From a virus, in the UHGV virus genome UHGV-0293664: a stretch of 64,000 nucleotides of DNA. One strand, written 5' to 3'. The notes under the pieces were generated by a model. That model was given only the letters and a program-made list of their open reading frames with translations. It did not search any database and was not told where the DNA came from. Below, one piece after another: positions 1 to 64,000 of the stretch. Within the stretch, counting starts at the first letter, position 1, and the number at the start of each line of letters is the position of its first letter. The position numbers and the translations under genes were made by a program.

Positions 1-1
1 T

Positions 2-625
2 ATTGGCCCAGATAAGACAACTCTTGACTTTGGGTTAAGTGATAATATTGGGGCGTTCGATGATGGTGGCACATCTACAGTGGATGCGTTCCGTTGGAGA
101 TTCCAGCCAACTCAGCCGGACATTAATCCAGAGTTCACTTTAATGTACCTGAACGCAATCACGGCTAATCGTGCGTTGTTGAAAGTGGTGGGCAATGTTG
201 AAGTTGTTGATAACATGCGGTGTAATAACCTCACCATTAGTAGCACAGCAACATTCACTAACTGCAATGTAGCCAGTCAGTTGACAGCTGGGTCAGTATA
301 TGTCAATGGCGGTGCAAGTTGTGATAGTATGGTTGTAAGAAGCCAGCATTGTGTTGTCGGTAACAGAAATGTGGTGCGCTCTGTGAATGGAGTGACGGCT
401 AACGGCAACGGCGATGTAACGATCACCATCCCACAGACAGGTGTACAGGATATCAGAATCGGTGCAAGACTTGTTGATGGCGTTTCTGAATCTCCAATCC
501 GCAACGGATACGTTGTCACAGGTTGGCATTTTGGTGACAAAAAAGAGATGCGTGGTTCAACTTACTGGGCAGGACCTTTACAAAAACTTGTAAATGGTCA
601 ATGGATCACTGTTAATTATGCATAG
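2..625 (+). CDS. tail fiber protein, C-terminal part (5' end upstream of window)
   Basis: Frame open from window start to TAG 623-625; last ~130 aa paralogous to C-terminus of ORF 1640-2683 (FRWRFQP, NAITANRA, KLVNGQWIT.NYA). Confidence 0.7.
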   Translation: MGPDKTTLDFGLSDNIGAFDDGGTSTVDAFRWRFQPTQPDINPEFTLMYLNAITANRALLKVVGNVEVVDNMRCNNLTISSTATFTNCNVASQLTAGSVYVNGGASCDSMVVRSQHCVVGNRNVVRSVNGVTANGNGDVTITIPQTGVQDIRIGARLVDGVSESPIRNGYVVTGWHFGDKKEMRGSTYWAGPLQKLVNGQWITVNYA

Positions 626-639
626 ATCGGAGGACTAGC

Positions 640-1224
640 ATGAAAATACTTCAAGAGTTTAAACTTTACCAACCGGGATCTGGCGAATACCACGCCAACA
701 AGGAAACCAAGGAGCTGACCCCTCAAGAGGTTGAGGACTACACCGCATACACTGGGTATTTTTTACGTAATGATGATGGCGATTGGTATGTGCAGTCACG
801 AACATTACGACAAGAAAATCCGGGTTGTATCTTCCTACTTGTTGACGAGAAAGGAATTCTTAAGACATCTACAGAAGAACCTGATGCCTTATGGCCTGCT
901 CCAGGTCTTCGTGTGGTTATCGCCAAAAAAGAAGAGGTACCAGAAAACATTATGCTTCACCACGACGCTTTGCGTTTAGTTGGTGATGAATTTGTCACAG
1001 ATAATGAATTCTTTGTTCAACAGGCAGAGGGTGTCATAGAGACAGAACTTGCTTGGGCTACTGCTAGACTTGGTGCCTATCAAGACATGATTGACCTTGA
1101 ATATGATCTTACTGATGACCAGAAACGTAACATCAGAGATTTGAAAATGTACAGGGTAAAACTTCTTGAAATAGATACATCTAAAGCCCCTGACATTTTC
1201 TTCCCGGAGCGACCTACCCTCTAA
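640..1224 (+). CDS. hypothetical protein between tail fiber genes (possible fiber assembly factor)
   Basis: 194-aa ORF; ATG 640 preceded by GGAGGA; starts 14 nt after upstream stop. Confidence 0.7.
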   Translation: MKILQEFKLYQPGSGEYHANKETKELTPQEVEDYTAYTGYFLRNDDGDWYVQSRTLRQENPGCIFLLVDEKGILKTSTEEPDALWPAPGLRVVIAKKEEVPENIMLHHDALRLVGDEFVTDNEFFVQQAEGVIETELAWATARLGAYQDMIDLEYDLTDDQKRNIRDLKMYRVKLLEIDTSKAPDIFFPERPTL

Positions 1225-1235
1225 GAGGAGGTGTT

Positions 1236-1550
1236 GTGGAGTTGGATTTGGCGGCATTGTACGGTATCTGTATGGGTACCGTTGTCCCGATCTGTGTATG
1301 GGCTTTCAACCAGTGGCACACCAAATGGAAAGGCATTTCCCAGAGGTTGGATGAACTGGAGAAAGACCTCATCTTAGTGAAAAATAGTATGGTTACAAAA
1401 GATAGACTTGATTCCGTTATCGAGACCCGGTTAAGCAAGCTAGAGGCCGATATTAACGACCTTAAGCAGGATGTCAGGACAGATGTCTCCGGCATCCGAG
1501 CTGATGTACAAAAGATTTTGCACATGCTCGTAGAGCATAGTAAAAGGTAA
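1236..1550 (+). CDS. small membrane/coiled-coil protein
   Basis: 104-aa ORF with GTG start after GAGGAGG; hydrophobic N-terminus then heptad-like region; terminator follows. Confidence 0.55.
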   Translation: MELDLAALYGICMGTVVPICVWAFNQWHTKWKGISQRLDELEKDLILVKNSMVTKDRLDSVIETRLSKLEADINDLKQDVRTDVSGIRADVQKILHMLVEHSKR

Positions 1551-1559
1551 ACAAAGGTC

Positions 1560-1595
1560 AGAACGGAAAGGACTCCGTTCTTGCATTTTGTTCTC
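1560..1595 (+). terminator. intrinsic terminator
   Basis: Hairpin GAACGGAAAGGACTCCGTTC followed by T-rich tract. Confidence 0.6.
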
Positions 1596-1639
1596 TAAAG
1601 TGTTAAAATAGTCCTAAGGAATTTTCTCAGGAGAACGCG

Positions 1640-2683
1640 ATGACTAAACCAGTTATCCCTCTTGATATTTGGGCCAATCAGGATGTTGTGCTTGAAAATA
1701 CGGGAGAGTTGAATAAATCTCAACCAAAAAAAGAAGAGAGATTGAAAGGTTGGGATATGACACAAAGAATGGCATGTGAAGTTGTTAACTTTGAACTTCA
1801 CATGCTTTCTGCGTGGTTGAAGCATTTAACAGAAGATGTTGTCCCAGGATGGGATAATAGATTCTTAAGGGTCACTAATAACCTAGCAGACGTTCCAGAC
1901 AAAGCTGCTGCACGTCAAGTTCTCAATGTATACTCACCTGAAGAAATGGACGATCTATATGTTGACAAGTCTGGAGACATAATGACTCAGACTCAAACTT
2001 TAGGTCTTCAAAGAATCGAGTTTGCATCTGCGTCAACAGACAGTGCGGCAATATACACCACCATAACTCCAGACAAGACGACGATGGATTTCTGGATTAT
2101 GGACAACATCGGTGGTGCTGACGGCACAGACCTTGATGATCCTTCTCACCAAATAGACGGGTTCCGTTGGAGATTTCAACCTTCTGGTGGGCAGCCTGTG
2201 TTTTCGGCTATGAAGCTCAATGCTATAACTGCCAACCGTGCAAGACTGGCTATCCAAGGAAATCTTGAATGTAACGATGCAAAAAGTTCCTCTGCAAATG
2301 CCAATGCGGTCACGATACCAAGAGCCACTGTTAACGGACAACAATCCTGCGGAAGCGCTCAAATAGGTGGAAGAGTTGATTGTAACGATGAAACCGTTAG
2401 GGGCCAATATGCAACCGTTGGTGGAAGAAACGTGGTCCGCAGGGTAAATGGTAACAGCGCAGACGGTAGTGGTAACCTTACTATCCCTATGCCTAGCAGA
2501 GGGGTTGATGATGTAAGGATAGCGAACCGTTTCAAAACCACCTACAGAGAGTCAAGAGTCTACCCTGGACATGTGATGTGCTCTGGTAACTACGCCTATA
2601 AACACCCTTATCAAGGTGATTACTGGACAGGTGCTATCCAAAAACTTGTAAATGGTCAATGGATCACTATATCTTATGCTTAA
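1640..2683 (+). CDS. tail fiber protein
   Basis: 347-aa ORF; SD AGGAGAA; C-terminal domain paralogous to upstream partial fiber gene. Confidence 0.8.
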   Translation: MTKPVIPLDIWANQDVVLENTGELNKSQPKKEERLKGWDMTQRMACEVVNFELHMLSAWLKHLTEDVVPGWDNRFLRVTNNLADVPDKAAARQVLNVYSPEEMDDLYVDKSGDIMTQTQTLGLQRIEFASASTDSAAIYTTITPDKTTMDFWIMDNIGGADGTDLDDPSHQIDGFRWRFQPSGGQPVFSAMKLNAITANRARLAIQGNLECNDAKSSSANANAVTIPRATVNGQQSCGSAQIGGRVDCNDETVRGQYATVGGRNVVRRVNGNSADGSGNLTIPMPSRGVDDVRIANRFKTTYRESRVYPGHVMCSGNYAYKHPYQGDYWTGAIQKLVNGQWITISYA

Positions 2684-2694
2684 AAAGAGGGTAA

Positions 2695-2961
2695 ATGAAA
2701 CTAACTCAGTTTTTATGGGGACTGGTTGCGGCATCTGATGACCCTACGAAAGTGTCCCAATCTAAGCTATGGTCGAACATAGGTATGGCGGTGATGACTG
2801 GGGTGTTTATTCATATGGGGTATAATGATACGCTTCCTGAATGGTATGCGTGGATATACGCGCCTTCAGTAGCTTGCCCCCAGCTTATTAGCAAATTCAT
2901 CTCGCTCCGGTGGGGTTGCCAGCACCCTGACCACGTTAAAAACGAAGAGCAAAAAGCTTAA
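2695..2961 (+). CDS. hypothetical protein (tail fiber associated)
   Basis: 88-aa ORF; SD AGAGGG; 11 nt after upstream stop. Confidence 0.6.
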   Translation: MKLTQFLWGLVAASDDPTKVSQSKLWSNIGMAVMTGVFIHMGYNDTLPEWYAWIYAPSVACPQLISKFISLRWGCQHPDHVKNEEQKA

Positions 2962-2970
2962 GGAGAAATC

Positions 2971-4716
2971 ATGGCGCAAGACATGACAAGCTTTGAGCAG
3001 GCGGTAGATCAAGTAATTGTTGATTCTGAACGTTTGCACCTGATTGTCAACGGTAACGCTGTGGATGAAGTTGTCGTAGAGGATGGGACCACCATCCCTA
3101 CGGTACGAAAAGCCATGCTTGACACCCTTTATTTTAAAACGCCACCGATCCCTTGGGCGTATGGTGCATCCACAACAGTTTTTAACCAGCTGTACGAGTT
3201 TAAGGGGGACACAGGCCCTCAGTGGTGGTACGCTCCCGCAGCATCAAAATCTAACCCGGTTAGAATGCCAGCAGATCCTTCACAATCTCCAAACTGGAGA
3301 TTATATACAGATTCTGCAGTAATGGCAAAATACTACGCAAAACTTAACAGTCCGAGGTTCGAAGGTGACCCGCGAGTACCGACACCTCCAATGGACGACA
3401 AATCCGAGTCTATAGCAAACACAGAGTTTGTTGTTGACTACGTGGATAGCATATTTGAAGCCATGGAGGGGATGAAAGTTACTGTAGGGTCTTTGGTGGT
3501 AAAAGGTCTTACAGAACTTGCTAACACCATAGTTGGTGGCACACTCACCCTACATGGGCCTGTTAATGGAGCAGATTCTACTGCACGCTTCAGGAACCTA
3601 ATCCTCACGGCAAACACTTCTACACTTACTTTTGCGTGGAGCGATCCTAAGCATGCAGACTGGAGAAGTACAGAGCTGCAGCCTCATGAAGTGTCCACCC
3701 ACAGGATTATAGCTGACACTATAACTTCTGGGAAACCAGTGGCTAATAATAACGATGTGCATTTTGATGGTCTAGGTAATAACTTTTTTGACTACGTGTA
3801 CATTCGTGGTAATGCCATGAAGGCAGCAACCGAACCGACATTGCAGGTAGATGGAACCACCAGGGTTAAGAACCTTGAGGTGACAGGTACTGTTACAGGA
3901 ATAACCTACTCTGTCGATGGCACCATGATCTACCCTAGCTATATTGAAAGCACGGGGGACGCATTAATAAATGGTGATTTAGAAGTTGGCGGATCTGTAG
4001 TTATTCGAGGTACAGCCTCTATCCAAAACATAGCTCTGAATACCTTAAGAGTCAATGAGCGTGCAACTTTTGAAGGAGAAGGGCTTGCAGCCAATAAAGG
4101 TACAATTACCGAGCTGACCACCACCACTCTAACTGCAACAACTGCAAACTCTGAAAACTGCAACGTTACCAGAAACTTGCAGGTAAATGGGGATGTTAGT
4201 TTAAACGCAGCAGGTACTGGCACCACCTACCTGCACAACCTTGAAATATCCGGCACAGTGACTGGGTGGCTGCCAGACTTCTCTAATGTCAACTTTGTTT
4301 GTAATGGCATTAACTCTAGCGGTAAGATAACCACCTCTCAAGGAATTGAAGCTGGTAAAACCATTACTGCCCCTACTTTCCACGCAGGGAAGGTAGATTT
4401 TGATTTAGAGGAGGTTGACGCGTCCAGTGGGACATGGACACCTAACGGGCAGGCCAGTATGTATGTTGTCCACGCGAAAGGGGATTTTACAATAGGACAG
4501 TGGCCTGGGACATCAGCGGAAGATAAACCTTATCCATTCACTGCAGTTATCTATGTAATTCAGGATGCTGTAGGTCACAACGTGACTTTGCACGATAAGT
4601 ATGCCATCCTGTCGGCAACACCTGTTATTAACAACAAGGCTAACAGTGTTACCTTGCTGCAATTAACGTATTGTGGTGTTGGTGATATTGTAGACGTAGT
4701 AATTGCACAACGTTAA
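2971..4716 (+). CDS. tail fiber/tail spike-like structural protein
   Basis: 581-aa ORF; SD AAGGAG; Thr/Gly/Asn-rich repetitive beta-type sequence typical of fibers. Confidence 0.8.
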   Translation: MAQDMTSFEQAVDQVIVDSERLHLIVNGNAVDEVVVEDGTTIPTVRKAMLDTLYFKTPPIPWAYGASTTVFNQLYEFKGDTGPQWWYAPAASKSNPVRMPADPSQSPNWRLYTDSAVMAKYYAKLNSPRFEGDPRVPTPPMDDKSESIANTEFVVDYVDSIFEAMEGMKVTVGSLVVKGLTELANTIVGGTLTLHGPVNGADSTARFRNLILTANTSTLTFAWSDPKHADWRSTELQPHEVSTHRIIADTITSGKPVANNNDVHFDGLGNNFFDYVYIRGNAMKAATEPTLQVDGTTRVKNLEVTGTVTGITYSVDGTMIYPSYIESTGDALINGDLEVGGSVVIRGTASIQNIALNTLRVNERATFEGEGLAANKGTITELTTTTLTATTANSENCNVTRNLQVNGDVSLNAAGTGTTYLHNLEISGTVTGWLPDFSNVNFVCNGINSSGKITTSQGIEAGKTITAPTFHAGKVDFDLEEVDASSGTWTPNGQASMYVVHAKGDFTIGQWPGTSAEDKPYPFTAVIYVIQDAVGHNVTLHDKYAILSATPVINNKANSVTLLQLTYCGVGDIVDVVIAQR

Positions 4717-4725
4717 TATATCTAA

Positions 4726-4750
4726 CCGCTCCTGACGGGGCGGTTTTCTT
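4726..4750 (+). terminator. intrinsic terminator
   Basis: ACCGC...GCGGT stem followed by TTTTCTT. Confidence 0.55.
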
Positions 4751-4764
4751 ATCTGGAGAACACA

Positions 4765-7700
4765 ATGCTTCCAATCCCTTTGCTAAAACTTGGTCGTCAT
4801 TTCCTCGATAAGAGGGGTGGAATTAAGGAACTTGCTGTTCTGTCATACCCAATAGACAACAGTGATGGCACAAGCACTACAGTATCCTATGTAAATAGTT
4901 TAGCTATACTTTTTGATGATGGTCAACTCAATATCACGGGCTATAACAGGTTCGGAGAGTGCCGCACTGGGGGTCTTGACACGATAAACTACCCCAACGA
5001 GGCTGCCTGGAACGTTGATCATGTGTGGAGAGCAGACCGTGCGTTTGTGATCCGAACTTTTGATAACCAGTTTTTCTACATCGGCTGCACTGCAGGGCTT
5101 ATTGGGTCTGATGCTGCAGGCGGTAATGATGTTTGTGTAAGAGAGTGGACACCTCTTCCTGAACAGATCGTTAAAGGGTTGCACCTTGACACCCACCCAG
5201 AGCGCCTTATTGAAGTAATGGGCGGTATTAACAACACTATCTGGGTTATTGCAGAGGCAGAAGGCACTGGCATACTTAACCTGTATGGATCTGGTAACAA
5301 CACCTACGGATCTTTGCATGTAGATAAAAATCAGCATGCAACCCCTGTAAAGATCGGTGAGACATCGGAAAATCCTGAAACAGGCCCTTGGAAAAACCCA
5401 AGCATCAACTGCGAGGTGCATGACAACTCTGTTATTTTCGGTGGTCCTAGAGGTTTCTGGATTGCTGGATACGACTTTCTGAGAAATAACAGTAGAAACG
5501 ATCTTGTTTGGCCTCCTGTGCAGATTACTCGTAACGATTTGAGGGGCATTCCTGCAGATGAGGAGTGGAAAGGGTTTATGTGTGGTCCTAACGGGGCAAT
5601 AATTGCCACACAGAGGATGCATAGACCCGATGACCAGCAGCTTGTTAACGTATTCTACGGGCAAGACGTTTGGGGAGATGACACATGGCGTTCCTTAAAT
5701 ATCACCTACACCCATGAGGTAATAATGGCTCGTGGGTACGGCACAAGTGGCATTTTCTTCAATAATGGCACTAAGCAGTATCGTGGATTCTCTCGCAACT
5801 TGTGTAATGATATTGGCGCACAATCTGCAAACAATAGCCCTAGGGCCAATTTTATCCACTATCAAGCTCTTGCTACAGCTAAATATGTTGAGCAACGCCT
5901 GCCAGTTAGCTGGACAGAGAGTGTTTATTTCCAAGGCATCCACAGGGAAGGTTTCTTAGGAACCTTTACTGTTGTTAATGGTAAACTTTGGTGGTCAGGC
6001 ATCCCAAGGGGGAGTTTTGCAGGCTCTAACAACCTGTTTGGCGGCAGACTTAATAGTCAGGGGTTCACAGAGGTTCCTGAGAATTGGTATAAAAATGTCC
6101 CAGTAGACAGTTGGGATGTTGATGATATTTTCGACGTTAACGGTGTTAGCAGCGTTAGCAATATTTACATTGGTGACACGGTCAAGATGAAATTGAAGCC
6201 TCAGCCAGAAGGGGCTACGTTCATTATTGACAAGATTGAACTGGTAAATGCTGCAGGCACGGTTGTTACAGATGCAAATTACCAATTCTCCACCAACTGG
6301 AACCACGGCGGGGCCAATGAAGTTGTTGTTACCCAGTATAACAGAAATGTTAACAGACGTGGCCTGTACTCTGTAAAAATAACTTATCATGACAAGCATG
6401 GCACAGGCAGAACCCATACGACAAGGACTTTGAACTGGAACACCATAGTTCCTGCGTATCCGTCTAACGGCAAGTGGCATACCGTTGGTAGAAACAAGCA
6501 GTTCCATGTTAACGATACTGTATACTTTGGGCTGAATGGTACTCAGCCTGCAGTAGAAGGTGATACATCATATATGGTCCGACTCCACAGAATGGATGCT
6601 GGATCAGTCACTTACGATGTTACCCAAGAGATTTATGATCAGAGAAGAAATACCTACAACAACTTGGTGCAGACACAGGCCGTATGGGAGTTCAACCCTA
6701 ACGGCAGAGGTGGTAAAATGTTGCAGGTTAACGAGCAAAACGGAACGTCGTTAACTGTCCACAAACACCCAGACCCTTGGCCTGATCCTGGAAAACCTCA
6801 CCCAGGCGCTCGTACGCTGAAAATTGTCAGCCATGATGTAGGATATTTCGGAATACGCTGGGAAGCTACAGTAAGGTATGCCGACGGGACAACAAACAAC
6901 ATAGGGATTACACTTGGTGGCACCAGTGAAGATAACTCGCTGAAAATTGCCTACACTCCTAGAGGTATATCTATTGACAATATGGATGTTGTTCGCAATG
7001 GTTACGGCGATGTGAATGTCAAAGTTACTCTTGGCGAACATCTTGGTGGGGAAAGGATCATCATGTATGCTTTTGATCATGACCCGCGTACCAACGGAAC
7101 TTATGCAAATCAGGCATGGAGTTACCTGATAAATGCACCTGGGCCGAATACTAAAGAGTTCTACTACGGCATGAAGCGAGATGTGTGCAAGAAAACAGGA
7201 ACACATGACTGGATTGCTATCTGCGTTAAAGATGAGCGCACAGCTTGGGATGAGCCTGTTAACAGATGGTTCATAGGTATTCCTACCAGAAGTGATAAGT
7301 ATGTCGCAGAATATATTGTATGCATGGGCGGTACCAACCTGAACATGTGTTGGAACGAGGATGCAAACAAATACTCTGATTATGACTATATGAGGGACTA
7401 CTCTTGTAATCAGTGGTTTAACCAATCAACAGGATACCCTCCACGTCAGGCGAGAGTAAACCCTGCAATCTTCACAGATACGCAGGTTTTCTTGACAAAA
7501 CAGGCCAACAAGGTTCAGACCTTCAAGAATAAATACGATCCTAACAAGTGGTTCTACAACTGTTACGGCGCATTTTTCTGGGGACCTGGTGAGTTACCTG
7601 GTGGAGGATCTTGCTTGAATGAGGCAACTTACGCCAGTGACTACATCATGGGGCAGGTCAAGAAGTATAAGATAATCCCCGGTCCTGAGACTCTGGGCAA

Positions 7701-10392
7701 TGCCGTTGACCCTTATATCATCATGACTGCACTGAGATCAAACATGGACGGGACATCCATGTCTATGCAAATTCCGGTAACAAACGGGTACAAACGTGTT
7801 GTGATGATCATTAAGTGCGACTTAATAGGTAAACAAGTTCTTGCAGAAAACGGGACATCCACACATCCTTTTGAGATTGCTCTGCACTATCAGTTTGCTG
7901 ACTCGCCTTTTGCAGGTGATAAGAGAATATCTGATACAGATGCACAGCGTTGTAAGAAAGTATTGTTGGGTGCAGGTTGGTGGTGGTATGAGTTTGATTT
8001 AACAGACAAATTCACCGACACGTCTAAAGTTGTAACAGGACTTCGTCTAGACCTTGGCGAGAACATGCACAAAGCTGTTTGTGATGGCACCTATGGTGAC
8101 CCTACAATATACCTAAAATATATTTCTTTTGAGCATCCGGAAGATGTTGTCTACGGTCCAAAACTGAGATTGTTTGGCAGTTGGATTGCAAAAGATAGGG
8201 TAGGCATGGGTAAGAAGGTGAGAGGGTTCTTGGTTGATGCAGGAACAGAAGACATGCTGGTTAATGCAGTATGGCCTGAATTACCTGGGACTCAGTGGAA
8301 CAACTCAGCCAAATCTATAAACTGGTTTAACATCCACAGGGCTATGTGGACCACTAACTGCTACTTGTGGAGAGAGCTTAACGATCAGGCTTTTGGCTTC
8401 AGTGATGGCAGGAGGATGGCGATCATTTGCTGGACAACGCTGCAAAGATGCTATGACCATGACTACGAGATTGGTGGTAGGGCATGGAAAAATATCAGGG
8501 ACAGAATCATAACCAATTTTGCAGACGACAACGGTGGTGGAGCACATAACTTTGGCACAAGCCGACTTATCCATTTGAATGGATCCTCGGCCTACAAGAA
8601 AGAAGGTTACTCAGGGTCCATGATCGAGTGGGGTCTGGTGAAAGATGCTCGCGTATTGATGGGCCAGCAACTTGCTGCCGCAATAGGCCCAAGCGCAGTG
8701 CAGTCGGTTAAACCAGCGTGGTTCGATATCCCATTGTGGTCACCAGGAACACCGGGAACTGCTGCAATCAACCCTACCACTGGGGATCTAGAAATATCCT
8801 GGGAGGACTTGAAGCAGGTCGGTGGTTGGGATAAAACGGGGTATCAGGTCCAGTGGTGGAGGGCTGATGGATCTTTAGCCTCTGATGAGTTTGTTAAGGA
8901 CAATTTCTACACCATGTCCTCTGCAAAAGCACAGCAATTATTTGGTCAGGCCACTCCGTCAACGATCACCATGTCTATGTGCTGTAAAGACAACAGGACT
9001 GGAGCTTTGGGGCCAAGGGTTGCTAAGGTTTTCTCAGGTATTAAATGGAATCTCCCTGTTCAAAGTGTTTCATGGAAGCAAATAGGTGATAACAAGCTGC
9101 TGGTTACCCCTGCCTGTCAGTTCAACGCAACTCTTAACGTTGATCCTGCTGTTGCGGCAAACTCAGCTAAAGCTTCTGACTTCTCTGTGTCTAACACTGC
9201 TATGGCAGATGTGAGGAAGATTGACACACTGAACGCCAGAATTACCTGTAAAAACACTTATGGCACATTCCAAATCATCAACAACTTCACAGATGCTGAT
9301 TCTAAGGTAGTAAGGACAGCAAGCCAGACTCTGAGTTTAGGGACTCTGGCCTATGCGGCCCTGATCACCGAACAGTCGGCAACACTCCAAGGAGGCGGTG
9401 TAGGCAAGTCCATTGCAACACCTGTGTGGAAGCCGAATGAGTGGGTTGTGTTTGATTTGACTGTGGACTTCTCCAGTGATAATAACTGGACATGGGTAAG
9501 GAATTGTTTGTCACAGTTGATGGGCGGTCCAAGCTCCATTAGCGATAGTCACGACTCTACTGACCCGAGCGTGTTCCAGGTGGGTAAAACTCACCCAGAG
9601 ACTGGAGAAACGTTGCCTGACAGGAAGTATGCTTTGGTTTGCATCTCTTACGGGAAGGCAGATGTCACCTTCTCAGGGACACACACTTATAACGGAACCT
9701 ACAACTTCTCAAGGAAGTATAGTCTCAAAGCAGGGAACATTGTAGACGAGGTTGGTGTGCTGTATAATCCAGGTAACGGCATAGGGATTGTGGGTGGTCA
9801 ACTGCAGATGCAGGAACCTTCTATTACACCTTCCAACGTATCCGGGATTAGAAAGACTTGGGAAAGTAGTAATACCAACATTGCAACAGTGGATGCCACC
9901 ACAGGACTGGTAACATTTAAAGCCACTGGGAATGTCACCATAAAGTTTGTAGTTACAGATGATGCAGGCCGCAAAACGTCTTCAACATCATTCACTGTCA
10001 AACAGATGGCACCTCAGTGGTTTATTTGGGAAGGAAATCCTCTTGACGGGGCTTACCCTAGACCTGCAGGAACGTCTAATATGAGGGTCTTTACCGGTCC
10101 GGTCATGAACAATCCGACCACAACCACCAACCCTACATTTTTTGGTGCTTACATACCTGAAATCATTGGCCTACCAAGGAACCAGATACAACTGCTTTTC
10201 GGAGCAGGTGTTGATGGTCTAGCCACCTTTGGGTACAGTGACAACATTGATGCAGCCAGAAGCTCGGGTTGGATTGGATTTAAGTTCCAGTGGAACCCTG
10301 GTGGTAGAACATTAGGTCTTGCAAGCATAGGTGTTATGCTACCTGGTAACCAGCAATACCATCTCGAAGCTTATACAAACTTCCCTAGTTAA
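4765..10392 (+). CDS. giant tail fiber/adhesin-like structural protein with Ig-like (Big_2-type) domain
   Basis: 1875-aa uninterrupted ORF; SD GGAGAA; Big_2-like segment ITPSNVSGIRKTWESSNTNIATVDATTGLVTFKATGNVTIKFVVTDDAGRK. Confidence 0.85.
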   Translation: MLPIPLLKLGRHFLDKRGGIKELAVLSYPIDNSDGTSTTVSYVNSLAILFDDGQLNITGYNRFGECRTGGLDTINYPNEAAWNVDHVWRADRAFVIRTFDNQFFYIGCTAGLIGSDAAGGNDVCVREWTPLPEQIVKGLHLDTHPERLIEVMGGINNTIWVIAEAEGTGILNLYGSGNNTYGSLHVDKNQHATPVKIGETSENPETGPWKNPSINCEVHDNSVIFGGPRGFWIAGYDFLRNNSRNDLVWPPVQITRNDLRGIPADEEWKGFMCGPNGAIIATQRMHRPDDQQLVNVFYGQDVWGDDTWRSLNITYTHEVIMARGYGTSGIFFNNGTKQYRGFSRNLCNDIGAQSANNSPRANFIHYQALATAKYVEQRLPVSWTESVYFQGIHREGFLGTFTVVNGKLWWSGIPRGSFAGSNNLFGGRLNSQGFTEVPENWYKNVPVDSWDVDDIFDVNGVSSVSNIYIGDTVKMKLKPQPEGATFIIDKIELVNAAGTVVTDANYQFSTNWNHGGANEVVVTQYNRNVNRRGLYSVKITYHDKHGTGRTHTTRTLNWNTIVPAYPSNGKWHTVGRNKQFHVNDTVYFGLNGTQPAVEGDTSYMVRLHRMDAGSVTYDVTQEIYDQRRNTYNNLVQTQAVWEFNPNGRGGKMLQVNEQNGTSLTVHKHPDPWPDPGKPHPGARTLKIVSHDVGYFGIRWEATVRYADGTTNNIGITLGGTSEDNSLKIAYTPRGISIDNMDVVRNGYGDVNVKVTLGEHLGGERIIMYAFDHDPRTNGTYANQAWSYLINAPGPNTKEFYYGMKRDVCKKTGTHDWIAICVKDERTAWDEPVNRWFIGIPTRSDKYVAEYIVCMGGTNLNMCWNEDANKYSDYDYMRDYSCNQWFNQSTGYPPRQARVNPAIFTDTQVFLTKQANKVQTFKNKYDPNKWFYNCYGAFFWGPGELPGGGSCLNEATYASDYIMGQVKKYKIIPGPETLGNAVDPYIIMTALRSNMDGTSMSMQIPVTNGYKRVVMIIKCDLIGKQVLAENGTSTHPFEIALHYQFADSPFAGDKRISDTDAQRCKKVLLGAGWWWYEFDLTDKFTDTSKVVTGLRLDLGENMHKAVCDGTYGDPTIYLKYISFEHPEDVVYGPKLRLFGSWIAKDRVGMGKKVRGFLVDAGTEDMLVNAVWPELPGTQWNNSAKSINWFNIHRAMWTTNCYLWRELNDQAFGFSDGRRMAIICWTTLQRCYDHDYEIGGRAWKNIRDRIITNFADDNGGGAHNFGTSRLIHLNGSSAYKKEGYSGSMIEWGLVKDARVLMGQQLAAAIGPSAVQSVKPAWFDIPLWSPGTPGTAAINPTTGDLEISWEDLKQVGGWDKTGYQVQWWRADGSLASDEFVKDNFYTMSSAKAQQLFGQATPSTITMSMCCKDNRTGALGPRVAKVFSGIKWNLPVQSVSWKQIGDNKLLVTPACQFNATLNVDPAVAANSAKASDFSVSNTAMADVRKIDTLNARITCKNTYGTFQIINNFTDADSKVVRTASQTLSLGTLAYAALITEQSATLQGGGVGKSIATPVWKPNEWVVFDLTVDFSSDNNWTWVRNCLSQLMGGPSSISDSHDSTDPSVFQVGKTHPETGETLPDRKYALVCISYGKADVTFSGTHTYNGTYNFSRKYSLKAGNIVDEVGVLYNPGNGIGIVGGQLQMQEPSITPSNVSGIRKTWESSNTNIATVDATTGLVTFKATGNVTIKFVVTDDAGRKTSSTSFTVKQMAPQWFIWEGNPLDGAYPRPAGTSNMRVFTGPVMNNPTTTTNPTFFGAYIPEIIGLPRNQIQLLFGAGVDGLATFGYSDNIDAARSSGWIGFKFQWNPGGRTLGLASIGVMLPGNQQYHLEAYTNFPS

Positions 10393-10406
10393 CAAGAGGA
10401 AAATAA

Positions 10407-10434
10407 AAAGGGGCCGTTTGGCCCCTTTCTTTTT
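10407..10434. terminator. bidirectional intrinsic terminator between convergent gene blocks
   Basis: AAAGGGGCCGTTTGGCCCCTTT hairpin flanked by A-run and T-run. Confidence 0.75.
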
Positions 10435-10438
10435 ATAA

Positions 10439-10639
10439 TTAGTAATATTCCCAACACGACCCATCTTCAGACGGCTGGACACGCTTACCTTCATGATCGA
10501 CATAGGTGTAACCACAGCCTTCACAGATAACAGGTGCCGCATAACCTTCCTTCCACTGCTTCTCCGTGATCAATCCTTTCAGATCTCCGCAGTCACGACC
10601 AAACAACTCTTCAGAACAGTCTTTACAAAAATCAGCCAT
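10439..10639 (-). CDS. small Cys-rich zinc-ribbon-like protein
   Basis: 66 aa; two CxxC pairs (CKDC...CEGC); GGAG upstream. Confidence 0.65.
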   Translation of the reverse strand: MADFCKDCSEELFGRDCGDLKGLITEKQWKEGYAAPVICEGCGYTYVDHEGKRVQPSEDGSCWEYY

Positions 10640-10708
10640 CTCTATCAGTCTCCATATTTAACCAATCTGTATTACATATTGCCGAAGAAACAGTATTTCA
10701 TTTCATCA

Positions 10709-10927
10709 TTACAGATCTCCAACAACTTCCCAAATACCCCAGTGAGCATCCATATCCTTGATAAAGTATCTTTCTCCACGGTTTGTCCACACACCTATCC
10801 CAACTTTACCATCTATCCCATTGTATACATCTGCCTCATACTCTTTGCCCGGTGTAAAGTGTACACCCATCATAAGGGCTGTTATTCCGTTAGGATTTTT
10901 AAATTTAACAAATTTTACTTTGCTCAT
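10709..10927 (-). CDS. hypothetical protein
   Basis: 72 aa; AAGGA SD upstream; minus-strand operon. Confidence 0.6.
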   Translation of the reverse strand: MSKVKFVKFKNPNGITALMMGVHFTPGKEYEADVYNGIDGKVGIGVWTNRGERYFIKDMDAHWGIWEVVGDL

Positions 10928-10928
10928 A

Positions 10929-11258
10929 TTACTTAATCCTTGCAGTTACAGTAGCGCTATACCCCATGTAGTTATGAGACATAAAGAATGTAAGCCCTTT
11001 AAGTTCAGGATTCTTTCTAAGAAATCGTTTCAATTTTCGAATGCAATTAACACCATGATCATAGTTTGAGAAATTAAATTTAATACCCTGCTCTATCATA
11101 GTGCACACTTCTTCATGGGTATGCCATTGTCTATCGTGGTCACAAAACCAGTAACCAATACTTTCTTTTTCTTGGATATGCAACCCCCAAAATACTTTAT
11201 GCATTGGATATTTTGGTTTTCTACCATGATAATGTAGTTTAATATTCACATGTGCCAT
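10929..11258 (-). CDS. hypothetical protein
   Basis: 109 aa; GGAGT SD upstream; abuts downstream gene. Confidence 0.6.
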   Translation of the reverse strand: MAHVNIKLHYHGRKPKYPMHKVFWGLHIQEKESIGYWFCDHDRQWHTHEEVCTMIEQGIKFNFSNYDHGVNCIRKLKRFLRKNPELKGLTFFMSHNYMGYSATVTARIK

Positions 11259-11428
11259 TTTTTTGTTACTCCGTTCTGTATCTGTGATAATGAGAATAGC
11301 AAACTGGAGTGTGTGCTGTCAACAACATTTTTTAAGCGTTTTGGGGAAGTTTTTTGAAAGGTGGGTGTAATCACAAGAGGGGGTAGAGTTATTGAAGGCA
11401 CAGGCCTCGTTTGAGGCCTTAAAACAGA

Positions 11429-11809
11429 TTATGATGCTTTGACGTAGCGCTCTGACAAAGCTGGGAAGCCAAAAGCAGCACCTACACTGCCGTACGCTAT
11501 CCACCATTGAAGTTCATCGTGACACCATTTTCCGATCAGAAAGGTGCTGGGGTAGCGGGTCAATATTTTGGCATAAGCTTTAGGGTCTGCATCCTCTGGG
11601 ATAATGATGCTTGGAACATCTTTGTTATGACCACAGCAGCAGTTTAGAGTTTTCAATCCTGCCGCCCATAGACTCATGATAGGCTTAGCCATGCACTTAT
11701 CAAGGCACACACGTTTTTTGCCGTCTCGAAGTTTTTTAGGCACATCAACGATAACATTTGGATGCTTGGCACCTTTCACTTTCCAATTATAGGATTTACA
11801 CTTGCACAT
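11429..11809 (-). CDS. hypothetical Cys-rich protein
   Basis: 126-aa ORF, several Cys clusters (CLDKC, CCCGH). Confidence 0.55.
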   Translation of the reverse strand: MCKCKSYNWKVKGAKHPNVIVDVPKKLRDGKKRVCLDKCMAKPIMSLWAAGLKTLNCCCGHNKDVPSIIIPEDADPKAYAKILTRYPSTFLIGKWCHDELQWWIAYGSVGAAFGFPALSERYVKAS

Positions 11810-11935
11810 TTAATCAGTCTCCGTCTAGAAAGCTCTGTAACTAAAATGATGCACAAAACTACCTAGCAATGCAATCTTATGCCTGCGGTGAGTTAAGTGC
11901 GCTACAGGGACTCCTGTTGCGTTTTAAGGCATATT

Positions 11936-12106
11936 TTACTTAAAGTCTTTATCACCTGCCACGATTGCATGAATCCACTCATTGTGATGCTTAATAGCGG
12001 TGAGATGTAACATGATGTAGTGATCGTCATTGCCAAACATGGTATGATAGGCTTTGGCAGCATTTTGATATAACTTCCACATCAGGTAATAATATCTTCG
12101 CCTCAT
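11936..12106 (-). CDS. possible small protein (56 aa)
   Basis: Hand-translated ORF MRRRYYYLMWKLYQNAAKAYHTMF..., starts 5 nt after stop of upstream gene; not in ORF track (<60 aa). Confidence 0.3.
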   Translation of the reverse strand: MRRRYYYLMWKLYQNAAKAYHTMFGNDDHYIMLHLTAIKHHNEWIHAIVAGDKDFK

Positions 12107-12111
12107 GGCTC

Positions 12112-12582
12112 TTACTCCGGTTCAGGATCTGGGTAATCTTCAATAATAAAGGGCCATCCGTTCCGCTTAGCCTCAGACTTATACTCGATCTCCTTCATTG
12201 CAAACTCTAACTGATTCTTAGCCGGAATACATGCCGGAGAATCATCAATCCAGATATCTGGGTAGATATCAAACTGCGCCAGATAGGCTGCCTTCTGAAC
12301 ACCCCCAGTATAAAACACACCAACATCAAGCTCCTTGCGCCAATACTCAATGTCTACATTGTCTTGAGTAATGAATCGGGAAGTCACAAGGTAGACTGTC
12401 CACCCCTCCTTCTTCAGATCCCTGATCAGGCGGGAGAAGATGAAAGGGCTCGCATTAAACGTTCCATCAAAGTCAATGGCAATGATGTGCGTGCCGTGGC
12501 GAGTCTCATATGGATTGCTCGTGGTAAGATTGCTGTAGTTAAAAGGAACTTCTTCCCCGCAGTAGCTGTAGTCCATATTCAC
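12112..12582 (-). CDS. HAD-superfamily phosphatase-like protein (possible nucleotidase)
   Basis: 156 aa; HAD motif I-like IAIDFDGTF near N-terminus. Confidence 0.75.
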   Translation of the reverse strand: MNMDYSYCGEEVPFNYSNLTTSNPYETRHGTHIIAIDFDGTFNASPFIFSRLIRDLKKEGWTVYLVTSRFITQDNVDIEYWRKELDVGVFYTGGVQKAAYLAQFDIYPDIWIDDSPACIPAKNQLEFAMKEIEYKSEAKRNGWPFIIEDYPDPEPE

Positions 12583-12854
12583 ACCTTCTCGTTGATAAAT
12601 TTACGGGCGGTTTGGTGAGTTGTTTCTGCTGTCTTCAGAATGATGTTAATTTTATTGTCAAGATCATTCATCTCTGCAGTTAATTCAGGAATCTCTCCGG
12701 CGTGCATAGTGAAATCATACATAGACATGCCCAGAATCTCATTGATGCGGCGGTTGCATTCTGCAGCACGCTGGTTCATTTTCCAAGCTAACACCAAAGC
12801 CTCCTGCGTAGCCTCTAGTGCAAAATCTAATACGTCGGCCTCTTCTTTCGTCAT
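12579..12854 (-). CDS. hypothetical protein
   Basis: 91 aa; 4-nt overlap with downstream gene. Confidence 0.65.
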   Translation of the reverse strand: MTKEEADVLDFALEATQEALVLAWKMNQRAAECNRRINEILGMSMYDFTMHAGEIPELTAEMNDLDNKINIILKTAETTHQTARKFINEKV

Positions 12855-12911
12855 GTCAGTCTCTCCTGTTGTATTGTTGGTAGGTGTATGAATACCTTAT
12901 AACTCACCTTT

Positions 12912-13478
12912 TTATTCAAACTGCAATAGTAAATCCACCACCGCGCTAGGTCTGTCAACAAATTCCCCTGGTCCACATGCCCATAAAGGGTATCCGTCTA
13001 CATACCGCCAAATCCAACCTGCAGTGTGGAGTTCGAGCAGGGCAGTACCGTCCTTACTGTCAACCACTCTTTCCCACAGTGTCGGGCAGCGAAGCTTGAG
13101 GATCGGATCCCCTCCCTTATACCCGTCCATGTAGATACCCATTGCAAAGTTCAGCATCATCTTTTTGTGCACCGATCTCTTACTGAGAGTGCTCATCACT
13201 TCCTCTTTGTGAATGTTTGTAAGCTTCTCCTTGGCTATCCGCAGATCGTTGCAACCATTGTTCAGCAAATCTTCTAGACACCTGATCCGAAGGTCGTGAA
13301 TGTCTTTGTCGTGTACCGTTGGCACAGGGTCGTAGCGGTATAGCACTGTTGATACAAGGTTGCTCGGGTGTGGGTCTGACAGCAACCCATAACCCCAATA
13401 CTCTTCTGTATCTGAAAGGACAAGACACCCAATGTCTCTGTCAAGCTTTCCTGTGTTGTAAGCCACATTGACCGCCAT
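12912..13478 (-). CDS. hypothetical protein
   Basis: 188-aa ORF in minus-strand operon. Confidence 0.7.
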   Translation of the reverse strand: MAVNVAYNTGKLDRDIGCLVLSDTEEYWGYGLLSDPHPSNLVSTVLYRYDPVPTVHDKDIHDLRIRCLEDLLNNGCNDLRIAKEKLTNIHKEEVMSTLSKRSVHKKMMLNFAMGIYMDGYKGGDPILKLRCPTLWERVVDSKDGTALLELHTAGWIWRYVDGYPLWACGPGEFVDRPSAVVDLLLQFE

Positions 13479-13480
13479 GA

Positions 13481-13726
13481 CTATAGCTCCACTAGCAAAG
13501 TGCTTTCAAAGTGCCGTTCATGCAGACCGTTGTAAGGGACCACCTCCACAACGCCATCACGAACATATGGGGTCATCATAGTGGTATAATCTCCAAACGG
13601 GTTGGTATTGTCACTAACCACAACCACCTTCTGCCCTTCCTTGGCAGAGTGCCAAATAGATCTGCACTTCATCAGGTGTTCGAGAGCTCCAGGTAAAATT
13701 TTGTTACGTTCTTTACGGGTCTTCAT
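13481..13726 (-). CDS. hypothetical protein
   Basis: 81 aa; tightly packed. Confidence 0.6.
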   Translation of the reverse strand: MKTRKERNKILPGALEHLMKCRSIWHSAKEGQKVVVVSDNTNPFGDYTTMMTPYVRDGVVEVVPYNGLHERHFESTLLVEL

Positions 13727-14172
13727 AACAGGTATAGCTCCTTATGAAAGTGATCTTTTAATTTCTCACTGAGAAACTTCTTGATACCTTCCTCTAAAGT
13801 GTTTTCGATGTAGTCCAGCTTAACTGCTTCGATAGACATATCATAGATCGCCAGCTCTAAGCTGTCAAGTCCCATCATAGCATGAACCATAAGATTTTCA
13901 TCTTCAGATACATTCAGGGGACTTCCTATAACATCTGGAGGCAGAATAGTTTCCCAATTATTCTGGGTGGTAGTTCTCCCCCCCTCTGCTTTACGGCGCA
14001 GTTCGAATGTGTTCTTAGTATAGAACACTTCATAAGAAACGATACGACTGTCGCTCTCATAATAAACGAAGTTCAGGTAGGAGCCTAGCCGCAGTCGGCA
14101 AACTTCCACCCCAAACCATTGTTTCTTATAAGAATTCAGGCTAATGCTGTCGCATTCACGTTTGCTCAACAC
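13723..14172 (-). CDS. hypothetical protein
   Basis: 149 aa; 4-nt overlap with downstream gene. Confidence 0.7.
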   Translation of the reverse strand: MLSKRECDSISLNSYKKQWFGVEVCRLRLGSYLNFVYYESDSRIVSYEVFYTKNTFELRRKAEGGRTTTQNNWETILPPDVIGSPLNVSEDENLMVHAMMGLDSLELAIYDMSIEAVKLDYIENTLEEGIKKFLSEKLKDHFHKELYLL

Positions 14173-14188
14173 GGCTCTCTCCTTTTTG

Positions 14189-14422
14189 TTAATCTTCGTA
14201 AATCAGGATTTCTGCTTTAGGTTTTCGTGCTTTCAGATCCAGCTCTATCCAATGCACCATGGCTGTTTCAAGAAAAACAGCCTGGATGCATCCGTCCTCA
14301 GCGTGCCCTACCAACATAACAAGATCTTCACCTTCGTCATCTGCATCACGAACATACAGAATCTCTCCAGATTCAAAGTCTTTCACAACCTGATTGCTGG
14401 ATAATTTACGAATTTTTGCCAT
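14189..14422 (-). CDS. hypothetical protein (distant member of the 87-aa paralog family)
   Basis: 77 aa; adjacent to three tandem paralogs. Confidence 0.65.
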   Translation of the reverse strand: MAKIRKLSSNQVVKDFESGEILYVRDADDEGEDLVMLVGHAEDGCIQAVFLETAMVHWIELDLKARKPKAEILIYED

Positions 14423-14423
14423 A

Positions 14424-14687
14424 TCAGAAACCCTCTAAAAAGCTCTTGTAGAAAACAATCTCAGTGTCCACACCAGTCACAATCTTGTCGTTCCTGATTT
14501 CATCGGTAAGATAGGTGTCAAAACGCAGAACCTGTGTGGTGTTGTCACACATCCACTCAGCTGTGACCATTGCGAAAATCTTAGCATCTTCATTATCCGG
14601 TGTAAATGTTACCACCTCACCGCATTTAAACTTTTCGATAGGTTGAGTGTTAGCTTTCGGCTCTGCGATAGTGATTTTTGTGGTCAT
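14424..14687 (-). CDS. small paralog family protein, copy 3
   Basis: 87 aa, 264 nt; shares CGxVV / FD...L pattern with copies 1 and 2. Confidence 0.7.
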   Translation of the reverse strand: MTTKITIAEPKANTQPIEKFKCGEVVTFTPDNEDAKIFAMVTAEWMCDNTTQVLRFDTYLTDEIRNDKIVTGVDTEIVFYKSFLEGF

Positions 14688-14950
14688 TATTCTCCTCCTT
14701 GTTTTGAATAGCTTGTCTCTCCAAGGATGGTAATTTTGGTATCAAGCTCTGTAACTTTCATGTTTGGTGGCAGATCGTACAACTCCTTATTTTCTAAATC
14801 GAACCCCCACACACAATGTTCTCCTGTTTTGACAATCATAACTATGTTTTGAATGCCGTCTCCGTCGCAACTTACCACGGTCCCACACGGAAAACTATCT
14901 GCACGCTTTTTGTTCTTCACCTTAGAATTGAATACAATGCTAGTAGCCAT
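14687..14950 (-). CDS. small paralog family protein, copy 2
   Basis: 87 aa, 264 nt; MAT...KKR...PGTVV...FDL...ILGE shared with copy 1. Confidence 0.7.
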   Translation of the reverse strand: MATSIVFNSKVKNKKRADSFPCGTVVSCDGDGIQNIVMIVKTGEHCVWGFDLENKELYDLPPNMKVTELDTKITILGETSYSKQGGE

Positions 14951-15213
14951 TATTGTTCCTCCACCATAACTTCGCCAAGAATTTCTATGCAGGCATCCAT
15001 TTCTGTAACAACCAAGGTGTGAGGTAGTTCTGCAAACACCTTTCTGAACAGGTCAAATACCCCAACATATATGTTTGCAGGATGTGATTTTACAACAAGT
15101 GCTGTATTCACATCCCCAAGTTCATCAACAAACATCACCACAGTGCCTGGAGCTACTGAAGACAGATACTTCTTAGTTTTACGGTTTGATGCAAATTTTA
15201 ACTCTGTTGCCAT
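14950..15213 (-). CDS. small paralog family protein, copy 1
   Basis: 87 aa, 264 nt; start/stop abut the next copy. Confidence 0.7.
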   Translation of the reverse strand: MATELKFASNRKTKKYLSSVAPGTVVMFVDELGDVNTALVVKSHPANIYVGVFDLFRKVFAELPHTLVVTEMDACIEILGEVMVEEQ

Positions 15214-15228
15214 AAATAATCTCCTCCT

Positions 15229-16710
15229 TTATTTAGCGTACTCGATTAATTCCACAGTTTTCCCAAAGCTCGGGATATAATTTTTATTATACCCCTCGGT
15301 GAGAACCCATAAAGTATCGTACTTTTTCCACTTGTTGTCAACAGCCTTTTGTTCAAAGTTATGCTCAAAGTATAGGTCGGTCAGGACGATGACATCTTTT
15401 GCATTCGGTATATTGGCATCCAGATACTCGAACACGCAAGCAGCTGTTGTGCCCCATGTTGAGTGGACCTCATAGTTGATCATCTCATCTATGTTACCGC
15501 GAGTGTATACTTTAACCTCTCCAACCTCAGTTGACCAACAGAACATTGTAACCTTAAACTCTTTATACAGATTGCACAATCCGGTGATTTCATTGAACAT
15601 TTTCTTTAAAGTTCTTTGAGAGATCGAGCCAGAAACGTCTAAAGCCACCACAATATCTATGGTGTTTTCCGGATTACGACCAGGAACAATAACGTGCTGG
15701 TTCTTGTTTATAGCCCCAACTTTTCGCATTGTGCTGGTCAAAGACCCAGATCGGCGACCAGGTTTTCTGTAGGTCAGTTCAGCCTTTCGTTTAGACAACA
15801 TGCGTTGCTTAATGATATCTATATAGTTGATTACAGGCTTGCCTCTGTTCTTGACAAACTCACGCACCGCCTCAGGGCAACGACCTCCGGAAGCTTGCAT
15901 TGCTGCCTCCAGCATGTCACCAGAATCCTGCATGGCCTGATCTTTATCAGATTGGCTGATTACAGGTTGTGGCCGATCATACCCCATAGCCTTCCCAAGA
16001 TCATCGCTGGTGCCACCGTTCCCGCTCATGTGATCATCGGTTTGTCGCTTATCTCCTTGGGAGTTATCACCTTTACCGCTCTTACTTTTACCGTTATTTT
16101 GATCTCTTTGCCTATCAAGAACTGCATAGACGTTCTCAGCAATCCATCCATGAAACTTCATGTCGCAGTAGCAGCTGGCTAAGAAACCAAAAGGCTTACC
16201 TTTTACGAACGTAGTGCTTTTCCCCTTCGGGAAGAAAACACAAGGGGGCTTGCTAAAGTCAACCACAAGACCTGTGTTGATAACGTGATCACAAGCAATA
16301 TTGAACAGTTCCGGCTCAAAGCTTTTGCCACGGACCAGGTGATCACAGATAATATGCCCCACCTCATGTGACAGAAGGAAAGCCACCTCTTTCACAGATT
16401 TGGGGGAATAGAAAACTTCAGCCATCTCAAACTGCTCTCCAGTTAGAGAGGCCTTGAGAATAGCCTTGCGTTCATCAGCCAACCCCATAATGAACTCAGG
16501 ACTGTAATAGATGCGTTTATGGTCGGTTGCCATGGTGGAGCACCATGTGTGGTTTTCTACGAACTGTAACCCTGACAGCAGTGTGCCATAAAACGGCAGC
16601 TTTTCAAGGAGATACATACGTGCAGCCTGTAACATTCTCAGGGCATCATCTTTCTGTGAGGCAATGATTTCTGAACTTCTGCTATCCATTAAAACTCCAG
16701 AAGGGGCCAT
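15229..16710 (-). CDS. vWA domain protein with N-terminal putative metallopeptidase-like domain (partner type of MoxR ATPases)
   Basis: 493 aa; HExxH-like HEVGHIICDH; MIDAS motif VVALDVSGSIS. Confidence 0.85.
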   Translation of the reverse strand: MAPSGVLMDSRSSEIIASQKDDALRMLQAARMYLLEKLPFYGTLLSGLQFVENHTWCSTMATDHKRIYYSPEFIMGLADERKAILKASLTGEQFEMAEVFYSPKSVKEVAFLLSHEVGHIICDHLVRGKSFEPELFNIACDHVINTGLVVDFSKPPCVFFPKGKSTTFVKGKPFGFLASCYCDMKFHGWIAENVYAVLDRQRDQNNGKSKSGKGDNSQGDKRQTDDHMSGNGGTSDDLGKAMGYDRPQPVISQSDKDQAMQDSGDMLEAAMQASGGRCPEAVREFVKNRGKPVINYIDIIKQRMLSKRKAELTYRKPGRRSGSLTSTMRKVGAINKNQHVIVPGRNPENTIDIVVALDVSGSISQRTLKKMFNEITGLCNLYKEFKVTMFCWSTEVGEVKVYTRGNIDEMINYEVHSTWGTTAACVFEYLDANIPNAKDVIVLTDLYFEHNFEQKAVDNKWKKYDTLWVLTEGYNKNYIPSFGKTVELIEYAK

Positions 16711-16722
16711 TGGCCCCTGTTA

Positions 16723-17712
16723 TTATTTAACGTGTTTGAAAATACCTGCCAACTCGGTCATTGTCATGCGGGTGGTCTTCATAAGATCTGTCATAGCTTT
16801 CTCCATAATTGGGGATACTACCATAAAGTTTCCTTTAGTGAAACCTTTATTCCAGTCGGTCACCAACAGTGGTTTAAGTCCAGCTCCGAGACGTTCACCA
16901 GTTAAAGCACAACATTTTCGAATGTATGTGCTCTTAAACTGGCTGAATGACAGATCCACTTTCATACCTGCATCGTAGAACGTCTGGCAATAGAAAGTGT
17001 AAGCTTTGGCAATCTCAACATCGTCAGGCAGTGCAGGAACCTCTTCTGTAAGCTCTTCTTCGACCCCTTGAGGCTCTTTTTCCTCTTCGTAAGCCTGTTG
17101 CGTCATCTCTTCAATCTCCTCTACTACAGGCTCGTTTACAATGTCAGAAATGTGCTTGTTGGCTCCACGATTAGCCATGAAGTTTTTAAAATCCTGCATT
17201 GGTGACATATCTTCCTCCCATTCTTCGTCAAAGAGTGCCAGTTTATCCTCTTCCGTTCCATATTGCAAGATGAAATCTTCAAAAGTGTAATCACCTTTCA
17301 ATTTCTCCATACGCTCTTCGCTCAGGTGGAGCATCATCTGCTGGACAATTTTTCGATCAGTTTTGTCTTTAATCAAGACTGCGGTCTTTTTATCTACCAG
17401 ACAGTCCTTTAGAGAGTTGCATCTCAACCCTACCACACAACAGTTATCAACCGCATAAGGGCCTTCATCATCTATCCGCTCTAGAGATGGGTAGAAAGGA
17501 TTTCCCAGTCCGTTTTCATCCGTGTGCATGTCGAAAGGTATAAGGGTATAGTCGCATACTCCATCTCCTAAAAGTTTTTTACCAAATAGGAGATATTCTT
17601 CCCATGACAGGTTGAACTCTATATCTCGTTTCCGTGCATTATTCTGTTTGCGTCTGTATTTTTTGAGCAAGCGCTCTAACTCTTCTGGTGTATAATATTT
17701 TTCAAGATTCAT
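16723..17712 (-). CDS. hypothetical acidic protein
   Basis: ORF track start at 17778 is TTG and overlaps a minus-strand promoter; ATG at 17712 (MNLEKYY...) lies downstream of that promoter. Confidence 0.7.
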   Translation of the reverse strand: MNLEKYYTPEELERLLKKYRRKQNNARKRDIEFNLSWEEYLLFGKKLLGDGVCDYTLIPFDMHTDENGLGNPFYPSLERIDDEGPYAVDNCCVVGLRCNSLKDCLVDKKTAVLIKDKTDRKIVQQMMLHLSEERMEKLKGDYTFEDFILQYGTEEDKLALFDEEWEEDMSPMQDFKNFMANRGANKHISDIVNEPVVEEIEEMTQQAYEEEKEPQGVEEELTEEVPALPDDVEIAKAYTFYCQTFYDAGMKVDLSFSQFKSTYIRKCCALTGERLGAGLKPLLVTDWNKGFTKGNFMVVSPIMEKAMTDLMKTTRMTMTELAGIFKHVK

Positions 17713-17743
17713 GAGTTGTCTCTTGTGCTCTGTGGGTGGAGAA

Positions 17744-17772
17744 ATCTTACCAAGGGCCTGGGAAGATGTCAA
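17744..17772 (-). promoter_or_regulatory. sigma70-like promoter for minus-strand operon
   Basis: TTGACA-17 nt-TAAGAT on minus strand. Confidence 0.6.
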
Positions 17773-17785
17773 CCTCAAAAACGTG

Positions 17786-17814
17786 TTGACTTTACTCTAA
17801 ATCCTCGATATAGT
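17786..17814 (+). promoter_or_regulatory. sigma70-like promoter for plus-strand replication module
   Basis: TTGACT-17 nt-TATAGT, 40 nt upstream of ATG 17855. Confidence 0.65.
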
Positions 17815-17854
17815 GCACCCATTCGAAAGAAAACTAGCATAGGAGTACTTATTC

Positions 17855-18754
17855 ATGGCAAATCTTAACAGTTTTAGCACCAGGTGGCAACAGGATATAA
17901 CAACCAATCTTTCAGCTGGAGATATCCTTTCTGCAATTTACGAGGCTTTGGATGATAAAGCTACTTCAAGATCGGTTTGTACTAATCCGCTAATTCCTAT
18001 AGTGATGAAGGTAATTGAGCGGAGGTTGGTATCCGGGTCTGATAAGTGGACATACCTTGATAATGGAGGGCATACTTACTCCAACGGATATGTTGATATA
18101 AAAGTGGAATACGCAGTATCATACCGCCGGAGCGGTTCTGTAACTTTCAACTTCTCTGGAGGTTTTCGATCTCTGGCTACTTCACCTTTTGTTTCCTCAG
18201 AGGAGAAGTATGAGCTGCCATTTCTTTGGATGATGGCTAACGCGACAGGAAAAACCCCCGTTAGCATCCGAGTAAAATACAACTACAACGGATCTAGTAA
18301 GATCTATGCCGAAAGTGCCTCAGCAAGTTTTTATTTTGTGATGGGGGATGGAATCCTCAAACATATAAAGATGTGCGATATGCATGATGTTATAAATGAA
18401 GTGACTGATAAGAATGTTCTAGTGAAAGACCTCAATAATTTTTATACACCTGGAGACTATTACGTCAACCGCCCACTGTGCATCTTTAATGCCGCACACC
18501 CTTTAGGTGAGTATTTGATCGCCAATAGCGATATTGCCAATAACCGCTTCGAGGTAGCAAGAGTACAGAATGAGGTATTGACATCTTGCAAGAGCGGTGA
18601 TAAGTTTACCGAAGAAGAGATGGGTGTTTTAGAAATGATGGGATATAAGTGTAGCCTTTGGGTAGATGAGGTGTTTAATGACTGCATCTATGGACAGGAT
18701 ATTTACCCGTTAAAGAAGTATACTGATTCCAGTTTAATTTACGCGGAGATTTGA
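17855..18754 (+). CDS. hypothetical protein
   Basis: 299 aa; AGGAG SD 9 nt upstream. Confidence 0.8.
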   Translation: MANLNSFSTRWQQDITTNLSAGDILSAIYEALDDKATSRSVCTNPLIPIVMKVIERRLVSGSDKWTYLDNGGHTYSNGYVDIKVEYAVSYRRSGSVTFNFSGGFRSLATSPFVSSEEKYELPFLWMMANATGKTPVSIRVKYNYNGSSKIYAESASASFYFVMGDGILKHIKMCDMHDVINEVTDKNVLVKDLNNFYTPGDYYVNRPLCIFNAAHPLGEYLIANSDIANNRFEVARVQNEVLTSCKSGDKFTEEEMGVLEMMGYKCSLWVDEVFNDCIYGQDIYPLKKYTDSSLIYAEI

Positions 18755-19029
18755 CTATGATGAAGTCATGTGGTAGTGTATATTATGTTGGTGAGAATGT
18801 TCAGGCAGACAGCGTGTGGAAATCCATTAAGTCTACCACCGACGATGCCTTCTTGAGCGGGTTATGTTTTCCCAGCCCTGGGGACACTCTCCCTTACCCT
18901 GGAGATTTTGTTGTCAACAAGATGGACGGTTATACCGTGTGCCTGATGGTTGAAAAAATCTTTTTAGACACTAGACACAATCACCGTCTTGTGTTAAAAT
19001 TTCAAGAATGTAAAATGACAATTGCCTAA
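18751..19029 (+). CDS. hypothetical protein
   Basis: 92 aa; start overlaps upstream stop. Confidence 0.6.
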   Translation: MTMMKSCGSVYYVGENVQADSVWKSIKSTTDDAFLSGLCFPSPGDTLPYPGDFVVNKMDGYTVCLMVEKIFLDTRHNHRLVLKFQECKMTIA

Positions 19030-19042
19030 GGAGGCCTTGCCT

Positions 19043-19399
19043 ATGTCTAAAGTTACGTATCGTGCAGCTATTTACTGCAATGAACACCCAATCAATAATG
19101 ATGGTCACTGCCTTTTTAAAGAAAATCAGTTGGGCTGTATTGTCCTCCCTGATGAAGGGAAAGGTTATCTGATTGCATTGACAGGGTTTGAGCCTGAAGC
19201 TTTGGAAGCCAATCTGGACTACCTGGTAGAAGAGGGTGCTGCAGACCTGGTTGCCAATGGCCTCTCCATAAACCTTGACGAAGTGGAGCGCTTCATGGGC
19301 AATTACCGTGTAGTGCGTGAGTTTACTATCGAGGTGGAAACTCCAGAGTGGGGTAGCCCTGAAACTAATACCGAAGAAAAAGAAGAGGAGGTAGAATAA
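19043..19399 (+). CDS. hypothetical protein
   Basis: ATG 19043 preceded by AAGGAGG; track start 19022 is TTG. Confidence 0.7.
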   Translation: MSKVTYRAAIYCNEHPINNDGHCLFKENQLGCIVLPDEGKGYLIALTGFEPEALEANLDYLVEEGAADLVANGLSINLDEVERFMGNYRVVREFTIEVETPEWGSPETNTEEKEEEVE

Positions 19400-19656
19400 T
19401 GAAAGTGCAGATTTTGACTAATGCCGAGAAGATGTTTATTGAAGATACACCTTTTGAAGCTGGTGAGCTACAGTTCGTTTATTTTGTTGACTTAGATAAG
19501 GTGTTCCCTGCACTGAATCTGGGTCTGGATGAAGTTCCTCATAAGGTTTTGTGCCAAGTTGTTCGTGCTTTAGCGGCAGATGGGGAGTTCCACACTCTTG
19601 AAGATATCCAGACCTACGGGTATCTTGAACTACAACGAGAAGAAGAGGTGGATTGA
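19399..19656 (+). CDS. hypothetical protein
   Basis: 85 aa; GAGGAGG SD; start overlaps stop. Confidence 0.75.
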   Translation: MKVQILTNAEKMFIEDTPFEAGELQFVYFVDLDKVFPALNLGLDEVPHKVLCQVVRALAADGEFHTLEDIQTYGYLELQREEEVD

Positions 19657-19658
19657 TA

Positions 19659-20039
19659 ATGGCCCGATGGAAGACAACGGTTGACCTGCATGATCAGTGG
19701 TTAGGACGCATCACTGAAGACGGGAAACTAGTAGAGTGGGACAATAAACATGTCAGCGAGTTGGCAAGTATTGTGGCTGGCAAGTTACGCTCCAAGTTCC
19801 CTGAACAACTGGATCCTGATAATTCAAAGTTCGATCCTGAGTTGGAGGATGTTGTATACTACTTCGATACCGTGGATGACTACGATGCGTGGTTTGCAGC
19901 ACGGGAGCTTTACCCACAAGGCTCCGCTATGCGTCAGATGGAAGAAGATTATCCTCCGTGCGAGCAATTCAATAGCGCAATGACTTGCCTCTATGATTGG
20001 GCAGATAAGAACCTTGTCTGGATCCGGACTGCATTCTAG
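19659..20039 (+). CDS. hypothetical protein
   Basis: ATG 19659 after AAGAGGTGG; track start 19653 is TTG. Confidence 0.7.
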   Translation: MARWKTTVDLHDQWLGRITEDGKLVEWDNKHVSELASIVAGKLRSKFPEQLDPDNSKFDPELEDVVYYFDTVDDYDAWFAARELYPQGSAMRQMEEDYPPCEQFNSAMTCLYDWADKNLVWIRTAF

Positions 20040-20054
20040 CAGGCTGTGGCAAGG

Positions 20055-20348
20055 ATGCCACTTAAAAGAGTAATAAGCATGTTATACCAGAAACACAAAC
20101 TTTGTGCAGAAAAAGAGTTAAATTTTGACAAAGTTATCCACAGATATTGTTATGGGAAAACCGGAAGACAACTAAGAAGGTGTACCCCAACATTCTTTCA
20201 CCCCAGTAGACGGCTAAGTCCTGAAGAAGCAACAGCAGAAAGGGTTGCATACAACTGGGAAGTTGTGTACGATATTGACAGATCCGATGTGGCATCTGTT
20301 TTGGAAAACTTTGAAAACACTTACACACAAGTAGAGGACTTTTACTAA
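20055..20348 (+). CDS. hypothetical basic protein
   Basis: 97 aa from ATG 20055; stop overlaps ATG of next gene (TAATG). Confidence 0.5.
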   Translation: MPLKRVISMLYQKHKLCAEKELNFDKVIHRYCYGKTGRQLRRCTPTFFHPSRRLSPEEATAERVAYNWEVVYDIDRSDVASVLENFENTYTQVEDFY

Positions 20349-21532
20349 TGTCAAGAAACGTATTTGAAAGTGGTCAAATCACTGTCCGTGAGTTGCCAGC
20401 TATCATTCAGTTTGCCCAGCGTCATAACCGATCTGTCCTGATTTTAGGACCAATGGGCGTGGGGAAGAGCCAGGTGATGAAGCAGATTGCCGATAATATG
20501 TTCGGTGAGCGAGATGACAACCTGGTTGACGTGCGACTGTCAGATAAAGATCCTGCCGACTTATCTGGGCTACCTATCCCTGTAGAAGCGGATGGAACTA
20601 CACGTACAGTGTTTGCAATTCCAGAATTCTGGCCTGCAGATCCAGACTGGAGCGGGATTATCTTTCTGGATGAGCTTACTCATGCAGATAACTATCTACA
20701 AAAGGTTGCAATGCAGATTATGCTCGACCACAAGTGCGGCACCTATGCATTCCCTAAAGGCTCTGTTTTTGTGGCTGCGGGTAACCGTTCTACAGATGGT
20801 GCGGTTCTTTCGGCGCTCGAAGCCCCTCTGGCTAACCGTTTTATCATTGTAGAAGTTACAAGCAATGCAGAGGTGTTTATTGAGGACTACGCATTCCTTA
20901 ATGGGGTGCATTCCTCTGTAATTGGGTATCTGAAAAGAGTTCCATCAGCTATCGATAATTATGAGGCTATGGCTGAGATTAATTGTCCATCTTTTGCCAC
21001 ACCGCGATCTTGGGTTGCTGCATCTGACATCTTGCACGATTTTGACAGCGGTATTATTTCTGACGCTATGGCCCGTGTTCTTCTGCAAGGTGCTATTGGT
21101 CACACTGCAGCGGTAGAGATCTGGACCTACCACACCAAGAAACGCAACTTACCGGAAATCGGTCGGATTATGGCAGGGGGTTGCAAAGAATACGTAGGTC
21201 CTAAACAGCCAGACATTTTGTGGATTCTTGGATCTGAAGGTTGTATCGCTATTCGTAATATGATGGAAAATGCAAGTATCTCCGACGAAGATCTTGTCAG
21301 CTGCGTGGCAAACTTCCTCGATTTCCTTTGGGAAAACTTCAAAGACGAGAACCGAGATTTTGTATTCTCAGTCTTTATGGCGATGATGAAACCTAATGCC
21401 TTAGGAAATGCCTTGCTTATCGGTAAAGGGCGTGACAAGATTGTTGCTCAGCTGATCAAAGCATACCCAAACCTGATGAAGATTGTAAAAGAGTTTGGTG
21501 AAGAGTTTAGCGCCATTTTGGCTAAAGCTTAA
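20348..21532 (+). CDS. MoxR-like AAA+ ATPase
   Basis: 394 aa; Walker A LILGPMGVGKSQ; Walker B IIFLDELTHA; AAGNRS and LANRF motifs. Confidence 0.85.
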   Translation: MSRNVFESGQITVRELPAIIQFAQRHNRSVLILGPMGVGKSQVMKQIADNMFGERDDNLVDVRLSDKDPADLSGLPIPVEADGTTRTVFAIPEFWPADPDWSGIIFLDELTHADNYLQKVAMQIMLDHKCGTYAFPKGSVFVAAGNRSTDGAVLSALEAPLANRFIIVEVTSNAEVFIEDYAFLNGVHSSVIGYLKRVPSAIDNYEAMAEINCPSFATPRSWVAASDILHDFDSGIISDAMARVLLQGAIGHTAAVEIWTYHTKKRNLPEIGRIMAGGCKEYVGPKQPDILWILGSEGCIAIRNMMENASISDEDLVSCVANFLDFLWENFKDENRDFVFSVFMAMMKPNALGNALLIGKGRDKIVAQLIKAYPNLMKIVKEFGEEFSAILAKA

Positions 21533-21541
21533 GGGGGTTGT

Positions 21542-21922
21542 ATGGCTAAAGTAGGTAAGCGGGGAAACTACCTGGTGGTATTGACCGAGGAGCCAGAGAA
21601 GGAGTACGAATGCAGCTCCACTTGCGTGATCGATATCCGAGAAAAAGATGTAGATGAAATCTGGTTTGAAATATTAGACGCTTGCGACAGCAGTGATTAT
21701 TTCTTCATCTATGTCAACGATAAGGCTGGGTTCTTCCATGACGACGGAGAGTTGCCGTATGAAATCTATGAACTTGTAGAGGCTTGCCATCGCGGAGATG
21801 CGGAGTTGTTTGGCCTACGGCTGAAAAGCGGTAAATTCTTCTATCAAGATGAGTGCATGAATCTTCATAACTTTGTAGAGGGAACTTGCAACGATGGAGA
21901 GATTTTGGCACACTACGATTAA
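21542..21922 (+). CDS. hypothetical protein
   Basis: 126 aa; SD AAGGGGG. Confidence 0.75.
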   Translation: MAKVGKRGNYLVVLTEEPEKEYECSSTCVIDIREKDVDEIWFEILDACDSSDYFFIYVNDKAGFFHDDGELPYEIYELVEACHRGDAELFGLRLKSGKFFYQDECMNLHNFVEGTCNDGEILAHYD

Positions 21923-21933
21923 TTTCTAAGACA

Positions 21934-21960
21934 CCCCGCTTCGGCGGGGATTTTCTATTT
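21934..21960 (+). terminator. intrinsic terminator
   Basis: CCCCGC-TTCG-GCGGGG hairpin then ATTTTCTATTT. Confidence 0.7.
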
Positions 21961-21969
21961 GGAGTTATT

Positions 21970-22470
21970 GTGAAAATTAAGATCTTTGCTATTATTTTGA
22001 GCGCATTTTTATCGCTGCCTGTTGTTGCAGCACCAAAACAAAAAGTATATCATACTTGCAAGCCCTCAGATACTAAGGAAAACATTCTGGCATGCAATAT
22101 CTACAGGGAAGCTAGAGGGGATGGCACGATGGGTATGCTGGCATCTGGGTTTGCCACACTAAACAGGAAATCTCACCCCAAATACCCAGACACTATAAGA
22201 AAGATCGTCTACCAACCTAACCAGTTTTCGTGGACAAACCACGGCAAAACTTTTAAGGTGACAGAAAAAGATTCATGGGATCACGCTAAAAGTCTTGCAA
22301 AGATGCTTCTAAAGGTCTATAATAACAACCATGTTGCATACATGGCTATGGATATAACAGGTGGAGCAACACACTACCATACAACCAAAGTACGACCGAA
22401 ATGGGCAAAAAAGATGCAGAGGACAGCTCAATTCGGGAACCATATCTACTACAAGGAGCGCAATAAATGA
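21970..22470 (+). CDS. SleB-like cell wall hydrolase with N-terminal signal peptide
   Basis: GTG 21970 after GGAG; MKIKIFAIILSAFLSLPVVAAPK signal-like N-terminus; YREARGDG...LNR...YQPNQFSW matches Hydrolase_2/SleB pattern. Confidence 0.7.
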   Translation: MKIKIFAIILSAFLSLPVVAAPKQKVYHTCKPSDTKENILACNIYREARGDGTMGMLASGFATLNRKSHPKYPDTIRKIVYQPNQFSWTNHGKTFKVTEKDSWDHAKSLAKMLLKVYNNNHVAYMAMDITGGATHYHTTKVRPKWAKKMQRTAQFGNHIYYKERNK

Positions 22471-24449
22471 TCGTAAACAGTAATGAAACTAAAGCGGTAC
22501 TGACCGGGAATATGGAGGTCACCAGGGGCTCAATTTCTCTGAACAAAGAGACTTTTGGGCTAATCATTAAAGGGATTTACGAAGATAAGGTGCTGGCAAG
22601 CTGCCGTGAACCAATCTTCAATGCTGTGGACTCCCATGTTGAGTCTGGACGGGGTGATGTACCGATCATCATTCACTCTCCTACAGACCTTGAACCATAC
22701 TTCTTTGTGCAGGACGTTGGATTGGGCATGTCAGAAGAGATGGTCCGTAACACTTTCATGAACCTCGGGGAGTCAACCAAGCGCAACAGCAACGCCCTGG
22801 TTGGCAATAAAGGTGTTGGTTCAAAGGCCCCGTTCAGCATGGTGGACACTTTCGATGTGATCAGTGTGCACAATGGGGTTGAAAGCACATATCTATTGTT
22901 CTTGGATCAGGGTATCCCAAACGTTACCAAGATCCGCGAGCGGAAGACCGAAGAGCACAATGGGGTAAAAGTTCAGTTCCATGTTAAGAAAGAGCATGTT
23001 CTGAAATATCGCACTGCTATTGCGTCATGCCTACGCTATGCAAAGTTTCCGTTTACCGTTACCGACCCTATGACCAGTAAGATGCTGGAAGGTGACAAGG
23101 TTGAGGCGCAGTATCACTACGAGAAGGATGGTTGGAAAATGACCATCCTGAAAGGTTATACCAGCTCTGATGAGAGCCGTGTGGTGATGGGACACCAACC
23201 TTACCGCTCTAAGTTCCTGGAAACATTGACAGACTACCCTGCAATCTGTGTGGAGATCCCTATCGGGGATTGCAATATTAACCCTGGGCGCGAATGGACC
23301 ATAGAGGGTCACGACGATGGTGGATTCCAAGAGCGTCTGGAGGCTTTTGTCAAAGAGGGTATCCGTCTTCGTGGGGCAGAAGTTGTTGCGGAATTGGAAA
23401 CAGCAAAAACATCCTCAGAAGCACGCGAAATGATGAAGAACAGCGGAGTGTTCGGGCACATCTTCGGTAAGAATTTTATGTGGGAACGATGGGAAGAGAC
23501 AGGCCTAGGAAATTTGGGGGACTGTGAGATCTTCGCTGGCGGCTTAAATAAAGGCCGCATAGGTTACGCTTGTTACGGAAAGGTAGAATTCTTACGGGGA
23601 GTCTATTTAGTATTTAACGACGGAGACGGCAAATATAACCGAAATAAGTGTAACTACTTAAGCGAGATCACCGGACGCAACGTTTTCTATTGCCGGAACA
23701 CGGATCTGGTGAAAGAGTTTAAAGAGGCGGCACACCATCCGTTCTTTGCAGATACGATCAAATTGTTATCAGAGCTCCCTCGCCGACCTGCGAAGAAAGG
23801 TGAAACAAAAACTCATTATGAGCCAGGCTATTGGGTTAAAAAACTTGAGGATGATGGTTACTTCCGTCGTGAGCGTATTACTAAGGCAGAGTTCAAGAAG
23901 ATTAAGCACTGCATTCCTTATGAGGGCGATATCCAACGTGGAAGTTGTTGGCTGGGACAGCTGAGTAACATCTACCAGCAAAATTATGACCGTGTGCGTG
24001 CGGCACTCCAAATTCCTGAAGGTGAAGATCTGTACTTGGTATCAGAATCTCGTCTGCTTTGGACTGATCCTGATTGCCAGTATGTTACAGAGAAGAGTGT
24101 GGAACATTTGTTGAAAGAGGATGCTTGGAAATTCTTACTGACTCGCGCAGCAAATGAAACCTCATATGACAGCCTGTATAGACAATTAGGGAAAATTATC
24201 CCCATGCAAGATTTTGGAAATTATCGGCCACATTTCCACAAGTGGGAAGGTAACACCGCGTGGAAGCACAGTGAGCTAAATCATCGTGCCAAAATCTTAA
24301 TCGCCAACCGAGTTAAGTGCGGGAAGGCCTATATTGCAAGATTGGAAAAGAAATATCCACTTTTGAAGCATGTGGGCTTGAAATATTGGGACACTCCTGC
24401 TATGATTGAATACCGTGAACTGATTGATACAAAGAATAACACCAACTAA
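22467..24449 (+). CDS. GHKL-type ATPase domain protein
   Basis: 660 aa; Bergerat-fold motifs: N box E..FNAVDS, G1 VQDVGLGMS, G2 GNKGVGSKAPFS. Confidence 0.8.
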   Translation: MIVNSNETKAVLTGNMEVTRGSISLNKETFGLIIKGIYEDKVLASCREPIFNAVDSHVESGRGDVPIIIHSPTDLEPYFFVQDVGLGMSEEMVRNTFMNLGESTKRNSNALVGNKGVGSKAPFSMVDTFDVISVHNGVESTYLLFLDQGIPNVTKIRERKTEEHNGVKVQFHVKKEHVLKYRTAIASCLRYAKFPFTVTDPMTSKMLEGDKVEAQYHYEKDGWKMTILKGYTSSDESRVVMGHQPYRSKFLETLTDYPAICVEIPIGDCNINPGREWTIEGHDDGGFQERLEAFVKEGIRLRGAEVVAELETAKTSSEAREMMKNSGVFGHIFGKNFMWERWEETGLGNLGDCEIFAGGLNKGRIGYACYGKVEFLRGVYLVFNDGDGKYNRNKCNYLSEITGRNVFYCRNTDLVKEFKEAAHHPFFADTIKLLSELPRRPAKKGETKTHYEPGYWVKKLEDDGYFRRERITKAEFKKIKHCIPYEGDIQRGSCWLGQLSNIYQQNYDRVRAALQIPEGEDLYLVSESRLLWTDPDCQYVTEKSVEHLLKEDAWKFLLTRAANETSYDSLYRQLGKIIPMQDFGNYRPHFHKWEGNTAWKHSELNHRAKILIANRVKCGKAYIARLEKKYPLLKHVGLKYWDTPAMIEYRELIDTKNNTN

Positions 24450-24459
24450 GGAGACCAAG

Positions 24460-25665
24460 ATGATTTTCATCTACGAACATTTCAAAACTCGTAAAGAAGC
24501 ACGTGACCGCCGTGCAGAACTTGAGAAGAAGGGTTTCACATGTGCCATTGAGAAAGGTGATACAACCTGGACACTAGCAGTTGGTGCCCCAGAGCTGTTC
24601 GATCCTGACCGTGACAGCGTCTGCTACACCCGTGAGGATTTTGAAACCCGTGAAGAGGCCCGTTTATTTCGATATGGGCTGGAAGATAACGGTAAGTACG
24701 CCATGATCTTAGACTTAGGCGAAGGTTCCGTTAAACGTTGGGGCGTGGTATACCCACTGTGTGTTGTTCACGGTGTGGGGTTCACTGGTGTAGCAATCAA
24801 GTCAGAAGAACCTTTAGTAGAAGTCAAAGATCCGGTGCTGGAGGTGGTGAGCAGTGTGTCTCAGCAACAGACTCGAAGCATCGAGCCTTTGGTAGTTATT
24901 TGCGGAGAACTCCTCCAGATCACCTGCAACGAAGGCATTTTTGAAATTCGCCGCAGTGAAAGTGAGGAAGTTTACCAGAAAGTCTTTGACCATATCTCTG
25001 TTCAGGAATATGACGAGGCAATTGGTGAAATCCTTGTCTGGCTGGAACGCAAGAATGAGTTCACCACACTTGCAGACAACTTGATCATGAAAGATGGCAA
25101 GCTCTACTACTACGGCGTAGAGATGCGATCCACTATTGCAAAGAAAATTGAGAAAGACTATGCAGACGGAACATTGGATGACCGCTATGTGAAATTCCTC
25201 GTTCGACTGCTACGCAATCCATCTGCAAAATCTGTAAACATGCTCTACGATTTTATGCAGGCCAATGATATTCAGATTGCAGAAGATGGTCGAATCATTT
25301 GCTACAAAGGCGTTCAGTTTAACGGCAGCAAGTGGGTGGATTGGCACAGTGGTAAAGTCCCACAATACCAAGGTGCTTTTGTATCCATGCCTCGTAACTT
25401 TGTAGAGGATGATCCTGAAGCTGCGTGCTCCTATGGCTTACACTGCGCCAGCAAAGAGTATGCAAAGAGCTACGGCACTGTAATGACTGTTATGGTTGAC
25501 CCTGCAGATGTGGTTAGTGTGCCATACCAACACAATAGCGCTAAGTGCCGTGCATGCCGCTATGAGATTGTGGTAGCTCCGGAAGCACGCAAGGACGGCG
25601 ACCCGATTGAATACGTGGTTGACCGAGACGGTAACACTATCGACATTCTTTACGAGGAGGCGTAA
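24460..25665 (+). CDS. hypothetical protein
   Basis: ATG 24460 preceded by AAGGAG (track start 24424 is TTG inside upstream gene); 401 aa. Confidence 0.8.
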   Translation: MIFIYEHFKTRKEARDRRAELEKKGFTCAIEKGDTTWTLAVGAPELFDPDRDSVCYTREDFETREEARLFRYGLEDNGKYAMILDLGEGSVKRWGVVYPLCVVHGVGFTGVAIKSEEPLVEVKDPVLEVVSSVSQQQTRSIEPLVVICGELLQITCNEGIFEIRRSESEEVYQKVFDHISVQEYDEAIGEILVWLERKNEFTTLADNLIMKDGKLYYYGVEMRSTIAKKIEKDYADGTLDDRYVKFLVRLLRNPSAKSVNMLYDFMQANDIQIAEDGRIICYKGVQFNGSKWVDWHSGKVPQYQGAFVSMPRNFVEDDPEAACSYGLHCASKEYAKSYGTVMTVMVDPADVVSVPYQHNSAKCRACRYEIVVAPEARKDGDPIEYVVDRDGNTIDILYEEA

Positions 25666-27035
25666 TGGAAAAAGGGCAGTATGATGTAGGCACAGATGCT
25701 GCCCTTGTTGCAATCATGAGCGGTGAGAATGTCTTCGTTTCAGGACCCGCAGGTTGTGGGAAGACGTACCTCATCAACATGATCCAGTCAATGTATGGAG
25801 ACTCTTGCATAACGGTTGCCCCGACAGGGGTAGCCGCTTTAAACGTTAATGGAGCAACAGCACACCGAACCTTCGATCTTGCAGCAGGTGTGAGCATGGA
25901 GTCAGACTGGACCGCAATAAGGGCAAAAACAGCAAAGCCTTTGAAAAGCAAGGCATTTACCATCCTAATTATCGATGAAATCTCTATGATCCGTGCTGAT
26001 AAGTTTATAGAGATGGATAGGAAACTCCGCTTCCTTCGAAAAAATGACAAACCTTTCGGAGGCATACAGGTCATATTGTTTGGCGATTTTTACCAGGCAC
26101 CTCCTGTTGTCTCTTCTATGGAGAAGGAGGCCTACTTCAACTTCTACCACACAGACCTATGTTGCTATACCGAATCTTGGAAAGAGCTTGACCTTCACAA
26201 CATAGCCCTAATAGACCAGTTCCGACAGGAGTCTATTCGATTTGCCACAATGCTCAACTGTGTTCGTGAGGGTCGTCGCATAAAAGAGGTTGTAGCAGAA
26301 CTTAATGCTCGCTGTTACAAAGGCGGTGTACCAACAGACGCTCTCACAATTTGCGCCACCAACAAACAAGCAGAGGAAGTGAACAGAAGGTTCTATGATG
26401 CCATCAACGCCCCAGAGAAGGTATACACTGGTGAAATGAAGGGTAAGTTTCCCTCCACCCTGCCAGTGGAGCAGGAGATGAAGTTGAAAATTGGCATGAA
26501 AGTTATGATAACCGCCAACGATGTTGACCCGACGCACAAAGTACCTTATTATGTTAACGGAACACGTGCCACAATTGTTAAATTTAAGAACAAGGCGGTG
26601 GTGGTAGAGCTTGAAGATGGAACACAGGTTGACATAGAGCAGAGGTTGTGGGAGAATAACGAGTATAAGCCATCTCAGAGATACAACATTGCAGAAAGGA
26701 AGATGGAGAAGTTTATAGAGAGGGTAGTGATTGGGTCATACAAGCAACTTCCTCTGAAATCTGGGTACGCCGTAACATCTCATAAAAGTCAAGGACTTAC
26801 GTTAGATTGTTACAACCTAGACCTTGGAAAGAACGGAGCTTTCTCTCCTGGTATGACGTATGTTGCTTTGAGTAGAGTTAAGACAATACAAGGAATAAAC
26901 TTGTTGCGTCCACTAAGAGAGGTTGACATTATTGTTGACCCGCGAGTCGTAGAGTTTTACAATACAACATTCCCTGACTTAGACAAAATTGTCAGGAAAG
27001 ATTTTGAAACCAGAGCAGAAGAGGGGGACGTATGA
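25665..27035 (+). CDS. SF1B DNA helicase (Dda/RecD/Pif1-like)
   Basis: 456 aa; Walker A GPAGCGKT; Walker B IIDEISM; TSHKSQG motif. Confidence 0.9.
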   Translation: MEKGQYDVGTDAALVAIMSGENVFVSGPAGCGKTYLINMIQSMYGDSCITVAPTGVAALNVNGATAHRTFDLAAGVSMESDWTAIRAKTAKPLKSKAFTILIIDEISMIRADKFIEMDRKLRFLRKNDKPFGGIQVILFGDFYQAPPVVSSMEKEAYFNFYHTDLCCYTESWKELDLHNIALIDQFRQESIRFATMLNCVREGRRIKEVVAELNARCYKGGVPTDALTICATNKQAEEVNRRFYDAINAPEKVYTGEMKGKFPSTLPVEQEMKLKIGMKVMITANDVDPTHKVPYYVNGTRATIVKFKNKAVVVELEDGTQVDIEQRLWENNEYKPSQRYNIAERKMEKFIERVVIGSYKQLPLKSGYAVTSHKSQGLTLDCYNLDLGKNGAFSPGMTYVALSRVKTIQGINLLRPLREVDIIVDPRVVEFYNTTFPDLDKIVRKDFETRAEEGDV

Positions 27036-27373
27036 GTTTGTGGAGAAATATCGTTAACTACGTGTGTGGCAATCCAACCCCTGAAGAGAAGGATGTTGTG
27101 ATTCACGATTTTACTAAAAGATCTCGTGAAAAAGATCTACTGCTAACAAAGGTGACTGATAAAGATCCCGCAGTAGGGGACTGGGCAGGTTTTGCATTTA
27201 CATCGGACAAATACACCTTTAACAAAGGTGACTACCTTGTTGTGGATTTTAACGAAGACATTGAGGGTGCTGAACCTTACTATCAGACCCTTATTGTTGC
27301 AGGGTGTGTTGATCTCTCTGCAGGTATGCACAGTTTGATTCTTTTTGAGCTTGACTCTGAAGACCTTGAGTAG
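27032..27373 (+). CDS. hypothetical protein
   Basis: 113 aa; start overlaps helicase stop. Confidence 0.7.
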   Translation: MSLWRNIVNYVCGNPTPEEKDVVIHDFTKRSREKDLLLTKVTDKDPAVGDWAGFAFTSDKYTFNKGDYLVVDFNEDIEGAEPYYQTLIVAGCVDLSAGMHSLILFELDSEDLE

Positions 27374-27433
27374 TAAGATGTGAGTCTAAAGGGGAGGCAC
27401 TCCTCCCCACAAAAACTAAGGAAGCACTAAACG

Positions 27434-27736
27434 ATGAAACGTTATAAACCATACACTTTTGAAATCGATTTCGAACTTGACGATATGTTTACTGTGGAGG
27501 CTCAGGCAGTTGTCCAGTTGCCAGACCCGGAGTGCCGTGATTCTGATGTTGACTATTACGGATTTAGACAAATTACCGATGTGCATGTTTACCACAACGG
27601 TGAAGAGGTGGACTTCTACAAATTGCCAAACGATATGCGCCACTCAATTTACAAACGTGCAGCCCGTGAACTAGATTCCTATCTGGATGCAGCGACGACA
27701 GCAGCTGCATTTGCCGAAGAAGTGGGAGGTTTCTGA
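27434..27736 (+). CDS. hypothetical protein
   Basis: 100 aa; SD AAGGAAG. Confidence 0.7.
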   Translation: MKRYKPYTFEIDFELDDMFTVEAQAVVQLPDPECRDSDVDYYGFRQITDVHVYHNGEEVDFYKLPNDMRHSIYKRAARELDSYLDAATTAAAFAEEVGGF

Positions 27737-28131
27737 TGATTACAGGTGTGAAGATTATCCAATACCACTTAACTAAATTGGAAGATGCTGAAAAAGAGCT
27801 TGCAGAAGTTCTGAACAGTGGATATACTTTGCTATCATGCGCCTGCTCAGACACCTACGCTGTGTGGACACTTACCCGGAAGGAAGAGCCTGCATGGATC
27901 TTGGTGCCAAACCCTAAGATTATTAGTGAGGTGGATGACTACCCCCAGGACGGCCTGCCAGAAGGCTGGGAAGTATGGGAAGGTGGTGAAAACCCTGCAC
28001 CAGGTAAGTGGGTAAAATACAAACTACGTAGTGGTGCACAGTACGCTGACTACTCTGATGACCTAGACTGGAGTCATTCTTCACCAGGATCATCTGCAAG
28101 TTCATATGATATCGTTGCTTTTCAGGAATAA
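27736..28131 (+). CDS. hypothetical protein
   Basis: 131 aa; start overlaps stop. Confidence 0.7.
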   Translation: MITGVKIIQYHLTKLEDAEKELAEVLNSGYTLLSCACSDTYAVWTLTRKEEPAWILVPNPKIISEVDDYPQDGLPEGWEVWEGGENPAPGKWVKYKLRSGAQYADYSDDLDWSHSSPGSSASSYDIVAFQE

Positions 28132-28143
28132 GGAGAGAGCGCT

Positions 28144-28626
28144 ATGTCAGATTTTATGTGGAAAGTAGGCTATGCCACTCCTGAAATGTGTGAGGCTTGC
28201 TTTGTGAAAATAGGCCGCGAGGATATCGACAAAGTGATCCTTAAGTTTCGTGATGTAGCTGTGATCGGCAACCGAGTGCTTAAGCACTTAAAGAATCTGA
28301 AGCTAACCAAAAAGAAGTTCTTCGGACTTTTCGAAGAGAAAGTTGATGCTTGGACCCATTGCATTCAGGAAGCGAAATCTCACTACAGTGCTATCGTTAC
28401 TCCAGAACGGGTAGCTAAGATGGAAGGATTCATCAACAGCACAGAATTTGAGTGTCTGAAAGCTGCACTCGATAGTTATCCGAAATGCCTCAAGCACTTG
28501 GACAAGTATGTAGAAAAGGATGGGGAAATGTATCTCACCCTAGACGCATATTATGAGATGCAAGAAATTTTAAATTTAGATTTGACATTGGTATCCACCG
28601 AGTATACAATAGGTATCCGGGTTTAA
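28144..28626 (+). CDS. hypothetical protein
   Basis: 160 aa; SD AAGGAGAG. Confidence 0.75.
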   Translation: MSDFMWKVGYATPEMCEACFVKIGREDIDKVILKFRDVAVIGNRVLKHLKNLKLTKKKFFGLFEEKVDAWTHCIQEAKSHYSAIVTPERVAKMEGFINSTEFECLKAALDSYPKCLKHLDKYVEKDGEMYLTLDAYYEMQEILNLDLTLVSTEYTIGIRV

Positions 28627-28633
28627 CACTAGG

Positions 28634-28659
28634 CCCTGCCCGAAAGGGTGGGGCTTTTT
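28634..28659 (+). terminator. intrinsic terminator with GAAA tetraloop (copy 1 of 2)
   Basis: CCCTGCCC-GAAA-GGGTGGGG then CTTTTT; same hairpin at 39347. Confidence 0.75.
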
Positions 28660-28677
28660 GCATTAGGAGACAGCAAA

Positions 28678-29289
28678 TTGAAATTTATATACAAAGAACA
28701 CTACCACAAAGGTGTTGTGTGGAGTCTATTTGACGGGTCTGGTGGTGCAGTCATTGACTGGGCAAAAGCTGGGTACCTGTGCCTGTGCTTTAATGCAGAA
28801 GGTGCTGATCACGGCAGTTATGCAGAGGTGATCACCGATCATCCCAACATTCACTATGTTGATTATTGGATTGACCCATGGTTCCCTCAGGAAACTTTTT
28901 GCATGTACCCAGCTCCAGACTTTATTCTTGCATTTCCTCCGTGCACGCATTTAGCGGTGTCAGGTGCTGCACATTTTAAGAAAAAGCTGGCTAAGGACCC
29001 CCTGATCCAAATTAATGCTGTAAAGGATGCTCGGGTTGCGGAAGAGCTGGGAGAGATTTACGATTGCCCGTGGCATGTAGAGAATCCTGTGGGTGTTATG
29101 TCCACACTGTGGCGCAAACCTGTCCCGCAAATAGTTGACGTGGTTAGCGGGTATTCCATGCAACACGCCAAGCTGGGTGGAAAGAGTGCAAGAACGAAGA
29201 TGATTCGAAGCCTCACACCACGTGGCTGGGCAAAAGCCGTATTCTTAGCAAACGAGCCTGTAGTAAGGAGCAGAATTAATGGGAAGTAA
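28678..29289 (+). CDS. DNA cytosine-5 methyltransferase-like protein (catalytic core only)
   Basis: Motif I LFDGSGG...AG; motif IV FPPCTHLAVSG (PC dipeptide); motif VI HVENPVG; start uncertain (TTG 28678 after AGGAG; track start 28648 lies inside terminator). Confidence 0.7.
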   Translation: MKFIYKEHYHKGVVWSLFDGSGGAVIDWAKAGYLCLCFNAEGADHGSYAEVITDHPNIHYVDYWIDPWFPQETFCMYPAPDFILAFPPCTHLAVSGAAHFKKKLAKDPLIQINAVKDARVAEELGEIYDCPWHVENPVGVMSTLWRKPVPQIVDVVSGYSMQHAKLGGKSARTKMIRSLTPRGWAKAVFLANEPVVRSRINGK

Positions 29290-31357
29290 ATTTATGGCAT
29301 CTGCATACAACCGTTTCGGCGAGCCAAACCCGAAAGCAACTAAGTATAAAAGTGGGGGAAGTGTGAAACGAGACTATCGTGATGAAAAAGAAGTTGAAAC
29401 TGTAGAGACTGTTTTAGAAAATACTAAAATTGTCCCTGTCCCACAACAGAATATCGGTCTGATGGCTGCACAATATTTTGGTGTGCGATCAGCATTGTCC
29501 CAAGAAGACGGTGTGACAGTCACTGCAACATATTTCCCATATTACGACCGCTACGGAAATCTGTCCGGTTTCAAAAAGCGTGACTGGACTATTCCTAAAG
29601 AGCAAAGGGGCCATTTCTCCGTTGTTGGCATCGTAAAGGCCAACTCCCAGATGTTTGGTCAAAAGCTGTGTGCATCTTCCAACAACCGTAAGCAGATCAA
29701 CGTTTGTGAGGGAGAAGGTGATGTTATTGCAGCATGGCAGGCTGCATATCAGATACAAGTAAAAGGGATTCTCACCAATGCTAAAGCCCCGGCAAAGGTG
29801 AAGCAGTGGGCTAAAGAGGTCCAGGACGGGATCGATGCAGTTATCAACGGCGGTGATCTGGCAGGAAAACCCTGCCTGCCTTTTGTTGGAATTAACTGTG
29901 GATGTGCAAACGCAGTAGATACTTTTGCAAACAATGAGAAGTTTATCCGTAGCTATGGAACAGTTGTGCTGGCAATGGATAACGATGCAGCTAACGAGGT
30001 AGAGAAGCAAAAACACGTCATTAAAGGTGTTGAGGCCACGCACAATATCGCAGCATTTTTAATGGCTGATAACGTTTACCACGTAGAATACCCTGGTGAA
30101 GTAAACGACCCTGACGGTGTAAAAGATATCCGAGACATGCTGAAGGCTAAAAAGCTGGAAGATATTGTCAACATGTTCCGGCATCCTGTTAAATATGTGC
30201 CTGATGCTGTGTCGGATTTAGAAGACTTCTCTATCGAGTCTTTGCGGAAAAAGACTTCCAACGGGGTAGATATCAGTGCAGAGTTCCCAAAACTGCAAAA
30301 AATGCTAAAAGGCTTGCACAAAGGGACACTTGTAATGCTTACAGGTCCATCAGGCGGCGGTAAAACAACCGTGGCTAAAAAACTGGAACACTGTATTGCA
30401 AGATACCTAATGGACCCGACATGCCAGAAGGCTGATGACTATGAAGAGGATGATCGTCTATGTATGATCCATCTTGAGGAGGACCCAGAGGAAGCAATTA
30501 ACTCCTTGTATGCAAACCAGTTAGGGTTTGATGTTAAAGAGTTTGTTGAAGATCCTAGCCAGTTTTTAACTGATCAAGAACACGCAGAGATTCACCAATC
30601 ATGGGCAAAAGCTGGAAAAATCAAAGTGTTCAAACATTTCGGATCTATTCCGGTGGACGAGTTGATTACCAAGCTTAAGCAAATGGTTTGCCTGTACCAT
30701 TGCCGTTATATTGTGCTGGATCACCTGTCCATGGTAATTTCAGGGCTTAATGTTAAGGATGAGCGAAAAGAACTGGACATGGCTATGACTCAGCTGGCTG
30801 CGTTTTGTAAGCAGTTTAACGTGTTTATCTTGGTGATCGCTCACCTCAAACGTACAGAGATTGTGCCTCCTAAGGACAAGGATGGTAACCCGTTACCTTT
30901 CTGGTATCCTGTGCGAAAAGAGAATTTGCGAGGATCGGCGGGGCTTGAACAGTTGAGTTGGGTAGTCATAGGTGTCGAGGCCGAAGAAATGGTGGATCGT
31001 TCTCGTGGACGTGTCCGTCTGGTAGGTCTTAAAAACCGTCCAGCAAAAACTCTAGGTATTGCTGACACTTTGGTTATGGACCCGCACACAGGTAAGTTCC
31101 ATGATGCCAGTAATTGGTACTGGGACAAAGAAATGCAAATGTTTACAGACGGAGAAGGTGGGGAGGTTGTTTGGAGACCTCAGGCTATGTTTGAGGATCA
31201 GGAGCATGCAGTTGTAGAAACACCTATGGGCAAGGTTGTGGCTGATAAGGTTGTAACTCCTACTGTTAAGTCTGTTGACACGCAGGAAGACCTCCAGTAC
31301 GATGATCCATCCTCTGACCCGGTCCCCGGTTTTGAGGATGATGAAACGCCTTTTTAA
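29279..31357 (+). CDS. bifunctional DNA primase-helicase (TOPRIM primase + DnaB-like helicase)
   Basis: 692 aa; TOPRIM-like CEGEGD and MDNDAANE; Walker A TGPSGGGKTT. Confidence 0.9.
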   Translation: MGSKFMASAYNRFGEPNPKATKYKSGGSVKRDYRDEKEVETVETVLENTKIVPVPQQNIGLMAAQYFGVRSALSQEDGVTVTATYFPYYDRYGNLSGFKKRDWTIPKEQRGHFSVVGIVKANSQMFGQKLCASSNNRKQINVCEGEGDVIAAWQAAYQIQVKGILTNAKAPAKVKQWAKEVQDGIDAVINGGDLAGKPCLPFVGINCGCANAVDTFANNEKFIRSYGTVVLAMDNDAANEVEKQKHVIKGVEATHNIAAFLMADNVYHVEYPGEVNDPDGVKDIRDMLKAKKLEDIVNMFRHPVKYVPDAVSDLEDFSIESLRKKTSNGVDISAEFPKLQKMLKGLHKGTLVMLTGPSGGGKTTVAKKLEHCIARYLMDPTCQKADDYEEDDRLCMIHLEEDPEEAINSLYANQLGFDVKEFVEDPSQFLTDQEHAEIHQSWAKAGKIKVFKHFGSIPVDELITKLKQMVCLYHCRYIVLDHLSMVISGLNVKDERKELDMAMTQLAAFCKQFNVFILVIAHLKRTEIVPPKDKDGNPLPFWYPVRKENLRGSAGLEQLSWVVIGVEAEEMVDRSRGRVRLVGLKNRPAKTLGIADTLVMDPHTGKFHDASNWYWDKEMQMFTDGEGGEVVWRPQAMFEDQEHAVVETPMGKVVADKVVTPTVKSVDTQEDLQYDDPSSDPVPGFEDDETPF

Positions 31358-31415
31358 TGTTTAACAAAGAGTGGGAGGGGTAGTACAACCGCCTCCCCTT
31401 TAAGGAGAACACTTC

Positions 31416-32150
31416 ATGAACGAGTTCAGAGATCACTGTGTAGCCAATCACTTGTGGTCAGAGATATTGGAGTATGACGGTCAAAATCTTTTTTGGAAGA
31501 TAGACATTCTGGCAGGTAGCGGTGTAGGATATGTTAAAACTTCAGCAGGCTCTAGAGCTGACAAGGGGCAAGATGCTGATGGCAGGCCTGTGGTCAGTCT
31601 AGGAAAGCATTGCACTAAAGGTGCCCACGTCATAATTTGGGAAATGTTTAACGGTCCTGTACCGGAAGGGTATGAGGTTGACCACATCAAGGAGATAAGA
31701 GAAACAGGTGGTGTGGCTGATAACAGTATTCAAAATTTGCAACTGCTCGAGCCTACAGATAACAAAAAGAAAAGTTGCAAGATACCTCGTAGTAACAACA
31801 AGTCTGGTAGGGTCGGGGTGCACTATTCTGAAGAAAGAGAGGCATGGATAGCTCAAGGCACAGATTCTGCAGGTGAAAGAGTCTGGCTAGGCCAGTACAG
31901 AACTTTTGAAGAGGCAGAGTGGGCAAGAAAGTTCTTCGAAGATAATGGTTTTTCGCACAAGAGTGGAAGAGCCGTGCAGTATAATAACACCAGCGGTTGC
32001 TCAGGGGTGAATTGGGATAAAACCCATGAAAGATGGGTAGCCAGAATTTATGTAGATGGTAAAAGGAAATGCCTTGGGTATTTCAAGAACAGAGAAGATG
32101 CAATAGCTGCAAGAAAGAGTGCTGAGAAGAAACAGGAGGAGACAGTATGA
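31416..32150 (+). CDS. HNH homing endonuclease with AP2-like DNA-binding domains
   Basis: 244 aa; HNH core EVDHIKE...N..NLQLL; two AP2-like repeats (GVHYSEEREAWIAQ..., GVNWDKTHERWVARIYVDGKRKCLGYF). Confidence 0.85.
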   Translation: MNEFRDHCVANHLWSEILEYDGQNLFWKIDILAGSGVGYVKTSAGSRADKGQDADGRPVVSLGKHCTKGAHVIIWEMFNGPVPEGYEVDHIKEIRETGGVADNSIQNLQLLEPTDNKKKSCKIPRSNNKSGRVGVHYSEEREAWIAQGTDSAGERVWLGQYRTFEEAEWARKFFEDNGFSHKSGRAVQYNNTSGCSGVNWDKTHERWVARIYVDGKRKCLGYFKNREDAIAARKSAEKKQEETV

Positions 32151-34924
32151 GTAATTGGTGCTTCGACTTGGAGGCCTCCGGGCTTTTGGAAGACCCAGAT
32201 CTTTATTATCACTGCGGTCTGTTTAAAGAGCTGAATAAGAACCGTTTTATGCTGTTCCTTCCTCTAAATGACCGCACACACTACTCCGAGGAGGATATAG
32301 AGAAGGCTAAGAACTTTATTCTGGCAAAGAAAACTCTTTATAAAGATTTTGAAGTTCGCATAGCAGATTTTTCGGAGTTGGAAGGTTGGCTTACAGGCAA
32401 TTCCGACTGGTCACCAACAGCTTTGAACTGCCATAACTGCTACAGTTATGACTTTATGCTAATGGAAAGATTGTCCGGTATTCATTTTGATATGTTCCGT
32501 GATCCTAAATGCATGGGGACTATCAACGACCACCAGGTTAACCTGTTTGATACGTTGGCGATGAGCCGAATCTTGTGGCCTGATCGCCCTTTACCAAAAG
32601 GTTGTCCGGACTCTGTATTCAACCCGGTTACTAAGAAAATGCAGCCTGTTGGTCCTCACGGCCTTATGGCATGGGGCTACGCCCTTGGTAACCAGAAAGT
32701 TCAAATTGATGACTGGCGTGATCTTCCGTTGTGGAAGTATGTGGATCGTGTATTCGAGGACGTTATCATCCAAGAGCTGCTCTGGAAAGAGCTGGTAGCG
32801 GAATCAAAAGGTGTATTCTACGGCAAATCTGACATGCAGAACTTTATGTACGATCCTGCCAAAGAGAAGCCGAAAGGGTTCAAGAAGATCACCTGGAAGA
32901 ACGCATTACGCCGAGGCATGCTGCAGCACTTCCTGATGGAGCTGCAGGCCCGTCAGGGTGTGTATTTCGACATAGATGGAGCTATTGCTTTACGTGACCG
33001 TTGCGATGCGTGGATGAAAGAGATCGCTGATCGTGTTGAACCTCAACTTCCTTTAAAAGAGTTGTCAATGTCTCAGCGGCCCAAGTTCCCTGAAAAGCCG
33101 TTTAACCAAGATGGGACAATCTCCAATAATGGTTGGAAATGGTTAAAAGATAAGCTTGGCTATCCTGTGGACATGAGCGCTTTAGAGTTCAAAGCCCCGC
33201 CTAAGCGAGCATTTACCTCCACAGGGGATGTCAGTAAGATGGGGATAAAGTGGTGTGAAGAGATGGGCTGCAAAGACCCAGATAAGATGGCTGATTTCTT
33301 GAGAGGCTATATTAAGGGCACCTCCACACCACAACCTTTACCTAAAGAGCTAATGGATCAGGCAATAAGTGATCTACAGCAGAAGCGAATGCCGGACTGC
33401 AAGATACCTATGAAAATCAGCAATCAGGACGACATTAAGAGATACCTGATCAGTGCTGGTTGGCTTCCGACAATGTGGAGAACTAAGGATGTAACTAAAG
33501 ACAGCAAGAAGAAAGCTCTACCTGATGCAGATGTTGATGCACGAGTGTATGCATATATGGACGAGCTTTTAGAGTCAGAGTATTGTGACCTAATTATCAA
33601 CTTCTGGAACAAAACTGATGCTAAGTTCCAGACAACCGTGCACAAGTTCCGAAGCTTTCCTAACTCTGAAAGGATTAAAAAGGAAGTATTCGGGAAAATA
33701 CGTAGAAAAGCTAGGACACTTATTACTTCTCCGCAGCTGAAAGATACGTTTGGACACCTATGCCCGAATCTTGAAAAATTGAACGGGGAGATGGCTAAAG
33801 ATATCGTCTTGTGGTTATCATTGCGAAACCGCAGATCGGTCCTTGATCCAATCAAGGAGGATAAGGTTGATACTGGTCTTCTTAATCACCCACGTTTGAA
33901 GATTGACCATAAGCTTCCGGCTAAAAGCTCTGGATTAACAAACACTTCCAGACAGAAACACAGTATTTGTGCAAACATGCCTAAACCATCTCCTAAAGTG
34001 GTTATGGGTAAAGAGATGCGCAGTCTGTGGGGTGTTCCTCCAGGATACTTTGAGATCGGTATTGACGGGTCCAACTTAGAGCAGCTTATCGGGGCTTGGG
34101 GTGCCTTTGAGTTCGACAACGGCTTGTATTATGATGTTGTAAGTAACGGGGACGCACACCAAAACAATGCTGAGGCATATACAAAAGTAGCAGGCAGAGA
34201 GGTGTCTCGTAACGACGGTAAACCTATCACGTATGGGGTTATGTATGGGGCACAAAAAGACAAAGTTGCAGACATGCTGGATATCTCCCCAGAGTTGGGA
34301 CAAAGGGTAATCGATGCACTTTGGGATGCCAACCCCGGTCTTAAGGGGCGTAAAGAAGATCTGGAGAAATTCTGGGAAGCAACGGGTAAGAAGTTTATCT
34401 ACTCTTTTGATGGTCATGCTATCTGGACCCGATCTAAACACTCTTTACTTAATGCATACCAACAGAATGGTGGTGCATCGTTGTGTGACTTAGTTGGGAT
34501 ACTCATGCACCACCAAATGGTGAAGCGCGGGTGGTACGATGAAGGTGTTCGTCGTATTATTTATTACCATGACGAATATCAGCTTCAAGTCCCTGACACA
34601 CCTAAGTATAAGACTGTGTACACCTTCGACACAATTGAAGAACTGGAAGCATTTAAGGCAGAGCAGGAGGCCAAACTTCATGTGTTCGACGGTCATAAGT
34701 ACAAAAAGGCACGCAAGGATGAGGACGGAAACGAAGTGGTTGACAGAGACGGAAACACGGTGTACGATCCTATCCTGAACGATGACGGAAAGCTTGAACT
34801 TATCTGGAGCCCTGTGGGTGAAATGGTGGTGCATTGCTTCTGGCAAGCTTCTAAAATGATGGGAGTCCCGTTCCAGATCACAGGTGAATACTTGTGCGGT
34901 CGTAATTGGGGTGATTGTCACTAA
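32147..34924 (+). CDS. DNA polymerase, family A, with 3'-5' exonuclease domain
   Basis: 925 aa; exo I-like FDLEASG; motif A-like IDGSNLEQL; O-helix-like KPITYGVMYG; motif C YYHDEYQL. Confidence 0.9.
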   Translation: MSNWCFDLEASGLLEDPDLYYHCGLFKELNKNRFMLFLPLNDRTHYSEEDIEKAKNFILAKKTLYKDFEVRIADFSELEGWLTGNSDWSPTALNCHNCYSYDFMLMERLSGIHFDMFRDPKCMGTINDHQVNLFDTLAMSRILWPDRPLPKGCPDSVFNPVTKKMQPVGPHGLMAWGYALGNQKVQIDDWRDLPLWKYVDRVFEDVIIQELLWKELVAESKGVFYGKSDMQNFMYDPAKEKPKGFKKITWKNALRRGMLQHFLMELQARQGVYFDIDGAIALRDRCDAWMKEIADRVEPQLPLKELSMSQRPKFPEKPFNQDGTISNNGWKWLKDKLGYPVDMSALEFKAPPKRAFTSTGDVSKMGIKWCEEMGCKDPDKMADFLRGYIKGTSTPQPLPKELMDQAISDLQQKRMPDCKIPMKISNQDDIKRYLISAGWLPTMWRTKDVTKDSKKKALPDADVDARVYAYMDELLESEYCDLIINFWNKTDAKFQTTVHKFRSFPNSERIKKEVFGKIRRKARTLITSPQLKDTFGHLCPNLEKLNGEMAKDIVLWLSLRNRRSVLDPIKEDKVDTGLLNHPRLKIDHKLPAKSSGLTNTSRQKHSICANMPKPSPKVVMGKEMRSLWGVPPGYFEIGIDGSNLEQLIGAWGAFEFDNGLYYDVVSNGDAHQNNAEAYTKVAGREVSRNDGKPITYGVMYGAQKDKVADMLDISPELGQRVIDALWDANPGLKGRKEDLEKFWEATGKKFIYSFDGHAIWTRSKHSLLNAYQQNGGASLCDLVGILMHHQMVKRGWYDEGVRRIIYYHDEYQLQVPDTPKYKTVYTFDTIEELEAFKAEQEAKLHVFDGHKYKKARKDEDGNEVVDRDGNTVYDPILNDDGKLELIWSPVGEMVVHCFWQASKMMGVPFQITGEYLCGRNWGDCH

Positions 34925-34973
34925 TGTAAACTATCAACACATGGAAGTGTTGTTGAGCAAAGAGGAGACTTTT

Positions 34974-35258
34974 ATGGTAGTAGAACCAACAAAAACATTT
35001 ACATCCATGACTATTCCTGTTATTATGCAGGTGGAGTGTGTTCAGGTATCTCAAGTGTGGCCTGGCACCAAAATCCCGACAGGGCCTGATTTCTTTCAGG
35101 TTGGCAAAGTGTACAATGTCTGGAAGGCACCAGATTGTTACCCTTTCATCAAAGATGACCGTGGGATGCTGTGGTATCTTGGAAATGATTTGACACTGCA
35201 CCTTGGGAATGCTATTATTGCAGTATTCAGACTTAACAAGAAGGAGACTGATCAATGA
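34974..35258 (+). CDS. small hypothetical protein (paralog triad member)
   Basis: ATG 34974 after AGAGGAG; VYNVW...IKDDRGMLWYLGND similar to next two genes. Confidence 0.6.
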   Translation: MVVEPTKTFTSMTIPVIMQVECVQVSQVWPGTKIPTGPDFFQVGKVYNVWKAPDCYPFIKDDRGMLWYLGNDLTLHLGNAIIAVFRLNKKETDQ

Positions 35259-35482
35259 CGACTTTGGTTAAAGCTACCTTTGTAGAAGAAAAGATGACAG
35301 ACCTGTCATTCTTTAAAGAAGGAAAGACCTACGAGGTTTATTACGATAAAGCTCGTGCAAATAAAATGATTAAAGACGAGGAAGGGGTTGCCTGGCTTAT
35401 CTCCCATCTGGCAAACGGTGAGTATCATATCTACGGAACCACCCTGCTTGCCAAGTTTGTAGCTGTTGAAGAGGACCTATGA
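35255..35482 (+). CDS. small hypothetical protein (paralog triad member)
   Basis: 75 aa; SD AAGGAGA; YEVYYD...IKDEEGVAWLISHLANGEYHIY. Confidence 0.75.
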   Translation: MTTLVKATFVEEKMTDLSFFKEGKTYEVYYDKARANKMIKDEEGVAWLISHLANGEYHIYGTTLLAKFVAVEEDL

Positions 35483-35673
35483 AAGTAAAGTATCTGGCTG
35501 AGGGTATGAGTAGGTATTTCACCCTTGGTGAAGAATATTGGCCATTTACAAGCAACGGCGATGTCTACGTGAAAGATAATTTCGGCACGCCATGGTTTTT
35601 GCACTCTAACGGGTTAGGGTATTCTATTTATCGCAGTGCAATGAGCGACACAACCCTTGCAGAGTTTGTATAG
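35479..35673 (+). CDS. small hypothetical protein (paralog triad member)
   Basis: 64 aa; DVYVKDNFGTPWFLHSNGLGYSIY. Confidence 0.7.
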   Translation: MKVKYLAEGMSRYFTLGEEYWPFTSNGDVYVKDNFGTPWFLHSNGLGYSIYRSAMSDTTLAEFV

Positions 35674-35683
35674 AGGAGGTAGA

Positions 35684-36055
35684 ATGTTAGTAAAAGGTAC
35701 TCACACAGTCAAACAGCGTATTGAAGTTGAGATTGATGATTGTGAGCTGAAGCATATTCTACGGTCATGCTCCAACGTTTTGCTCCTTGGTATTCTCCAG
35801 GAGCGAGCGGAGAACGAGTTCTTAAATGCATTGGCAGGCCGCCCTGGTGACTTCTGTGTGCGTAAGCGTGGTGACAACAAGTCATGGCTGTGGGAGATAG
35901 ACGCAGAATGGGATTACCACAAAAATGAGGGTATAGATGAGCCTATTCGTGAATTGACAGACAAAGAGATTCAGATGTACAATGAAGTTTGTCATTGGGC
36001 AAGACGTCAACAAATTTACCTCGACCCTGTGTGGATGATTGAAAATAGCCATTGA
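35684..36055 (+). CDS. hypothetical protein
   Basis: ATG 35684 after GAGGAGG; 123 aa. Confidence 0.7.
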   Translation: MLVKGTHTVKQRIEVEIDDCELKHILRSCSNVLLLGILQERAENEFLNALAGRPGDFCVRKRGDNKSWLWEIDAEWDYHKNEGIDEPIRELTDKEIQMYNEVCHWARRQQIYLDPVWMIENSH

Positions 36056-36080
36056 CAAGAAGTAAGATTAGATATAAGAT
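36052..36080 (+). promoter_or_regulatory. sigma70-like promoter
   Basis: TTGACA-17 nt-TAAGAT. Confidence 0.55.
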
Positions 36081-36131
36081 GCTTCACACAAACAGAGCGT
36101 TGATTTTTAAATAACTAAGGAGACTGCCAAG

Positions 36132-36386
36132 ATGAAAATTACTTTGAAGCCAGAATGCGTTGCAAATGACCGAGCTTTTAAAGATTGCACAGTCGGTGCA
36201 ATTTATGAAGCGGAGTTTTGTGAGAACCCTCTGGTAAAAGCCCTTCTGGAAGAAGGGGCCCCTTTATCACAAGAAGAGATTGATGAGCTGGAAAACTCAG
36301 CACAGTGCCTTACCTTTAAAGATGACGAAGGAGATTCTGTCTGGTGCACTGTTAATGAAGTAGTTTTTGTAAAACCTGAACATTAA
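36132..36386 (+). CDS. small Cys-containing protein (paralog pair member)
   Basis: 84 aa; SD AAGGAGA; KPECVANDRAFKDCT...DDEGDSVWCT matches next gene. Confidence 0.75.
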   Translation: MKITLKPECVANDRAFKDCTVGAIYEAEFCENPLVKALLEEGAPLSQEEIDELENSAQCLTFKDDEGDSVWCTVNEVVFVKPEH

Positions 36387-36389
36387 TAC

Positions 36390-36418
36390 TTGACAACAGT
36401 GATGGGGCCTAATATAAT
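36390..36418 (+). promoter_or_regulatory. consensus sigma70 promoter
   Basis: TTGACA-17 nt-TATAAT; -10 sits in loop of GGGCC/GGCCC inverted repeat. Confidence 0.65.
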
Positions 36419-36449
36419 GGCCCTATCGAAACGAAAGGGGACCACAGCA

Positions 36450-36710
36450 ATGACCAAACAATATCAACGAATTAAAGCCAAGGTTAAGCCAGACTATCTG
36501 GAAAAGGACTCTGCTTTTCGGGACTGCACAGCCGACAAAGTTTACACAGGGGCTGTCCTGTTGAACGATAAACTTGAAGTAGATGTGCTGGGTAAAGAGG
36601 CCGTTATCGAGGATGACAACGGTGACTGTGTTTTCTGCACCACACGGGAGCTAGAAGTCTTAGAATACTTCGGTGAAATCTTCAACTCCTTAGACGACGA
36701 GGAAGCGTGA
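36450..36710 (+). CDS. small Cys-containing protein (paralog pair member)
   Basis: ATG 36450 downstream of promoter; KPDYLEKDSAFRDCT...DDNGDCVFCT. Confidence 0.7.
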   Translation: MTKQYQRIKAKVKPDYLEKDSAFRDCTADKVYTGAVLLNDKLEVDVLGKEAVIEDDNGDCVFCTTRELEVLEYFGEIFNSLDDEEA

Positions 36711-37099
36711 TGAAAAATATTTGGGATATTGATATCTTTGAAGCCTCTAAGCTTGACGGTGCTGATGGAGTGATTATGGTGTCTGACGGCAAGGCAACAC
36801 TAACTTCCGGAGATATCATCTATGCCTTGGACGAGCTGGCGCTTCTGAAATCTACCGGTAACACTTTGGAGGAGCGTCTTCAAGGCTTCGCTTTCAAAGA
36901 AGGTACAAATACCGCCATGATGTGCACCACACGGACAGTTCAGGTTGGTAACGGTGTCTATATGATCATTGCGGTGTGTCCTAAATTCAGCAACGTCAAC
37001 AAAGATGATGCTGACGCTGTCAACGATGTGGTTGTTCTCTTCGTGGGTGACGCTATGGCAGATCTGATGAATGCAGGAGAAGCAGCAAATGAAGACTGA
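36707..37099 (+). CDS. hypothetical protein
   Basis: 130 aa; SD GAGGAAG. Confidence 0.75.
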   Translation: MMKNIWDIDIFEASKLDGADGVIMVSDGKATLTSGDIIYALDELALLKSTGNTLEERLQGFAFKEGTNTAMMCTTRTVQVGNGVYMIIAVCPKFSNVNKDDADAVNDVVVLFVGDAMADLMNAGEAANED

Positions 37100-37391
37100 A
37101 AACATCACCCCCGCAGGGTTCTTAAAAGTATACCGTGAACTGCTATATACTACAGAGGACAGCGTTCTAGAGTATCCAGAATATCTTTTGCTGTATAAGT
37201 ATCTGCAGGAGGCTGGTGAAAATCTGCCAGTTAGTGCAGAAGGTGGTCCGAACTGGATATACAGCGCATGGAGAAAGGTTGACATTCTCCCAGACCCAGG
37301 TAAAGATATGGTAGTTTGGCAGCTTATCAACAACATCGGGATTCCAATCTTTGATGAAGCTGTTAAAATCTATTTTGAACTTGACGATTAA
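37089..37391 (+). CDS. hypothetical protein
   Basis: ATG 37089 after AGGAG; 100 aa. Confidence 0.65.
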   Translation: MKTENITPAGFLKVYRELLYTTEDSVLEYPEYLLLYKYLQEAGENLPVSAEGGPNWIYSAWRKVDILPDPGKDMVVWQLINNIGIPIFDEAVKIYFELDD

Positions 37392-37408
37392 TATCAGGAG
37401 ACCTTAAG

Positions 37409-37654
37409 ATGACTGAAGTAGTTGCTCGCGCAGGACAGAAAGTACGTTGTGTTGAAGTAGGTTTTGGTGGCAAAGGGTGTCAAAACTTGACTCAAGGTAA
37501 GGAATACGCTGTTATTTCTGGTGGTGGCGACGAAAGTATTGTGTTCGAGGGCCACATCCTGGATGCTGAAAACTTTGAAATCTTTGACGACGATGGGGAT
37601 CCGATCACCTGCCTGCTGGACGGGAATTGGGGAACTTTTGAAGTGATTGGCTAA
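37409..37654 (+). CDS. hypothetical protein
   Basis: 81 aa; SD CAGGAGA. Confidence 0.75.
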   Translation: MTEVVARAGQKVRCVEVGFGGKGCQNLTQGKEYAVISGGGDESIVFEGHILDAENFEIFDDDGDPITCLLDGNWGTFEVIG

Positions 37655-37737
37655 CAAATACCTATTGTAATTTGCAGAAGGGGATGCTAAAATAGTGTCT
37701 CCTTTTATGTTGTTCAAATAAAATCGGAGATTCCATA

Positions 37738-38103
37738 ATGGAACAAATGAACGATCAAACGTCGGTTGCGATGAACGAGCAAGAACAACCTCAAGAATTT
37801 TTCTTAGGGTTAAGTAAAGATCAAGTGTCTCTTCTGCTAGTGCTTTCTTCTTTCATGGGAAGACTTCAGGAGCTTACACAACAGCCAGAGGCTGAACAAT
37901 TATTCCAGGCTCTGCGTGAAGAAGAAAAATATCGTCGTTTGGACTATGCCTTAGGTTGGGTAGCTCAACAACGAGATATGCTGATGGCCCTCTCTGGGAC
38001 CACAAGTTTTGCAATGGGCCTGTTGGCTCAAGTTCAGGACAAATTAATTCAAGCAGGGTTTGCACACACGGCAAACACTAACGAAGAACAAGGAGACAAA
38101 TAA
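37738..38103 (+). CDS. hypothetical protein
   Basis: 121 aa; SD CGGAGA. Confidence 0.7.
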   Translation: MEQMNDQTSVAMNEQEQPQEFFLGLSKDQVSLLLVLSSFMGRLQELTQQPEAEQLFQALREEEKYRRLDYALGWVAQQRDMLMALSGTTSFAMGLLAQVQDKLIQAGFAHTANTNEEQGDK

Positions 38104-39329
38104 TGAGCGTTATTCAACAATTCGCTAACCCGATGAATCCGCGTGAAACTGTTTTACTGGCTCACGGCATGATTAAACGTGTCAGCATCAAGCCTATCAA
38201 GGGTGCTGATCCTACAACAGGTATTAAAACCACTGTGTGGCAAGGTAAGAAAATTGAATCCAGCCACACCATCTCTTTACTGATTTCTGAACTGGATTCC
38301 TCTGATAACCTGCTTCAAGGTGGTGAAGAAGTTTGGATCAGTATGGGTGATAAGCTGCTTAAACCTGGTCATCAAGACTCTGTCTCTGTTAAAATTGATG
38401 ACAAGTGGGAAACCGTAACGCCGGGATGGATCGTAAATATCCCTTTGAAGGCAAACGAGCATAAAGGTAAGACCTATTACAAAGGCTCACTGGCTAAGAT
38501 GGTCAAGCTGGGTGCAGGAGAGGCTCCAGCAGCGACTCAGCAGCAAAAACAGCAACAAGGTGCACAATCACAAGGCCAGAAGCAGAAACCTCAGCAGAAT
38601 GCCAATCAGGACGTTTTACGCATCTATGGTGATGTGACTCAGATTGTTGGCAACGTGGTTACTGTTAATGACCACAAGATTGGCGAAGGTGCTATGGTTG
38701 TCACTGATGAGCAGCTTAAAGACCTGGTGGTAGGTGGTCGTGTTGCAGCCATTGTTGACAAAGACACCGGAAACATTATCAGTGGTTTCAAAGCCTACCC
38801 ACCTAAGGAAGAGAACGGCACTCAAGGCTCTGGTGGCAAGCGTAAATCCTCTTACGACCCTATCGGTGTGGAAACGGGGCATAGCATCAATGCGTTGCAG
38901 ATCATCCTGGATCGCGGGTTTAAGGTAGACGACCCACTGGGCGTGGCTAAAACACTGCACGTAGTCACCATTGAGCTTAAGAAAGAGTATGCTCAAGCCA
39001 CCAACCGAACTGAAGATGAAGTAGGTGCCAGTGTCGGTAATGCGGTGTTGAACGCTTGTCGCCGTATTGACAAGAAAACGAAAGTTGATGATTTTGCAGC
39101 GGCAATTACTGCAGAAGCAAAAGATGTCTTGACTAATCTGGCTGAGCCGTTGTACGATTGGATCAAGAACGGTGCTGGGTCAACTGACCATCAAGAACCT
39201 CAGGCTGCCAAACAGGAAGCAGCTCCACAGCAAAACACTGTAGACGCTCCTCCTGTAAATGATGAGGAAGATGACCCAATGGATCAGAATCCAGCACAGT
39301 ACGCCTTTGATGATGACATCCCTTTTTAA
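38103..39329 (+). CDS. single-stranded DNA-binding protein-like, with bacterial SSB-type C-terminal tip
   Basis: 408 aa; ends ...AQYAFDDDIPF (same acidic tip as E. coli SSB); Gln-rich linker; N-terminal region OB-fold-like. Confidence 0.8.
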   Translation: MSVIQQFANPMNPRETVLLAHGMIKRVSIKPIKGADPTTGIKTTVWQGKKIESSHTISLLISELDSSDNLLQGGEEVWISMGDKLLKPGHQDSVSVKIDDKWETVTPGWIVNIPLKANEHKGKTYYKGSLAKMVKLGAGEAPAATQQQKQQQGAQSQGQKQKPQQNANQDVLRIYGDVTQIVGNVVTVNDHKIGEGAMVVTDEQLKDLVVGGRVAAIVDKDTGNIISGFKAYPPKEENGTQGSGGKRKSSYDPIGVETGHSINALQIILDRGFKVDDPLGVAKTLHVVTIELKKEYAQATNRTEDEVGASVGNAVLNACRRIDKKTKVDDFAAAITAEAKDVLTNLAEPLYDWIKNGAGSTDHQEPQAAKQEAAPQQNTVDAPPVNDEEDDPMDQNPAQYAFDDDIPF

Positions 39330-39345
39330 CAATTAGTTAACATAG

Positions 39346-39373
39346 CCCTGCCCGAAAGGGTGGGGCATTTTTG
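39346..39373 (+). terminator. intrinsic terminator with GAAA tetraloop (copy 2 of 2)
   Basis: Same CCCTGCCC-GAAA-GGGTGGGG hairpin as 28634, then CATTTTT. Confidence 0.75.
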
Positions 39374-39391
39374 TACAAGGAGATCTGAAAA

Positions 39392-39808
39392 ATGACATTA
39401 GAAGATATCATTGTTAAACCTGAGAACTATGACCAATACAACCTGTCAACTCAATCTGTAGACCTCGGATGCGCCACAGTCAGTGCATGGCTGGTTAACG
39501 GAAAAGAGCTTGACGAGTGCCTGGAAGCACACATGTCGGTGAATAAATTTCTTGATGAAAATACCCACTGGCTAGAGGGTGCAGGAGTATATGCTTCATG
39601 GTTGGAGAGTATGGGATTCGACTACCAATCTGAAGAGGGGTGGTGGAGCTATTTAGCTATCTGCCCAGAGACGCTGCAATGCTTCATGAAATACTCTGAA
39701 GATTTGGAGTACCGGGCGGTGGTTGATAGTGCTATTGCCCGTTATAGCCGTAAACCTTTTTCCCACGACATTAAAACTGTGGAAGAATTTGTTGAAGTTT
39801 TCTGTTGA
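39392..39808 (+). CDS. hypothetical protein
   Basis: 138 aa; SD AAGGAGA. Confidence 0.75.
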   Translation: MTLEDIIVKPENYDQYNLSTQSVDLGCATVSAWLVNGKELDECLEAHMSVNKFLDENTHWLEGAGVYASWLESMGFDYQSEEGWWSYLAICPETLQCFMKYSEDLEYRAVVDSAIARYSRKPFSHDIKTVEEFVEVFC

Positions 39809-39904
39809 CACAGGTTGAAAGGCGTGCAATTATAACTTCATATAACGGGAGGACGCGATGAACGAAGAAAACTGGGATGTATAACTAACAGGAGGCCACT
39901 GCCC

Positions 39905-40102
39905 ATGATTTATCGAATCCGTGTAAGAGAAGATGCACCAGGCTGTTACTTTGACTGGCGTGGGTGGTGGTTTCTCCACCCGATGGATGGACTCACAGAT
40001 AGAATGCTGGATGCTGCCCTTTATACAGATACCGACATAGAATATAATCTCTATCTGAAGGACGGTATAGATAACGGTCTATTTGAAGCAATTCCTGTGT
40101 AA
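39905..40102 (+). CDS. hypothetical protein
   Basis: 65 aa; SD CAGGAGG. Confidence 0.7.
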   Translation: MIYRIRVREDAPGCYFDWRGWWFLHPMDGLTDRMLDAALYTDTDIEYNLYLKDGIDNGLFEAIPV

Positions 40103-40170
40103 GAGACTGTGATAGCCATGTTTTATGATCTTCCTGTAGCACCACCACCTGTTGAACCCGGAGAACTAAG

Positions 40171-40596
40171 ATGACCTATGAAATGCCAAAACTGATTCGT
40201 GACGATGCCCAAAACGCCCACACCTTTATCATGGGCAAACGCATGGATATTATTTGTCATAAAGATTTCTGGGAAGGAAGTTACTTCACAGAGTATTTTG
40301 GTAAACTGGACAATGGTCTGCTGATCCAGTTCTACACCGATGCGGAAAACAACATTCACTGGGAGTTCGAAACTGAAGATATCCATAAACTTTTCACCTT
40401 CCTCGGTATTAAGGTTGAGGCCAAGTTTGAAGAAGGTGAGTGCGACGATTGTGGATTCTATGAGGTAACAGATTTCTATCTCCCGAGTGGTGAGAACCTT
40501 TACTATGAAAGCCACTTCGGTAACTCCAATATGCCACAGTGCTGGACTGAGTTTTTTGAAATTGCGGAAGAGGAGCTGGCATACCGTGATTATTGA
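40171..40596 (+). CDS. hypothetical protein
   Basis: 141 aa; SD CGGAGAA. Confidence 0.75.
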   Translation: MTYEMPKLIRDDAQNAHTFIMGKRMDIICHKDFWEGSYFTEYFGKLDNGLLIQFYTDAENNIHWEFETEDIHKLFTFLGIKVEAKFEEGECDDCGFYEVTDFYLPSGENLYYESHFGNSNMPQCWTEFFEIAEEELAYRDY

Positions 40597-41044
40597 TACT
40601 GTAGAGGGGGATTTAATCTCCCTTTTTAAGAGCGGTGCTGGTCACCTGATCCACGGTTGCAACTGCTTCCACACAATGGGCAAGGGGATAGCAAAACAGA
40701 TCGCCCGTGAGTTCCCTCAAGCACTGGCAGCTGACAAAGAGACCAGACATGGTTGCCTAAGTAAACTGGGCGCGTTCTCAAGATGGGAGCACTTATCTCC
40801 GATAGGTATTGTCTACGGAATAAATCTGTATACTCAGTTCTACCCAGGGCCTAATGCTGAATATTTCTCAATCCTGAAAGGCTTTGAGCGAGTCAATGAG
40901 GTATTCGAGGGATCGACTTTACCATTCTACATCCCTAAGATCGGGTGCGGCATAGGCGGTTTGAAGTGGGAACACGTAGAGGACGTTATTAACCTTGCCA
41001 CTTTCGACATAGATATTGTCGTGGTGGAGTACAAAAAGTGTTGA
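40586..41044 (+). CDS. macro domain protein, TARG1/OARD1-like (ADP-ribose processing)
   Basis: GTG 40586 after AGGAG; GDLISLF...HLIHGCNCFHTMGKGIAKQIAREFP and IPKIGCGIGGLKWEHVEDVI match TARG1-type macro domain pattern. Confidence 0.75.
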   Translation: MIIDTVEGDLISLFKSGAGHLIHGCNCFHTMGKGIAKQIAREFPQALAADKETRHGCLSKLGAFSRWEHLSPIGIVYGINLYTQFYPGPNAEYFSILKGFERVNEVFEGSTLPFYIPKIGCGIGGLKWEHVEDVINLATFDIDIVVVEYKKC

Positions 41045-41069
41045 CGACAATCTTCTGAGGTGATATAGT
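41041..41069 (+). promoter_or_regulatory. sigma70-like promoter
   Basis: TTGACG-17 nt-TATAGT. Confidence 0.55.
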
Positions 41070-41098
41070 TTCCACAACAACTAAGAGAGGAGAGCACT

Positions 41099-41269
41099 GT
41101 GGAGACTAAAATCTTAATTCTTGCTGTGGTAGATACAACCGAAGGAGCTATATTCGAATCTGCAGGAGGGTATTTCTACCTACCATACGGAAAAAGAACT
41201 TCCGAGCCAAGTAAAGATTCAATCCTCAAAGTGTTCCCGTGTGCTTTCTGGCTGGAGATTTTGGTATAA
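41099..41269 (+). CDS. possible small protein (56 aa)
   Basis: GTG start after GAGAGGAGAG; hand-translated VETKILILAVVDTTEGAIFE...; not in ORF track. Confidence 0.3.
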   Translation: METKILILAVVDTTEGAIFESAGGYFYLPYGKRTSEPSKDSILKVFPCAFWLEILV

Positions 41270-41295
41270 GATTGCAGAGGATTTGGGAGAGAATT

Positions 41296-41490
41296 ATGAG
41301 AAACAAGAAAGAACTTTACTCTGGTGAGTGGATCAACGATCAACAGGTGGGAGAGGTAACCTGCTTCCGATGTTTTACCAGGTACAATCTTAAAACTGCA
41401 CCAAAAAGTGTTCCAAAGACTGACGGTTATTACATAAAAGAACCTCATTGCCCAAAATGTAAATGCCGATTGTACTGGAGCAATCTGTAA
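41296..41490 (+). CDS. small zinc-ribbon-like protein
   Basis: ATG 41296 after GGGAGAG; CFRCF...CPKCKC. Confidence 0.6.
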   Translation: MRNKKELYSGEWINDQQVGEVTCFRCFTRYNLKTAPKSVPKTDGYYIKEPHCPKCKCRLYWSNL

Positions 41491-41494
41491 GAGG

Positions 41495-41522
41495 TTGACA
41501 TCTGAAAACTGCAGTGTATAAT
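41495..41522 (+). promoter_or_regulatory. consensus sigma70 promoter
   Basis: TTGACA-16 nt-TATAAT. Confidence 0.65.
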
Positions 41523-41756
41523 ATACGCATAAACTAACAGAGAGCGATGTATTATGGTAATTTTTAACCGGGATGGTATCATAGTTAGACAGCACCCGTT
41601 CCTTGAATACTATCAAATTGAGCAATGGTGCTACGGGGATTGCAGTCACTCCTATGGACAAAGTTGGGGGGTATCGCACAGTTTTTGAATCAACAGATCT
41701 TGACAAAGTAAGACAGAAAGTTTTAGAACTTCTTAACAACAAGTGAGTATCGTGCC

Positions 41757-42089
41757 ATGGTAACATTGGAAAGACGTAAAGCTATCGCCGCCACACTGGC
41801 AGACATCTTTTGGGATTGCAACTTAAAAGATACCCGAAATTGTGGCGCATCTGTAGATGTATTATTCCCACGGCCCACCATTGTTGCAATGGGCAACCTG
41901 CTCGATGTGGTATATGGAGCATGGGACAAGGAAGGTGGATTCTATATCTGGCAACCTGACTACGGGACCTGGAAAGAGGTTAGTGGTTCTGCGGACTTCA
42001 CTCCTGCAGAGGCTAAAATGGATGGCTGGAAAATCTATGTCGGTAACGACATGGAACTGAAAGGCGAAATTGTTTACTGGTTACCTTAA
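41757..42089 (+). CDS. hypothetical protein
   Basis: 110-aa ORF; weak SD. Confidence 0.6.
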   Translation: MVTLERRKAIAATLADIFWDCNLKDTRNCGASVDVLFPRPTIVAMGNLLDVVYGAWDKEGGFYIWQPDYGTWKEVSGSADFTPAEAKMDGWKIYVGNDMELKGEIVYWLP

Positions 42090-42109
42090 GAAAGTGCAGG
42101 AGATAAAGT

Positions 42110-42355
42110 ATGAACAAAGGGTGGACATTTGTAGACGGCGTTAAAAACATGCCTCTAGGAAAGTATATTGTAGCCATGGCAGATGAGAATGGCAAGGTGG
42201 ATTTCGGAGTTTGCGAGGTTGTTCTTGCAGGATCTGGTGACTATGCTCACAAAACTGGGATAATTAACGGTCATTTCTACTTTGATTACAACCCTGTTGT
42301 GGCGTATATGGCTATGCCAGAGTTAGAGCTCCCAAAGGAGGGTGCAGATGTTTAA
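42110..42355 (+). CDS. hypothetical protein
   Basis: 81 aa; SD CAGGAGA. Confidence 0.75.
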   Translation: MNKGWTFVDGVKNMPLGKYIVAMADENGKVDFGVCEVVLAGSGDYAHKTGIINGHFYFDYNPVVAYMAMPELELPKEGADV

Positions 42356-42545
42356 GCTTAAATCTGCATGGAACATCGCTGTGGGGGACGAGATCCGTAT
42401 CCCAGGTGGAAAGACCATTATGAAGATATCTCGTATCGAGTACGAAGGTGATCGTGTATTTCATATCTTTGCAGAAGATGGTCGAGAAATTTATATACAG
42501 GCAGGCTCTCACATCTATATCTGTAAGAAAGGGGACGACAAATGA
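42348..42545 (+). CDS. hypothetical protein
   Basis: ATG 42348 after AAGGAGG; 65 aa. Confidence 0.7.
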   Translation: MFKLKSAWNIAVGDEIRIPGGKTIMKISRIEYEGDRVFHIFAEDGREIYIQAGSHIYICKKGDDK

Positions 42546-42874
42546 CAGAGATCATCGTTTCAACTGCAGGGTATGTATTCCTGACAATCATTGCGTTGGC
42601 TATTCTGGTGGCGGTGTATGGATTTGTTATCCTGCCTATTCTTGAGACATTTAGTTTGTGTCGGTGTTGGAGAAAAGCTTACGGACCACAACCGTGGAAA
42701 GACTGGTTCCATTTGGTGCGTATAGCGTTCTCTTATGCCTATGACCACTCTAGCAGTGCATGCGTAACTGGGTACCATGCCTACAACTGGAACTGGGAAG
42801 GGCTGGGGAGATGGACTGTTACAAAAACTATACCCTTACGGTTGTACAAAGGAAAGAACACACTGGGAGCCTGA
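42542..42874 (+). CDS. putative membrane protein
   Basis: 110 aa; hydrophobic N-terminal segment; SD AGGGGA. Confidence 0.7.
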   Translation: MTEIIVSTAGYVFLTIIALAILVAVYGFVILPILETFSLCRCWRKAYGPQPWKDWFHLVRIAFSYAYDHSSSACVTGYHAYNWNWEGLGRWTVTKTIPLRLYKGKNTLGA

Positions 42875-43182
42875 TATTTTAAGTTATCAGGTTGCCAGAG
42901 ATCAGGAGGATTTCTAAAATGGATTTCCTCCTTTTGATATTTTACCTGCCAGGATATTTTAAAATCCTTAGAAAATCAGAAAATGGATCGAAAACTAAAA
43001 TGGATTTTTCAGGGCAGGCACGACGAGATGAACCACTCATCCTGTCGTTTGCACCATATTCCAGACCACCATTACAGATTTCCCGCACATGCTTACATCC
43101 TTCTACTGGAACTTCCTCCGCTTGCCCTTGACCTTTTATGGTAATAATCCAACCACTATCTTGAAGTTGCGATGCAGCTTTT

Positions 43183-43372
43183 CAGGTACTCGATCTGTTT
43201 TTCGTTTCAAAGATTGAATTTTCTGAAAATTTTTCTCGATAAATTTCTCAGTACTCGATCTGTTTTTCGTTTTCTGAATCGGATTTTCTGGAAATCGTTC
43301 CGGCTCTCGACCTGAAATTTTTGGGGACGAAATCGATTTTTCGTTTTCAGAAATGGATTTTTAAAATTTCTA
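43183..43372. repeat. degenerate tandem direct repeats (~65-bp unit, about 2.5 copies), iteron-like
   Basis: TACTCGATCTGTTTTTCGTTT at 43187 and 43252, partial third CGATTTTTCGTTTTC at 43333; GATTTTCTG/GAATTTTCTG sub-repeats. Confidence 0.6.
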
Positions 43373-43477
43373 TATGGGAATATTTTATGGGATACTGTTT
43401 TATAGGAAATTGTTACGGAGGGTAATTAGCGTGCTAATTAAATTTATGAAATGCGAGGAGTTCTCATTTAGAATTTT

Positions 43478-43700
43478 GAATGATAATCATTCTCGTTTGC
43501 AGAATAACGGGCACCCCCGGTGATTGTCTCCCGGCCCCTGTTGCCCCGGCTTGTTATTATAGTATCACACAGGACAAAGAAAGCAAGGACTTTTTGCATA
43601 AATTTTTAGACGATAATGATAATCGTTCTCATTTCATGCAGCGCCCATCCCCGGTGGTTGTCTCCCCCGTCACCGGTGCCTGCCGTCCTTTCGATATGTA
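43478..43700. repeat. tandem duplication (~120-bp unit) each carrying a GC-rich box ...CCGGTG(A/G)TTGTCTCCC...
   Basis: Both units start GATAATC.TTCTC.TTTC; boxes at 43510-43550 and 43641-43688. Confidence 0.6.
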
Positions 43701-43838
43701 TATTGTGCCACCTGGCGGGGCCGCTGTCAACACTTTTCAAAAAATTTTTCTAACCTGATGCGCTAACCGTTGCAACCTGGCGGGGCCAGCCTGGCAGGTC
43801 CGCGTTATAAAGTAAACAGCTACGGAAGAGGTACAAAA

Positions 43839-43988
43839 ATGAAAGGTAATGCTACTCGCCTGGAAAATGTAGTAATTGATGATACGGAAGCTATCGCCCT
43901 GGTCGAGAAGGTTGAAACGGAAGCGCGGGAACATAAAGAAGAGTACGAAAAAATGGTAGTTAACCTGGCGGGGGCGATTCTATCATAA
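43839..43988 (+). CDS. small hypothetical protein (49 aa)
   Basis: ATG 43839 after GGAAGAGG; the longer track ORF from 43770 starts inside repeats. Confidence 0.5.
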   Translation: MKGNATRLENVVIDDTEAIALVEKVETEAREHKEEYEKMVVNLAGAILS

Positions 43989-44088
43989 AAATAATTTAAA
44001 ATAATCGTTGACAGCTCGGACAGCTATTGTTATTCTTATCCTCGCAAGGTGAACAACACCACACCAATTAACAGAGAGGATAAAAATC

Positions 44089-44286
44089 ATGAACGCCTAC
44101 GGAATTAAAGTACGTCGCAACACCCGCCAGGTGGTCACCGATCAAATGGTTTGCCGGGTGGATGTAACCATCAACAACGGGCAAGGCCTTTATAAATTTC
44201 GTCGCGGTCATAGCTATACCCTGCAGCAGCTTAATCGTTGCGCCCTGACAAAAGGTCAGATCAACCACTGGTTTAATAAAAAATAA
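44089..44286 (+). CDS. early small protein
   Basis: 65 aa; SD GAGAGGA. Confidence 0.75.
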   Translation: MNAYGIKVRRNTRQVVTDQMVCRVDVTINNGQGLYKFRRGHSYTLQQLNRCALTKGQINHWFNKK

Positions 44287-44289
44287 ATA

Positions 44290-44318
44290 TTGACATGTAG
44301 TCTGAAACAAAATATACT
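44290..44318 (+). promoter_or_regulatory. sigma70-like promoter
   Basis: TTGACA-17 nt-TATACT. Confidence 0.65.
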
Positions 44319-44350
44319 GAAAGCACAAAAGACACTAAGAGGATAAAATC

Positions 44351-44749
44351 ATGAAAACCACAACCTTTAATTTTGACAATGCTAACTTCTCTTTTTCTGA
44401 TGTTAAAAGCTGCCGCCGTGATCGCGGATTCTACAAGGCCTATAATCTGGTTGTCTTGGACGATGATAATAATTTGCACGAAGTAGCGGAGATCCGGTAC
44501 TATGCCGCCGCCAGCGGTAACACTCACTACTGTGTATTTTGGATTCACGACAACAAGAACAATAAGTACGGTTATACTGGCGGCAAGGCGAGCGGTCACG
44601 GTTATGATAAAGCCAACGCTGCACTTGAAAGCGCATTAAGTGCCATGGGAATCACTGCCGACGGCTGGATCTATGAAGAAGAGTTTTTGGCGGCACTTGC
44701 TAACCGCTTGGGCTATAAAAAGCACATTGTAACGTGCGCCCACGAATAA
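44351..44749 (+). CDS. early protein
   Basis: 132 aa; SD AAGAGGA. Confidence 0.75.
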   Translation: MKTTTFNFDNANFSFSDVKSCRRDRGFYKAYNLVVLDDDNNLHEVAEIRYYAAASGNTHYCVFWIHDNKNNKYGYTGGKASGHGYDKANAALESALSAMGITADGWIYEEEFLAALANRLGYKKHIVTCAHE

Positions 44750-44838
44750 AAAAAAAAAATTATTGACACGCTGCAAAATTAAAGTAAACTAGACACAAAA
44801 GGCGGGAATATTTCCCGCCAACACAAAGGAAAAAGATC

Positions 44839-45243
44839 ATGAATAAGAACGTACGCCGCATCATGAACGAGTTGGCAAACGATGAAAAAATTATTGACAT
44901 GCATTTGATCAACATTTGCCGCCGTTGTGTAACATATAACAACCGCGCCGCAAAAGCGCGTGAGATGAACGCAAAAGGTACCTTAAAGCCATTCCAGGTG
45001 GTGGTAAAGGCCATTAAAGATGTAACTAATACGGCAAACCAGGTACAGGGGAACACCAACGAGAGTACCAATATTGATCCGTCTTACGTAATGAAACGGA
45101 TCCGGACTTGCAAGAATAAAGAGCAGGTGTATAACGTCATAGATTGGCTGGACTCCCTGGGTGATGTGGTTTACAATAGGTTTTCTGCAGCTATCGAGAT
45201 CCAGCTTGACAGATTAGACGGGAAAGTACTAAAAACTTATTGA
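44839..45243 (+). CDS. early protein
   Basis: 134 aa; SD AAAGGAAAAAGA; preceded by TTGACA box and GGCGGGAAnnTTCCCGCC leader hairpin. Confidence 0.75.
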   Translation: MNKNVRRIMNELANDEKIIDMHLINICRRCVTYNNRAAKAREMNAKGTLKPFQVVVKAIKDVTNTANQVQGNTNESTNIDPSYVMKRIRTCKNKEQVYNVIDWLDSLGDVVYNRFSAAIEIQLDRLDGKVLKTY

Positions 45244-45290
45244 GTTTATTTTTAGATGGCCTTGACTTCAGGGCCATCAATAAAGTAAAC
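45244..45290 (+). repeat. conserved post-stop hairpin element, copy 1
   Basis: TTTATTTTTAGATGGCCTTGACTTCAGGGCCATCAATAAAGTAAAC; 7-bp stem GATGGCC/GGCCATC. Confidence 0.6.
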
Positions 45291-45323
45291 TAACCACAAT
45301 TGAGCGGAAAAGGAGGCTTAAAG

Positions 45324-45443
45324 ATGAGCACTACACGCCAGCACACAAAGGTAACTATTATCGTTTGCATCATTGGTTACATCCTGGCGCAAATGTTGAT
45401 GAGTAGCGCCAACAGTTTTGCAAAATTTTTCTTAAATTTTTAA
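45324..45443 (+). CDS. possible small hydrophobic peptide (39 aa)
   Basis: ATG after AAGGAGG; MSTTRQHTKVTIIVCIIGYILAQ...; not in ORF track. Confidence 0.45.
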   Translation: MSTTRQHTKVTIIVCIIGYILAQMLMSSANSFAKFFLNF

Positions 45444-45471
45444 TTGACAAGCTAACCCAAATCGGTATACT
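45444..45471 (+). promoter_or_regulatory. sigma70-like promoter
   Basis: TTGACA-16 nt-TATACT. Confidence 0.65.
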
Positions 45472-45522
45472 TAAACACGTAAACGGGAAAACTTCCCAAA
45501 ACACACAAAAGGAGAAAACACC

Positions 45523-45864
45523 ATGACTACTATGACCGCCGAAGAAAAAGCCCTGCAGATCGCCGCTCTGAAAAAACAGATCGCAGACCTTGAGAATAAG
45601 ATCGATAACTTTGAAATCGACGAGGACAAGTACGACGAAAACTATGATGAATGGCTAGACGAGGTTTATGGCGAAATTATGATCGGAAACATTTCTTTTC
45701 TTCCGTCGCGTATCCTCAAGGAGTTAGATCCTATCGCTTACCGCTGCGGATTTAGCGACTACATCGACAGCCTGGATATTGAGGACGATGAAGAGTACCA
45801 AGAATTGCAGACAGAGATTGAAGAAGTGAAAGAAGAGCTTTCAAAGCTGGAAGAAAACGAGTAA
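45523..45864 (+). CDS. early acidic protein
   Basis: 113 aa; SD AAAGGAGAAAA. Confidence 0.75.
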   Translation: MTTMTAEEKALQIAALKKQIADLENKIDNFEIDEDKYDENYDEWLDEVYGEIMIGNISFLPSRILKELDPIAYRCGFSDYIDSLDIEDDEEYQELQTEIEEVKEELSKLEENE

Positions 45865-45912
45865 AATTTATTTTTAGATGGCCTTGACTCCAGGGCCATC
45901 AATAAAGTAAAC
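45865..45912 (+). repeat. conserved post-stop hairpin element, copy 2
   Basis: AAATTTATTTTTAGATGGCCTTGACTCCAGGGCCATCAATAAAGTAAAC. Confidence 0.6.
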
Positions 45913-45954
45913 TTTATACTGTTAACACTGAACTACTGCAAAGGAGTTAAAACC

Positions 45955-46200
45955 ATGGCAGCACTAATCACCAAGTATTATGCCCCTACTAACACCAAAA
46001 GCGCCCGTATCATGGTAAAAGGCTTCGGACGTAAAAAGGTTTACACCTGGGATTATGCCTTAGATACGGAAGACAACTACACCAACGCGATGACCGATTT
46101 TATTAATGAGCTGAACACGCGGATCTTGACAAATTATAAAATTACCGATATTGCCTATATAGGGGAAGGCGGGATCTGTTTTGTCGGTATCGTCAAATAA
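45955..46200 (+). CDS. early protein
   Basis: 81 aa; SD AAAGGAG. Confidence 0.75.
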   Translation: MAALITKYYAPTNTKSARIMVKGFGRKKVYTWDYALDTEDNYTNAMTDFINELNTRILTNYKITDIAYIGEGGICFVGIVK

Positions 46201-46275
46201 ACTATTTTTTCGGTGGTCCTGGCTGCAGGGCCATCTATAAAGATAATTTATTAACACCGTGAAAGGAGAAAGTAC

Positions 46276-46629
46276 ATGATCAGCGGGGCTAGTTTTATTA
46301 TTGGCGCTATTGCTACGGCTTTAATTGTAAACAAGATCCAATCTAAAAACGAAAAAGATAGCAACGCGCTCACAGAATACCCATTTTGGGTATTCAACGA
46401 CAACGAAGACTACATAATCAAGTACAAGAATGAGAAGGGCGACCAGGTAACACCGCGACCGATCCCGGCTTACAAAATGCAAGAAACACTATACCGCCTA
46501 AAGGCTGGAGGCGCAAAAATCGTAGACTTTTGGGGATATGATTGCAAGGATCAGGAGGTTATAAAACGGCGTATCCGGGCGATTCAGGCAAATATCGAGA
46601 TCAGTAAGGGGGGAAGTTATGAAAATTAA
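46276..46629 (+). CDS. early protein with N-terminal hydrophobic segment
   Basis: 117 aa; SD AAAGGAGAAAG. Confidence 0.75.
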   Translation: MISGASFIIGAIATALIVNKIQSKNEKDSNALTEYPFWVFNDNEDYIIKYKNEKGDQVTPRPIPAYKMQETLYRLKAGGAKIVDFWGYDCKDQEVIKRRIRAIQANIEISKGGSYEN

Positions 46630-46816
46630 TTTCGAAAAAATTGTAAAGCGCCCCCACGATTCCGAAGAGCTGCCGGAACGCCGCCAGCGCAACAATAAAC
46701 TGAATAAACCGAAAAGATTTGGGAAGATCTGGCGGAATCATTATGATCGTAAACTGCCTGGCCTACTCTTGGAACGTGAACGACAGGCGGAACGATACCG
46801 CCACAAAGGCAAATAA
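46619..46816 (+). CDS. small basic protein
   Basis: 65 aa; SD AAGGGGGGAAG; overlaps upstream stop. Confidence 0.6.
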   Translation: MKINFEKIVKRPHDSEELPERRQRNNKLNKPKRFGKIWRNHYDRKLPGLLLERERQAERYRHKGK

Positions 46817-46824
46817 CAACCAAC

Positions 46825-46853
46825 GCCCCGCCATTGTGCGGGGCTTTTTATTT
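46825..46853 (+). terminator. intrinsic terminator
   Basis: GCCCCGC-CATTGT-GCGGGGC then TTTTTATTT. Confidence 0.8.
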
Positions 46854-46997
46854 CTATCCTACGAATAGCGCCCCTGGTTGGTCCCACAAACGCCACAAAA
46901 GCCCCTACCTATGCAATCCCCTTTCTTAGTCTGAAAACATCGCCCAGGGCCGTTTTATGGTGTTAAAAATAGCATTGACAGTGATTTTATTTAAAGC

Positions 46998-47026
46998 TTG
47001 ACACCTTGGAATAGCCCAGATATACT
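46998..47026 (+). promoter_or_regulatory. sigma70-like promoter
   Basis: TTGACA-17 nt-TATACT. Confidence 0.65.
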
Positions 47027-47061
47027 AACCACATCAAAGCAAGAAGGAAGGAGTAAACGCC

Positions 47062-47322
47062 ATGCGTAAATTAAAAAATTTTGATAAAGTCGATATTGTC
47101 CTGAATAATTTTTACTACTGCAATAATAAAGCCGTTTGGTGGCGTGATAGTTCCACCGATAAAGTTAAAGCGCGCTTTCTCCAGGGGCACTGGCAAGGCC
47201 GCCCAGTGATTAAGATCCTGGGGCAATCGGTAGCGTTTAAAAATTGCCGCCGTGTTGATGACGTTGAAGAGATTCTAAACATTTTACGCCACAATAATTT
47301 AAAAAATAGTGTTGACAAGTAA
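47062..47322 (+). CDS. early protein
   Basis: 86 aa; SD GAAGGAAGGAG. Confidence 0.75.
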   Translation: MRKLKNFDKVDIVLNNFYYCNNKAVWWRDSSTDKVKARFLQGHWQGRPVIKILGQSVAFKNCRRVDDVEEILNILRHNNLKNSVDK

Positions 47323-47339
47323 ATCTTGATAAGTATACT
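47312..47339 (+). promoter_or_regulatory. sigma70-like promoter
   Basis: TTGACA-16 nt-TATACT; followed by GGCGGGAAAACTTCCCGCC leader hairpin. Confidence 0.65.
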
Positions 47340-47396
47340 TAAACACACAGGCGGGAAAACTTCCCGCCACTAACAAAGAAAATAGGAGAAAATATC

Positions 47397-48020
47397 ATGA
47401 CCACCGTTAACATTACCGCAGGTTACAATTTATCTTTCGACGTGCTGACCGACGAACAAAAAGAAAAAGCTATTGAAATGGTCCGCGAAAGAGAAGAACA
47501 CAGCGGAGAGGATTTTTTCGCAGAAAGTGTAATTGAATATTATAAAGAACAAGTTTTTCCAGAGTACGGCCTTGAAGATACCGAAGTACATTGGTCCGGA
47601 TTTTGGTGTCAAGGCGATGGCGCGTCAATTAGTGCTGAAAATGTAGACTTAGAAAAATTCTTGCGTAAAGTAAAGGCCCTGACCAAGTTCCGATCAATTC
47701 GTCACTTGTTCGGCACAATGCACGATGGCGAGTTATCAGCCAGTATTGAACGCGACAAGTACAGCCATTACAGCCATGAAAACACTGTAAACGGATACAT
47801 TGATACCACCTGGATAAATCTGACCGCCAAACAAGAAAACAAAGTGGAAGACCTGGAAGAGCTGATCACCGAGACGGCACGGGAGCTATCCCGTAAGGTT
47901 TACGTAGACCTGGAGGAGGCCTATCTAGAACAGTTCACTACCGAAAACCTGATCGATCTTATTAAGGCTAATGATTGGCGGTTTGATGTAGATGAACATG
48001 GCGAGATGACTTTTTCATAA
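47397..48020 (+). CDS. early acidic protein
   Basis: 207 aa; SD AAATAGGAGAAAA. Confidence 0.8.
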   Translation: MTTVNITAGYNLSFDVLTDEQKEKAIEMVREREEHSGEDFFAESVIEYYKEQVFPEYGLEDTEVHWSGFWCQGDGASISAENVDLEKFLRKVKALTKFRSIRHLFGTMHDGELSASIERDKYSHYSHENTVNGYIDTTWINLTAKQENKVEDLEELITETARELSRKVYVDLEEAYLEQFTTENLIDLIKANDWRFDVDEHGEMTFS

Positions 48021-48109
48021 ATAAAGTGTTGCAATAACCTAAAAACCTGCTATATTAAAACTCAAGGGGCAAGACGTTTGCCCCCACACAAAACAAAGAG
48101 GAAAACATC

Positions 48110-48490
48110 ATGAAAAACACTACTAAAGCTATTGACACCGTTATGTTTAACCTGGTTACCTTTCGCGAGGATATGAAAGATCTTCCGCGTGAAACAGTGT
48201 GCGACCATATCGAAAACTATCGCAAACTAATCAAAAAGTTGCCTTTAAAACGTGATCAGTATGCGGCTAACGCCATGCTTAATGCCATGATCAAAAAGAT
48301 GATCCAGTGTGATTTAACTCTGGCCTATGATTATGCAGGTGGTCGTTTTGCAGTATACAATCAGCCCGTGCCTGGTATGAGCACCACAGAAGAATTGCAC
48401 GCGTTAAATCTAAAACAAGACGTGTGGGATAGCATGCCTCGCGTGGTGGTATGGGTAGAAAGCGGGAAGATTTACGGCGATAATTTTTAA
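48110..48490 (+). CDS. early protein
   Basis: 126 aa; SD AAAGAGGAAAA. Confidence 0.8.
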   Translation: MKNTTKAIDTVMFNLVTFREDMKDLPRETVCDHIENYRKLIKKLPLKRDQYAANAMLNAMIKKMIQCDLTLAYDYAGGRFAVYNQPVPGMSTTEELHALNLKQDVWDSMPRVVVWVESGKIYGDNF

Positions 48491-48500
48491 TCAGATAACA

Positions 48501-48532
48501 GGCGGCGGCATATTTGCCGCCGCCTTATTGTT
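48501..48532 (+). terminator. intrinsic terminator
   Basis: GGCGGCGGC-ATATTT-GCCGCCGCC then TTATTGTT. Confidence 0.75.
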
Positions 48533-48560
48533 AAACAGAACTGCAAAAGAGGTACATAGA

Positions 48561-48932
48561 ATGGAATTTATTATTTTGGCTGTATTGGTTGCCTTGTTTA
48601 ACGCCTGGATTGCTGGCAAGATGGGCAGATCCGCCTTTTTATGGTTTATTATATCTATTTTCCTGGGGGTGGTTGCAACTATTGTATTGGTTATCCTTGC
48701 AATTGTTGACAAGGGGAATAATAGAAAGGGTAAAGTATTTTCAGACCTGTACGACGCTCAAACGTTTGTCAACGCATATTATAGTGATCTTCCAGTCTCC
48801 CTACGCTGCAGCCTGGCACAACAAGTTTTCGATGAGGCTAAAACCAGAGATCAAGCCCATGAGATATGTTTAACTGAGGCGGATCGCCTATTTGAGAGGA
48901 ATAGAAAATATGTGGGCCAACCGTTTAAATAA
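48561..48932 (+). CDS. membrane protein
   Basis: ATG 48561 after AAAGAGG; two hydrophobic helices. Confidence 0.7.
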   Translation: MEFIILAVLVALFNAWIAGKMGRSAFLWFIISIFLGVVATIVLVILAIVDKGNNRKGKVFSDLYDAQTFVNAYYSDLPVSLRCSLAQQVFDEAKTRDQAHEICLTEADRLFERNRKYVGQPFK

Positions 48933-49155
48933 TGCCACGTTAATTAATCCCTTTAGTGAAGATTTGAAGCCAGCCGCCTGGCGTGATGGATTCAATACCG
49001 AACGCTTTATTTTCAGGCCTGATCTTGAGGAATTTTATAACAATGGATCGAACAACGACAGAGATAATTTTTCTTGTGATGTGCGTGGTGATGGTACTCC
49101 TGGGGGCCATTGTAAACCACGTCACTACTACCAGGGGGAAAGGGGGAGACGATGA
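48910..49155 (+). CDS. hypothetical protein
   Basis: ATG 48910 after GAGAGG; overlaps upstream gene end. Confidence 0.5.
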   Translation: MWANRLNNATLINPFSEDLKPAAWRDGFNTERFIFRPDLEEFYNNGSNNDRDNFSCDVRGDGTPGGHCKPRHYYQGERGRR

Positions 49156-49271
49156 CACCCAAGGATAAGCCACGCACCAATAAGGCGCGCCGTGTTATGG
49201 TGTGGCTGGAGATCATCGCCCTTGAAATATTGCTAGGCGTAGGGATGTACTTTATCGCTGTAAGTAACTAA
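49152..49271 (+). CDS. possible small membrane peptide (39 aa)
   Basis: ATG after GGGGGAGA; MTPKDKPRTNKARRVMVWLEIIALEILLGVGMYFIAV; terminator follows. Confidence 0.45.
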   Translation: MTPKDKPRTNKARRVMVWLEIIALEILLGVGMYFIAVSN

Positions 49272-49275
49272 GAAC

Positions 49276-49303
49276 GGCCCCCCGATCATGGGGGCCTATC
49301 TTT
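49276..49303 (+). terminator. intrinsic terminator-like hairpin
   Basis: GGCCCCC-GATCAT-GGGGGCC then TATCTTT. Confidence 0.55.
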
Positions 49304-49326
49304 AAAAAAATTTTTCTTCCGGGGTG

Positions 49327-49354
49327 TTGCAATCCGGTCCGGAATGTGGATAAT
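49327..49354 (+). promoter_or_regulatory. sigma70-like promoter
   Basis: TTGCAA-16 nt-GATAAT. Confidence 0.55.
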
Positions 49355-49409
49355 AACAATCAACGGGGAGCTAATCCCACCACCACAAAAACCAGAAAGG
49401 AGAAACAAA

Positions 49410-49610
49410 ATGAGCAACAATATCCGCGTTATTAACTTCAAAAAAGAAGAAAAAATTGCCGTGCTGATTGACGGTCAAGAAATCTTCAAGGGCGACTATG
49501 AAGATCATCAAACGGCGATTAGTATCACCCGCGTGATTGGTTACCATAATTTCTACCCCCAAGGTGCTGAGGCAGCAGTTAAACGAATCAAAGAGATTGT
49601 AGGCCTGTAA
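49410..49610 (+). CDS. early small protein
   Basis: ATG 49410 after AAAGGAGAAAC; 66 aa. Confidence 0.7.
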   Translation: MSNNIRVINFKKEEKIAVLIDGQEIFKGDYEDHQTAISITRVIGYHNFYPQGAEAAVKRIKEIVGL

Positions 49611-49658
49611 AATTTATTTTTAGATGGCCTTGACTCCGGGGGCCATCAATAAAGTAAA
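49611..49658 (+). repeat. conserved post-stop hairpin element, copy 3
   Basis: AAATTTATTTTTAGATGGCCTTGACTCCGGGGGCCATCAATAAAGTAAAT. Confidence 0.6.
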
Positions 49659-49702
49659 TTTAAACCCTGTTAAAATAATCAGTGCAAAAAGGAGTAATGA
49701 TC

Positions 49703-50002
49703 ATGTTTATACCCGCCAATAATCTTTATTTCTTTGATGGTCAAATCGTAGACGGCGTGGAAGTTGAGATCACCGGGTGCCCTGGTGGTCAGGCTATGAC
49801 TTTTCGGAATAATGCTTTTGATGATTCTCATATCGTTATGAGAATGGAAGTTACGAAGCTGGACGACAAGAAAACACTTATTGACTATTCTGTGAAAGAT
49901 CATCCAGACTACCGCATGATCCATGGCGATTTGTGCAGTGTTGACCGTGACAAGGTGGGCGGCATTGTGATCGCTATTGTGAACGATGTTTTCTCAAACT
50001 AA
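49703..50002 (+). CDS. early protein
   Basis: ATG 49703 after AAAGGAG; 99 aa. Confidence 0.7.
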   Translation: MFIPANNLYFFDGQIVDGVEVEITGCPGGQAMTFRNNAFDDSHIVMRMEVTKLDDKKTLIDYSVKDHPDYRMIHGDLCSVDRDKVGGIVIAIVNDVFSN

Positions 50003-50019
50003 TTTCAGCAGGTGATTTT

Positions 50020-50370
50020 ATGAAAGTCAAACTATATTACCTTAATGAGCTTAACCCCCTTGCCCAGGTCCGCGCCCTGGCTAATACCTTGATTTGTGAG
50101 AAATCTGCATATTGTGTTGAGCTTAACGCCATGCGTGAACGTCTCAAAGGGGGTTACTTCGACATCCATGCTGCAATCAACGGCCTGAATATGGAATTTA
50201 TACGCTTACGTAACAGCCGCCGGAATCTGGCAAGAATGGAACAAGATCCGGCCCACCTTCGTAAGCTGGTTATTGAAAATCATCTGATGTTTAATGCCGA
50301 GGGTGATTATTACCATTTTCACCGCAAACGCTGGTACCGTGGCGGCAATACAGGCAAGAATGCAAAATAA
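50020..50370 (+). CDS. early protein
   Basis: 116-aa ORF; weak SD. Confidence 0.65.
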   Translation: MKVKLYYLNELNPLAQVRALANTLICEKSAYCVELNAMRERLKGGYFDIHAAINGLNMEFIRLRNSRRNLARMEQDPAHLRKLVIENHLMFNAEGDYYHFHRKRWYRGGNTGKNAK

Positions 50371-50571
50371 GGCCCCAGGCAGGGCCTGCAGCGATATAAT
50401 CACATAAAGGCTATGCGGTTGCATGGCCTTTATTATTTTAGCGTTACAGCGACCCCCAAGGCGCTTAAAAAAATTTTAAAGAAGTACTTGCATCAAGCCC
50501 TACAATATGGATAATAGGACGTGTCGGGGGGCGGCCCCCAATCATTAACCGGATAGATAGGAGTTAAAACC

Positions 50572-50856
50572 ATGGCTATTGTTACCGCTGGCGATGTAGT
50601 AGAAATGGAAGCAAAATACTTAAAAGCGGGTATGCATATCCTACGCAACGATCTTGAACTGGTCCTGACAATGGTTGACTATAACCCAGGGCAAGATTAT
50701 CCAAGTGTTGACTACTTTTTTAGGTATGTTGATGAAGAATTAAAAGAGGATGAGGCTTATCAGGGCGAATTCTGTAATTTCTTTTGCTCTGATGAGGTTG
50801 TAAAAGTTATCTATCAACCTGGCGTACCTTTCCCGTTGCACGCTATCAATAAATAA
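50572..50856 (+). CDS. early protein
   Basis: 94 aa; SD ATAGGAG; TTGCAT-17 nt-ATAATA box upstream. Confidence 0.75.
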   Translation: MAIVTAGDVVEMEAKYLKAGMHILRNDLELVLTMVDYNPGQDYPSVDYFFRYVDEELKEDEAYQGEFCNFFCSDEVVKVIYQPGVPFPLHAINK

Positions 50857-50911
50857 ACCTGGCGGGGCCGAAAAGGCCCCCAATTATGAAAATAAAGAGA
50901 GGTAAATCATC

Positions 50912-51145
50912 ATGATGGAACAAATTAAACGCGCTGAGGCTATTAATGGCAATGTGATCTACTTTGTCAGCAAAAACGAAAAAGGCGTACCATATGCGGC
51001 GGTAATAGTACAGCCTGACGGTGATTATTGGTTTACTGTGTACGGCGCTTATTCTTTCGGGCGTCCGGTGCATGATAGAATTTTGAAAGTAGCGAACCCC
51101 ACCGGGAAGAATATCACGGCAGAAAAATTTTTTGAAAATAATTGA
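50912..51145 (+). CDS. early protein
   Basis: 77 aa; SD AGAGAGG. Confidence 0.75.
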   Translation: MMEQIKRAEAINGNVIYFVSKNEKGVPYAAVIVQPDGDYWFTVYGAYSFGRPVHDRILKVANPTGKNITAEKFFENN

Positions 51146-51169
51146 CAACGTTTTAAATTAGTTTAAGAT
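51142..51169 (+). promoter_or_regulatory. sigma70-like promoter
   Basis: TTGACA-16 nt-TAAGAT then conserved GTATCACGTAGGG start region. Confidence 0.6.
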
Positions 51170-51226
51170 GTATCACGTAGGGGAGACAAGCGCCCTATTA
51201 AACGCAACAGGAAGAGGATAAACACC

Positions 51227-51466
51227 ATGAAAAGCAATAAAGGTTATAACGGTTACAAAAACAAAACTCATTGGAATGTAAGCCTTTGGATTAATAACGA
51301 TGAGTCATTGTACCGGTTGGCCCAAGGCTTTATCAACGCTAATGCTAATCGTAATGATGCGGCGCGGGATATGATGCTTTTTCTGGAGCTAACCGGACAA
51401 GATAAGACCCCGGACGGCTTCAAGTACAGCACTACGGCGATCCGTGCCGCGATGGTTGGAATGTGA
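51227..51466 (+). CDS. early protein
   Basis: 79 aa; SD GAAGAGGA. Confidence 0.75.
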   Translation: MKSNKGYNGYKNKTHWNVSLWINNDESLYRLAQGFINANANRNDAARDMMLFLELTGQDKTPDGFKYSTTAIRAAMVGM

Positions 51467-51475
51467 TAAAATAGC

Positions 51476-51503
51476 TTGACACTGTTTTTTATTCTGGTAT
51501 AGT
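51476..51503 (+). promoter_or_regulatory. sigma70-like promoter
   Basis: TTGACA-16 nt-TATAGT. Confidence 0.6.
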
Positions 51504-51645
51504 TTATCACATAGGACGGCACGACAGAGTACTACGGATTCGAGGGTGTCCGGTGCGGTGAACTTGCTCGCGACCTTAAGGAAGATCCAGACCTGGAAGA
51601 TCTGCCCATCACCGTAAACGGGAAAACTTACGTAAACCGTTAACC

Positions 51646-51780
51646 ATGAGAAAGATAATCATCACCTTGGGGATTGTGGCGGGATCGCTGGCGCTCTTTC
51701 CCCTTATGGTTAGATATGTGCTGATCAGTATTGTCCTGATAGTTAGTGATTTATTGGAAACGGTTGGCACCTTGTTTTAA
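51646..51780 (+). CDS. possible small membrane peptide (44 aa)
   Basis: MRKIIITLGIVAGSLALFPLMVRYVLISIVLIV...; no clear SD; not in ORF track. Confidence 0.3.
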   Translation: MRKIIITLGIVAGSLALFPLMVRYVLISIVLIVSDLLETVGTLF

Positions 51781-51792
51781 AGAGCGGTAAAA

Positions 51793-51984
51793 ATGAATAT
51801 CGAACAAGTTAGAAAGGTATTGGCGGTACTGCGTTATCATAATCATAGAAAGGTCATAGACGATCCTGATTATGTCGATTCAAGCCTGGAAGGGGATACA
51901 CTACAAGCCATAAGCAACATGCAAGAATTGCTAAAGCGCATGACAGAGAAAAACAGATCTGATTATATAGGTGACGAGATCTAA
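51793..51984 (+). CDS. early small protein
   Basis: 63-aa ORF; weak SD. Confidence 0.6.
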   Translation: MNIEQVRKVLAVLRYHNHRKVIDDPDYVDSSLEGDTLQAISNMQELLKRMTEKNRSDYIGDEI

Positions 51985-51990
51985 AATAGC

Positions 51991-52018
51991 TTGCACAATG
52001 TATCTGATAGTGTAAGAT
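51991..52018 (+). promoter_or_regulatory. sigma70-like promoter
   Basis: TTGCAC-16 nt-TAAGAT then GTATCACGTAGGG as at 51170. Confidence 0.6.
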
Positions 52019-52068
52019 GTATCACGTAGGGCGGCAATAGTGCCGCTCACAACTGGAAGGAAAACACC

Positions 52069-52272
52069 ATGACTACAGCTAACCGCCTGATCGCCGTCCT
52101 GAACAAAGCAAAGGCTAACCGCCTGGATGTTCAAATCAAAGAGCAAGCAAATGGCGAGATCCTTGCTACGGTGTCCGATGGCGGTTATGTATCGGAATCA
52201 TTTTTATCAGGGAGCTTAGATCATCTTGTTTGGAAATTAGAAATTATCGTGGAGGATATGCAGATCATCTAA
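52069..52272 (+). CDS. early small protein
   Basis: 67 aa; SD GGAAGGAAAA; terminator-like hairpin follows. Confidence 0.75.
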   Translation: MTTANRLIAVLNKAKANRLDVQIKEQANGEILATVSDGGYVSESFLSGSLDHLVWKLEIIVEDMQII

Positions 52273-52326
52273 TCTTTACAAAACAGGGCTTGTTTTTATC
52301 CTGTTTTTTGTTATACTTGTTTCACG

Positions 52327-52372
52327 GCAGGCACCTGGCGACGGGGGGAGACAATCACCGTGGGTGCCTGTC
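52327..52372 (-). repeat. inverted copy of the GC-rich box found at 43510 and 43641
   Basis: GGGGGGAGACAATCACCGTGGG is the reverse complement of CCACGGTGATTGTCTCCCC-type box; flanked by CAGGCACC/GGTGCCTG. Confidence 0.6.
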
Positions 52373-52476
52373 ATGTAAGAACTATAAAAACCGTTGACAT
52401 CTGCCAGGGGGTGGGGTAACATTTATCTTGAAGGGGCAAAAGTGCCCACACAACAACCAGAAGAGAGGAAAACATT

Positions 52477-52749
52477 ATGTCAAGCTGGATTAATCAAGAA
52501 GTCGAATCACGTTTTAATGCTATTTGGGATCTCATCGAAAAAGAGGACGGAACATCAAGCCCCTACCTCAACAATTTGGAATTCCATTTTGTGGAAGCGA
52601 TGAACGCAGAACATGATCACGAAGGTGGTGCGGATGAATTCGCTAAAGGATATGGCTTCAACAATGCCAACGAAATGATCGAGGCGGTTGTACTCCAGGC
52701 TGAGGAAGATTATCAATTAAAAACGCTTGAATTCTGCCGCCGTAAGTAA
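52477..52749 (+). CDS. early protein
   Basis: 90 aa; SD AGAGAGGAAAA. Confidence 0.75.
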   Translation: MSSWINQEVESRFNAIWDLIEKEDGTSSPYLNNLEFHFVEAMNAEHDHEGGADEFAKGYGFNNANEMIEAVVLQAEEDYQLKTLEFCRRK

Positions 52750-52811
52750 TAAGATAATGACACGGGCCAAAAGGCCCACTAAACAAAAACCACATAAAGA
52801 GGAAAAACATC

Positions 52812-53075
52812 ATGAAACGCCTTGATCAGCTCAAATTAGTTCAATATATGGCTTATCGTGTTCTTGAAGTCCAGAAAGGTAGCAAAAAAGAGGTTTGCGA
52901 GAAAGCTTATAAGATCTTCACTCGCAAAAAAGATGACTGGATGCTACGCCAGACCAAAAAGGCTGACATCTTGGGGTACCTGGAAGAAGAGATCCGACTT
53001 GAAGAGCAAGAAGAGATCCGCCGTAGTGAGGCAGATTATCAGGCCGCTTGGGAAAACTGGATGAGCAACAAATAA
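52812..53075 (+). CDS. early protein
   Basis: 87 aa; SD AAAGAGGAAAAA. Confidence 0.75.
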   Translation: MKRLDQLKLVQYMAYRVLEVQKGSKKEVCEKAYKIFTRKKDDWMLRQTKKADILGYLEEEIRLEEQEEIRRSEADYQAAWENWMSNK

Positions 53076-53140
53076 TACAACAAGGTGCACGGTCAGGGGC
53101 TTAAAGCCCCTTGATCACATAAAAATTATGCTATCCCTGG

Positions 53141-53169
53141 TTGACAGGGATCGGCAGTTTTGCTATATT
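53141..53169 (+). promoter_or_regulatory. sigma70-like promoter
   Basis: TTGACA-17 nt-TATATT; -35 embedded in CCCTGG...CAGGG inverted repeat. Confidence 0.6.
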
Positions 53170-53218
53170 CTTTTTTGAAGGGAAGTTGTAAGAAAATTAA
53201 CTAAGAGGTAAAAACACC

Positions 53219-53638
53219 ATGAACATTAAATCTAATAATCCGGCATATAGCTTTGATAACGCTTTTTGTCACGGTCCGGCGGCGAAAGGATTCGAAATCG
53301 ATGGTAAACTAATTATTGTCAATGTTGACGGGGAAGAGGTTGCAGTATATCCGGTGGCAGACGTAAAAAGCCGTTTACAATGCCGCATGGATGTTACCGC
53401 CTATCAGCTTGATCCGGTCCGCATAGTTGCCCTGGTCCTGGAGGAAGAAATTAAAGCCATGCACCATAGCAACAGGTTTATTGGTGACGCTCAGGATAAT
53501 ATGAAGGTGTGCCGCCATAAAGTTAATGAAGTGCTTAAAGAGTACGGCTATAAGGATTTAATGATCAAGCGTGATGAAAAATTCCGCTACCGTAACGACC
53601 TGGCAAATCGGATTTTTGAAATATACGAATCATTATAA
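53219..53638 (+). CDS. early protein
   Basis: 139 aa; SD TAAGAGG. Confidence 0.8.
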   Translation: MNIKSNNPAYSFDNAFCHGPAAKGFEIDGKLIIVNVDGEEVAVYPVADVKSRLQCRMDVTAYQLDPVRIVALVLEEEIKAMHHSNRFIGDAQDNMKVCRHKVNEVLKEYGYKDLMIKRDEKFRYRNDLANRIFEIYESL

Positions 53639-53656
53639 TTTCTTAACTGAATTATC

Positions 53657-53685
53657 AAGGGGCTTAAAGGCCCCTTTCTTTTTGT
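53657..53685 (+). terminator. intrinsic terminator closing the plus-strand early block
   Basis: AAGGGGC-TTAAA-GCCCCTT then TCTTTTTG. Confidence 0.8.
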
Positions 53686-56201
53686 CTGCTCTTCTCCTAC
53701 CATAAACGGCCCTACCTGGCAAGTGGAATAATTGACTAGCCATCAATCCCACACACTGTACAAATATACATGGAAAATAACTATTGCATAATTTTTCATT
53801 GTGTGGTAGCAAGTCCATTTTTACCCGTTTTCTCTCCCAAAATTGCACGTAATGCCGCTATTGCACAAATTTTAACCTGATGCACATCTCCAATATCTTG
53901 TCAACAACTAAAAATCTTTATAAGTCATACACTTACACAGCATCGAAAGCGTGTTCTACGCGAAAAATCGAGTATAACTATAGCCGCCAGATCTCAGAAT
54001 TCACGTACGCACACCATTCTATAGTCCGCTAAGTATTTATTCCAACCACAGAATAACGGAATAGTCAATACCTGTACAAAATAATTATTCGTATAAACTG
54101 CATAACATAAACCTGTCCAGGTGTCAACATTTTTCGTAAACAGTCTGAAATTGTCACGATAGGTTACTATAATCAGAGAAATCTTTAGTCGTCTAATGTT
54201 TACTGCACATAACTATACTGACTGGAATCATTAGATGACTAATAGAAAGATAAGAAATAGTTAACAATGTAATTGTTTTACCTGTAACAATAAGGCAACT
54301 ATGCAAACGAATGTCATGGCGCGACGGAGTCGCGACATAATATAAAAGCAGTAACCATCACCCCCGTGATAGTTTGTCTGCAAACTATTAATCAGATCAT
54401 AGTTGCCTTGTATTTAGTTAATCATGACATAACAAGCAAGGCAACTATAGATCTGCTAATAGTTGCCCTGCTTTTATATTATGTCATATATTATTAACCT
54501 GTTAATTGTCAGCTTGTTGGATGTTAGCTTGTCAATTATTAACTTGCTAATTGTTTTCATGCAAACGAATGTCATGGCTGATTATTTCTATGTAAATGGT
54601 TTGTTCGTAAACAGTTTATTCGGGAACAGTTTATTCGGGAACAGTGAGGCATGCAATAGTAACAATTGTTATTGTATCCAGTGTGTTGAGTATGCCCAGT
54701 GTGTCCAGTATGTCAGACAAGTTTTTCCTCTCTTTGTCAAGTGCCGCATTAAAAATTTACAAACTGGTATGGTAGCATTTTTGCGGCCCTGTTTACATTC
54801 AGCAGTGTATGTATAACCCTTGTTGTGTGGGCGTTTAGACGTCTAGACGGTTGGAAGTCTACAGGTCAATATCTAATCTATTGGCTGCTAACTATATCCC
54901 ACACAAATAGTAAGAAATATGATTGTTATATGCGTAAACTGTAACTCATGTTATCAATCCCTGTATGTATCGCCAGTGGTTCGCATAATGGGTATTATGT
55001 TAAATTGCCAGTAATGATAACGATTCTCACAATGATAGGTATTCTCATTCATCCACACAAAATAGTTTGCAAATGTTGTGCCACTGTGTGAACGGCCTGG
55101 CCTATTAATTTCTCTCACTGCCTCGATATTTGAGAATTGTTATAAGAATGAGAAGTATTCCCATTCCGTCCGCCTGGCAGCGCTCCTGTAGGTCCTGCAA
55201 GGACTCTAGCTGAAAGCTAGACCCTTCGGGCCTCCCTGTAGGTCAGGTCAAAATCGTGGTAGAATTGGGCCTGTTCAGATATTTCTGGCTGACTCTTCAG
55301 GTCTGTGTGGGAAAAGCCAACCTCTCCGGCGGGGCAGGGGGTCATGACGGTAAAATTGCAGGTCAATTAAAAAATTTACGTGGTGTATGAAGCGCTCTTC
55401 AGGTAAGGCAGGTATTATGGGATGAAACCCTCTTCAGGCAATGATATTTGTGGGTGTGATATTTGCTGGAAAGCCAGATATGACGGGACTCCCGGCGGGG
55501 CAGGGGTAGTACAGACAGGGGAAATATGGGGGATGTGGTTGGGGAAATTGATCAGGCAGGAAGAGTATGGAATATGTTACAGATATGTTAAATATGAAGG
55601 TAGGATATTTGTAGGATTTGTGTGTAAAATCAAAGACTTAAGTGGTGTTGTGGTATTTTCTATAAATAATTCAAGTTTAATAGGCAATATTTGTCTCTAT
55701 CCGCTTTGTGTGGTAAACAGATTCAGATGAGATTGGTTTACAGGTGTATACATAATATACAAATTAAAGATACAAGAAACCCCCCTCCCCCTTCGGCTAC
55801 CATTCACCTTTTCCTCTGACTGGTACTTAAACACTTATTCAGACTCTTCAGGTTATCACCCATATATCATATGGCAGTGACTGGTGTCCTCCGGCCCCTC
55901 TTTCGTCACCCGTCCGCTTCGCCATGCTAATGCCATAGCCAAATGTTCGGTTGTTCACCCTGTTCACTCAGGTGTATCTCCATACCCCTTCAAACCGAAG
56001 AGAACAGAAAACCCGAATTACTCGGTAAAAGAAAAGAGAAGAACTTAATTTTATCAGGATAGGCAAGAATGTCAAGGCATGACTGCTCACTAAACAAGCA
56101 AACAGTCATGTGTGGGAGGTAAGTGATTGTGGTGGTAGGAAATTTAGTTGAAAGATGTGTTATAGGTGCTCCAGCACTTTATCCAGGCAGCTAATTGTGT
56201 G
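53686..56201. other. 2.5-kb non-coding, AT-rich, repeat- and palindrome-rich region at convergence of plus and minus transcription
   Basis: No convincing ORF; direct repeats, large inverted repeats and tetraloop hairpins (see findings). Confidence 0.7.
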
Positions 56202-56417
56202 TCAGTCCAGCGGTTCATCCTCTACTTCACTGAAATCAATGTTCATGGTCTCCTCCCAACCATCGATCTCAGCACAAGAGTGGAGTTCTTTAGGGTTTAC
56301 CCCCAAAGCCTCAGCAACAGAGTCTATATTTAACACCTCTGGCAGGTATGATTCATCGAATTCAAGGTAAATCAGGCCACGAGTGTTGTCAGCTCCACCA
56401 AATATCTCTATCTTCAT
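56202..56417 (-). CDS. small acidic protein
   Basis: 71 aa; GAGGAG SD 6 nt upstream. Confidence 0.75.
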   Translation of the reverse strand: MKIEIFGGADNTRGLIYLEFDESYLPEVLNIDSVAEALGVNPKELHSCAEIDGWEETMNIDFSEVEDEPLD

Positions 56418-56538
56418 TGAATCTCCTCTGGAAATGAGAGTGTGAACAGGGTTTCATACGTTACAACACGCTGGAATTATGCACGTTTGCCTCTTCAGGC
56501 CATGCTCTAGCATGAGGAACCTGTGTGGGCTCGGTGCT

Positions 56539-56943
56539 TCATAGTCTACCACCTCTGAACTCTTCGTGCTCAGGCATAATAGAGAACCAGATATCTACGA
56601 TGTCTCCCCACGTCAAGTCATCAGCCTCAGGATCTACCTGGAGCGAAGATGGAGAATCTTCAGAATCGAAGTTTTCCCCTTTCACTGGCTCAGCCAGGCT
56701 ACATATGGTCGTCACTCCTTCAGATGCATGTATGTTGATCATGTTCCACCCGTGAGTATTCCGGCAACAGCCGCTATGGACGTAATGATCATCAGGATCA
56801 CCACTAAAACCTCGGATAATGTTCTCATTGTGTATTCCATATTCTCCAAACGATGTGTGGATACTATCACGAGAGCGGTAATGTGTCAACAGAAACGCCG
56901 CGAGGGTTTGGTTAAAATCCGAGCGTATGGTGATTTTGGTCAA
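56539..56943 (-). CDS. possible acidic protein (start uncertain)
   Basis: 134-aa ORF with TTG at track start; lies downstream of a minus-strand terminator; competing plus-strand ORF looks low-complexity. Confidence 0.35.
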   Translation of the reverse strand: MTKITIRSDFNQTLAAFLLTHYRSRDSIHTSFGEYGIHNENIIRGFSGDPDDHYVHSGCCRNTHGWNMINIHASEGVTTICSLAEPVKGENFDSEDSPSSLQVDPEADDLTWGDIVDIWFSIMPEHEEFRGGRL

Positions 56944-57049
56944 AACGGACGTGCGTTCTCGCTACGCTCGAAATAGAGAGTTGCTTGTAAGCCGCCCTTA
57001 AACGCTCTGTAATGAGATTAACTGCTTAAGGTATGGAATCGTTCACCGG

Positions 57050-57078
57050 ATAAAGAAAAGGACGCCACAGAGCGTCCT
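57050..57078 (-). terminator. intrinsic terminator (minus strand)
   Basis: On minus strand AGGACGC-TCTGTG-GCGTCCT then TTTTCTTTA. Confidence 0.7.
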
Positions 57079-57102
57079 ATGTGCCTTAAATTTGATACTT
57101 TG

Positions 57103-57402
57103 CTATACCCATGAAGGCTTGTCTAGGTTTGAGTAACTAAAAGGTGTCAAAAGGTGACTGTCAAAATCTTTCAAACTATCCAGATCTTTTTCCTCGTCTT
57201 GACACCATCTGTGCCTACATTTATTGTTGTAGTGCATGGAGTGCATAGCGTTCTGCAACTTAACAGGTACAAGGGATTCAGGAGTAGATAGTATTGTTGG
57301 GTATGCCAGAACCACCTCAAACAATGGAAACACATCGAAACTGAAGTTTATTTCTGCTGAGGTTGCTGGCATATAGGAGTATTTAGCTGTCGTTGTAGAC
57401 AT
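57103..57402 (-). CDS. hypothetical protein
   Basis: ATG at 57402 after GAGGTGG; track start 57414 is GTG. Confidence 0.65.
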   Translation of the reverse strand: MSTTTAKYSYMPATSAEINFSFDVFPLFEVVLAYPTILSTPESLVPVKLQNAMHSMHYNNKCRHRWCQDEEKDLDSLKDFDSHLLTPFSYSNLDKPSWV

Positions 57403-57410
57403 AATCCACC

Positions 57411-57794
57411 TCACACAGGCTTGATAATACCTTCACCGAATAACTCTTCATATTTAATCTTATCAGGATCCCACTCTTGGATAATTTCGAAGACAATGTC
57501 CAGCCCAGGGATAATCACTTCTCCAGTATCAAGTCTGGCAAGAACAAAACCGGAAGGTTGAATGGTTTCCCAGTTGCGACGATTAGAATAGAGAACTTCG
57601 AAAATATCGCCAACCGCAATCTGCTGATCAAGATGTTCAAGATTTTCTTTCATATAGACGCAGCGGATTTTTCGTGCAGGCCATAGACCGCCTGCATCAC
57701 GTTCATTTAGCTCTTTTACAGTAATCGGTATACCCATCTCAAAATCTCCTTCATAGATAGTAAAAAGAGGGGCCCAAGCCCCTCTCTTTGTCAT
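57411..57794 (-). CDS. hypothetical protein
   Basis: 127-aa ORF with ATG overlapping upstream stop; alternative internal ATG 57737 has AAGGAG SD. Confidence 0.7.
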   Translation of the reverse strand: MTKRGAWAPLFTIYEGDFEMGIPITVKELNERDAGGLWPARKIRCVYMKENLEHLDQQIAVGDIFEVLYSNRRNWETIQPSGFVLARLDTGEVIIPGLDIVFEIIQEWDPDKIKYEELFGEGIIKPV

Positions 57795-58099
57795 TATTCT
57801 ACAGAGCGTTTGAACAGAATGTCTGCTTCAGACATGTGCTCAACCTCTTCTTCGATTTTAGCTCGACGTTTTTCAGCTTCGTAGCGGATATCGAATTCGG
57901 TAGCCACCAATGACTTGATAAACTTAGGAGAATACAGGTGATCCTGTTTCTCGACAAGAATAATATCCTTGATAGCGTCTTTCAGATCTTTAATCTGAAG
58001 CTGAAGTTCCACCAGCTCTTCAATTGTTTTACGGAGGCGATCACGCTCTGCAGTGTCAGAAGGCAGAGAGGTGAACAGTTCAACTTTAGATTTAGCCAT
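57794..58099 (-). CDS. coiled-coil protein
   Basis: 101 aa; AAGGAG SD; Glu/Lys-rich heptads. Confidence 0.75.
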   Translation of the reverse strand: MAKSKVELFTSLPSDTAERDRLRKTIEELVELQLQIKDLKDAIKDIILVEKQDHLYSPKFIKSLVATEFDIRYEAEKRRAKIEEEVEHMSEADILFKRSVE

Positions 58100-58127
58100 A
58101 GTAAGAGTCTCCTTATATTGTTTTAAA

Positions 58128-58379
58128 TTAACGTTCTACAAAAATACCGTTCAGTTCGATAACCAGGAATTTCTGGTCTTCACTATCGTCACGTGCCAGC
58201 ACCTCACAGACGTAACGGTCATCTCCGTCATCATCGCAGTCAAATACAAGGCTGAGGACTTTATCATGATAAACCTTCGCCACTACCGCCTCGTAAGTGT
58301 TGCCGATTGTGAATCCAAGATAGTCCCCGATGCATTTGACAACAACATGGTCGCCAGCATTTAAGTCAATCTTCGTCAT
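58128..58379 (-). CDS. small acidic protein
   Basis: ATG 58379 after AAGGAG; track start 58445 lacks SD. Confidence 0.7.
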   Translation of the reverse strand: MTKIDLNAGDHVVVKCIGDYLGFTIGNTYEAVVAKVYHDKVLSLVFDCDDDGDDRYVCEVLARDDSEDQKFLVIELNGIFVER

Positions 58380-58534
58380 TACTGTGCTCCTTGGGTGATA
58401 ATATGGTATGTAAAACTTTAACCAGAGATGTGAATAACGCCCCAAAACACACAGATAGCGCTAAAACGGATAAGGCCATCATTAAAGCTTCAGTAAAATC
58501 AGTCATTCCTCACCTCTTGTTAGTAACTATACTA

Positions 58535-58798
58535 TCATTTGTCTTTGCCGTCAAGAACTTTTTTAAATCTCTCAGGAATATCTCCTGTTCTTAGATAGTT
58601 CATGACCTCACAAGGTTCCCACTTAAACTTCTTACACAGCAGGGCGGCTGAGATTGTCTCATTGCGAAAAGAAAGGATATTAATATCCCACTCTGAGAAC
58701 CCTAATTTCCGAAGAGTGGCTATAGAAATCCTCACAGCAACCCAACAAGAGAGGCACGCAACAAACGCTACTGCTACAACCCACACCAAGATGTTCAT
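58535..58798 (-). CDS. membrane protein
   Basis: 87 aa; hydrophobic N-terminus; AAGGGGG SD. Confidence 0.7.
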   Translation of the reverse strand: MNILVWVVAVAFVACLSCWVAVRISIATLRKLGFSEWDINILSFRNETISAALLCKKFKWEPCEVMNYLRTGDIPERFKKVLDGKDK

Positions 58799-58887
58799 AC
58801 AGCCCCCTTAATGAAATACAAGACATAGTGCCAAGGTCACTATCCAGCAAATAATTAACAGTGCCGTTGCAACCTTGGCAAGATTTA

Positions 58888-59175
58888 TCATAGCGTCTCT
58901 AAAATTTCATACCCTTCGGGTCGGAAAACAAGCCACTCAGGTGCTCCATTTGGTCGATACGCTTTATACAGAACAACCTGATCTCGGCACATACACATTG
59001 CTACATAGTTTTCATCCACACCTGCAGCCTGCATTGCATCTTCTTCTCCGGCAACCGCTTTGCTTACAACTTCCTTGGTAGGCAGGTGGGCGATCAGTTC
59101 GTCACCATCGTTAATTCCAAAATGGCTGAGTTCTCCATTGGTGTCTTTAATCTTGATCTTAACCAAATCTTTCAT
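58888..59175 (-). CDS. small acidic protein
   Basis: 95 aa; start overlaps upstream stop. Confidence 0.75.
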   Translation of the reverse strand: MKDLVKIKIKDTNGELSHFGINDGDELIAHLPTKEVVSKAVAGEEDAMQAAGVDENYVAMCMCRDQVVLYKAYRPNGAPEWLVFRPEGYEILETL

Positions 59176-59504
59176 TAGTCTTCCCCCAAGTTCAAAGGCC
59201 CTAAGATCTCATATGCCAGATTAGAGGTTACCAGGGGATCTTCTGCATCTTTAGTATTATACCACCCGTGAATAACCAGAGTCCCACTTTGCTTCATGTC
59301 TAACTGGAACTGTTCTGCCGTTTCCTCATCCATCTCCAAGATCTCCATGAGGTATTTGATGTTAGGAAGGTATGCAGCTGTTACAGTCCCCTCTACCAGG
59401 CCTTCAGGCCAACCTACATCCGGATGACAAGTAGGGACCAGAGAGGTCAGCTTGATAGTGTATGCTTTTTCTGCACGAGCCTTCAGTAACGGATCAATTT
59501 TCAT
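59175..59504 (-). CDS. small acidic protein
   Basis: 109 aa; translationally coupled. Confidence 0.75.
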   Translation of the reverse strand: MKIDPLLKARAEKAYTIKLTSLVPTCHPDVGWPEGLVEGTVTAAYLPNIKYLMEILEMDEETAEQFQLDMKQSGTLVIHGWYNTKDAEDPLVTSNLAYEILGPLNLGED

Positions 59505-59854
59505 TATTCTTCCTCCTCTGCGGTGCCTGCTTCCAGTAGTAAGTTAAGAACATCTTCAGCAGAAGGTTCGTAGAACTCTTGGCCTTCGTTGTCGATGACA
59601 CGATAGTCATCACCACGAATAATCAGAGGATCGTTATCAAAACCTTCAAGACCTTTAACAACGACAACACGGTCGATTGCCATCATTGTAAGAACTTTAT
59701 CAACACCTTCCTCTGCCACACCATACTGCAGCAGAATGTCTTTGGTAGGAGGAACAGCATCAACCACAACACCGTTACCAAAACCTTCCGGAAGTTTAGC
59801 TAAAATATCTTCCGGAACCGCATTCATATCAAAACCTGTGATCTCTACTTTCAT
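59504..59854 (-). CDS. small acidic protein (related to family B)
   Basis: 116 aa; poly-Glu C-terminus; MKVEITG...PEGFGNG. Confidence 0.75.
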   Translation of the reverse strand: MKVEITGFDMNAVPEDILAKLPEGFGNGVVVDAVPPTKDILLQYGVAEEGVDKVLTMMAIDRVVVVKGLEGFDNDPLIIRGDDYRVIDNEGQEFYEPSAEDVLNLLLEAGTAEEEE

Positions 59855-60115
59855 TTACAGCACCTCTTCGTCAACTACTTCATAAAAATGGCTCGGGATT
59901 GCAATAGCGTTCTCACCTTCACCTACAAACACAGTCCCGTCAAGGATCAACATCATAAGAATGTCTGTAATATCCTCCTCCGGAACGTTGCCAAAACCTT
60001 TAATCAACTTACATGTCGGGACATTCGCCTCTAGGATGTCTCCATCTTTAGAACGGAAATCAACACCTTCCTGAATCTCTGCCGTTTCAAGGTTTTTCAA
60101 TTTAATCTTCATCAA
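59855..60115 (-). CDS. small acidic protein, family B
   Basis: 86 aa; AGGAG SD; MKIKL...FVGEGENAIAIPSHFYEVVDEE paralogous to 61280-61549. Confidence 0.75.
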   Translation of the reverse strand: MMKIKLKNLETAEIQEGVDFRSKDGDILEANVPTCKLIKGFGNVPEEDITDILMMLILDGTVFVGEGENAIAIPSHFYEVVDEEVL

Positions 60116-60191
60116 TCGGTCTCCTATCTTGTTAAGATGAAGGTATTATTGCACACAGGGTTGGTGTTGTCAACACCTGTGTGGCATAAAA

Positions 60192-60587
60192 TTACTGAAA
60201 CAGTGCAGATAAATTACCTTCTGGTGGGAACTTATCTGCCAGGAATGGGGTTAGAACAGTGGCCTTCTGAAGATCAGGGGTCCACTCATTGTTCAGAACA
60301 TCCCAGTAGTACGCAATGTTGCTGTGTGGGTGCCGCATTACGAACTTTTTCCCTTCGTAGTCGGTTGAAACCTCTACAGAAGAAATAACAACAGAATCTT
60401 CGAGGGTTTCTTCATAGAAAGATCCGCCCTCAAATTTCCAACGAGATGCAAGAGCTCCTGCCTTGAACGCTGCAGATAACGGACTATCTGCAAGAACATA
60501 CATTTCTTGCACTCTATCACTGCGATCTTTGCTTCTTACGTTGTATACAGTATCCGAGCTATACTCAACACGGTATAGACTTACCAT
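60192..60587 (-). CDS. hypothetical protein, family C
   Basis: 131 aa; RHPHSNIAYYWD...WTPD paralogous to 62396-62794. Confidence 0.75.
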   Translation of the reverse strand: MVSLYRVEYSSDTVYNVRSKDRSDRVQEMYVLADSPLSAAFKAGALASRWKFEGGSFYEETLEDSVVISSVEVSTDYEGKKFVMRHPHSNIAYYWDVLNNEWTPDLQKATVLTPFLADKFPPEGNLSALFQ

Positions 60588-60919
60588 TACCGAACCTCCT
60601 CAATAACTTCCACATCTGAACCCACCACAAATGCAAAAGGACAGGTTTCATGAAAGATATCCGGATCTCCACCAAGCTTGCTAACTATCTCTCCACCACT
60701 AATAAACACAAGCTCACCAATATTCATCAGATTGCTAAAATAGTAGCCATAATGATTGAAGAATGCAGCTGGGTCAGGCAGACTGGTGGCCTCAAGCTCT
60801 ACATTGCTTGAGATCACTTTCTTATCATACCCTCTCGCCTTTTGAGATGCAAGATCTGCAGAGTCTTCAGGAGACCGGAGATGCACAGGAATTGTTTCAC
60901 CAATAAAGCGTACTTTCAT
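60587..60919 (-). CDS. small protein, family A
   Basis: ATG 60919 gives MKVRFIG... matching family A N-termini; track start 60946 overlaps upstream gene. Confidence 0.7.
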   Translation of the reverse strand: MKVRFIGETIPVHLRSPEDSADLASQKARGYDKKVISSNVELEATSLPDPAAFFNHYGYYFSNLMNIGELVFISGGEIVSKLGGDPDIFHETCPFAFVVGSDVEVIEEVR

Positions 60920-60923
60920 ATTC

Positions 60924-61187
60924 TTACCCCACAACCATAGCTTCAAAAGGTGTCATAAACGAATAAACAGCATCATCATCTGCTTCAGGGAATGCCCCCA
61001 AAGACTTTATGTCTGATCCCTTGACAAATACAAGGTTTTGATCAAAAGCTTCTTGTGGATCAATCCGATACATATCTCGTAGGATACCACTTACCTCCTC
61101 ATCAAGAGGCGAGTATGCTGTGCACGTTTTTCCAATCAAGCTTTGAGAATCAGGGTATCCACCTGAAGTTTTAAAATAAACAATCAT
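60924..61187 (-). CDS. small protein, family A
   Basis: 87 aa; KGSDIKSLGAFPEADDDAVYSF resembles GSDLIAAGAPE...YYAF. Confidence 0.75.
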   Translation of the reverse strand: MIVYFKTSGGYPDSQSLIGKTCTAYSPLDEEVSGILRDMYRIDPQEAFDQNLVFVKGSDIKSLGAFPEADDDAVYSFMTPFEAMVVG

Positions 61188-61279
61188 ATAGTATCACCTC
61201 TGGTAAGAGATGGGGATTCCTTTCCCACAAATAATTATAAACCTTTCTTGTCGAGGAAAGTATTCCAACCCAAGCAGGA

Positions 61280-61549
61280 TTACTCTTCTACAACCTCATA
61301 CACATCCGGAGTTACAATCAACTCCTCTCCATTACCTGGAGCAACAAACACTACCAAACCTTCCGGTGTGTGCTTTTTAGCCATCTCTATGACATCTTCT
61401 CGCAGAGCCGGCTCCATCAGATCAAAACCTTCACCCAGGGCATCACGAACCACCTTCATGTAGTCAACTGGTTGTGCTTCAACGATCATGCCTTCAACCA
61501 GTCCACAGTTTTTGTCTGCCAGCTCAGTTTGGAATAATTTAATTTTCAT
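61280..61549 (-). CDS. small acidic protein, family B
   Basis: 89 aa; MKIKL...VFVAPGNGEELIVTPDVYEVVEE. Confidence 0.75.
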   Translation of the reverse strand: MKIKLFQTELADKNCGLVEGMIVEAQPVDYMKVVRDALGEGFDLMEPALREDVIEMAKKHTPEGLVVFVAPGNGEELIVTPDVYEVVEE

Positions 61550-61692
61550 TTAGAGGTCTCCTCAATTATTTGATATTAATAGCCGTAACCTAACACATTA
61601 ACTACAACTGCGATTGCAAACATAATTTCAAAGCATGCAATCTCTACATTTGGGACTAATTTTTTAATCATGCCTATTGTAGCACCTTAATC

Positions 61693-62004
61693 TCAAAAGT
61701 CAATCTTTACTTTACCTTTTCCCTTACCTTTCTTTCCACCGCATTTAGCCAACTGGCGTGCTGCAACATCTACCATACGGTCAGTTGCCTCGTAAGCATC
61801 ACTACCTTTAGCTTTGGCGATAACTTCTTTCCCAGAATTGTCAAAAATGAAAGCCATAACTTCCTGGTGATCATTTTCAACTTTTACACTCACACGTGCA
61901 TAGTTGGCAGAGGGGTGCAAACGCTCCAGCTTGGACATTTTGTTGGAAATGAAAGACACCATACCTTCAGTGATCTCCACGTTGCCAGTAATTTCAATTT
62001 GCAT
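61693..62004 (-). CDS. hpf: ribosome hibernation promoting factor / RaiA (YfiA) family protein
   Basis: 103 aa; MQIEITGNVEITEGM...KLERLHP...VSVKVEND...KAKGSDAYEATDRMVDVAARQLAK aligns end to end with bacterial HPF pattern; extra Lys/Gly-rich tail. Confidence 0.8.
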   Translation of the reverse strand: MQIEITGNVEITEGMVSFISNKMSKLERLHPSANYARVSVKVENDHQEVMAFIFDNSGKEVIAKAKGSDAYEATDRMVDVAARQLAKCGGKKGKGKGKVKIDF

Positions 62005-62087
62005 AATGTGTTCCTTTTAAAGAAGAGGGAACCAAACCCTCTTTGAAAACAATGATACTAAATCTGAAGCGTTGTGTCAACAGTTTT

Positions 62088-62378
62088 TTACAGCTTGTTG
62101 TCAATAGTATCTAAAATATCTACAGCAAGATCTGCCATTTTTCGAACATACTCTGCAAACTCAACAGGATCCTTGATCAAAGAATTCACAGGGTCGTACC
62201 CTAGAGCGTTCAAAATGGCTGCAGCATCTACAACCTTCTCATCATTTGCGAAGATCTCTCCGTCAAACTTGTAGGTCCATTTTGAGTCAATCTTGGCAGG
62301 GAAGGATTGGTCAATGCTTATTGCACCATCGTCTTTAAACTCTCCTGTGTTATCAATATTCAGAACTAAATCCATCAT
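62088..62378 (-). CDS. small acidic protein
   Basis: 96-aa ORF in operon. Confidence 0.75.
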   Translation of the reverse strand: MMDLVLNIDNTGEFKDDGAISIDQSFPAKIDSKWTYKFDGEIFANDEKVVDAAAILNALGYDPVNSLIKDPVEFAEYVRKMADLAVDILDTIDNKL

Positions 62379-62395
62379 AGTGGCACCTCACTGTT

Positions 62396-62794
62396 TCAGT
62401 TTAGCTTTTCTTCAACAACCCCATAGCTCGGGGCAGAGTCAAGAGCTTTTTGGTTTAAAAGTGGTGTAGCAGAATCTGCAAACGGTGTCCAAGTTTTTGT
62501 TCTGGCATTCCAATAATGTTTCACTCTGGAATCTGGATGCACTATAACAAAAACTTTTTCACTTGTCAACACATTAATTTCTTCCACACCCCTGCTGATA
62601 ATTTCTCCGTCATAGCCACCAGTCTGGTATCCTTCGTACCAGGTTCTTGCATAGGCATAGCCAGCCTGCCAGCATGCAGCCTCTTCAGAGGTGGAGACTA
62701 CGTAGAAGTCTTTCTCAAATTCTGGGATACGCCCTTGCTTTACGCTCCAAGCTCCGCGAATTTTCATTGTAACTTTGAACAGTTTATTTTTCAC
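62396..62794 (-). CDS. hypothetical protein, family C
   Basis: 132 aa; VHPDSRVKHYWNARTKTWTPF. Confidence 0.75.
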   Translation of the reverse strand: MKNKLFKVTMKIRGAWSVKQGRIPEFEKDFYVVSTSEEAACWQAGYAYARTWYEGYQTGGYDGEIISRGVEEINVLTSEKVFVIVHPDSRVKHYWNARTKTWTPFADSATPLLNQKALDSAPSYGVVEEKLN

Positions 62795-62806
62795 AACAGT
62801 TCCCCA

Positions 62807-63064
62807 TCACAGCTCTAAAATATCTGCATCTGATCCTACCCCAAAGGCATAATACGATTCCTCTCCGAAATAATATTCTGGGGCACCAGCCGCAATCAGG
62901 TCTGATCCTAAGATGAACACCACATTGTGGCCTACATATCCGCGAAAATTTTGCCGCACAGGATCATCCCACGGCAACCCTTCAAAGTATACAGCAGGTA
63001 CGACCTTTCCTTTCAGGAAGGATTGTCCCAAGTAGACGTTAGAGTCAAGAATTTTAACCTTCAT
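62807..63064 (-). CDS. small protein, family A
   Basis: 85 aa; MKVKILDSNVYLGQ...GSDLIAAGAPE. Confidence 0.75.
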   Translation of the reverse strand: MKVKILDSNVYLGQSFLKGKVVPAVYFEGLPWDDPVRQNFRGYVGHNVVFILGSDLIAAGAPEYYFGEESYYAFGVGSDADILEL

Positions 63065-63281
63065 GATCGTCCTCCACTATCTCCACATCCTCCCCTAGGG
63101 CAAAGTTGTAGGTCCACTGACTGTCAAAGCATTCCTGGGATGCACCAGCGGCAATAAGATCTGCACCTTTTATTTTTAAAAGGTCAGGATAATCTTCGTT
63201 AGGGATAGCGGTAAACACTTTCCCCACTAAGGGCTCCTGACCAATATAGAAGCTTGAATCTAAAACTTTAACTTTCATCAA
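63054..63281 (-). CDS. small protein, family A
   Basis: 75 aa; MMKVKVLDSSFYIGQ...GADLIAAGASQE. Confidence 0.7.
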   Translation of the reverse strand: MMKVKVLDSSFYIGQEPLVGKVFTAIPNEDYPDLLKIKGADLIAAGASQECFDSQWTYNFALGEDVEIVEDDHEG

Positions 63282-63562
63282 CGGTCTCCCTCAGGCGGTT
63301 GTGGAACGTAAACACTGTTACGAATCTCGTCAGCAGTGTAGTAACAAGTTTTCCCCTCTCTGTCCCTGGCAGCAATGTATTCAGCTATACCAATAAGTGC
63401 CATAGCCTTGGTGGCGTATCTCTTAAGCTCGTTAGCTCCCCAGCAAAATCTCTGCCAAAACGGTATGAAACCGAATAGGTACACCTTCTGTTTCACTATC
63501 CAATAAGTTCCTTTACAGATCACTTTAAACTCTGCAGCACTATTGCTAACACCATTGCTCAT
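63278..63562 (-). CDS. hypothetical protein
   Basis: 94 aa; start overlaps upstream stop. Confidence 0.7.
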   Translation of the reverse strand: MSNGVSNSAAEFKVICKGTYWIVKQKVYLFGFIPFWQRFCWGANELKRYATKAMALIGIAEYIAARDREGKTCYYTADEIRNSVYVPQPPEGDR

Positions 63563-63574
63563 TATCTTCTCCTT

Positions 63575-63859
63575 TTATTTTTCTGGGTTTGGCAGATATT
63601 GCACATTGGCAGGAGGAACACCGGATAGCTCCCAAACAACCATAGTGCTGTACCCTGGCACACTTCTAACATTTAAAAGAGTAGGAGCACCAACACATTT
63701 AAACTTCCTTTTCCCAAATCCGTTCTCCATCATAACCCAGTATCCGGTATCCTGATCACCGGGAATTTGTGTTCCATCATCGTCCACCCAGCGGACGGTC
63801 CATTTCGATACAGCAACGGCTCGGTATTTAAACTTTTTAAACCACTCGAACAGTTTCAT
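63575..63859 (-). CDS. hypothetical protein
   Basis: 94-aa ORF, first complete gene of the visible minus-strand block. Confidence 0.7.
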   Translation of the reverse strand: MKLFEWFKKFKYRAVAVSKWTVRWVDDDGTQIPGDQDTGYWVMMENGFGKRKFKCVGAPTLLNVRSVPGYSTMVVWELSGVPPANVQYLPNPEK

Positions 63860-64000
63860 AATTCAGCCTCGCATAGCCATAATAACTATAAACAGACAAA
63901 TAATGAATCCGAATGCCACGCCACCCATAAACGTTAATATTGATGCGACCATAATCAATCAGCCTCGTTTGGCAGCTCTTCCATTTTGACATACCGGAAA

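Follow-up and report, generated by a model that had tools for sequence, protein, structure and literature searches.

The question raised by positions 43839-53638 of the window (the whole 64,000-nucleotide stretch of viral DNA that was analysed) is why a run of small genes should carry so many promoters, and what the hairpins recurring in its 5' leaders might do. The first-pass annotation had described a promoter-dense block with stereotyped translation starts and leader hairpins, and had interpreted it as an early host-takeover module in which the hairpins may be RNase or stability elements. The observation is confirmed and the interpretation is supported in part, namely with regard to the promoter array, the translation starts and the presence of hairpins in leaders. 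In the ORF list of the window, this hyperplastic ORFan region holds 27 plus-strand ORFs of 39-207 aa, slightly above the earlier figure of about 25, and every one of them matches a PHROG family of unknown function, so that ORFs as short as 39 aa also appear genuine. With Vequintavirus genomes the block shares 92-94% identity, and it is syntenic with rV5 ORF197 to ORF164; as judged from these similarities, the window is an rV5-like Vequintavirus, a phage of E. coli. The early-expression label is not established, its only basis being the host-like sigma-70 look of the promoters and one gene similar to the T7 early gene 1.1, and a host-takeover role for the block proteins, 27 of 27 of which are of unknown function, finds no support.

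The dense array of independent sigma-70-type promoters proposed earlier is far above chance. A scan of the plus strand found 11 sigma-70 sites scoring at least 10/12, against 1.66±1.26 expected from 300 dinucleotide shuffles, and six scoring at least 11/12, against 0.13 expected, with two sites on the minus strand of the block in the same scan. A consensus scan returned 48 promoter-like sites in the block, compared with 26.5±4.7 in shuffles. An own promoter-like site was found for 18 of the 27 genes, ten of these sites being strong and eight scoring 7-9/12. The -10 hexamers include TATACT, TATTCT, TAAACT, TATATT, TATAGT, TAAGAT, TAACAT and GATAAT; TATAAT had also been listed, a small error, as it has no exact copy inside the block. 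Sigma-70 promoters and terminators had been predicted for the same region in the rV5 paper (Kropinski et al. 2013, PMC3606486, Table S4), and nine block promoters coincide with these predictions. Among the plus-strand promoters are those of gene 2 (TTGACA-17-TATTCT, 44008-44036; rV5 P195A in Table S4, P195B in the GenBank record), which has no leader hairpin, gene 3 (TTGACA-17-TATACT, 44290-44318; rV5 P195), which has an unstructured leader, gene 10 (TTGACA-17-TATACT preceded by a relic -35, TTGACA at 46975, the whole spanning 46975-47026; rV5 P186) and gene 27 (TTGACA-17-TATATT, 53141-53169; rV5 P164). The rV5 promoter P174 is replaced in the window.

The ribosome-binding regions are as formulaic as had been claimed. 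Purines are almost exclusive at positions -13 to -9 of the block starts (AGAGGA or AAGGAG), an A is found at -3 in 23 of the 27 genes and at both -5 and -13 in 21, and a C occupies -1 in 17.

The 5' leaders of the block contain 11 GC-rich hairpins. The three named previously are real, GGCGGGAATATTTCCCGCC and GGGGCAAGACGTTTGCCCC lying exactly where reported and GGCGGGAAAACTTCCCGCC one base away, at 47350-47368; that list was an under-count, which also missed a four-copy repeat described below. On the plus strand, the gene 4 cassette (44763-44819; rV5 P194) consists of TTGACA-16-TAAACT, 10 nt and hairpin GGCGGGAATATTTCCCGCC at 44801-44819 (folding z -4.2), with the loop alone differing in relatives. 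The gene 6 cassette (TTGACA-16-TATACT, 45444-45497; rV5 P192) has a weakened hairpin, GGGAAAACTTCCC at 45485-45497, with an additional closing pair in most relatives. The gene 11 cassette (TTGACA-16-TATACT, 47312-47368; rV5 P185) places GGCGGGAAAACTTCCCGCC 10 nt downstream (z -4.5), and a G·U pair preserves pairing in the L004 orthologue. In the gene 12 cassette (TTGCAA-16-TATATT, 48029-48084), GGGGCAAGACGTTTGCCCC follows after 9 nt at 48066-48084 (z -2.7); in its orthologues both arms are longer together (L018) or G·U pairs occur. Promoter scanning and folding revealed a gene 16 cassette (TTGCAA-16-GATAAT, 49327-49378) with a weak hairpin, GGGAGCTAATCCC at 49366-49378, that in relatives reads GGGGAG…CTCCCC, and direct reading a gene 19 cassette (TTGCAT-16-GATAAT, 8/12, 50488-50539) with a poly-G/poly-C hairpin after 10 nt, GGGGGGCGGCCCCC at 50526-50539. 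Folding also placed GGGGCCGAAAAGGCCCC in the spacer between genes 19 and 20 (50864-50880), upstream of which no convincing promoter was found. The gene 21 cassette (TTGACA-16-TAAGAT, 51142-51195), identified by promoter scanning and comparison with relatives, continues with GTATCACGTAGGG and a weak hairpin; this start region recurs, exactly as had been noted, at 51170 and 52019. The gene 24 cassette (TTGCAC-16-TAAGAT, 51991-52048) carries GTATCACGTA and then GGGCGGCAATAGTGCCGCTC at 52029-52048, with one G·U pair (z -2.9). Finally, GGGCAAAAGTGCCC at 52434-52447 follows the gene 25 promoter (TTGACA-17-TAACAT, cassette 52394-52447; rV5 P168) after 11 nt, and GGGCCAAAAGGCCC at 52764-52777 follows that of gene 26 (TTGAAT-17-TAAGAT, cassette 52727-52811) after 8 nt (z -3.6), ahead of a CA-rich leader and Shine-Dalgarno sequence.

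The position of these hairpins is nearly constant. The stem starts 8-13 nt, typically 10, past a recognisable -10 in 10 of the 11 window leaders. Over the window plus 14 related loci, 27 of 38 distinct hairpins near a promoter have their stem 9-11 nt past the -10. If transcription starts 6-8 nt past the -10, as is usual, the stem would begin at about +3 to +5 of the transcript. The unpaired 5' tail of 3-5 nt that a start 7 nt past the -10 would leave is at the upper edge of the range reported to protect, and the leader of T7 gene 10 also opens with a stem-loop. Folding z is -2.6 or lower in five window leaders and weak (above -1.3) in four of the 11 hairpins, and all predictions leave the ribosome site unpaired. 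About half of the block promoters have no hairpin. Comparison of orthologues shows variation at 64% of loop sites, compared with 18% of stem sites (p = 9e-7) and 29% of flanking sites, and different stems occupy the same position in non-homologous leaders. The close orthologue set showed no substitution in one arm matched by a compensating change in the other; the G:T versus A:C count intended to reveal the functional strand is 11 to 7, no decisive difference.

Most likely, the hairpins serve at the 5' terminus of the mRNA as stabilisers or insulators. Such a stem-loop cap may hinder the E. coli decay pathway that depends on the 5' end and proceeds from RppH to RNase E, and may also prevent pairing between upstream sequence and the ribosome site. 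The earlier suggestion of stability elements fits the fixed distance from the -10, the lack of terminator tails and the conserved stems with drifting loops.

The same hairpins could instead act as attenuators or terminators of transcription arriving from upstream, as proposed for the PeSL (promoter-early stem-loop) cassettes of the T4-like phages RB49 and phi1, which would leave each gene's own promoter as its main source and prevent early spill downstream. The PeSL authors found that one stem-loop, PeSL211/210, acted on downstream expression as a strong terminator would, reducing lacZ about as much as rrnB T1 (PMC2839356), which points to attenuation rather than stabilisation. Furthermore, the gene upstream has no canonical terminator for eight of the 11 window hairpins, and the gene 4 hairpin was labelled a terminator by the annotators of phage EdH4. 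However, the eight nucleotides that follow the leader hairpins hold only 0-3 T, compared with 5-7 after the block's six true terminators, so intrinsic termination should be poor; with the hairpin 3-5 nt from the probable 5' end and no U-tract, a cassette would not terminate its own transcript, while a hairpin that did terminate would, being downstream of its own promoter, cut off its own gene as well. In addition, the hairpin cassettes of genes 16, 19 and 25 lie directly downstream of a canonical terminator, where an attenuator would be redundant, and attenuation does not require the fixed 9-11-nt spacing from the -10. Taken together, we consider attenuation unlikely.

A role on the opposite strand, as antisense terminators shielding the block from a convergent unit or from spurious antisense promoters, appears highly improbable. 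The consensus scan did report minus-strand terminator-like sites at 44819-44801, 47368-47350 and 48085-48065, equivalent hairpins were marked as minus-strand terminators by the annotators of phage Paula, and the hairpins of genes 4, 11 and 12 are preceded by 5-6 A in 8 nt. Yet this A-rich 5' flank is restricted to those three of the 11, the rest having 1-4 A in 8 nt, and the leader as a whole is A-rich, on either side of the stem. Moreover, the Stephanstirmvirinae consensus flank GTATCACGTAG would make a poor U-tract, and the sense-strand G·U pairs (GGGCGG…CCGCTC) correspond to A·C mismatches in the antisense strand.

A second element, repeat D1, occurs in four plus-strand copies and is a hairpin with the TTGACT -35 in its loop. 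Copy 1 (45232-45291, upstream of gene 5) has an AT-rich tract and the stem GATGGCC/GGCCATC around TTGACT, followed by 18 nt and TAAACT; the repeat search placed copy 2 at 45854-45913 (upstream of gene 7), copy 3, which is degenerate, at 46189-46248 (gene 8) and copy 4 at 49600-49660 (gene 17). Plus-strand terminators are distributed between the genes. The scan found one past gene 9 (46825-46852), a GC stem followed by TTTTTATT; those past genes 12 (48500-48533), 15 (49276-49304), 18 (50404-50441) and 27 (53657-53684) correspond to rV5 t184, t181, t177 and t164, respectively, and direct reading added a terminator-like hairpin with a T-run past gene 24 (52280-52312).

Most of the indels that distinguish the window phage from its relatives break inside these promoter, hairpin and repeat elements. 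In L003 genes 5-6 are absent, the clean junction lying within D1, whose copies 1 and 2 are the crossover partners. The gene-27 cassette is missing in EdH4, L003 and SYGMH1, where the junction shows a hybrid of the two GGGGCTTAAAGCCCC hairpins, the left crossover site being the one at 53096-53115 and the right one the terminator past gene 27. In L004 an additional gene separates the two TTGACA hexamers of 46975-47026, rV5 has ORF166 inserted at the gene 26 cassette between duplicated leaders, and at gene 21 all relatives diverge exactly past the -35, at 51147. At 51476-51645 on the plus strand, a TTGACA-16-TATAGT promoter is joined to what remains of the 3' part of a gene (rV5 ORF171), with the deletion junction at a shared ATAGG. 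Exchange also extends further: a Phapecoctavirus aligns collinearly with 51513-52360 at 86%, the same cassettes are present in Justusliebigvirus Paula and Phapecoctavirus Schickermooser, and the gene 24 cassette is a member of a family dispersed in both genera. Neither this family nor the use of the elements as breakpoints had been recorded in the first-pass annotation. At the level of aligned genomes, the comparison shows directly that recombination at cassettes removes, adds and exchanges single genes, both within the phage group and with related groups.

These breakpoints raise the alternative that hairpins and repeats act on DNA only, as recombination modules or sites for a phage protein spread by gene shuffling, with no RNA role. 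The junctions within stem-loops, -35 hexamers and leaders, the dispersal of the cassette family over three genera and the RB49 PeSL crossovers mapped in or beside the stem-loop are what would be expected. Recombination, however, needs identity and not pairing, yet the stems are conserved while the loops drift, unrelated stems occur at the same position and G·U-compatible changes are tolerated; nor is there a common loop motif among the hairpins for a protein to read. An exclusively DNA-level role is thus very unlikely.

We regard it as fairly probable that the block is a hyperplastic small-gene region of portable expression cassettes, whose hairpins cap 5' ends and whose modules serve as recombination substrates. 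The commonest cassette would run from an AT-rich tract through a host-type sigma-70 promoter (TTGACA, 16-17 nt, TAnnnT) and about ten mostly A/C bases containing the start point to a short GC-rich hairpin, and then through an unstructured, CA-rich leader poor in G and U to a strong purine Shine-Dalgarno sequence and an A-rich spacer closing in A-Y-C before the ATG; the second type, in four copies, would have its stem around the -35. Unmodified host RNA polymerase could fire these promoters once the DNA enters the cell. Since modules of 20-60 nt recur between unrelated genes, they offer substrates for homologous or microhomology recombination.

By analogy with the PeSL cassettes (Arbiol et al. 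2010, PMC2839356; Comeau et al. 2014, PMC4122927), we read the block as a hyperplastic region of a similar kind, and because the design is known from T4-like phages, the find is only moderately new. In both systems the intergenic unit comprises a consensus sigma-70 promoter with an AT-rich tract, a stem-loop that is GC-rich (poly-G/poly-C), and a CA-rich leader with a stereotyped Shine-Dalgarno/ATG region; the units are repeated many times within a region of small ORFans, and in both the indels of close relatives break within cassettes. The PeSL positional classes include stem-loops over the -35 and downstream of the -10, as in the block. Nevertheless, the lineages differ, the block type being found in Vequintavirinae and Stephanstirmvirinae and PeSL in Straboviridae, and no nucleotide similarity to the RB49 cassettes was detected. 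[quoted passage not shown] The cassettes of RB49 and phi1 are backed by measurements of mini-circle formation and, in PMC2839356, of promoter strength and terminator activity, while the evidence for the block comes from sequence.

With regard to rV5 itself, P164, P168, P185, P186, P192, P194, P195 and P195A and terminators t164, t177, t181 and t184 correspond to sites in the block (PMC3606486). Nine promoters are already published; the leader hairpins are absent from that paper, in which the word 'hairpin' does not occur, and the same holds for the -35 hairpin repeat with its four copies, for the weaker promoters and for any link to gene shuffling. The first-pass annotation had mentioned neither these published promoters nor the PeSL analogue.

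Some E. coli mRNAs bear 5' stem-loops that guard against 5'-end-dependent RNase E decay (Emory 1992, Bouvet & Belasco 1992, Arnold 1998; listed in the review PMC3997798). Those of ompA and papA likewise are short, stable hairpins a few nucleotides from the 5' end with an open ribosome-binding region behind them, but they are single, experimentally tested cases, whereas the block has a multi-copy module with a probable 5' position and stability effect. Lambdoid morons (Hendrix et al. 2000, as discussed in PMC2839356) are single genes with their own promoter and terminator, gained or lost between relatives, and the gene-27 and gene-24 cassettes behave like them. Morons, however, have no flanking conserved and repeated regulatory module and are usually prophage-transcribed, whereas the flanking modules of the block are crossover sites.

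The block occupies positions 43839-53638 of the plus strand, and over 90-96% of its 9.8 kb it is 92-94% identical to numerous genomes of Vequintavirus, FFH2, rV5 and SophiaRose among them; GenBank contains roughly 290 related genomes. Its orientation is reversed relative to the rV5 record, in which the counterpart runs from ORF197 down to ORF164 and lies at the distal end of leftward unit "10-1-238-164" (Kropinski et al. 2013). Downstream of 53.7 kb, about 3.7 kb are gene-free (53700-57400, drawn as a 'non-coding' box in the rV5 paper) and are followed by minus-strand genes, so that rightward and leftward transcription units converge there. With regard to coding content, the first-pass annotation had proposed about 25 small plus-strand genes; 27 were counted, encoding proteins of 39-207 aa. 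All 27 proteins matched a PHROG family, every one of unknown function. Among the 20 proteins scanned against Pfam, only those of gene 9 (Phage_1_1) and gene 21 (DUF7249) matched above threshold. The 65-aa product of gene 9 (46619-46816) corresponds to bacteriophage T7 protein 1.1 (PF08200, E = 1e-10), a protein expressed early in T7, and it is the only one of the 20 with such a match.

The promoters of this region are dense, as had been claimed from the sequence: a consensus scan detected 48 promoter-like sites, compared with 26.5±4.7 in shuffled sequences. A stricter scan of the plus strand returned 11 sites scoring at least 10/12, with 1.66±1.26 expected, and 6 sites scoring at least 11/12, with 0.13 expected; the minus strand gave 2 sites in the strict scan. 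Most genes do seem to have their own promoter (18 of 27, counting weaker, well-placed sites), and the start region GTATCACGTAGGG is indeed shared by two promoters, at 51170 and 52019. TATAAT, listed among the -10 variants, has no exact copy within the block. The description of translation starts as formulaic also holds, with purine-only Shine-Dalgarno sequences, an A at -3 in 23/27 genes and a C at -1 in 17/27. Three leader hairpins had been named, and all three are present, with coordinates that were exact except for one, off by a single base. The initial observation is therefore confirmed, its only slip being the TATAAT. Part of it had already been published as prediction: Table S4 of the rV5 paper places promoters P164, P168, P174, P185, P186, P192, P194, P195 and P195A and terminators t164, t177, t181 and t184 in the region of the block, so that the promoter density was on record. 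The same paper makes no mention of hairpins. In the literature searched, no transcriptomes of rV5-like phages were found, and in the only paper found that combines Vequintaviruses and RNA-seq, the sequenced phage was T5-like.

The number of leader hairpins rises from the three originally named to 11, all on the plus strand, located 5' of genes 4, 6, 11, 12, 16, 19, 20, 21, 24, 25 and 26. Within the 64-kb window, such leaders are confined to 44.7-52.8 kb. A recognisable promoter precedes 10 of the 11, and the stem begins 8-13 nt past the -10 hexamer. The window and 14 related loci together gave 38 distinct promoter-proximal hairpins, of which 27 had a stem onset 9-11 nt past the -10. Transcription usually starts 6-8 nt past the -10, and with a start at this distance the stem would lie about 3-5 nt into the predicted RNA. 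In predicted folds, the Shine-Dalgarno sequence and the AUG are unpaired in all 11 leaders. The folding z-scores are at or below -2.6 for five leaders and between -1.8 and -2.2 for another three. Four of the hairpins fold weakly, and the weak ones of genes 6 and 16 are point-mutated forms of better stems found in relatives. The loops are heterogeneous (TAT, AAC, GACGT, AAAG, AAAA, ATAG and GAAAA).

The eight nucleotides 3' of the leader hairpins contain 0-3 T, compared with 5-7 for the six terminators of the block, which argues against the leader hairpins being sense-strand intrinsic (Rho-independent) terminators. A less likely rival reading, held for similar elements by the authors of the T4-like precedent discussed below, is that the hairpins attenuate read-through. 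Termination of antisense transcription is a further, improbable alternative. In the public annotation of Paula, leader hairpins at 1645-1669, 4968-4991, 5225-5252, 7538-7561 and 8124-8149 are labelled minus-strand terminators. A leader hairpin of EdH4 (2461-2479) is labelled a plus-strand terminator. The nucleotides around them suit neither label well, and these conflicting labels point to public annotation in need of correction.

Other known classes of hairpin were considered and set aside. Lambda-type nut/boxB antitermination hairpins do not fit, as the loops have nothing in common and no boxA-like CGCTCTTTA was found on reading the leaders. RNase III sites require roughly two helical turns, far more than leader stems of 5-9 bp provide. 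Nor do the hairpins resemble N4-type hairpin promoters, since they lie downstream of good sigma-70 promoters rather than replacing them.

The stems appear to be maintained. Across nine hairpins with up to 12 orthologues, variable sites account for 64% of loop, 18% of stem and 29% of flank positions (stem versus loop, p = 9e-7). In the gene-12 hairpin of relative L018, both arms are extended together (GGCGGGCGA…TTGCCCGCC), and in L013 and L018 A-to-G changes retain pairing as G·U; the gene-11 hairpin of L004 reads GGTGGGAA…TTCCCGCC. Where the leader 5' of gene 21 has been replaced, as in most relatives, a different hairpin occupies the same position. Among ten orthologues of gene 12, RNAalifold detected no pair with both partners substituted, in a MAFFT alignment that broke up the correlated two-arm insertion of L018. 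G:T and A:C juxtapositions in stems number 11 and 7, a difference too weak to call the strand. Without double substitutions and with an indecisive strand count, the case for structure rests on position, stem-versus-loop conservation and convergence rather than on classical covariation. A role of the hairpins and repeats purely at the DNA level is another, less likely rival reading.

A second type of hairpin, D1, is a four-copy repeat (TTTATTTTTAGATGGCC-TTGACnnCAG-GGCCATCAATAAAGTAAAC) found at 45232, 45854, 46189 and 49600, 5' of genes 5, 7, 8 and 17, in which a 7-bp stem surrounds a TTGACT -35, with TAAACT 18 nt further on. As a terminator it can be discarded, since on both strands a U-rich sequence leads into the stem and an A-rich one comes after it. 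D1 is one of the repeat families of the window, together with D2, D3, D7 and D12.

Such elements coincide with the points at which close relatives part. The block was compared with 12 relatives, taken from GenBank since an IMG/VR search via gene 11 gave only two close loci, and the junctions were read directly. Of seven recurrent breakpoints, six map to D1 repeats, hairpins, -35 hexamers or leaders, and the sole exception is the gene-18 indel (50016/50360). L003 lacks genes 5-6 and retains a single chimeric D1, with a left flank of the gene-5 type and a right flank of the gene-7 type. The whole gene-27 unit, from promoter to terminator, is missing from EdH4, L003 and SYGMH1, and the junction is one hybrid of the two GGGGCTTAAAGCCCC hairpins. 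In rV5 and L003 an additional gene, ORF166, stands between duplicated CA-rich leader/Shine-Dalgarno segments, and in L004 an additional gene separates two TTGACA hexamers whose spacing in the window is 17 nt. At the -35 hexamer at 51142-51147, every relative departs from the window exactly after the hexamer. The promoter at 51476 is joined through the common bases ATAGG to the 3' remnant of a gene; this 142-nt 'leader' (51504-51645) derives from a gene intact in relatives (rV5 ORF171), and is thus a fragment of a pseudogene that remained after a cassette-associated deletion.

The cassette is also found beyond the Vequintaviruses. The segment 51513-52360, including the gene-24 cassette, which is absent from most Vequintaviruses, is collinear at 86% with Phapecoctavirus Schickermooser, and the gene-24 leader has several paralogous matches, four of them in L019 and two in L020 (Paula). 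In the equivalent regions of Justusliebigvirus Paula and of Schickermooser, the same cassette is even more uniform: TTGACA-16-TAnnAT, GTATCACGTAG, GGCGGGAAATGGTTTCCCGCC or GGGCGGCAATAGTGCCGCTC, and a purine Shine-Dalgarno. The cassette sequence of the Stephanstirmvirinae is GTATCACGTAGGGCGG…, and the uniformity in Paula and Schickermooser accounts for the start region that two window promoters have in common. The coding sequence of gene 21 (51227-51466), though not the leader, is also present, with a nucleotide identity of 81-92%, in phages that are unrelated: jumbo phages of about 350 kb such as A4 and phAPEC6, the 42-kb phage PGT2 and Phapecoctavirus. This pattern suggests a recent horizontal transfer, and the homology stops at the start codon.

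A clear precedent exists in the promoter-early stem-loop (PeSL) cassettes of the T4-like phages RB49 and phi1. These join an AT-rich tract and a consensus early promoter to a Shine-Dalgarno sequence, with a GC stem-loop that can occupy any of five positions; they flank the ORFans of hyperplastic regions and mediate modular shuffling (PMC2839356). At least 10 window units contain all the components (AT-rich tract, -35/-10, stem-loop and Shine-Dalgarno/ATG), with promoters far above chance. As with PeSLs, the window cassettes are repeated many times in one genome, are similar over tens of bases, cluster where small ORFans form a hyperplastic region and contain the indel and replacement junctions between close relatives. 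The four D1 copies match the 'over the -35' positional class, and the main class of the window lies slightly beyond the 'just before the start site' class, probably within the transcript, given a predicted start. About 20 PeSLs of RB49 were read directly and share with the window a CA-rich leader and a stereotyped GGAGAATCAAAATG; however, their stem-loop occupies the spacer or surrounds the -10 and so is not part of the RNA made from that cassette, and the cassettes also differ in sequence. PeSLs reside in T4-like phages, whereas the window phage is not T4-like, and blastn with the gene-11 cassette retrieved Vequintavirus records only, with no nucleotide homology to the RB49 cassettes detected. 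The lack of homology and the different stem position argue for a cassette that is PeSL-like by function and not a member by descent. The literature search found nothing linking PeSLs to rV5- or phi92-like phages. The feature is real, partly published and has a clear precedent, and the block is very probably a set of PeSL-like, shuffled cassettes.

At the level of sequence alone, the picture is one of dense consensus promoters followed at a fixed distance by hairpins that lack a U-tract, with the ribosome site left open, the stems conserved and the junctions placed in the cassettes. From these features, host RNA polymerase would use the promoters early, and the hairpin would form the 5' end of each mRNA, shielding it from RppH- and RNase E-dependent decay and also insulating the ribosome site, while the repeated modules would drive gene gain and loss. 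Protection from such decay by 5' stem-loops has been shown for ompA and papA (references in PMC3997798). This explanation as a whole seems somewhat better than evenly balanced, and the role of the hairpins as 5' stabilisers, taken on its own, falls a little short of an even chance. A bolder idea, which we consider improbable, is that the 5'-hairpin cassette is a cross-lineage "standard part" (Vequintavirinae, Phapecoctavirus, Justusliebigvirus), in which one stem-loop tags the 5' end of every accessory-gene mRNA. A dedicated factor, of the phage or of the host, would recognise this stem-loop, for instance to shield early mRNAs from a phage nuclease aimed at host RNA or for timed shut-off, and the module would double as the attachment point of an integron-like capture of genes from unrelated phages.

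If confirmed, the PeSL-like reading would extend the PeSL concept beyond T4-like phages to the rV5-like and phi92-like groups, both in wide use for therapy and biocontrol, and such shuffling would explain the accessory-region differences among otherwise near-identical isolates. No new mechanism is opened, as both halves of the explanation have precedents. The cassettes pair a strong promoter and a 5' clamp hairpin with an open leader and a strong ribosome site; synthetic biology deliberately uses similar designs, and the resemblance makes the cassettes candidates for ready-made insulated expression parts.

Some minor observations concern the flanks and the composition of the block. Rfam gave nothing meaningful for the whole window at gathering thresholds, and the two flanking non-coding regions (42900-43838 and 53700-57400) have no Rfam match, the sole match at E ≤ 1 reaching 22 bits where the gathering score is 126; a tRNA scan found no tRNAs. 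The upstream region, about 0.9 kb with no convincing gene, contains iteron-like AAATGGATTTT/GGATTTTC repeats (~42916-43360), three tandem units of ~65-74 nt each (43186-43374) and, in two copies, AATGATAATC(A/G)TTCTC with a GC-rich element after it; the region may serve as a replication origin or as an array of protein-binding sites. Three copies of the core motif CGGTGATTGTCTCCC, where 0.05 are expected, lie at 43518-43532 (+), 43652-43666 (+) and 52346-52360 (-), and the inverted copy lies inside a strong 45-nt hairpin (~52325-52375) between the gene-24 terminator and the gene-25 promoter. ACCTGGCGGGGCC is found four times, on the plus strand only (43710, 43775, 43963 and 50857; 0.63 expected, 1/100 shuffles reaching 4), with two copies 5' of gene 1, a third within the end of that gene and the fourth at the gene 19 stop. 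On the downstream side, several repeats, both direct and inverted (54256-54929, 54334-54485), occur in 53700-57400, and GC content falls to 0.385 in 53001-55000. The sense strand of 44000-48000 is unusually A-rich (AT skew 0.17-0.20, GC skew near 0), whereas the replication-gene region upstream of the block has a GC skew of 0.10-0.18, which makes the accessory block compositionally distinct.

Follow-up and report, generated by a model that had tools for sequence, protein, structure and literature searches.

A repeated intercistronic hairpin of an rV5-like coliphage resembles RNase III processing signals and carries promoter-like hexamers

Introduction

Within polycistronic mRNAs, intercistronic hairpins can act as 3' stabilisers, as exemplified by the REP sequences of malEFG, and intrinsic terminators likewise place a G+C-rich stem-loop directly after a stop codon. 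In phage T7, the early polycistronic RNA has five RNase III processing signals, and single-strand cuts within their internal loops yield 3' hairpins that serve as stability determinants (PMC3867540). The box geometry and the antideterminants of RNase III substrates have been described as well (PMC1540722). T7 signals of this kind (R0.3, R0.5, R1, R1.1, R1.3, R4.7 and R18.5) are among the closest known systems to the element analysed here, without sharing sequence homology with it, and like it they are intercistronic repeats of about 50 nt that begin at or in the upstream stop codon.

A second related system comprises the promoter-early stem-loop (PeSL) cassettes of the T4-like phages RB49/phi1, PST and nt-1 (PMC2839356, PMC4122927). 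A PeSL consists of a stop codon in an A+T-rich stretch, sigma70-like -35 and -10 hexamers and a stem-loop, followed by a Shine-Dalgarno sequence and an ATG; its stem-loop has G-T pairs and can overlap the -35. PeSLs are repeated amid small ORFans, where copies recombine with one another and the genes they flank are thereby deleted or moved. One such stem-loop cut downstream lacZ expression as strongly as the rrnB T1 terminator (PMC2839356).

Here we describe an element that shares layout features with these systems and is repeated in the early region of an rV5-like Vequintavirus, a coliphage, of which a stretch of 64 kb (hereafter the window) was analysed. The element adds a further case to types of phage regulatory cassette that are already known and involves no new mechanism. 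We favour, at roughly even chances, an intercistronic processing and 3'-stabiliser hairpin of the RNase III type that can also hold a nested sigma70 promoter, an arrangement similar to that of the PeSL cassettes.

Results and Discussion

Four copies of the element, each about 50 nt long, are found in the window, all on the + strand and after early-gene stop codons. The original prediction of three near-identical copies (copies 1, 2 and 3 at 45244-45290, 45865-45912 and 49611-49658) and a degenerate relative proved accurate, the relative being a diverged copy 4 at 46197-46251. A covariance model of the element recovered exactly these four from the 64-kb window (E 1e-14 to 1e-16) and, at about half the score, their reverse complements, with no further match below E = 4, and a 32-nt core pattern had no match in 100 shuffles of the window. 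The stop codons at or overlapping the element starts are TGA 45241-45243, TAA 45862-45864, TAA 46198-46200 and TAA 49608-49610, and the next start codon lies 24-38 nt downstream of every copy. All copies occupy the coding strand. An alignment to related phages, one of the checks initially proposed, revealed that all four positions are kept in every relative examined.

The other proposed check, RNA folding, returned stable + strand hairpins for all four copies, with a predicted dG of -20.6 to -25.1 kcal/mol and z-scores of -4.2 to -6.6, compared with weaker folds of -12.4 to -17.4 kcal/mol on the - strand. In the general fold, a tetraloop caps an upper stem of 10 bp, and an internal loop of 2/3 nt (UA/AAU or UC/UAU) separates this stem from an A-U lower stem of 8-11 bp. 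The element had been described as a 7-bp stem around an 11-nt loop; this has to be revised, as folding adds U.G, U-A and G-C pairs to give the 10-bp upper stem and leaves a loop of 4 nt. Because the upper stem stacks on the lower stem across the internal loop, the whole of the roughly 50 nt forms a single hairpin.

Copy 1 (45243..45291, + strand; dG -25.1 kcal/mol, z -6.6; 83.9 bits, E 1.4e-16) starts on the final base of the TGA that ends a 134-aa ORF (44839-45243). Its lower stem (45243-45252/45282-45291) and upper stem (45255-45264/45269-45278, loop ACUU 45265-45268) are separated by the internal loop UA 45253-45254/AAU 45279-45281. In copy 2 (45862..45916, + strand; dG -21.5, z -6.3; 84 bits), the outer lower stem takes in the TAA stop 45862-45864 of a 113-aa ORF and continues into a core lower stem (45867-45874/45904-45911), the internal loop UA 45875-45876/AAU 45901-45903 and an upper stem (45877-45886/45891-45900) with the loop ACUC 45887-45890. 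Copy 4 (46197..46251, + strand; dG -21.4, z -5.1; 73.4 bits) has the architecture of the other copies. Its lower stem (46203-46209/46239-46245, plus an outer part, 46197-46201/46247-46251, that takes in the TAA stop 46198-46200 of an 81-aa ORF) leads through the internal loop UC 46210-46211/UAU 46236-46238 to an upper stem with G.U and U.G pairs (46212-46221/46226-46235, loop GCUG), and its minus strand folds with a dG of only -12.4. Copy 3 (49610..49661, + strand; dG -20.6, z -4.2; 78.9 bits) follows a 66/88-aa ORF ending in the TAA stop 49608-49610 and comprises a lower stem (49610-49620/49651-49661), the internal loop UA 49621-49622/AAU 49648-49650 and an upper stem (49623-49631/49639-49647), whose apical part holds one extra G that is unique to the window and absent from the orthologues.

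Is this pairing maintained by selection? We aligned 33 distinct copies, which came from the window, from seven Vequintavirus relatives, from the phage KKE7M (a Justusliebigvirus) and from L139, a divergent 139-kb relative that contributes five copies. Across this alignment 97.6% of the pair cells can pair, compared with 91.1% after shuffling and 33-58% in slid registers. Both sides have changed in seven pairs (39 cells); compensatory changes are present in both helices and also in a divergent relative, and the covariation score of 0.257, compared with 0.139, was reached in none of 500 shuffles. G.U cells number 81 and A.C cells 10, which would leave the - strand with pairing in just 86.8% of the cells; loops of 3 to 16 nt occur across copies. 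Taken together, the covarying pairs and the bias of G.U towards the + strand show that an RNA structure is under selection.

A standard sigma70 promoter had initially been ruled out as too short, but the distance of about 13 nt was measured only to TAAAGT. Most copies read TTGAC(T/A/G)-18-TAAA(C/T)T, and the 18 nt (19 nt in copy 3) between TTGACT and TAAACT/TAAATT in the window are a permissible sigma70 spacing. A non-canonical promoter is not needed. The putative + strand promoters lie in copy 1 (45262..45291: TTGACT 45262-45267, 18-nt spacer, TAAACT 45286-45291, predicted transcription start near 45298), copy 2 (45884..45913: TTGACT 45884-45889, 18 nt, TAAACT 45908-45913) and copy 3 (49630..49660: TTGACT 49630-49635, TAAATT 49655-49660, with a spacer of 19 nt here versus 18 nt in all relatives). 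Upstream of the copy 2 promoter stands AAAATTTATTTTT, which on comparison with the published consensus resembles an UP element. Copy 4 has no TTGAC and reads CTGGCT in its place. Variation in the hexamers falls on the sixth -35 position, the least constrained, and a canonical promoter at 44763-44790 in the same window likewise uses TAAACT as its -10. The match extends to 9/12 positions with a G+C-rich spacer of 18-19 nt, and promoter matches of equal quality number 81 in the region, with 42 expected. In copies b and c of L139, whose loops are enlarged, a perfect TTGACA precedes TAACCT/TAAACT at exactly 17 nt; the leader hairpin of KKE7M starts 11 nt after TAAATT, with 9-13 nt seen after canonical promoters; and in phage Gotham the orthologous sites are annotated 'promoter' by PhagePromoter. 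These signals suggest that the nested hexamers may have promoter activity.

Might the element be a promoter and nothing else? The fit of hexamers and spacing, the Gotham annotation, the perfect TTGACA of L139 and the KKE7M leader hairpin would all suit an early sigma70 promoter with UP-like A+T-rich sequence upstream, the inverted repeats being incidental or acting on the DNA level as a cruciform or as an operator around the -35. We consider this unlikely. The -35 is missing from copy 4 and its orthologues, from three of the five L139 copies and from L069 (another relative), and yet both helices are retained in each of them, so that a promoter cannot be the family-wide function. The compensatory changes affect both helices, and the excess of G.U over A.C is confined to one strand, which would be meaningless in double-stranded DNA or at a symmetric operator. 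A loop of 3-16 nt would shift the spacing of operator half-sites, and an UP element and a -10 need no mutual complementarity. Variation within the genus cannot tell the hairpin and promoter readings apart, since the stems and the hexamers occupy the same positions.

Copies 2 and 4 are internal to an operon that runs from a consensus promoter at 45444 to an intrinsic terminator with a U-tract at 46825 (GCCCCGC...GCGGGGC TTTTTATTT; 46825..46853, + strand), as called by a terminator scan. From these signals, a polycistronic early transcript would extend across both copies. Other U-tract terminators lie nearby at 48500, 49276 and 50404. As originally predicted, no U-run follows the element: the hairpin is succeeded by AAUAAAGUAAA, and the upper stem by AAUAAAG. 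Lacking a U-tract, and left out of the 29 terminator-like sites that the scan called, the element does not qualify as a classical intrinsic terminator, again in keeping with the prediction. It shares with intrinsic terminators the G+C-rich stem-loop directly after a stop codon, whereas its flanks have the opposite composition, U-rich on the 5' side and A-rich on the 3' side, and are mutually paired.

An attenuator or terminator of the PeSL type could nevertheless stop read-through without RNase III, with the nested promoter restarting transcription and the genes thus being insulated. The architecture equals that of PeSLs, the PeSL stem-loop lowered lacZ as much as rrnB T1 (PMC2839356), and the annotation of phage Murica calls the element a terminator. 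This possibility also appears improbable to us, given the AAUAAAG in place of a U-tract, an A-U-rich lower stem that is unfavourable to intrinsic termination and a scan that ignores the element but finds textbook terminators at the ends of these operons. Moreover, promoterless copies would block the downstream genes at 46276-46816, which lack their own promoter. The PeSL layout of promoter plus stem-loop is present in copies 1-3 and not in copy 4, which lacks a -35; unlike PeSLs, some copies of the element are thus without any promoter. PeSL promoters are near-consensus with 17-nt spacers, in contrast to the 9/12 match and 18-19 nt seen here, and their stem-loops are simple polyG/polyC hairpins read as terminators, whereas the element is a two-helix hairpin of RNase III-site type. 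PeSL phages belong to another family, and their cassettes have no sequence similarity to the element. By this comparison we regard the element, which resides in a Vequintavirus rather than a T4-like phage, as an analogue of PeSL and not as a member by descent.

How does the element compare with RNase III processing sites? When T7 R0.3, R0.5, R1, R1.1, R4.7 and R18.5 were folded, each showed an upper stem of 9-10 bp with G.U pairs and a loop of 3-5 nt, set off by an asymmetric internal loop from its lower stem of 5-10 bp. All four copies of the element similarly form a helix of about two turns with an asymmetric internal loop some 10-11 bp below the apical loop, and R0.5, R1, R4.7 and R18.5 adjoin the upstream stop codon as the element does. 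The place of copies 2 and 4 within a predicted polycistronic early transcript likewise corresponds to that of T7 sites. The 3' side of the internal loop is NAU in both systems, and the centroid internal loop of R1, UA/AAU, is identical to that of the element. In copies 1 and 2, as in R1.1, U-A and U-G stand next to the loop-closing pair and constitute a canonical distal box. The proximal box of the element reads U-A, A-U and G-C at positions 1 to 3, followed by an A.A mismatch at position 4. The A-U at position 2 means that the strongest antideterminant is absent, and with the mismatch at position 4 the box holds no strong antideterminant (PMC1540722). Positions 1 and 3 differ from the in-vitro optimum (G-C, A-U), and T7 R1 has C-G at position 3. 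Further differences concern the internal loop, which measures 4/5 nt in the majority of T7 sites and 2/3 nt in the element, the lower stem, which unlike in T7 sites is almost pure A-U, and the phage itself, an unrelated myovirus that, unlike T7, employs host RNA polymerase throughout. T7 promoters lie beside RNase III sites, with none seen nested in a hairpin, whereas the element holds its promoter-like hexamers within.

Covariance models were also run across the two systems. Within the early region of T7, the element model matched R0.3 and R1 alone, both in register and with marginal E-values (0.4 and 0.52). Conversely, the best match in the window for a model of the six T7 sites was copy 2 (E 0.021, marginal), and this model placed all four copies among its top six matches (E 0.021-0.79), values that mostly reflect shared shape and come from paralogues rather than independent matches. 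Reciprocal in-register matches at such E-values indicate the same shape and not demonstrable homology. The six T7 RNase III cut coordinates reportedly given by Dunn and Studier in 1983 all fall on the U of NAU, the same structural position in each site. By analogy, RNase III would cleave the element at its 3' internal loop, the predicted + strand scissile bond in copy 1 following the U of AAU (45281..45282) and those in copies 2, 4 and 3 being 45903/45904, 46238/46239 and 49650/49651. Covariation, + strand G.U pairs and the T7-like architecture, position and reciprocal matches make an RNA processing or stability element the best-supported of the initial candidates. The original interpretation thus stands in this respect and in rejecting a terminator, and is not supported in its dismissal of a sigma70 promoter.

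We envision a scenario whereby read-through early mRNA folds about 50 nt into a two-helix hairpin that starts in the upstream stop codon, and host RNase III would make a single cut in this hairpin, behind the AU on the 3' side of the internal loop. The cut would separate the cistrons and leave on the upstream mRNA the stable upper hairpin as a block to 3' exonucleases, which by analogy may stabilise this mRNA. REP-type stabilisers similarly provide a stable post-cistron hairpin that is expected to shield against 3' exonucleases, but REPs are host chromosomal repeats with another consensus, and no copy of the element was found in the E. coli genomes searched. On the DNA level, a -35 TTGAC(N) in the hairpin apex and a -10 TAAA(C/T)T on the lower stem's 3' strand might, in most copies, form a nested promoter from which the downstream gene would also be transcribed on its own.

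Alternatively, a phage or host regulator of translation or stability might read the lower stem, the internal loop and AAAG without any involvement of RNase III. The most conserved part over all copies, UUUU..(U[A/C])/(NAU)AAAG, would be consistent with such a binding site, and in the other phage contigs L200, L260 and L267 these flanks surround upper stems that are unrelated, although the flank conservation in these contigs is imposed by the search pattern. We deem this idea quite doubtful, because the neighbouring ORFs, all in PHROGs of unknown function and none with a Pfam match above the curated cut-off, include no candidate protein, because the G.U asymmetry is not accounted for by a protein binding site in general, and because any 20-bp RNA helix in E. 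coli meets RNase III anyway.

Besides the RNase III-type processing that we favour, the copies bear on the gene content of the region. Copies 1 and 2 enclose an expendable 572-bp cassette (45292..45863, + strand; delimited by BLAST junctions) with a 39-aa ORF (45324-45443), a canonical promoter (45444-45471) with a leader hairpin and the 113-aa ORF (45523-45864), all on the + strand. Because they are near-identical, the copies double as homologous recombination sites that delete or move the intervening genes. That the element is nothing but a selfish or neutral repeat, a small palindrome spread by recombination without a regulatory role, would fit cassette deletion or transfer between near-identical copies but seems highly improbable, as it always occupies the coding strand at a stop codon 24-38 nt before the next start, keeps its four positions in every relative examined, evolves by compensatory change even in a divergent relative and is absent from E. 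coli genomes. As with PeSLs, which lie among small ORFans, the flanking ORFs have no known function and traces of recombination between copies are seen in several phages: the cassette is missing from phage ECP32 and the IMG/VR contig L096, where the junction falls within a single hybrid element, and the module of promoter, 113-aa gene and element is also present in Justusliebigvirus KKE7M.

Occurrence of the Element in Vequintavirus Early Regions

The original prediction described three near-identical copies of a hairpin following early-gene stop codons and a diverged fourth, and all were found where it had placed them. Copies 1 (45243-45291), 2 (45862-45916) and 3 (49610-49661) and the diverged copy 4 (46197-46251) lie on the + strand, each beginning at the stop codon of the preceding ORF or within it and leaving 24-38 nt to the start codon that follows. 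The original observation holds, with somewhat more to it than was described. A covariance model of the element (R1) detected only the four copies in 64 kb (E 1e-14 to 1e-16), together with their reverse complements at half the score, and the core pattern had no match in shuffled sequence. The surroundings are a typical host-polymerase 'early' region of ORFans: window 44000-50500 shares 93-95% identity with >100 E. coli Vequintavirus (rV5-like) genomes, the small + strand ORFs around the element all belong to PHROGs of unknown function, none gave a Pfam match above the curated cut-off, and consensus sigma70 promoters and ordinary U-tract terminators are scattered among them. BLAST placed the element at three sites per genome in 121 phage records, a count that omits copy 4, which falls below BLAST sensitivity; alignment to related phages showed all four copies at equivalent positions in every relative examined. 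Seventeen 'Campylobacter phage' records (MG0656xx) share 93% identity over this region with rV5-like phages of E. coli, and their host label looks doubtful.

The element is not a host repeat, because no copy is present in 5,426 E. coli genomes. Scanning bacterial genome contigs returned 42 matches, which we judged to be chance; all were in unrelated G+C-rich bacteria, outside the enterobacterial host group. No Rfam family was placed on the element when 44000-51000 was scanned (E <= 5).

Evidence for Selection on the RNA Structure

The 7-bp stem originally proposed is present as the core of what folding predicts to be a larger RNA hairpin. Its upper stem comprises 10 bp (GAUGGCCUUG/CAGGGCCAUC, one U.G included) and is capped by a tetraloop. 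Below it lies an internal loop that is asymmetric (5'-UA / AAU-3' in copies 1-3, UC / UAU in copy 4), and the lower stem of 8-11 bp is built of A-U pairs (UUUAUUUU/AAAGUAAA) with a conserved U.G and extends into the stop codon. Predicted folding energies are -20.6 to -25.1 kcal/mol for the + strand (z -4.2 to -6.6) and only -12.4 to -17.4 for the - strand. The view that this is not an intrinsic terminator also stands, because there is no U-tract and the terminator scan makes no call; textbook terminators end the same operons.

We collected 33 distinct copies from the window, seven Vequintavirus relatives, the Justusliebigvirus phage KKE7M and two divergent metagenomic contigs, L069 and L139, the latter a 139-kb contig with five copies of which only ~10% aligns to known Vequintavirus, at 76-83%. 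In the alignment of these copies, standard pairs fill 97.6% of pair cells, as against 91.1% with shuffled partners and 33-58% with partners slid by 1-3 columns. Both sides have changed at 7 of the 20 pairs (39 cells), and the covariation score (0.257 vs 0.139) was equalled in none of 500 shuffles. Covarying pairs occur in the lower stem (10:61 A-U/U-A/C-G; 9:62 U-A/A-U/G.U/G-C; 6:65 G-C/A-U) and in the upper stem (22:48 C-G to U-A; 25:45 U-A to G-C). G.U cells outnumber A.C cells by 81 to 10, so that the opposite strand would pair in just 86.8%. Judged from these substitutions, the pattern is the signature of gene-sense RNA, or of a single-stranded structure of the + strand, and not that of a duplex-DNA operator. 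The RNA structure is thus very probably under selection.

Similarity to RNase III Sites of T7

When folded, the T7 sites R0.3, R0.5, R1, R1.1, R4.7 and R18.5 present an upper stem of 9-10 bp with G.U pairs, a loop of 3-5 nt, an asymmetric internal loop and then a lower stem of 5-10 bp; several T7 RNase III sites begin in or directly after the upstream stop codon, as the element does. The internal loop of the R1 centroid, UA/AAU, is identical to that of element copies 1-3, and the 3' side of the loop reads UAU or CAU in the other T7 sites and AAU, UAU, GAU or CAU in the element family. The T7 cleavage coordinates of Dunn and Studier are reportedly 890, 1468, 3138, 5887, 13892 and 36856. All six fall on the U of NAU in the folded sites, which bears out these coordinates and fixes the cut geometry. 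By analogy, RNase III would cut the element after 45281, 45903, 46238 and 49650.

Model R1 matched the T7 early region only twice, at sites R0.3 and R1, in register (E 0.4 and 0.52). Conversely, a covariance model of the six T7 sites (R2; R3.8, R6.5 and R13 were left out, having no two-helix fold at the coordinates used for them), applied to both strands of the whole window, ranked copy 2 first (E 0.021), with all four copies within the top six. Because the E-values are marginal and the copies paralogous, these model matches are best taken as shared shape and not homology. The two remaining top-six matches are both strands of a terminator at 50404. This hairpin (50391-50444; AAAGGCUAUGC-GGUU-GCAUGGCCUUUAUUAUUUU; t177 of the rV5 paper) ranks second among the matches owing to GGCCUUUAU (- strand, E 0.06; + strand, E 0.76), and its proper U-tract leads us to read it as an ordinary terminator.

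Measured against in-vitro reactivity rules for RNase III (Pertzev & Nicholson, PMC1540722), the pairs beside the loop-closing pair, U-A and U-G, form a canonical distal box, and the proximal box has non-optimal positions 1 and 3, an A-U at position 2 and a mismatch at position 4; from the latter two, the element holds no strong antideterminant. Where RNase III cuts just once, within an internal loop, the 3' hairpin left behind stabilises the RNA, and the T7 early precursor carries five such signals (PMC3867540). Our search of the Vequintavirus literature found no transcript mapping and no connection to RNase III. We consider RNase III a reasonably probable effector at the element.

A Probable Promoter Nested in the Hairpin

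A standard promoter had been discounted originally on a spacing of ~13 nt, which applies to TTGAC and TAAAGT only; between TTGACT and TAAACT or TAAATT the spacing is 18 nt, or 19 nt at 49611, where the copy has a private extra G. The canonical promoter at 44763, named P194 in the rV5 paper, also has TAAACT as its -10. Within the genus TTGAC is invariant, and the sixth -35 base (TTGACT/A/G) and the first spacer base vary. In two L139 copies the loops have grown to 9 and 16 nt and contain a perfect TTGACA, with a spacer of exactly 17 nt to TAACCT/TAAACT, which would be hard to explain unless a -35 were selected there. In KKE7M a G+C leader hairpin lies 11 nt after the element's TAAATT, and canonical promoters of these phages have leader hairpins 9-13 nt past the -10. 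Speaking against the promoter are those copies that retain the hairpin and lack a -35: copy 4 with its orthologues (CTGGCT/CTGGTA), L069 and three of the copies in L139. The putative promoter is therefore an optional passenger and the hairpin the constant part. An active promoter in the TTGAC-bearing copies is likely, if short of assured. A sigma54 reading of CTGGC was dropped for unsuitable spacing. TATAAAG was also considered as a T4 late promoter and dropped; the 'late' motif published for rV5, TGGTAAAATA, belongs to a different, extended -10 type.

A second repeated module occurs at 44763-44819, 45444-45509, 47312-47377 and 51613-51637: a consensus promoter (TTGACA-16/17-TATACT or TAAACT), a conserved G+C hairpin 10-13 nt later (GGCGGGAA(A/T)A(C/T)TTCCCGCC, or the shorter core GGGAAAACTTCCC at 45484), then an SD. 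This hairpin is probably a 5'-terminal stabilising stem-loop of primary transcripts. KKE7M has the design too (L132, 5265-5330 and 6284-6345).

Recombination at the Repeats and Related Hairpins

Phage ECP32 and IMG/VR contig L096 lack window 45292-45863, comprising a 39-aa ORF, a canonical promoter and a 113-aa gene, and have at the junction a single hybrid element in which the 5' flank of copy 1 is fused to the 3' flank of copy 2. The promoter, 113-aa gene and element recur as a module in KKE7M, of another subfamily, where similarity stops at the element's 3' edge. Promoter-early stem-loop (PeSL) cassettes of T4-like phages show the same recombination behaviour, and their published layout fits copies 1-3: an A+T-rich stretch containing the stop codon, -35/-10, a G-T-paired stem-loop possibly overlapping the -35, then SD and ATG (PMC2839356, PMC4122927). 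The rV5 derivative rV5_ev146 lacks 44829-45336 (a 134-aa gene and copy 1) and 5.6 kb at 46753-52353 (copy 3 included), with no deletion end at an element; because it does without them, several early genes and element copies are dispensable for growth. As another presence/absence polymorphism of the early region, 50082-50373, most of the 116-aa ORF at 50020-50370, is missing in L096 and L236 across a short junction unconnected with the element.

Flank-only pattern scans returned three unrelated A+T-rich phage contigs, L200, L260 (190 kb) and L267 (134 kb), whose hairpins have the lower stem and 2/3-nt internal loop of the element and wholly different upper stems of 10-13 bp. None contains TTGAC, and that of L200 also follows a stop codon. 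We treat this likeness as suggestive only, because the search pattern imposed the flanks. Among the matches listed from the flank-only metagenome scan most were A+T-rich noise, and we retained L200 and the rV5-like L173 (the same contig as L124), L195 and L236; L313, L314 and L061 are chance matches, as was nearly everything from a first IMG/VR scan with a 15-mer. An IMG/VR search anchored on protein gave one useful locus, and tblastn with an 81-aa neighbour found a widely scattered small protein and no additional elements. Relatives of that protein (45955-46200, between copies 2 and 4), 31-47% identical to it, occur in Seuratvirus-like siphoviruses, Pseudomonas myoviruses and Klebsiella podoviruses, all of them unrelated phages, and its gene appears to be small and horizontally mobile. 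In L260, a same-flank element with a different, 11-bp upper stem (901-946) immediately precedes a gene that, as read from the ORF sequence, apparently encodes an HNH/NUMOD-type homing endonuclease, in what looks like a tail-fibre region; the arrangement may link such hairpins to mobile genes.

What Might the Element Do?

Our best reading, to which we give even chances as a whole, is an RNA hairpin between cistrons, of the kind that serves T7 as an RNase III signal, with a sigma70 promoter nested in most copies and with repeats that act as recombination sites for gene cassettes. The hairpin would allow early polycistronic mRNA to be processed and upstream messages to be capped, and the repeats would double as sites for cassette exchange. 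More doubtfully, the same 50 nt might be bifunctional, a sigma70 promoter as DNA, with its -35 in the apical loop and its -10 in the 3' strand of the lower stem, and an RNase III site as RNA, so that an mRNA of its own would reach each downstream early gene through initiation or processing, and a 3' hairpin would protect each upstream mRNA. A portable module may also exist in the lower stem and internal loop, which are conserved (UUUAUUUUUA...AAUAAAGUAAA) and found under unrelated upper stems in L200, L260 and L267; it would turn small early genes into autonomous cassettes that recombination can swap from one phage family to another (Vequintavirus/Justusliebigvirus). T7-like processing signals and PeSL-like cassettes are known kinds, neither of them previously described in this phage family.

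Collections for E. coli O157 typing, biocontrol and therapy make wide use of phages related to rV5, and to our knowledge their early transcription is known from hexamer searches only. The element is absent from the 33 promoters and 20 terminators listed in the rV5 genome paper, and public records disagree, one genome having it as a 'promoter' and another as a 'terminator'. If our reading is true, host RNase III cuts the early mRNAs of this group into monocistronic, 3'-protected units, as in T7, and the repeats account for part of the differences in gene content between relatives and for gene transfer to a different subfamily. The RNase III reading yields four exact, testable cleavage positions, and phage engineering would gain from the element a small natural part that combines insulator and promoter.

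At 43759-43818, behind the stop codon of ORF 43480-43758, a G+C hairpin (ACCUGGCGGGGCCAGCCUGGCAGGU) precedes TATAAAGTAAAC, which is the element's 3' half; lacking the U-rich 5' strand, the site cannot form the lower stem, and ATAAAGTAAACAGC also occurs in the metagenomic element of L200. Either the decay of a former copy or a separate use of the 3' half could account for it. Three direct repeats of ~50 nt at a spacing of 65-74 nt (GTACTCGATCTGTTTTTCGTTT...) lie a little upstream of the early region, at 43186-43374, and 43317-43354 forms a 16-pair A+T-rich hairpin.

Follow-up and report, generated by a model that had tools for sequence, protein, structure and literature searches.

A gene-free gap in a Vequintavirus genome as a probable concatemer junction with a 459-bp direct terminal repeat

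Judged by its sequence, the window (64,000 nucleotides of the virus genome UHGV-0293664, the whole stretch analysed here) is from a Vequintavirus, an rV5-like E. coli myophage. It contains a gene-free gap of about 2.5 kb at 53686 to 56201, on which two arrays of small genes converge, and the coordinates given for the gap in the initial annotation were verified. The gap was matched at 90 to 95% identity in 122 phage records, nearly all of them Vequintavirus, and is covered in its entirety by the rV5 and V5 records at about 88 to 92% identity. The features of the gap and its borders are listed below, with the strand where one applies and with a slash marking a cut site.

53657 to 53685, plus strand: rho-independent terminator of the plus-strand small-gene array (8-bp stem with 5 GC pairs at 53657 to 53676, then a T-run)
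53686 to 54715: unique non-coding flank just inside the right-end copy of the direct terminal repeat (DTR) of virion DNA, placed from the map of phage Gotham
54285 to 54578: AT-rich cluster of iterons and palindromes (repeat search, DNA fold)
54500 to 54714: hypervariable tract of repeats, directly next to the left cut site (tandem-repeat search, relatives)
54711 to 54718, plus strand: left DTR boundary TGTCA/GAC, cut between 54715 and 54716 (start of the Gotham DTR)
54716 to 55174: DTR of 459 bp (homology to the Gotham repeat_region)
54725 to 54763: deeply conserved DTR motif A (TTGTCAAGTG...AAATTTACAA), 10 to 48 nt inside the left end
54978 to 55008: deeply conserved DTR motif B (GGTGCGYATAAYGKGTWTTATGTTAAAT; cross-genus nhmmer)
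55172 to 55179, minus strand: right DTR boundary TGCCA/GGC, cut between 55174 and 55175 (end of the Gotham DTR)
55175 to 55789: left-end non-coding flank (repeat and motif search)
55185 to 55244: two copies of the 10-nt direct repeat CCTGTAGGTC bracketing a 50-nt segment (alignment of relatives)
55780 to 55791, minus strand: C6TC5 tract (G5AG6 in a minus-strand transcript), then AT-rich DNA (read from the sequence)
55790 to 56150: ultra-conserved non-coding block of about 360 nt (82 to 100% invariant columns in 19 relatives)
55954 to 56029, minus strand: extended 76-nt hairpin of the predicted RNA, which may be a small RNA or a leader (RNA fold)
56048 to 56075, minus strand: strong sigma-70-type promoter TTGACA-16-TAAAAT with TG upstream, directed toward the DTR (score 11/12)
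56202 to 56417, minus strand: 71-aa gene that closes the converging minus-strand array and borders the gap (ORF list, relatives)

Both borders are found in relatives. The site homologous to the terminator carries a terminator annotation in Murica, Alma and Gotham, and the ORF at 56202 to 56417 is annotated as a gene in all relatives and intact in 18 of 19. The gap had been described as AT-rich, which is true of 54001 to 55000 (GC 0.36, the lowest in the window) but not of 55001 to 56000, where GC is 0.44 and equals the window average. Its description as full of repeats and palindromes was borne out: the two top-scoring tandem repeats in a scan of all 64 kb both lie inside it (54599 to 54645 and 54678 to 54712), several 8- to 9-mers are enriched 20- to 200-fold, and a palindrome cluster at 54280 to 54500 gave a DNA fold z of -9.6 with signal on both strands. 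No tRNA or tmRNA was found in the window by ARAGORN. In a five-way alignment the gap was conserved as well as the flanking genes or better, and on this comparison its sequence is not junk.

Gotham has an annotated repeat_region that aligned with 54716 to 55174 over 459 of 459 positions, gapless and at 93% identity, and its two identical copies occupy both ends of the Gotham record. The Gotham authors obtained 459-bp terminal repeats from virion-DNA sequencing, taking about twofold read coverage and pile-ups of read starts at the boundaries as the sign of a DTR, and reported one specific packaging start in all virions (PMC7471380). A terminal redundancy of 458 bp was reported by Korf et al. for EdH4 and HdK5 (PMC6563267). 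Ten GenBank records from several laboratories (at least nine besides Gotham) start or end exactly at the DTR boundaries, among them bov10K2, bov22_2, Pr121LW, EcoIv14a_Aya, ECP2303, YN3, EdH4, HdK5 and Gotham; Gotham, EdH4 and HdK5 carry the DTR at both record ends. By match strand, the left boundary is the record end in Gotham, ECP2303, YN3, Pr121LW and EcoIv14a_Aya. The right boundary is the record start in bov10K2 and bov22_2 and also, by match strand, in EdH4 and HdK5. Two papers on relatives called the termini 'circularly permuted' or 'headful' from PhageTerm defaults; nonetheless, the revised bov10K2 and bov22_2 records open exactly at the DTR boundary.

By homology to these phages, the virion DNA of the window phage would have the DTR at both ends, and these would be fixed and non-permuted, the boundaries being transferred from relatives at 93% identity. 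In the circularly collapsed window sequence the DTR is single-copy. The terminal repeats of Gotham, EdH4 and HdK5 are the same element as 54716 to 55174, with both boundaries equal, but the reports on them gave the repeat length alone, with no gap position, cut-site motif or flanking elements, and the ends of the window phage are derived from theirs. The gap itself had appeared in the rV5 paper of Kropinski et al. (2013, PMC3606486), which noted 'no observable ORFs from 104013-106618' and drew the region as a 'non-coding' box. Like our gap, this box, of 2.6 kb, is ORF-free DNA between converging small-gene units, at the identical locus and in the same genus, but the 2013 paper assigned no function to it and left the termini undetermined. 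The gap and its terminal repeat are already in print, and the locus, known in kind and in place, is therefore mostly ordinary. The 594-nt 'insertion' of I29 is probably no tandem DTR but an artefact of assembly: it duplicates 546 nt perfectly, and its junction is inverted.

The sequence TGYYA/RRC, read inward, is found at both DTR boundaries, although it is too short and degenerate to be specific alone (about 30 chance copies are expected per 64 kb). In the alignment of relatives, conservation restarts exactly at the left boundary. Hypervariable tracts lie near both boundaries, the left one abutting and the right one beginning 18 nt outside. Within the DTR, motif B is the best-conserved bin, with 86% invariant columns in 19 relatives.

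Like the window phage, phages of other genera, namely the mydoviruses KPP-1 and DP and the Seunavirus PVP-SE1, have a short DTR in a gene-poor gap between converging small-gene arrays, and both its boundaries and two motifs inside it have sequences homologous to those of the window DTR. For Klebsiella phage KPP-1, a 514-bp DTR of the T7-type class was reported from 2x coverage and PhageTerm. It sits in the gene-poor gap at the corresponding convergence of small-gene arrays, and the identical 514 bp are annotated as a terminal repeat in the record of Klebsiella phage DP. Salmonella phage PVP-SE1 has the same layout of a terminator, a 2.24-kb CDS-free gap and converging genes, with a DTR homolog in mid-gap. 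In both KPP-1 and PVP-SE1 the left junction homolog is TGCTA/AAC and the right one is GTCCGTC/TAGCAC (minus strand TGCTA/GAC), so that TGYYA/RRC stands at every end across three genera, within alignable boundary sequence. The Vequintavirus nhmmer profile of motif A matched PVP-SE1 at 2509 to 2547 (E = 0.007), collinear with motif B, and KPP-1 also has motif A; motif B matched PVP-SE1 with E = 7.7e-6 and KPP-1 with E = 0.013. Homology between the genera was detected in the DTR part alone. The repeat of these phages is about 55 bp longer, their flanks are unalignable and their iteron sequences different, and nhmmer profiles of the flanks and of the ultra-conserved block gave no cross-genus homolog, with matches in the DTR alone. 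A blastn comparison of the window with KPP-1 gave nothing beyond short matches. A conserved 101-aa regulator could not serve as a synteny anchor, its distance to the DTR in KPP-1 being 36 kb.

The right-end flank corresponds to Gotham 460 to about 1470, between the left DTR copy and the first gene of that oppositely oriented record. It has no ORF conserved in 19 relatives, and 64 to 88% of its columns are invariant up to 54300. In the AT-rich cluster, the iteron ATAGTTGCC occurs four times as inverted pairs, together with a perfect 18-nt inverted repeat (54334 to 54351 and 54468 to 54485) and a 20-nt direct repeat ATGCAAACGAATGTCATGGC with copies at 54301 and 54559. Exactly 54301 to 54558 is missing from FV3, a single 258-bp unit spanning from one 20-nt direct repeat to the next; with it go the 18-nt inverted repeat and all but one of the four ATAGTTGCC copies. 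FV3 is a published viable phage, and this part of the cluster is therefore dispensable. The adjoining tract at 54500 to 54714 has numerous indels and invariant columns down to 0 to 8% in the 19 relatives; it contains a 15-nt tandem repeat in three copies (54599 to 54645), a 9-nt tandem repeat TCCAGTATG in four copies (54677 to 54714) and reiterations of (A/G)TGTCA.

In the left-end flank, the 50-nt segment at 55192 to 55241 is absent from 9 of 18 relatives. The motif CTCTTCAGG is found on the plus strand at 55293, 55395 and 55430. It occurs six times in the window: four times in the gap (the fourth at 55844), once at 56491 and in a single copy elsewhere. CCGGCGGGGCAGGGG is located at 55326 and 55492, and motifs of these kinds recur, in the same orientation, in the corresponding flank of PVP-SE1. 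The C6TC5 tract, which varies in length among relatives, lies just beyond the edge of the ultra-conserved block at 55790, with a two-base overlap.

Taken together with the termini of the relatives, this arrangement suggests that the gap is very probably the concatemer junction of the Vequintavirus genome, consisting of right-end flank, DTR and left-end flank. The two chromosome ends are joined in the window because a single copy of the terminal repeat is left after assembly. In the orientation of the window, the virion order is DTR, 55175 to 56201, the minus-strand genes, the rest of the genome, the plus-strand genes, the terminator, 53686 to 54715, and DTR. By analogy with T7-type short-DTR phages, replication would yield head-to-tail concatemers with one DTR per junction. 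The terminase would recognise sequences in or beside the DTR, with motifs A and B as the foremost candidates, and would cleave at two fixed sites, and strand-displacement synthesis would duplicate the DTR so that each packaged genome has a copy at either end. The gene-free flanks of about 1 kb, with their slippage-variable repeat tracts, iterons and promoter, may be accessory cis elements with candidate roles in packaging, replication initiation or early events after injection. A packaging locus was among the functions initially proposed, and the position of the virion ends and of the 459-bp DTR in mid-gap, assigned by homology, upholds it.

The concatemer junction of T7 has a 160-bp terminal repeat, flanking arrays of short repeats and pac signals. 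Like T7, the window phage has a short exact DTR, fixed ends and a junction that is free of genes over more than 1 kb and carries repeats and promoters, and the window encodes a replisome of the T7 type, with a DnaB-type helicase domain protein (a primase-helicase in T7) and a family A polymerase. Unlike T7, it is a myovirus of about 137 kb without sequence similarity to T7, and its end genes point outward to the termini, so that the leading end lacks an inward early operon like that of T7. The window phage and its relatives would form a myovirus lineage of at least three genera with T7-style fixed ends and a conserved cut-site motif. Many vequintavirus GenBank records were opened at arbitrary points and some pad the gap with spurious small CDS; as a terminal repeat, 54716 to 55174 would give a natural start and end for the genomes of therapy candidates. 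It would also guide engineering, distinguishing DNA to keep for packaging from dispensable DNA, for instance the 258 bp that FV3 lacks. Packaging would account for the DTR and perhaps 100 to 200 bp on its sides. It gives no obvious reason for the 2 kb of conserved flanks or for an ultra-conserved block some 600 to 1000 bp away, and by itself it leaves both the AT-rich iteron and palindrome cluster and the clustered CTCTTCAGG motif unaccounted for.

A replication origin was another of the functions initially proposed, and its obvious candidate is the cluster at 54285 to 54578, where iterons would bind an initiator beside DNA that unwinds, and where the turn in GC skew would mark an origin or terminus. 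The inverted iteron pairs, the 18-nt inverted repeat, the lowest GC of the window and the extreme hairpin or cruciform potential (z = -9.6) agree with such an origin, as do the analogous inverted iterons, unrelated in sequence, in the same flank of KPP-1 and PVP-SE1. We nevertheless consider it unlikely. FV3 propagates without most of the iterons, the cluster sequence is not conserved across genera, and DnaA boxes are no more frequent than chance predicts (22 in the window against 19.7 expected, with one in the gap). The iterons and AT-rich DNA of an iteron-type or DnaA-dependent origin are present, but such an origin would be required for propagation, and FV3 lacks 258 bp of the cluster. The GC-skew maximum falls where the coding strand switches, and skew changes in the rV5 genome were attributed by its authors to changed transcription orientation (PMC3606486). 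The same repeats and palindromes might instead pause DNA entry near the leading end, as in T5. Like the T5 injection stop signal, for which such features are listed (Davison, as quoted by others), they are clustered in non-coding DNA at the genome ends. This is very improbable for the window phage, whose DTR is 459 bp and gene-free, unlike the T5 repeat of about 10 kb with its pre-early genes, and in which DnaA boxes, present in T5, are not enriched. FV3 does without part of the palindrome cluster, and we know of no two-step DNA transfer in the rV5-like group.

It is scarcely plausible that the gap is instead filled by unannotated small protein-coding genes, although such genes have been called in some records: 16 CDS in NHEP1, a single one in each of Gotham, Alma, Murica and WM, and a 44-aa 'structural protein' in APCEc02. 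The last is an unconserved ORF (55256 to 55390), for which the APCEc02 paper gives no mass spectrometry or proteomic basis, and its authors found no homologs of ORFs 65 and 66. The majority of GenBank records have zero CDS annotated in the gap, and the rV5 authors likewise saw no ORFs (PMC3606486). Outside the ultra-conserved block, the ORFs of 36 to 117 aa are mostly intact in just 1 to 9 of 19 relatives, with the exception of 54948 to 55091 (16 of 19). In these relatives the gap ORFs show no third-position excess of variable sites, which are evenly spread over the codon positions, in contrast to the 10/5/33 of the control gene at 56202 to 56417. The ORFs within the ultra-conserved block gave 3/4/4 and are intact because the sequence there does not vary. 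These counts agree with the view of the initial annotation that no convincing ORF lies between the terminator and 56202, and the ordinary genes in related phages that would have spoken against it came down to a few unconserved in-silico CDS calls.

Beyond the concatemer junction, the remaining puzzle, of modest residual interest, is a non-coding block whose conservation exceeds that of every neighbouring gene. The block is at least 99% identical in 66 of 118 records and 95 to 99% identical in the remaining 52; the DTR is mostly at 90 to 95%, and the sequence neighbouring the block differs by 5 to 10% among genomes. It has no homolog in 5,426 E. coli genomes, so host mimicry was rejected, and no codon periodicity in 19 relatives. 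Neither hexamer of its promoter varies in any relative examined, not even in L008 and Aya, which diverge most. The minus-strand RNA of the 76-nt hairpin folds at -45.8 kcal/mol with z = -3.15, compared with -1.07 for the plus strand. Its interval has three variable columns in all in the 19 relatives, the few substitutions leave the hairpin unbroken, and the core at 55960 to 56040 shows no change in the two relatives that diverge most among those compared. Folding of the whole block was significant on neither strand (z = -1.15 and +1.18).

The block may thus be a non-coding RNA gene or a transcription-primed origin, with a host polymerase start at about 56041 on the minus strand, a possibility that we regard as real but doubtful. 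The transcript may be a small RNA containing the hairpin, or a G-rich RNA that remains hybridised at C6TC5 (55780 to 55791), beside AT-rich DNA, and primes DNA synthesis. The near-perfect invariant promoter, the strand-specific hairpin, the identity of 360 nt among divergent neighbours, the absence of a coding signal, the halt of conservation at the G5AG6 tract and the T7-like replisome encoded in the window all speak for it. Origins of T7 and T4 are promoter-dependent, and in R-loop primed origins (T4 oriF/oriG, T7, ColE1) a promoter transcript forms a persistent hybrid that is extended by DNA polymerase. The window has the ingredients of such origins alone, namely an invariant promoter and G5AG6 beside AT-rich DNA. 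Against this reading, the full 286-nt transcript is not unusually stable (z = -1.15), no convincing terminator follows, and other genera, KPP-1, DP and PVP-SE1 included, lack a counterpart of the block; the analogous region of PVP-SE1 has a weak promoter and a weak, dissimilar fold (z = -2.07). The covariance-model scan suggested in the initial annotation was run with Rfam 15 and gave nothing at gathering score in the whole window and nothing at E up to 1 in 53600 to 56300. Of the non-coding RNAs proposed there, what stands is one candidate small RNA, from about 56041 to 55905 on the minus strand. No relevant vequintavirus transcriptomics was found in the literature, and the EdH4 CRISPRi-ART paper did not address the gap region. 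With yet more reserve, we suggest from these sequence features that the block is an undescribed Vequintavirus-specific unit, in which a promoter would lead to a hairpin transcript, G5AG6 and AT-rich DNA and which would act as a small RNA or an origin primer. In the latter case, a transcription-dependent origin would sit about 0.6 to 1 kb from the left genome end. A search of IMG/VR for further relatives gave three loci by protein and two by 18-mer.

The 2,516 bases of the gene-free region (window 53686-56201) were matched essentially over their full length by 122 phage records (90-95% in megablast; ~85-93% in blastn), almost all classified as Vequintavirus (rV5-like E. coli myophages). Proteins encoded elsewhere in the window agree with this assignment, among them two helicases (a protein with a DnaB-type helicase domain and PIF1) and a family A DNA polymerase. 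The features discussed are as follows.

53657-53685, plus strand: terminator-like hairpin and T-run closing the plus-strand side of the gap
53686-54715: right-end flank
54285-54578: AT-rich iteron/palindrome cluster, in which ATAGTTGCC occurs four times, as inverted pairs
54500-54714: left variable tract, abutting the cut site; 15-nt and 9-nt units that vary in number, reiterated RTGTCA
54716-55174: predicted direct terminal repeat (DTR)
54725-54763: motif A, in the DTR
54978-55008: motif B, in the DTR
55175-56201: left-end flank
From 18 nt outside the right DTR boundary: right variable tract, a 50-nt segment flanked by two copies of CCTGTAGGTC
55790-56150: ultra-conserved block
56202-56417, minus strand: first minus-strand gene (71 aa), bounding the gap

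In the blastn list, the ends of several records fall within the region, and only at two query positions. In phage vB_EcoM_Gotham a repeat_region is annotated at 1-459 and 136567-137025, with identical copies, and it aligns to window 54716-55174 without gaps over 459/459 columns at 93% identity. A 458-bp terminal redundancy was reported independently for the vequintaviruses EdH4 and HdK5 (Korf et al., PMC6563267). Window 54716-55174 was then used as query to survey termini among phage records. Records of bov10K2, bov22_2, Pr121LW and EcoIv14a_Aya have this block as their exact start, and ECP2303 has it as its exact end; the YN3 record stops at the left boundary, and in EdH4, HdK5 and Gotham the block is found at either end. 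These exact record ends, together with the repeats of Gotham, EdH4 and HdK5, indicate by homology that the region is the junction of two chromosome ends, its repeat collapsed to a single copy in the window. Transcription at both chromosome ends runs outward, toward the termini. Of the functions proposed in the initial annotation, a packaging locus was thus the right one, since the DTR and the fixed ends of relatives map here; an origin or a structured RNA is unproven and left for sub-parts of the region only.

The terminal repeat has already been published for the group (2019, 2020; 2023 for the sister genus), as has the gene-free gap of Vequintavirus (2013). The present analysis adds the placement of the repeat within the gap, a cut-site motif conserved in three genera, the finding that 258 bp of the iteron cluster are dispensable, and the ultra-conserved block with its promoter and hairpin. 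The literature on Vequintavirus packaging mode is inconsistent. Termini have been published as 'circular permutated' or headful from PhageTerm runs (bov10K2/bov22_2 description; BpE1AUH paper); the revised bov10K2 (MT884008.2) and bov22_2 (MT884010.2) records nevertheless open exactly at the DTR boundary.

The absence of genes, proposed from the sequence of this phage alone, held among 19 aligned genomes (the window, 16 GenBank relatives and 2 IMG/VR contigs). All ORFs of at least 36 aa in the region were examined for integrity and for variation by codon position, and none showed an excess of variation at third positions or behaved as a gene. The 71-aa flanking gene, used as a control, was intact in 18/19 genomes with 10/5/33 variable columns by codon position. 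Region ORFs outside the invariant block were mostly intact in 1-9 of the 19, with one (54948-55091) in 16/19; those within 55848-56109 (3/4/4 variable columns) are 'intact' because there is almost no variation there. Most depositors annotated no CDS in the gap; CDS in the other records, such as the 16 in NHEP1 and a 44-aa 'structural protein' in APCEc02, were rejected as supported by gene callers alone. Conservation of the region is at least that of the surrounding small genes. The repeats and palindromes noted earlier were confirmed. The region contains both of the top-scoring tandem repeats of the 64-kb window, the palindrome cluster at 54280-54500 has a DNA fold z of -9.6, and enrichment of several 8-9-mers ranges from 20- to 200-fold. 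At GC 0.36, 54-55 kb merits the description 'AT-rich', which does not fit 55-56 kb (0.44).

In Klebsiella phage KPP-1 (Mydovirus), twofold coverage and PhageTerm revealed a 514-bp DTR at 116316-116829, which PhageTerm classed as T7-type; it lies in a gene-poor gap where plus- and minus-strand small-gene arrays converge. The identical 514 bp, compared with 459 bp in the window, is annotated as terminal repeat in Klebsiella phage DP, and KP12 begins on it. The KPP-1 repeat matches seunaviruses at ~70% identity, starting exactly at its first base. In the seunavirus PVP-SE1, a rho-independent terminator follows the small genes; beyond it come 2.24 kb free of CDS, in the middle of which the repeat homolog lies, and then converging genes. 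The sequences at the boundaries (slash) are homologous.

Left boundary: window CAGTATGTCA/GACAAGTTTTTCCTCTCTTTGTCAAG; KPP-1 GTATTGCTA/AACACAATTCTCTCTCCTTGTCAAG; PVP-SE1 GTATTGCTA/AACACAATTTTCCCTCCCTGTCAAG
Right boundary: window CCGTCCGCC/TGGCAGCGC; KPP-1 TGTCCGTC/TAGCACCGC; PVP-SE1 TGTCCGTC/TAGCACATC

Read inward, TGYYA/RRC fits 6/6 of these junctions. The two sites of PVP-SE1 are 515 bp apart, which is therefore the predicted extent of its repeat. Matches of the Vequintavirus alignment profile in other genera were confined to the DTR, at motif A and motif B (E = 7.7e-6 for the latter); its flanks gave no match.

In T7-type phages, concatemers are cut by terminase at the repeat, which is duplicated by strand displacement. 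By analogy, concatemers here would hold one repeat per junction, terminase would bind in or near it and then cut at two sites, and strand-displacement synthesis would duplicate it. What has been shown is where the repeat lies and how long it is, that relatives have fixed ends, and that boundary and internal motifs are conserved. Both DTR boundaries have nearby variable tracts, and the 50-nt segment on the right is present in about half of the genomes.

Packaging does not explain the iteron/palindrome cluster, the left-end-flank motifs or the ultra-conserved block. The cluster resembles an origin or binding array, and has a perfect inverted repeat of 18 nt and, 258 nt apart, two copies of a 20-nt direct repeat. 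DnaA boxes are at chance level. Phage FV3 (NC_019517.1) lacks exactly 54301-54558, one 258-bp unit between the 20-nt direct repeats ATGCAAACGAATGTCATGGC, so this unit is dispensable. The difference may be a repeat-mediated deletion in FV3 or, conversely, the insertion in the other phages of an element with terminal 18-nt inverted repeats. KPP-1 and PVP-SE1 carry inverted iterons in the corresponding flank, unrelated in sequence, which may point to a DNA-binding protein specific to the lineage. The 101-aa product of 57794-58099 (minus strand) is a candidate for binding the iterons or the short motifs. Its sequence is 98-100% identical across Vequintavirus, with homologs (42-60% identical) in Seunavirus, Mydovirus, Certrevirus-like, Erwinia and Aeromonas phages; its annotation varies between 'transcriptional regulator' and 'double-stranded DNA-binding protein'.

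In the left-end flank, CCGGCGGGGCAGGGG occurs twice. CTCTTCAGG has four copies in the region and one at 56491-56499, all on the plus strand, and one elsewhere in the 64 kb; CCACACA occurs 8 times in the region versus 24 in the other 61.5 kb. The corresponding flank of PVP-SE1 has similar motifs in the same orientation (NCTTCAGGY, 4-5 copies, and CCGGGCGGGGGAGGGG). One possibility is that these are repeated terminase-binding sites, as in lambda cosB. The fifth CTCTTCAGG copy lies in the spacer between minus-strand genes 56202-56417 and 56539-56943, adjoined by a CCACACA at 56522.

Within 55790-56150, 82-100% of columns are invariant in the 19 genomes, and identity is at least 99% in 66/118 records and 95-99% in the rest, compared with mostly 90-95% for the DTR. 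A sigma-70 promoter (TTGACA-16-TAAAAT, 11/12; 56075-56048, minus strand) is predicted, both hexamers never varying among the relatives compared. Over its first ~90 nt, the predicted transcript folds into a 76-nt hairpin (-45.8 kcal/mol) that is strand-specific (z = -3.15 on the minus strand versus -1.07 on the plus); its few substitutions are compatible with the fold, in a number too small for covariation. A C6TC5 tract (G5AG6 in RNA) marks the end of conservation, and AT-rich DNA lies beyond it. The block could encode a small RNA or could be a transcription-primed origin; a promoter with a G-rich tract resembles ColE1, T4 and mitochondrial origins, a likeness that serves as a lead only. Against both readings, the region had no Rfam match, the whole-block fold was not unusually stable, the transcript had no clear terminator, homologs were found neither in other genera (profile search) nor in E. 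coli, and literature searches found no transcript data. Across 52500-57500, 25 sigma-70-like sites were found, about twice the 13.0 +/- 3.6 expected from shuffles, the majority in the non-coding region on both strands; the conservation figures cover 56075-56048 only.

The gene nearest the right genome end, a 139-aa ORF beside the terminator (53219-53638, plus strand), varies among relatives: Gotham, FV3, SYGMH1, WM and Alma lack it and have an 87-aa gene (52812-53075, plus strand) as the last before the terminator. The Murica homolog of the 139-aa ORF is annotated 'contains Rel homology domain'. Homologs of the 87-aa ORF are labelled 'DNA translocase FtsK' in navn, APCEc02 and WM, which is implausible at this length and was probably carried over from a weak match. 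About 19 'Campylobacter phage' records (MG0656xx; e.g. L011, L017 and L020 among the related records), UNVERIFIED, unannotated and with C. jejuni as host, are 86-95% identical to the region and classified as Vequintavirus; they seem to be coliphage genomes that were mislabelled or arose as contaminants. In Escherichia phage I29 (ON286975.1, 1690-2829), a perfect 546-nt duplication joined via a 120-nt inverted segment spans the right half of the DTR and adjacent flank (window ~54958-55569) and contains an annotated 183-nt CDS (I29_150); its 100% identity and the palindromic form of the joint point to a misassembly at the terminal repeat.
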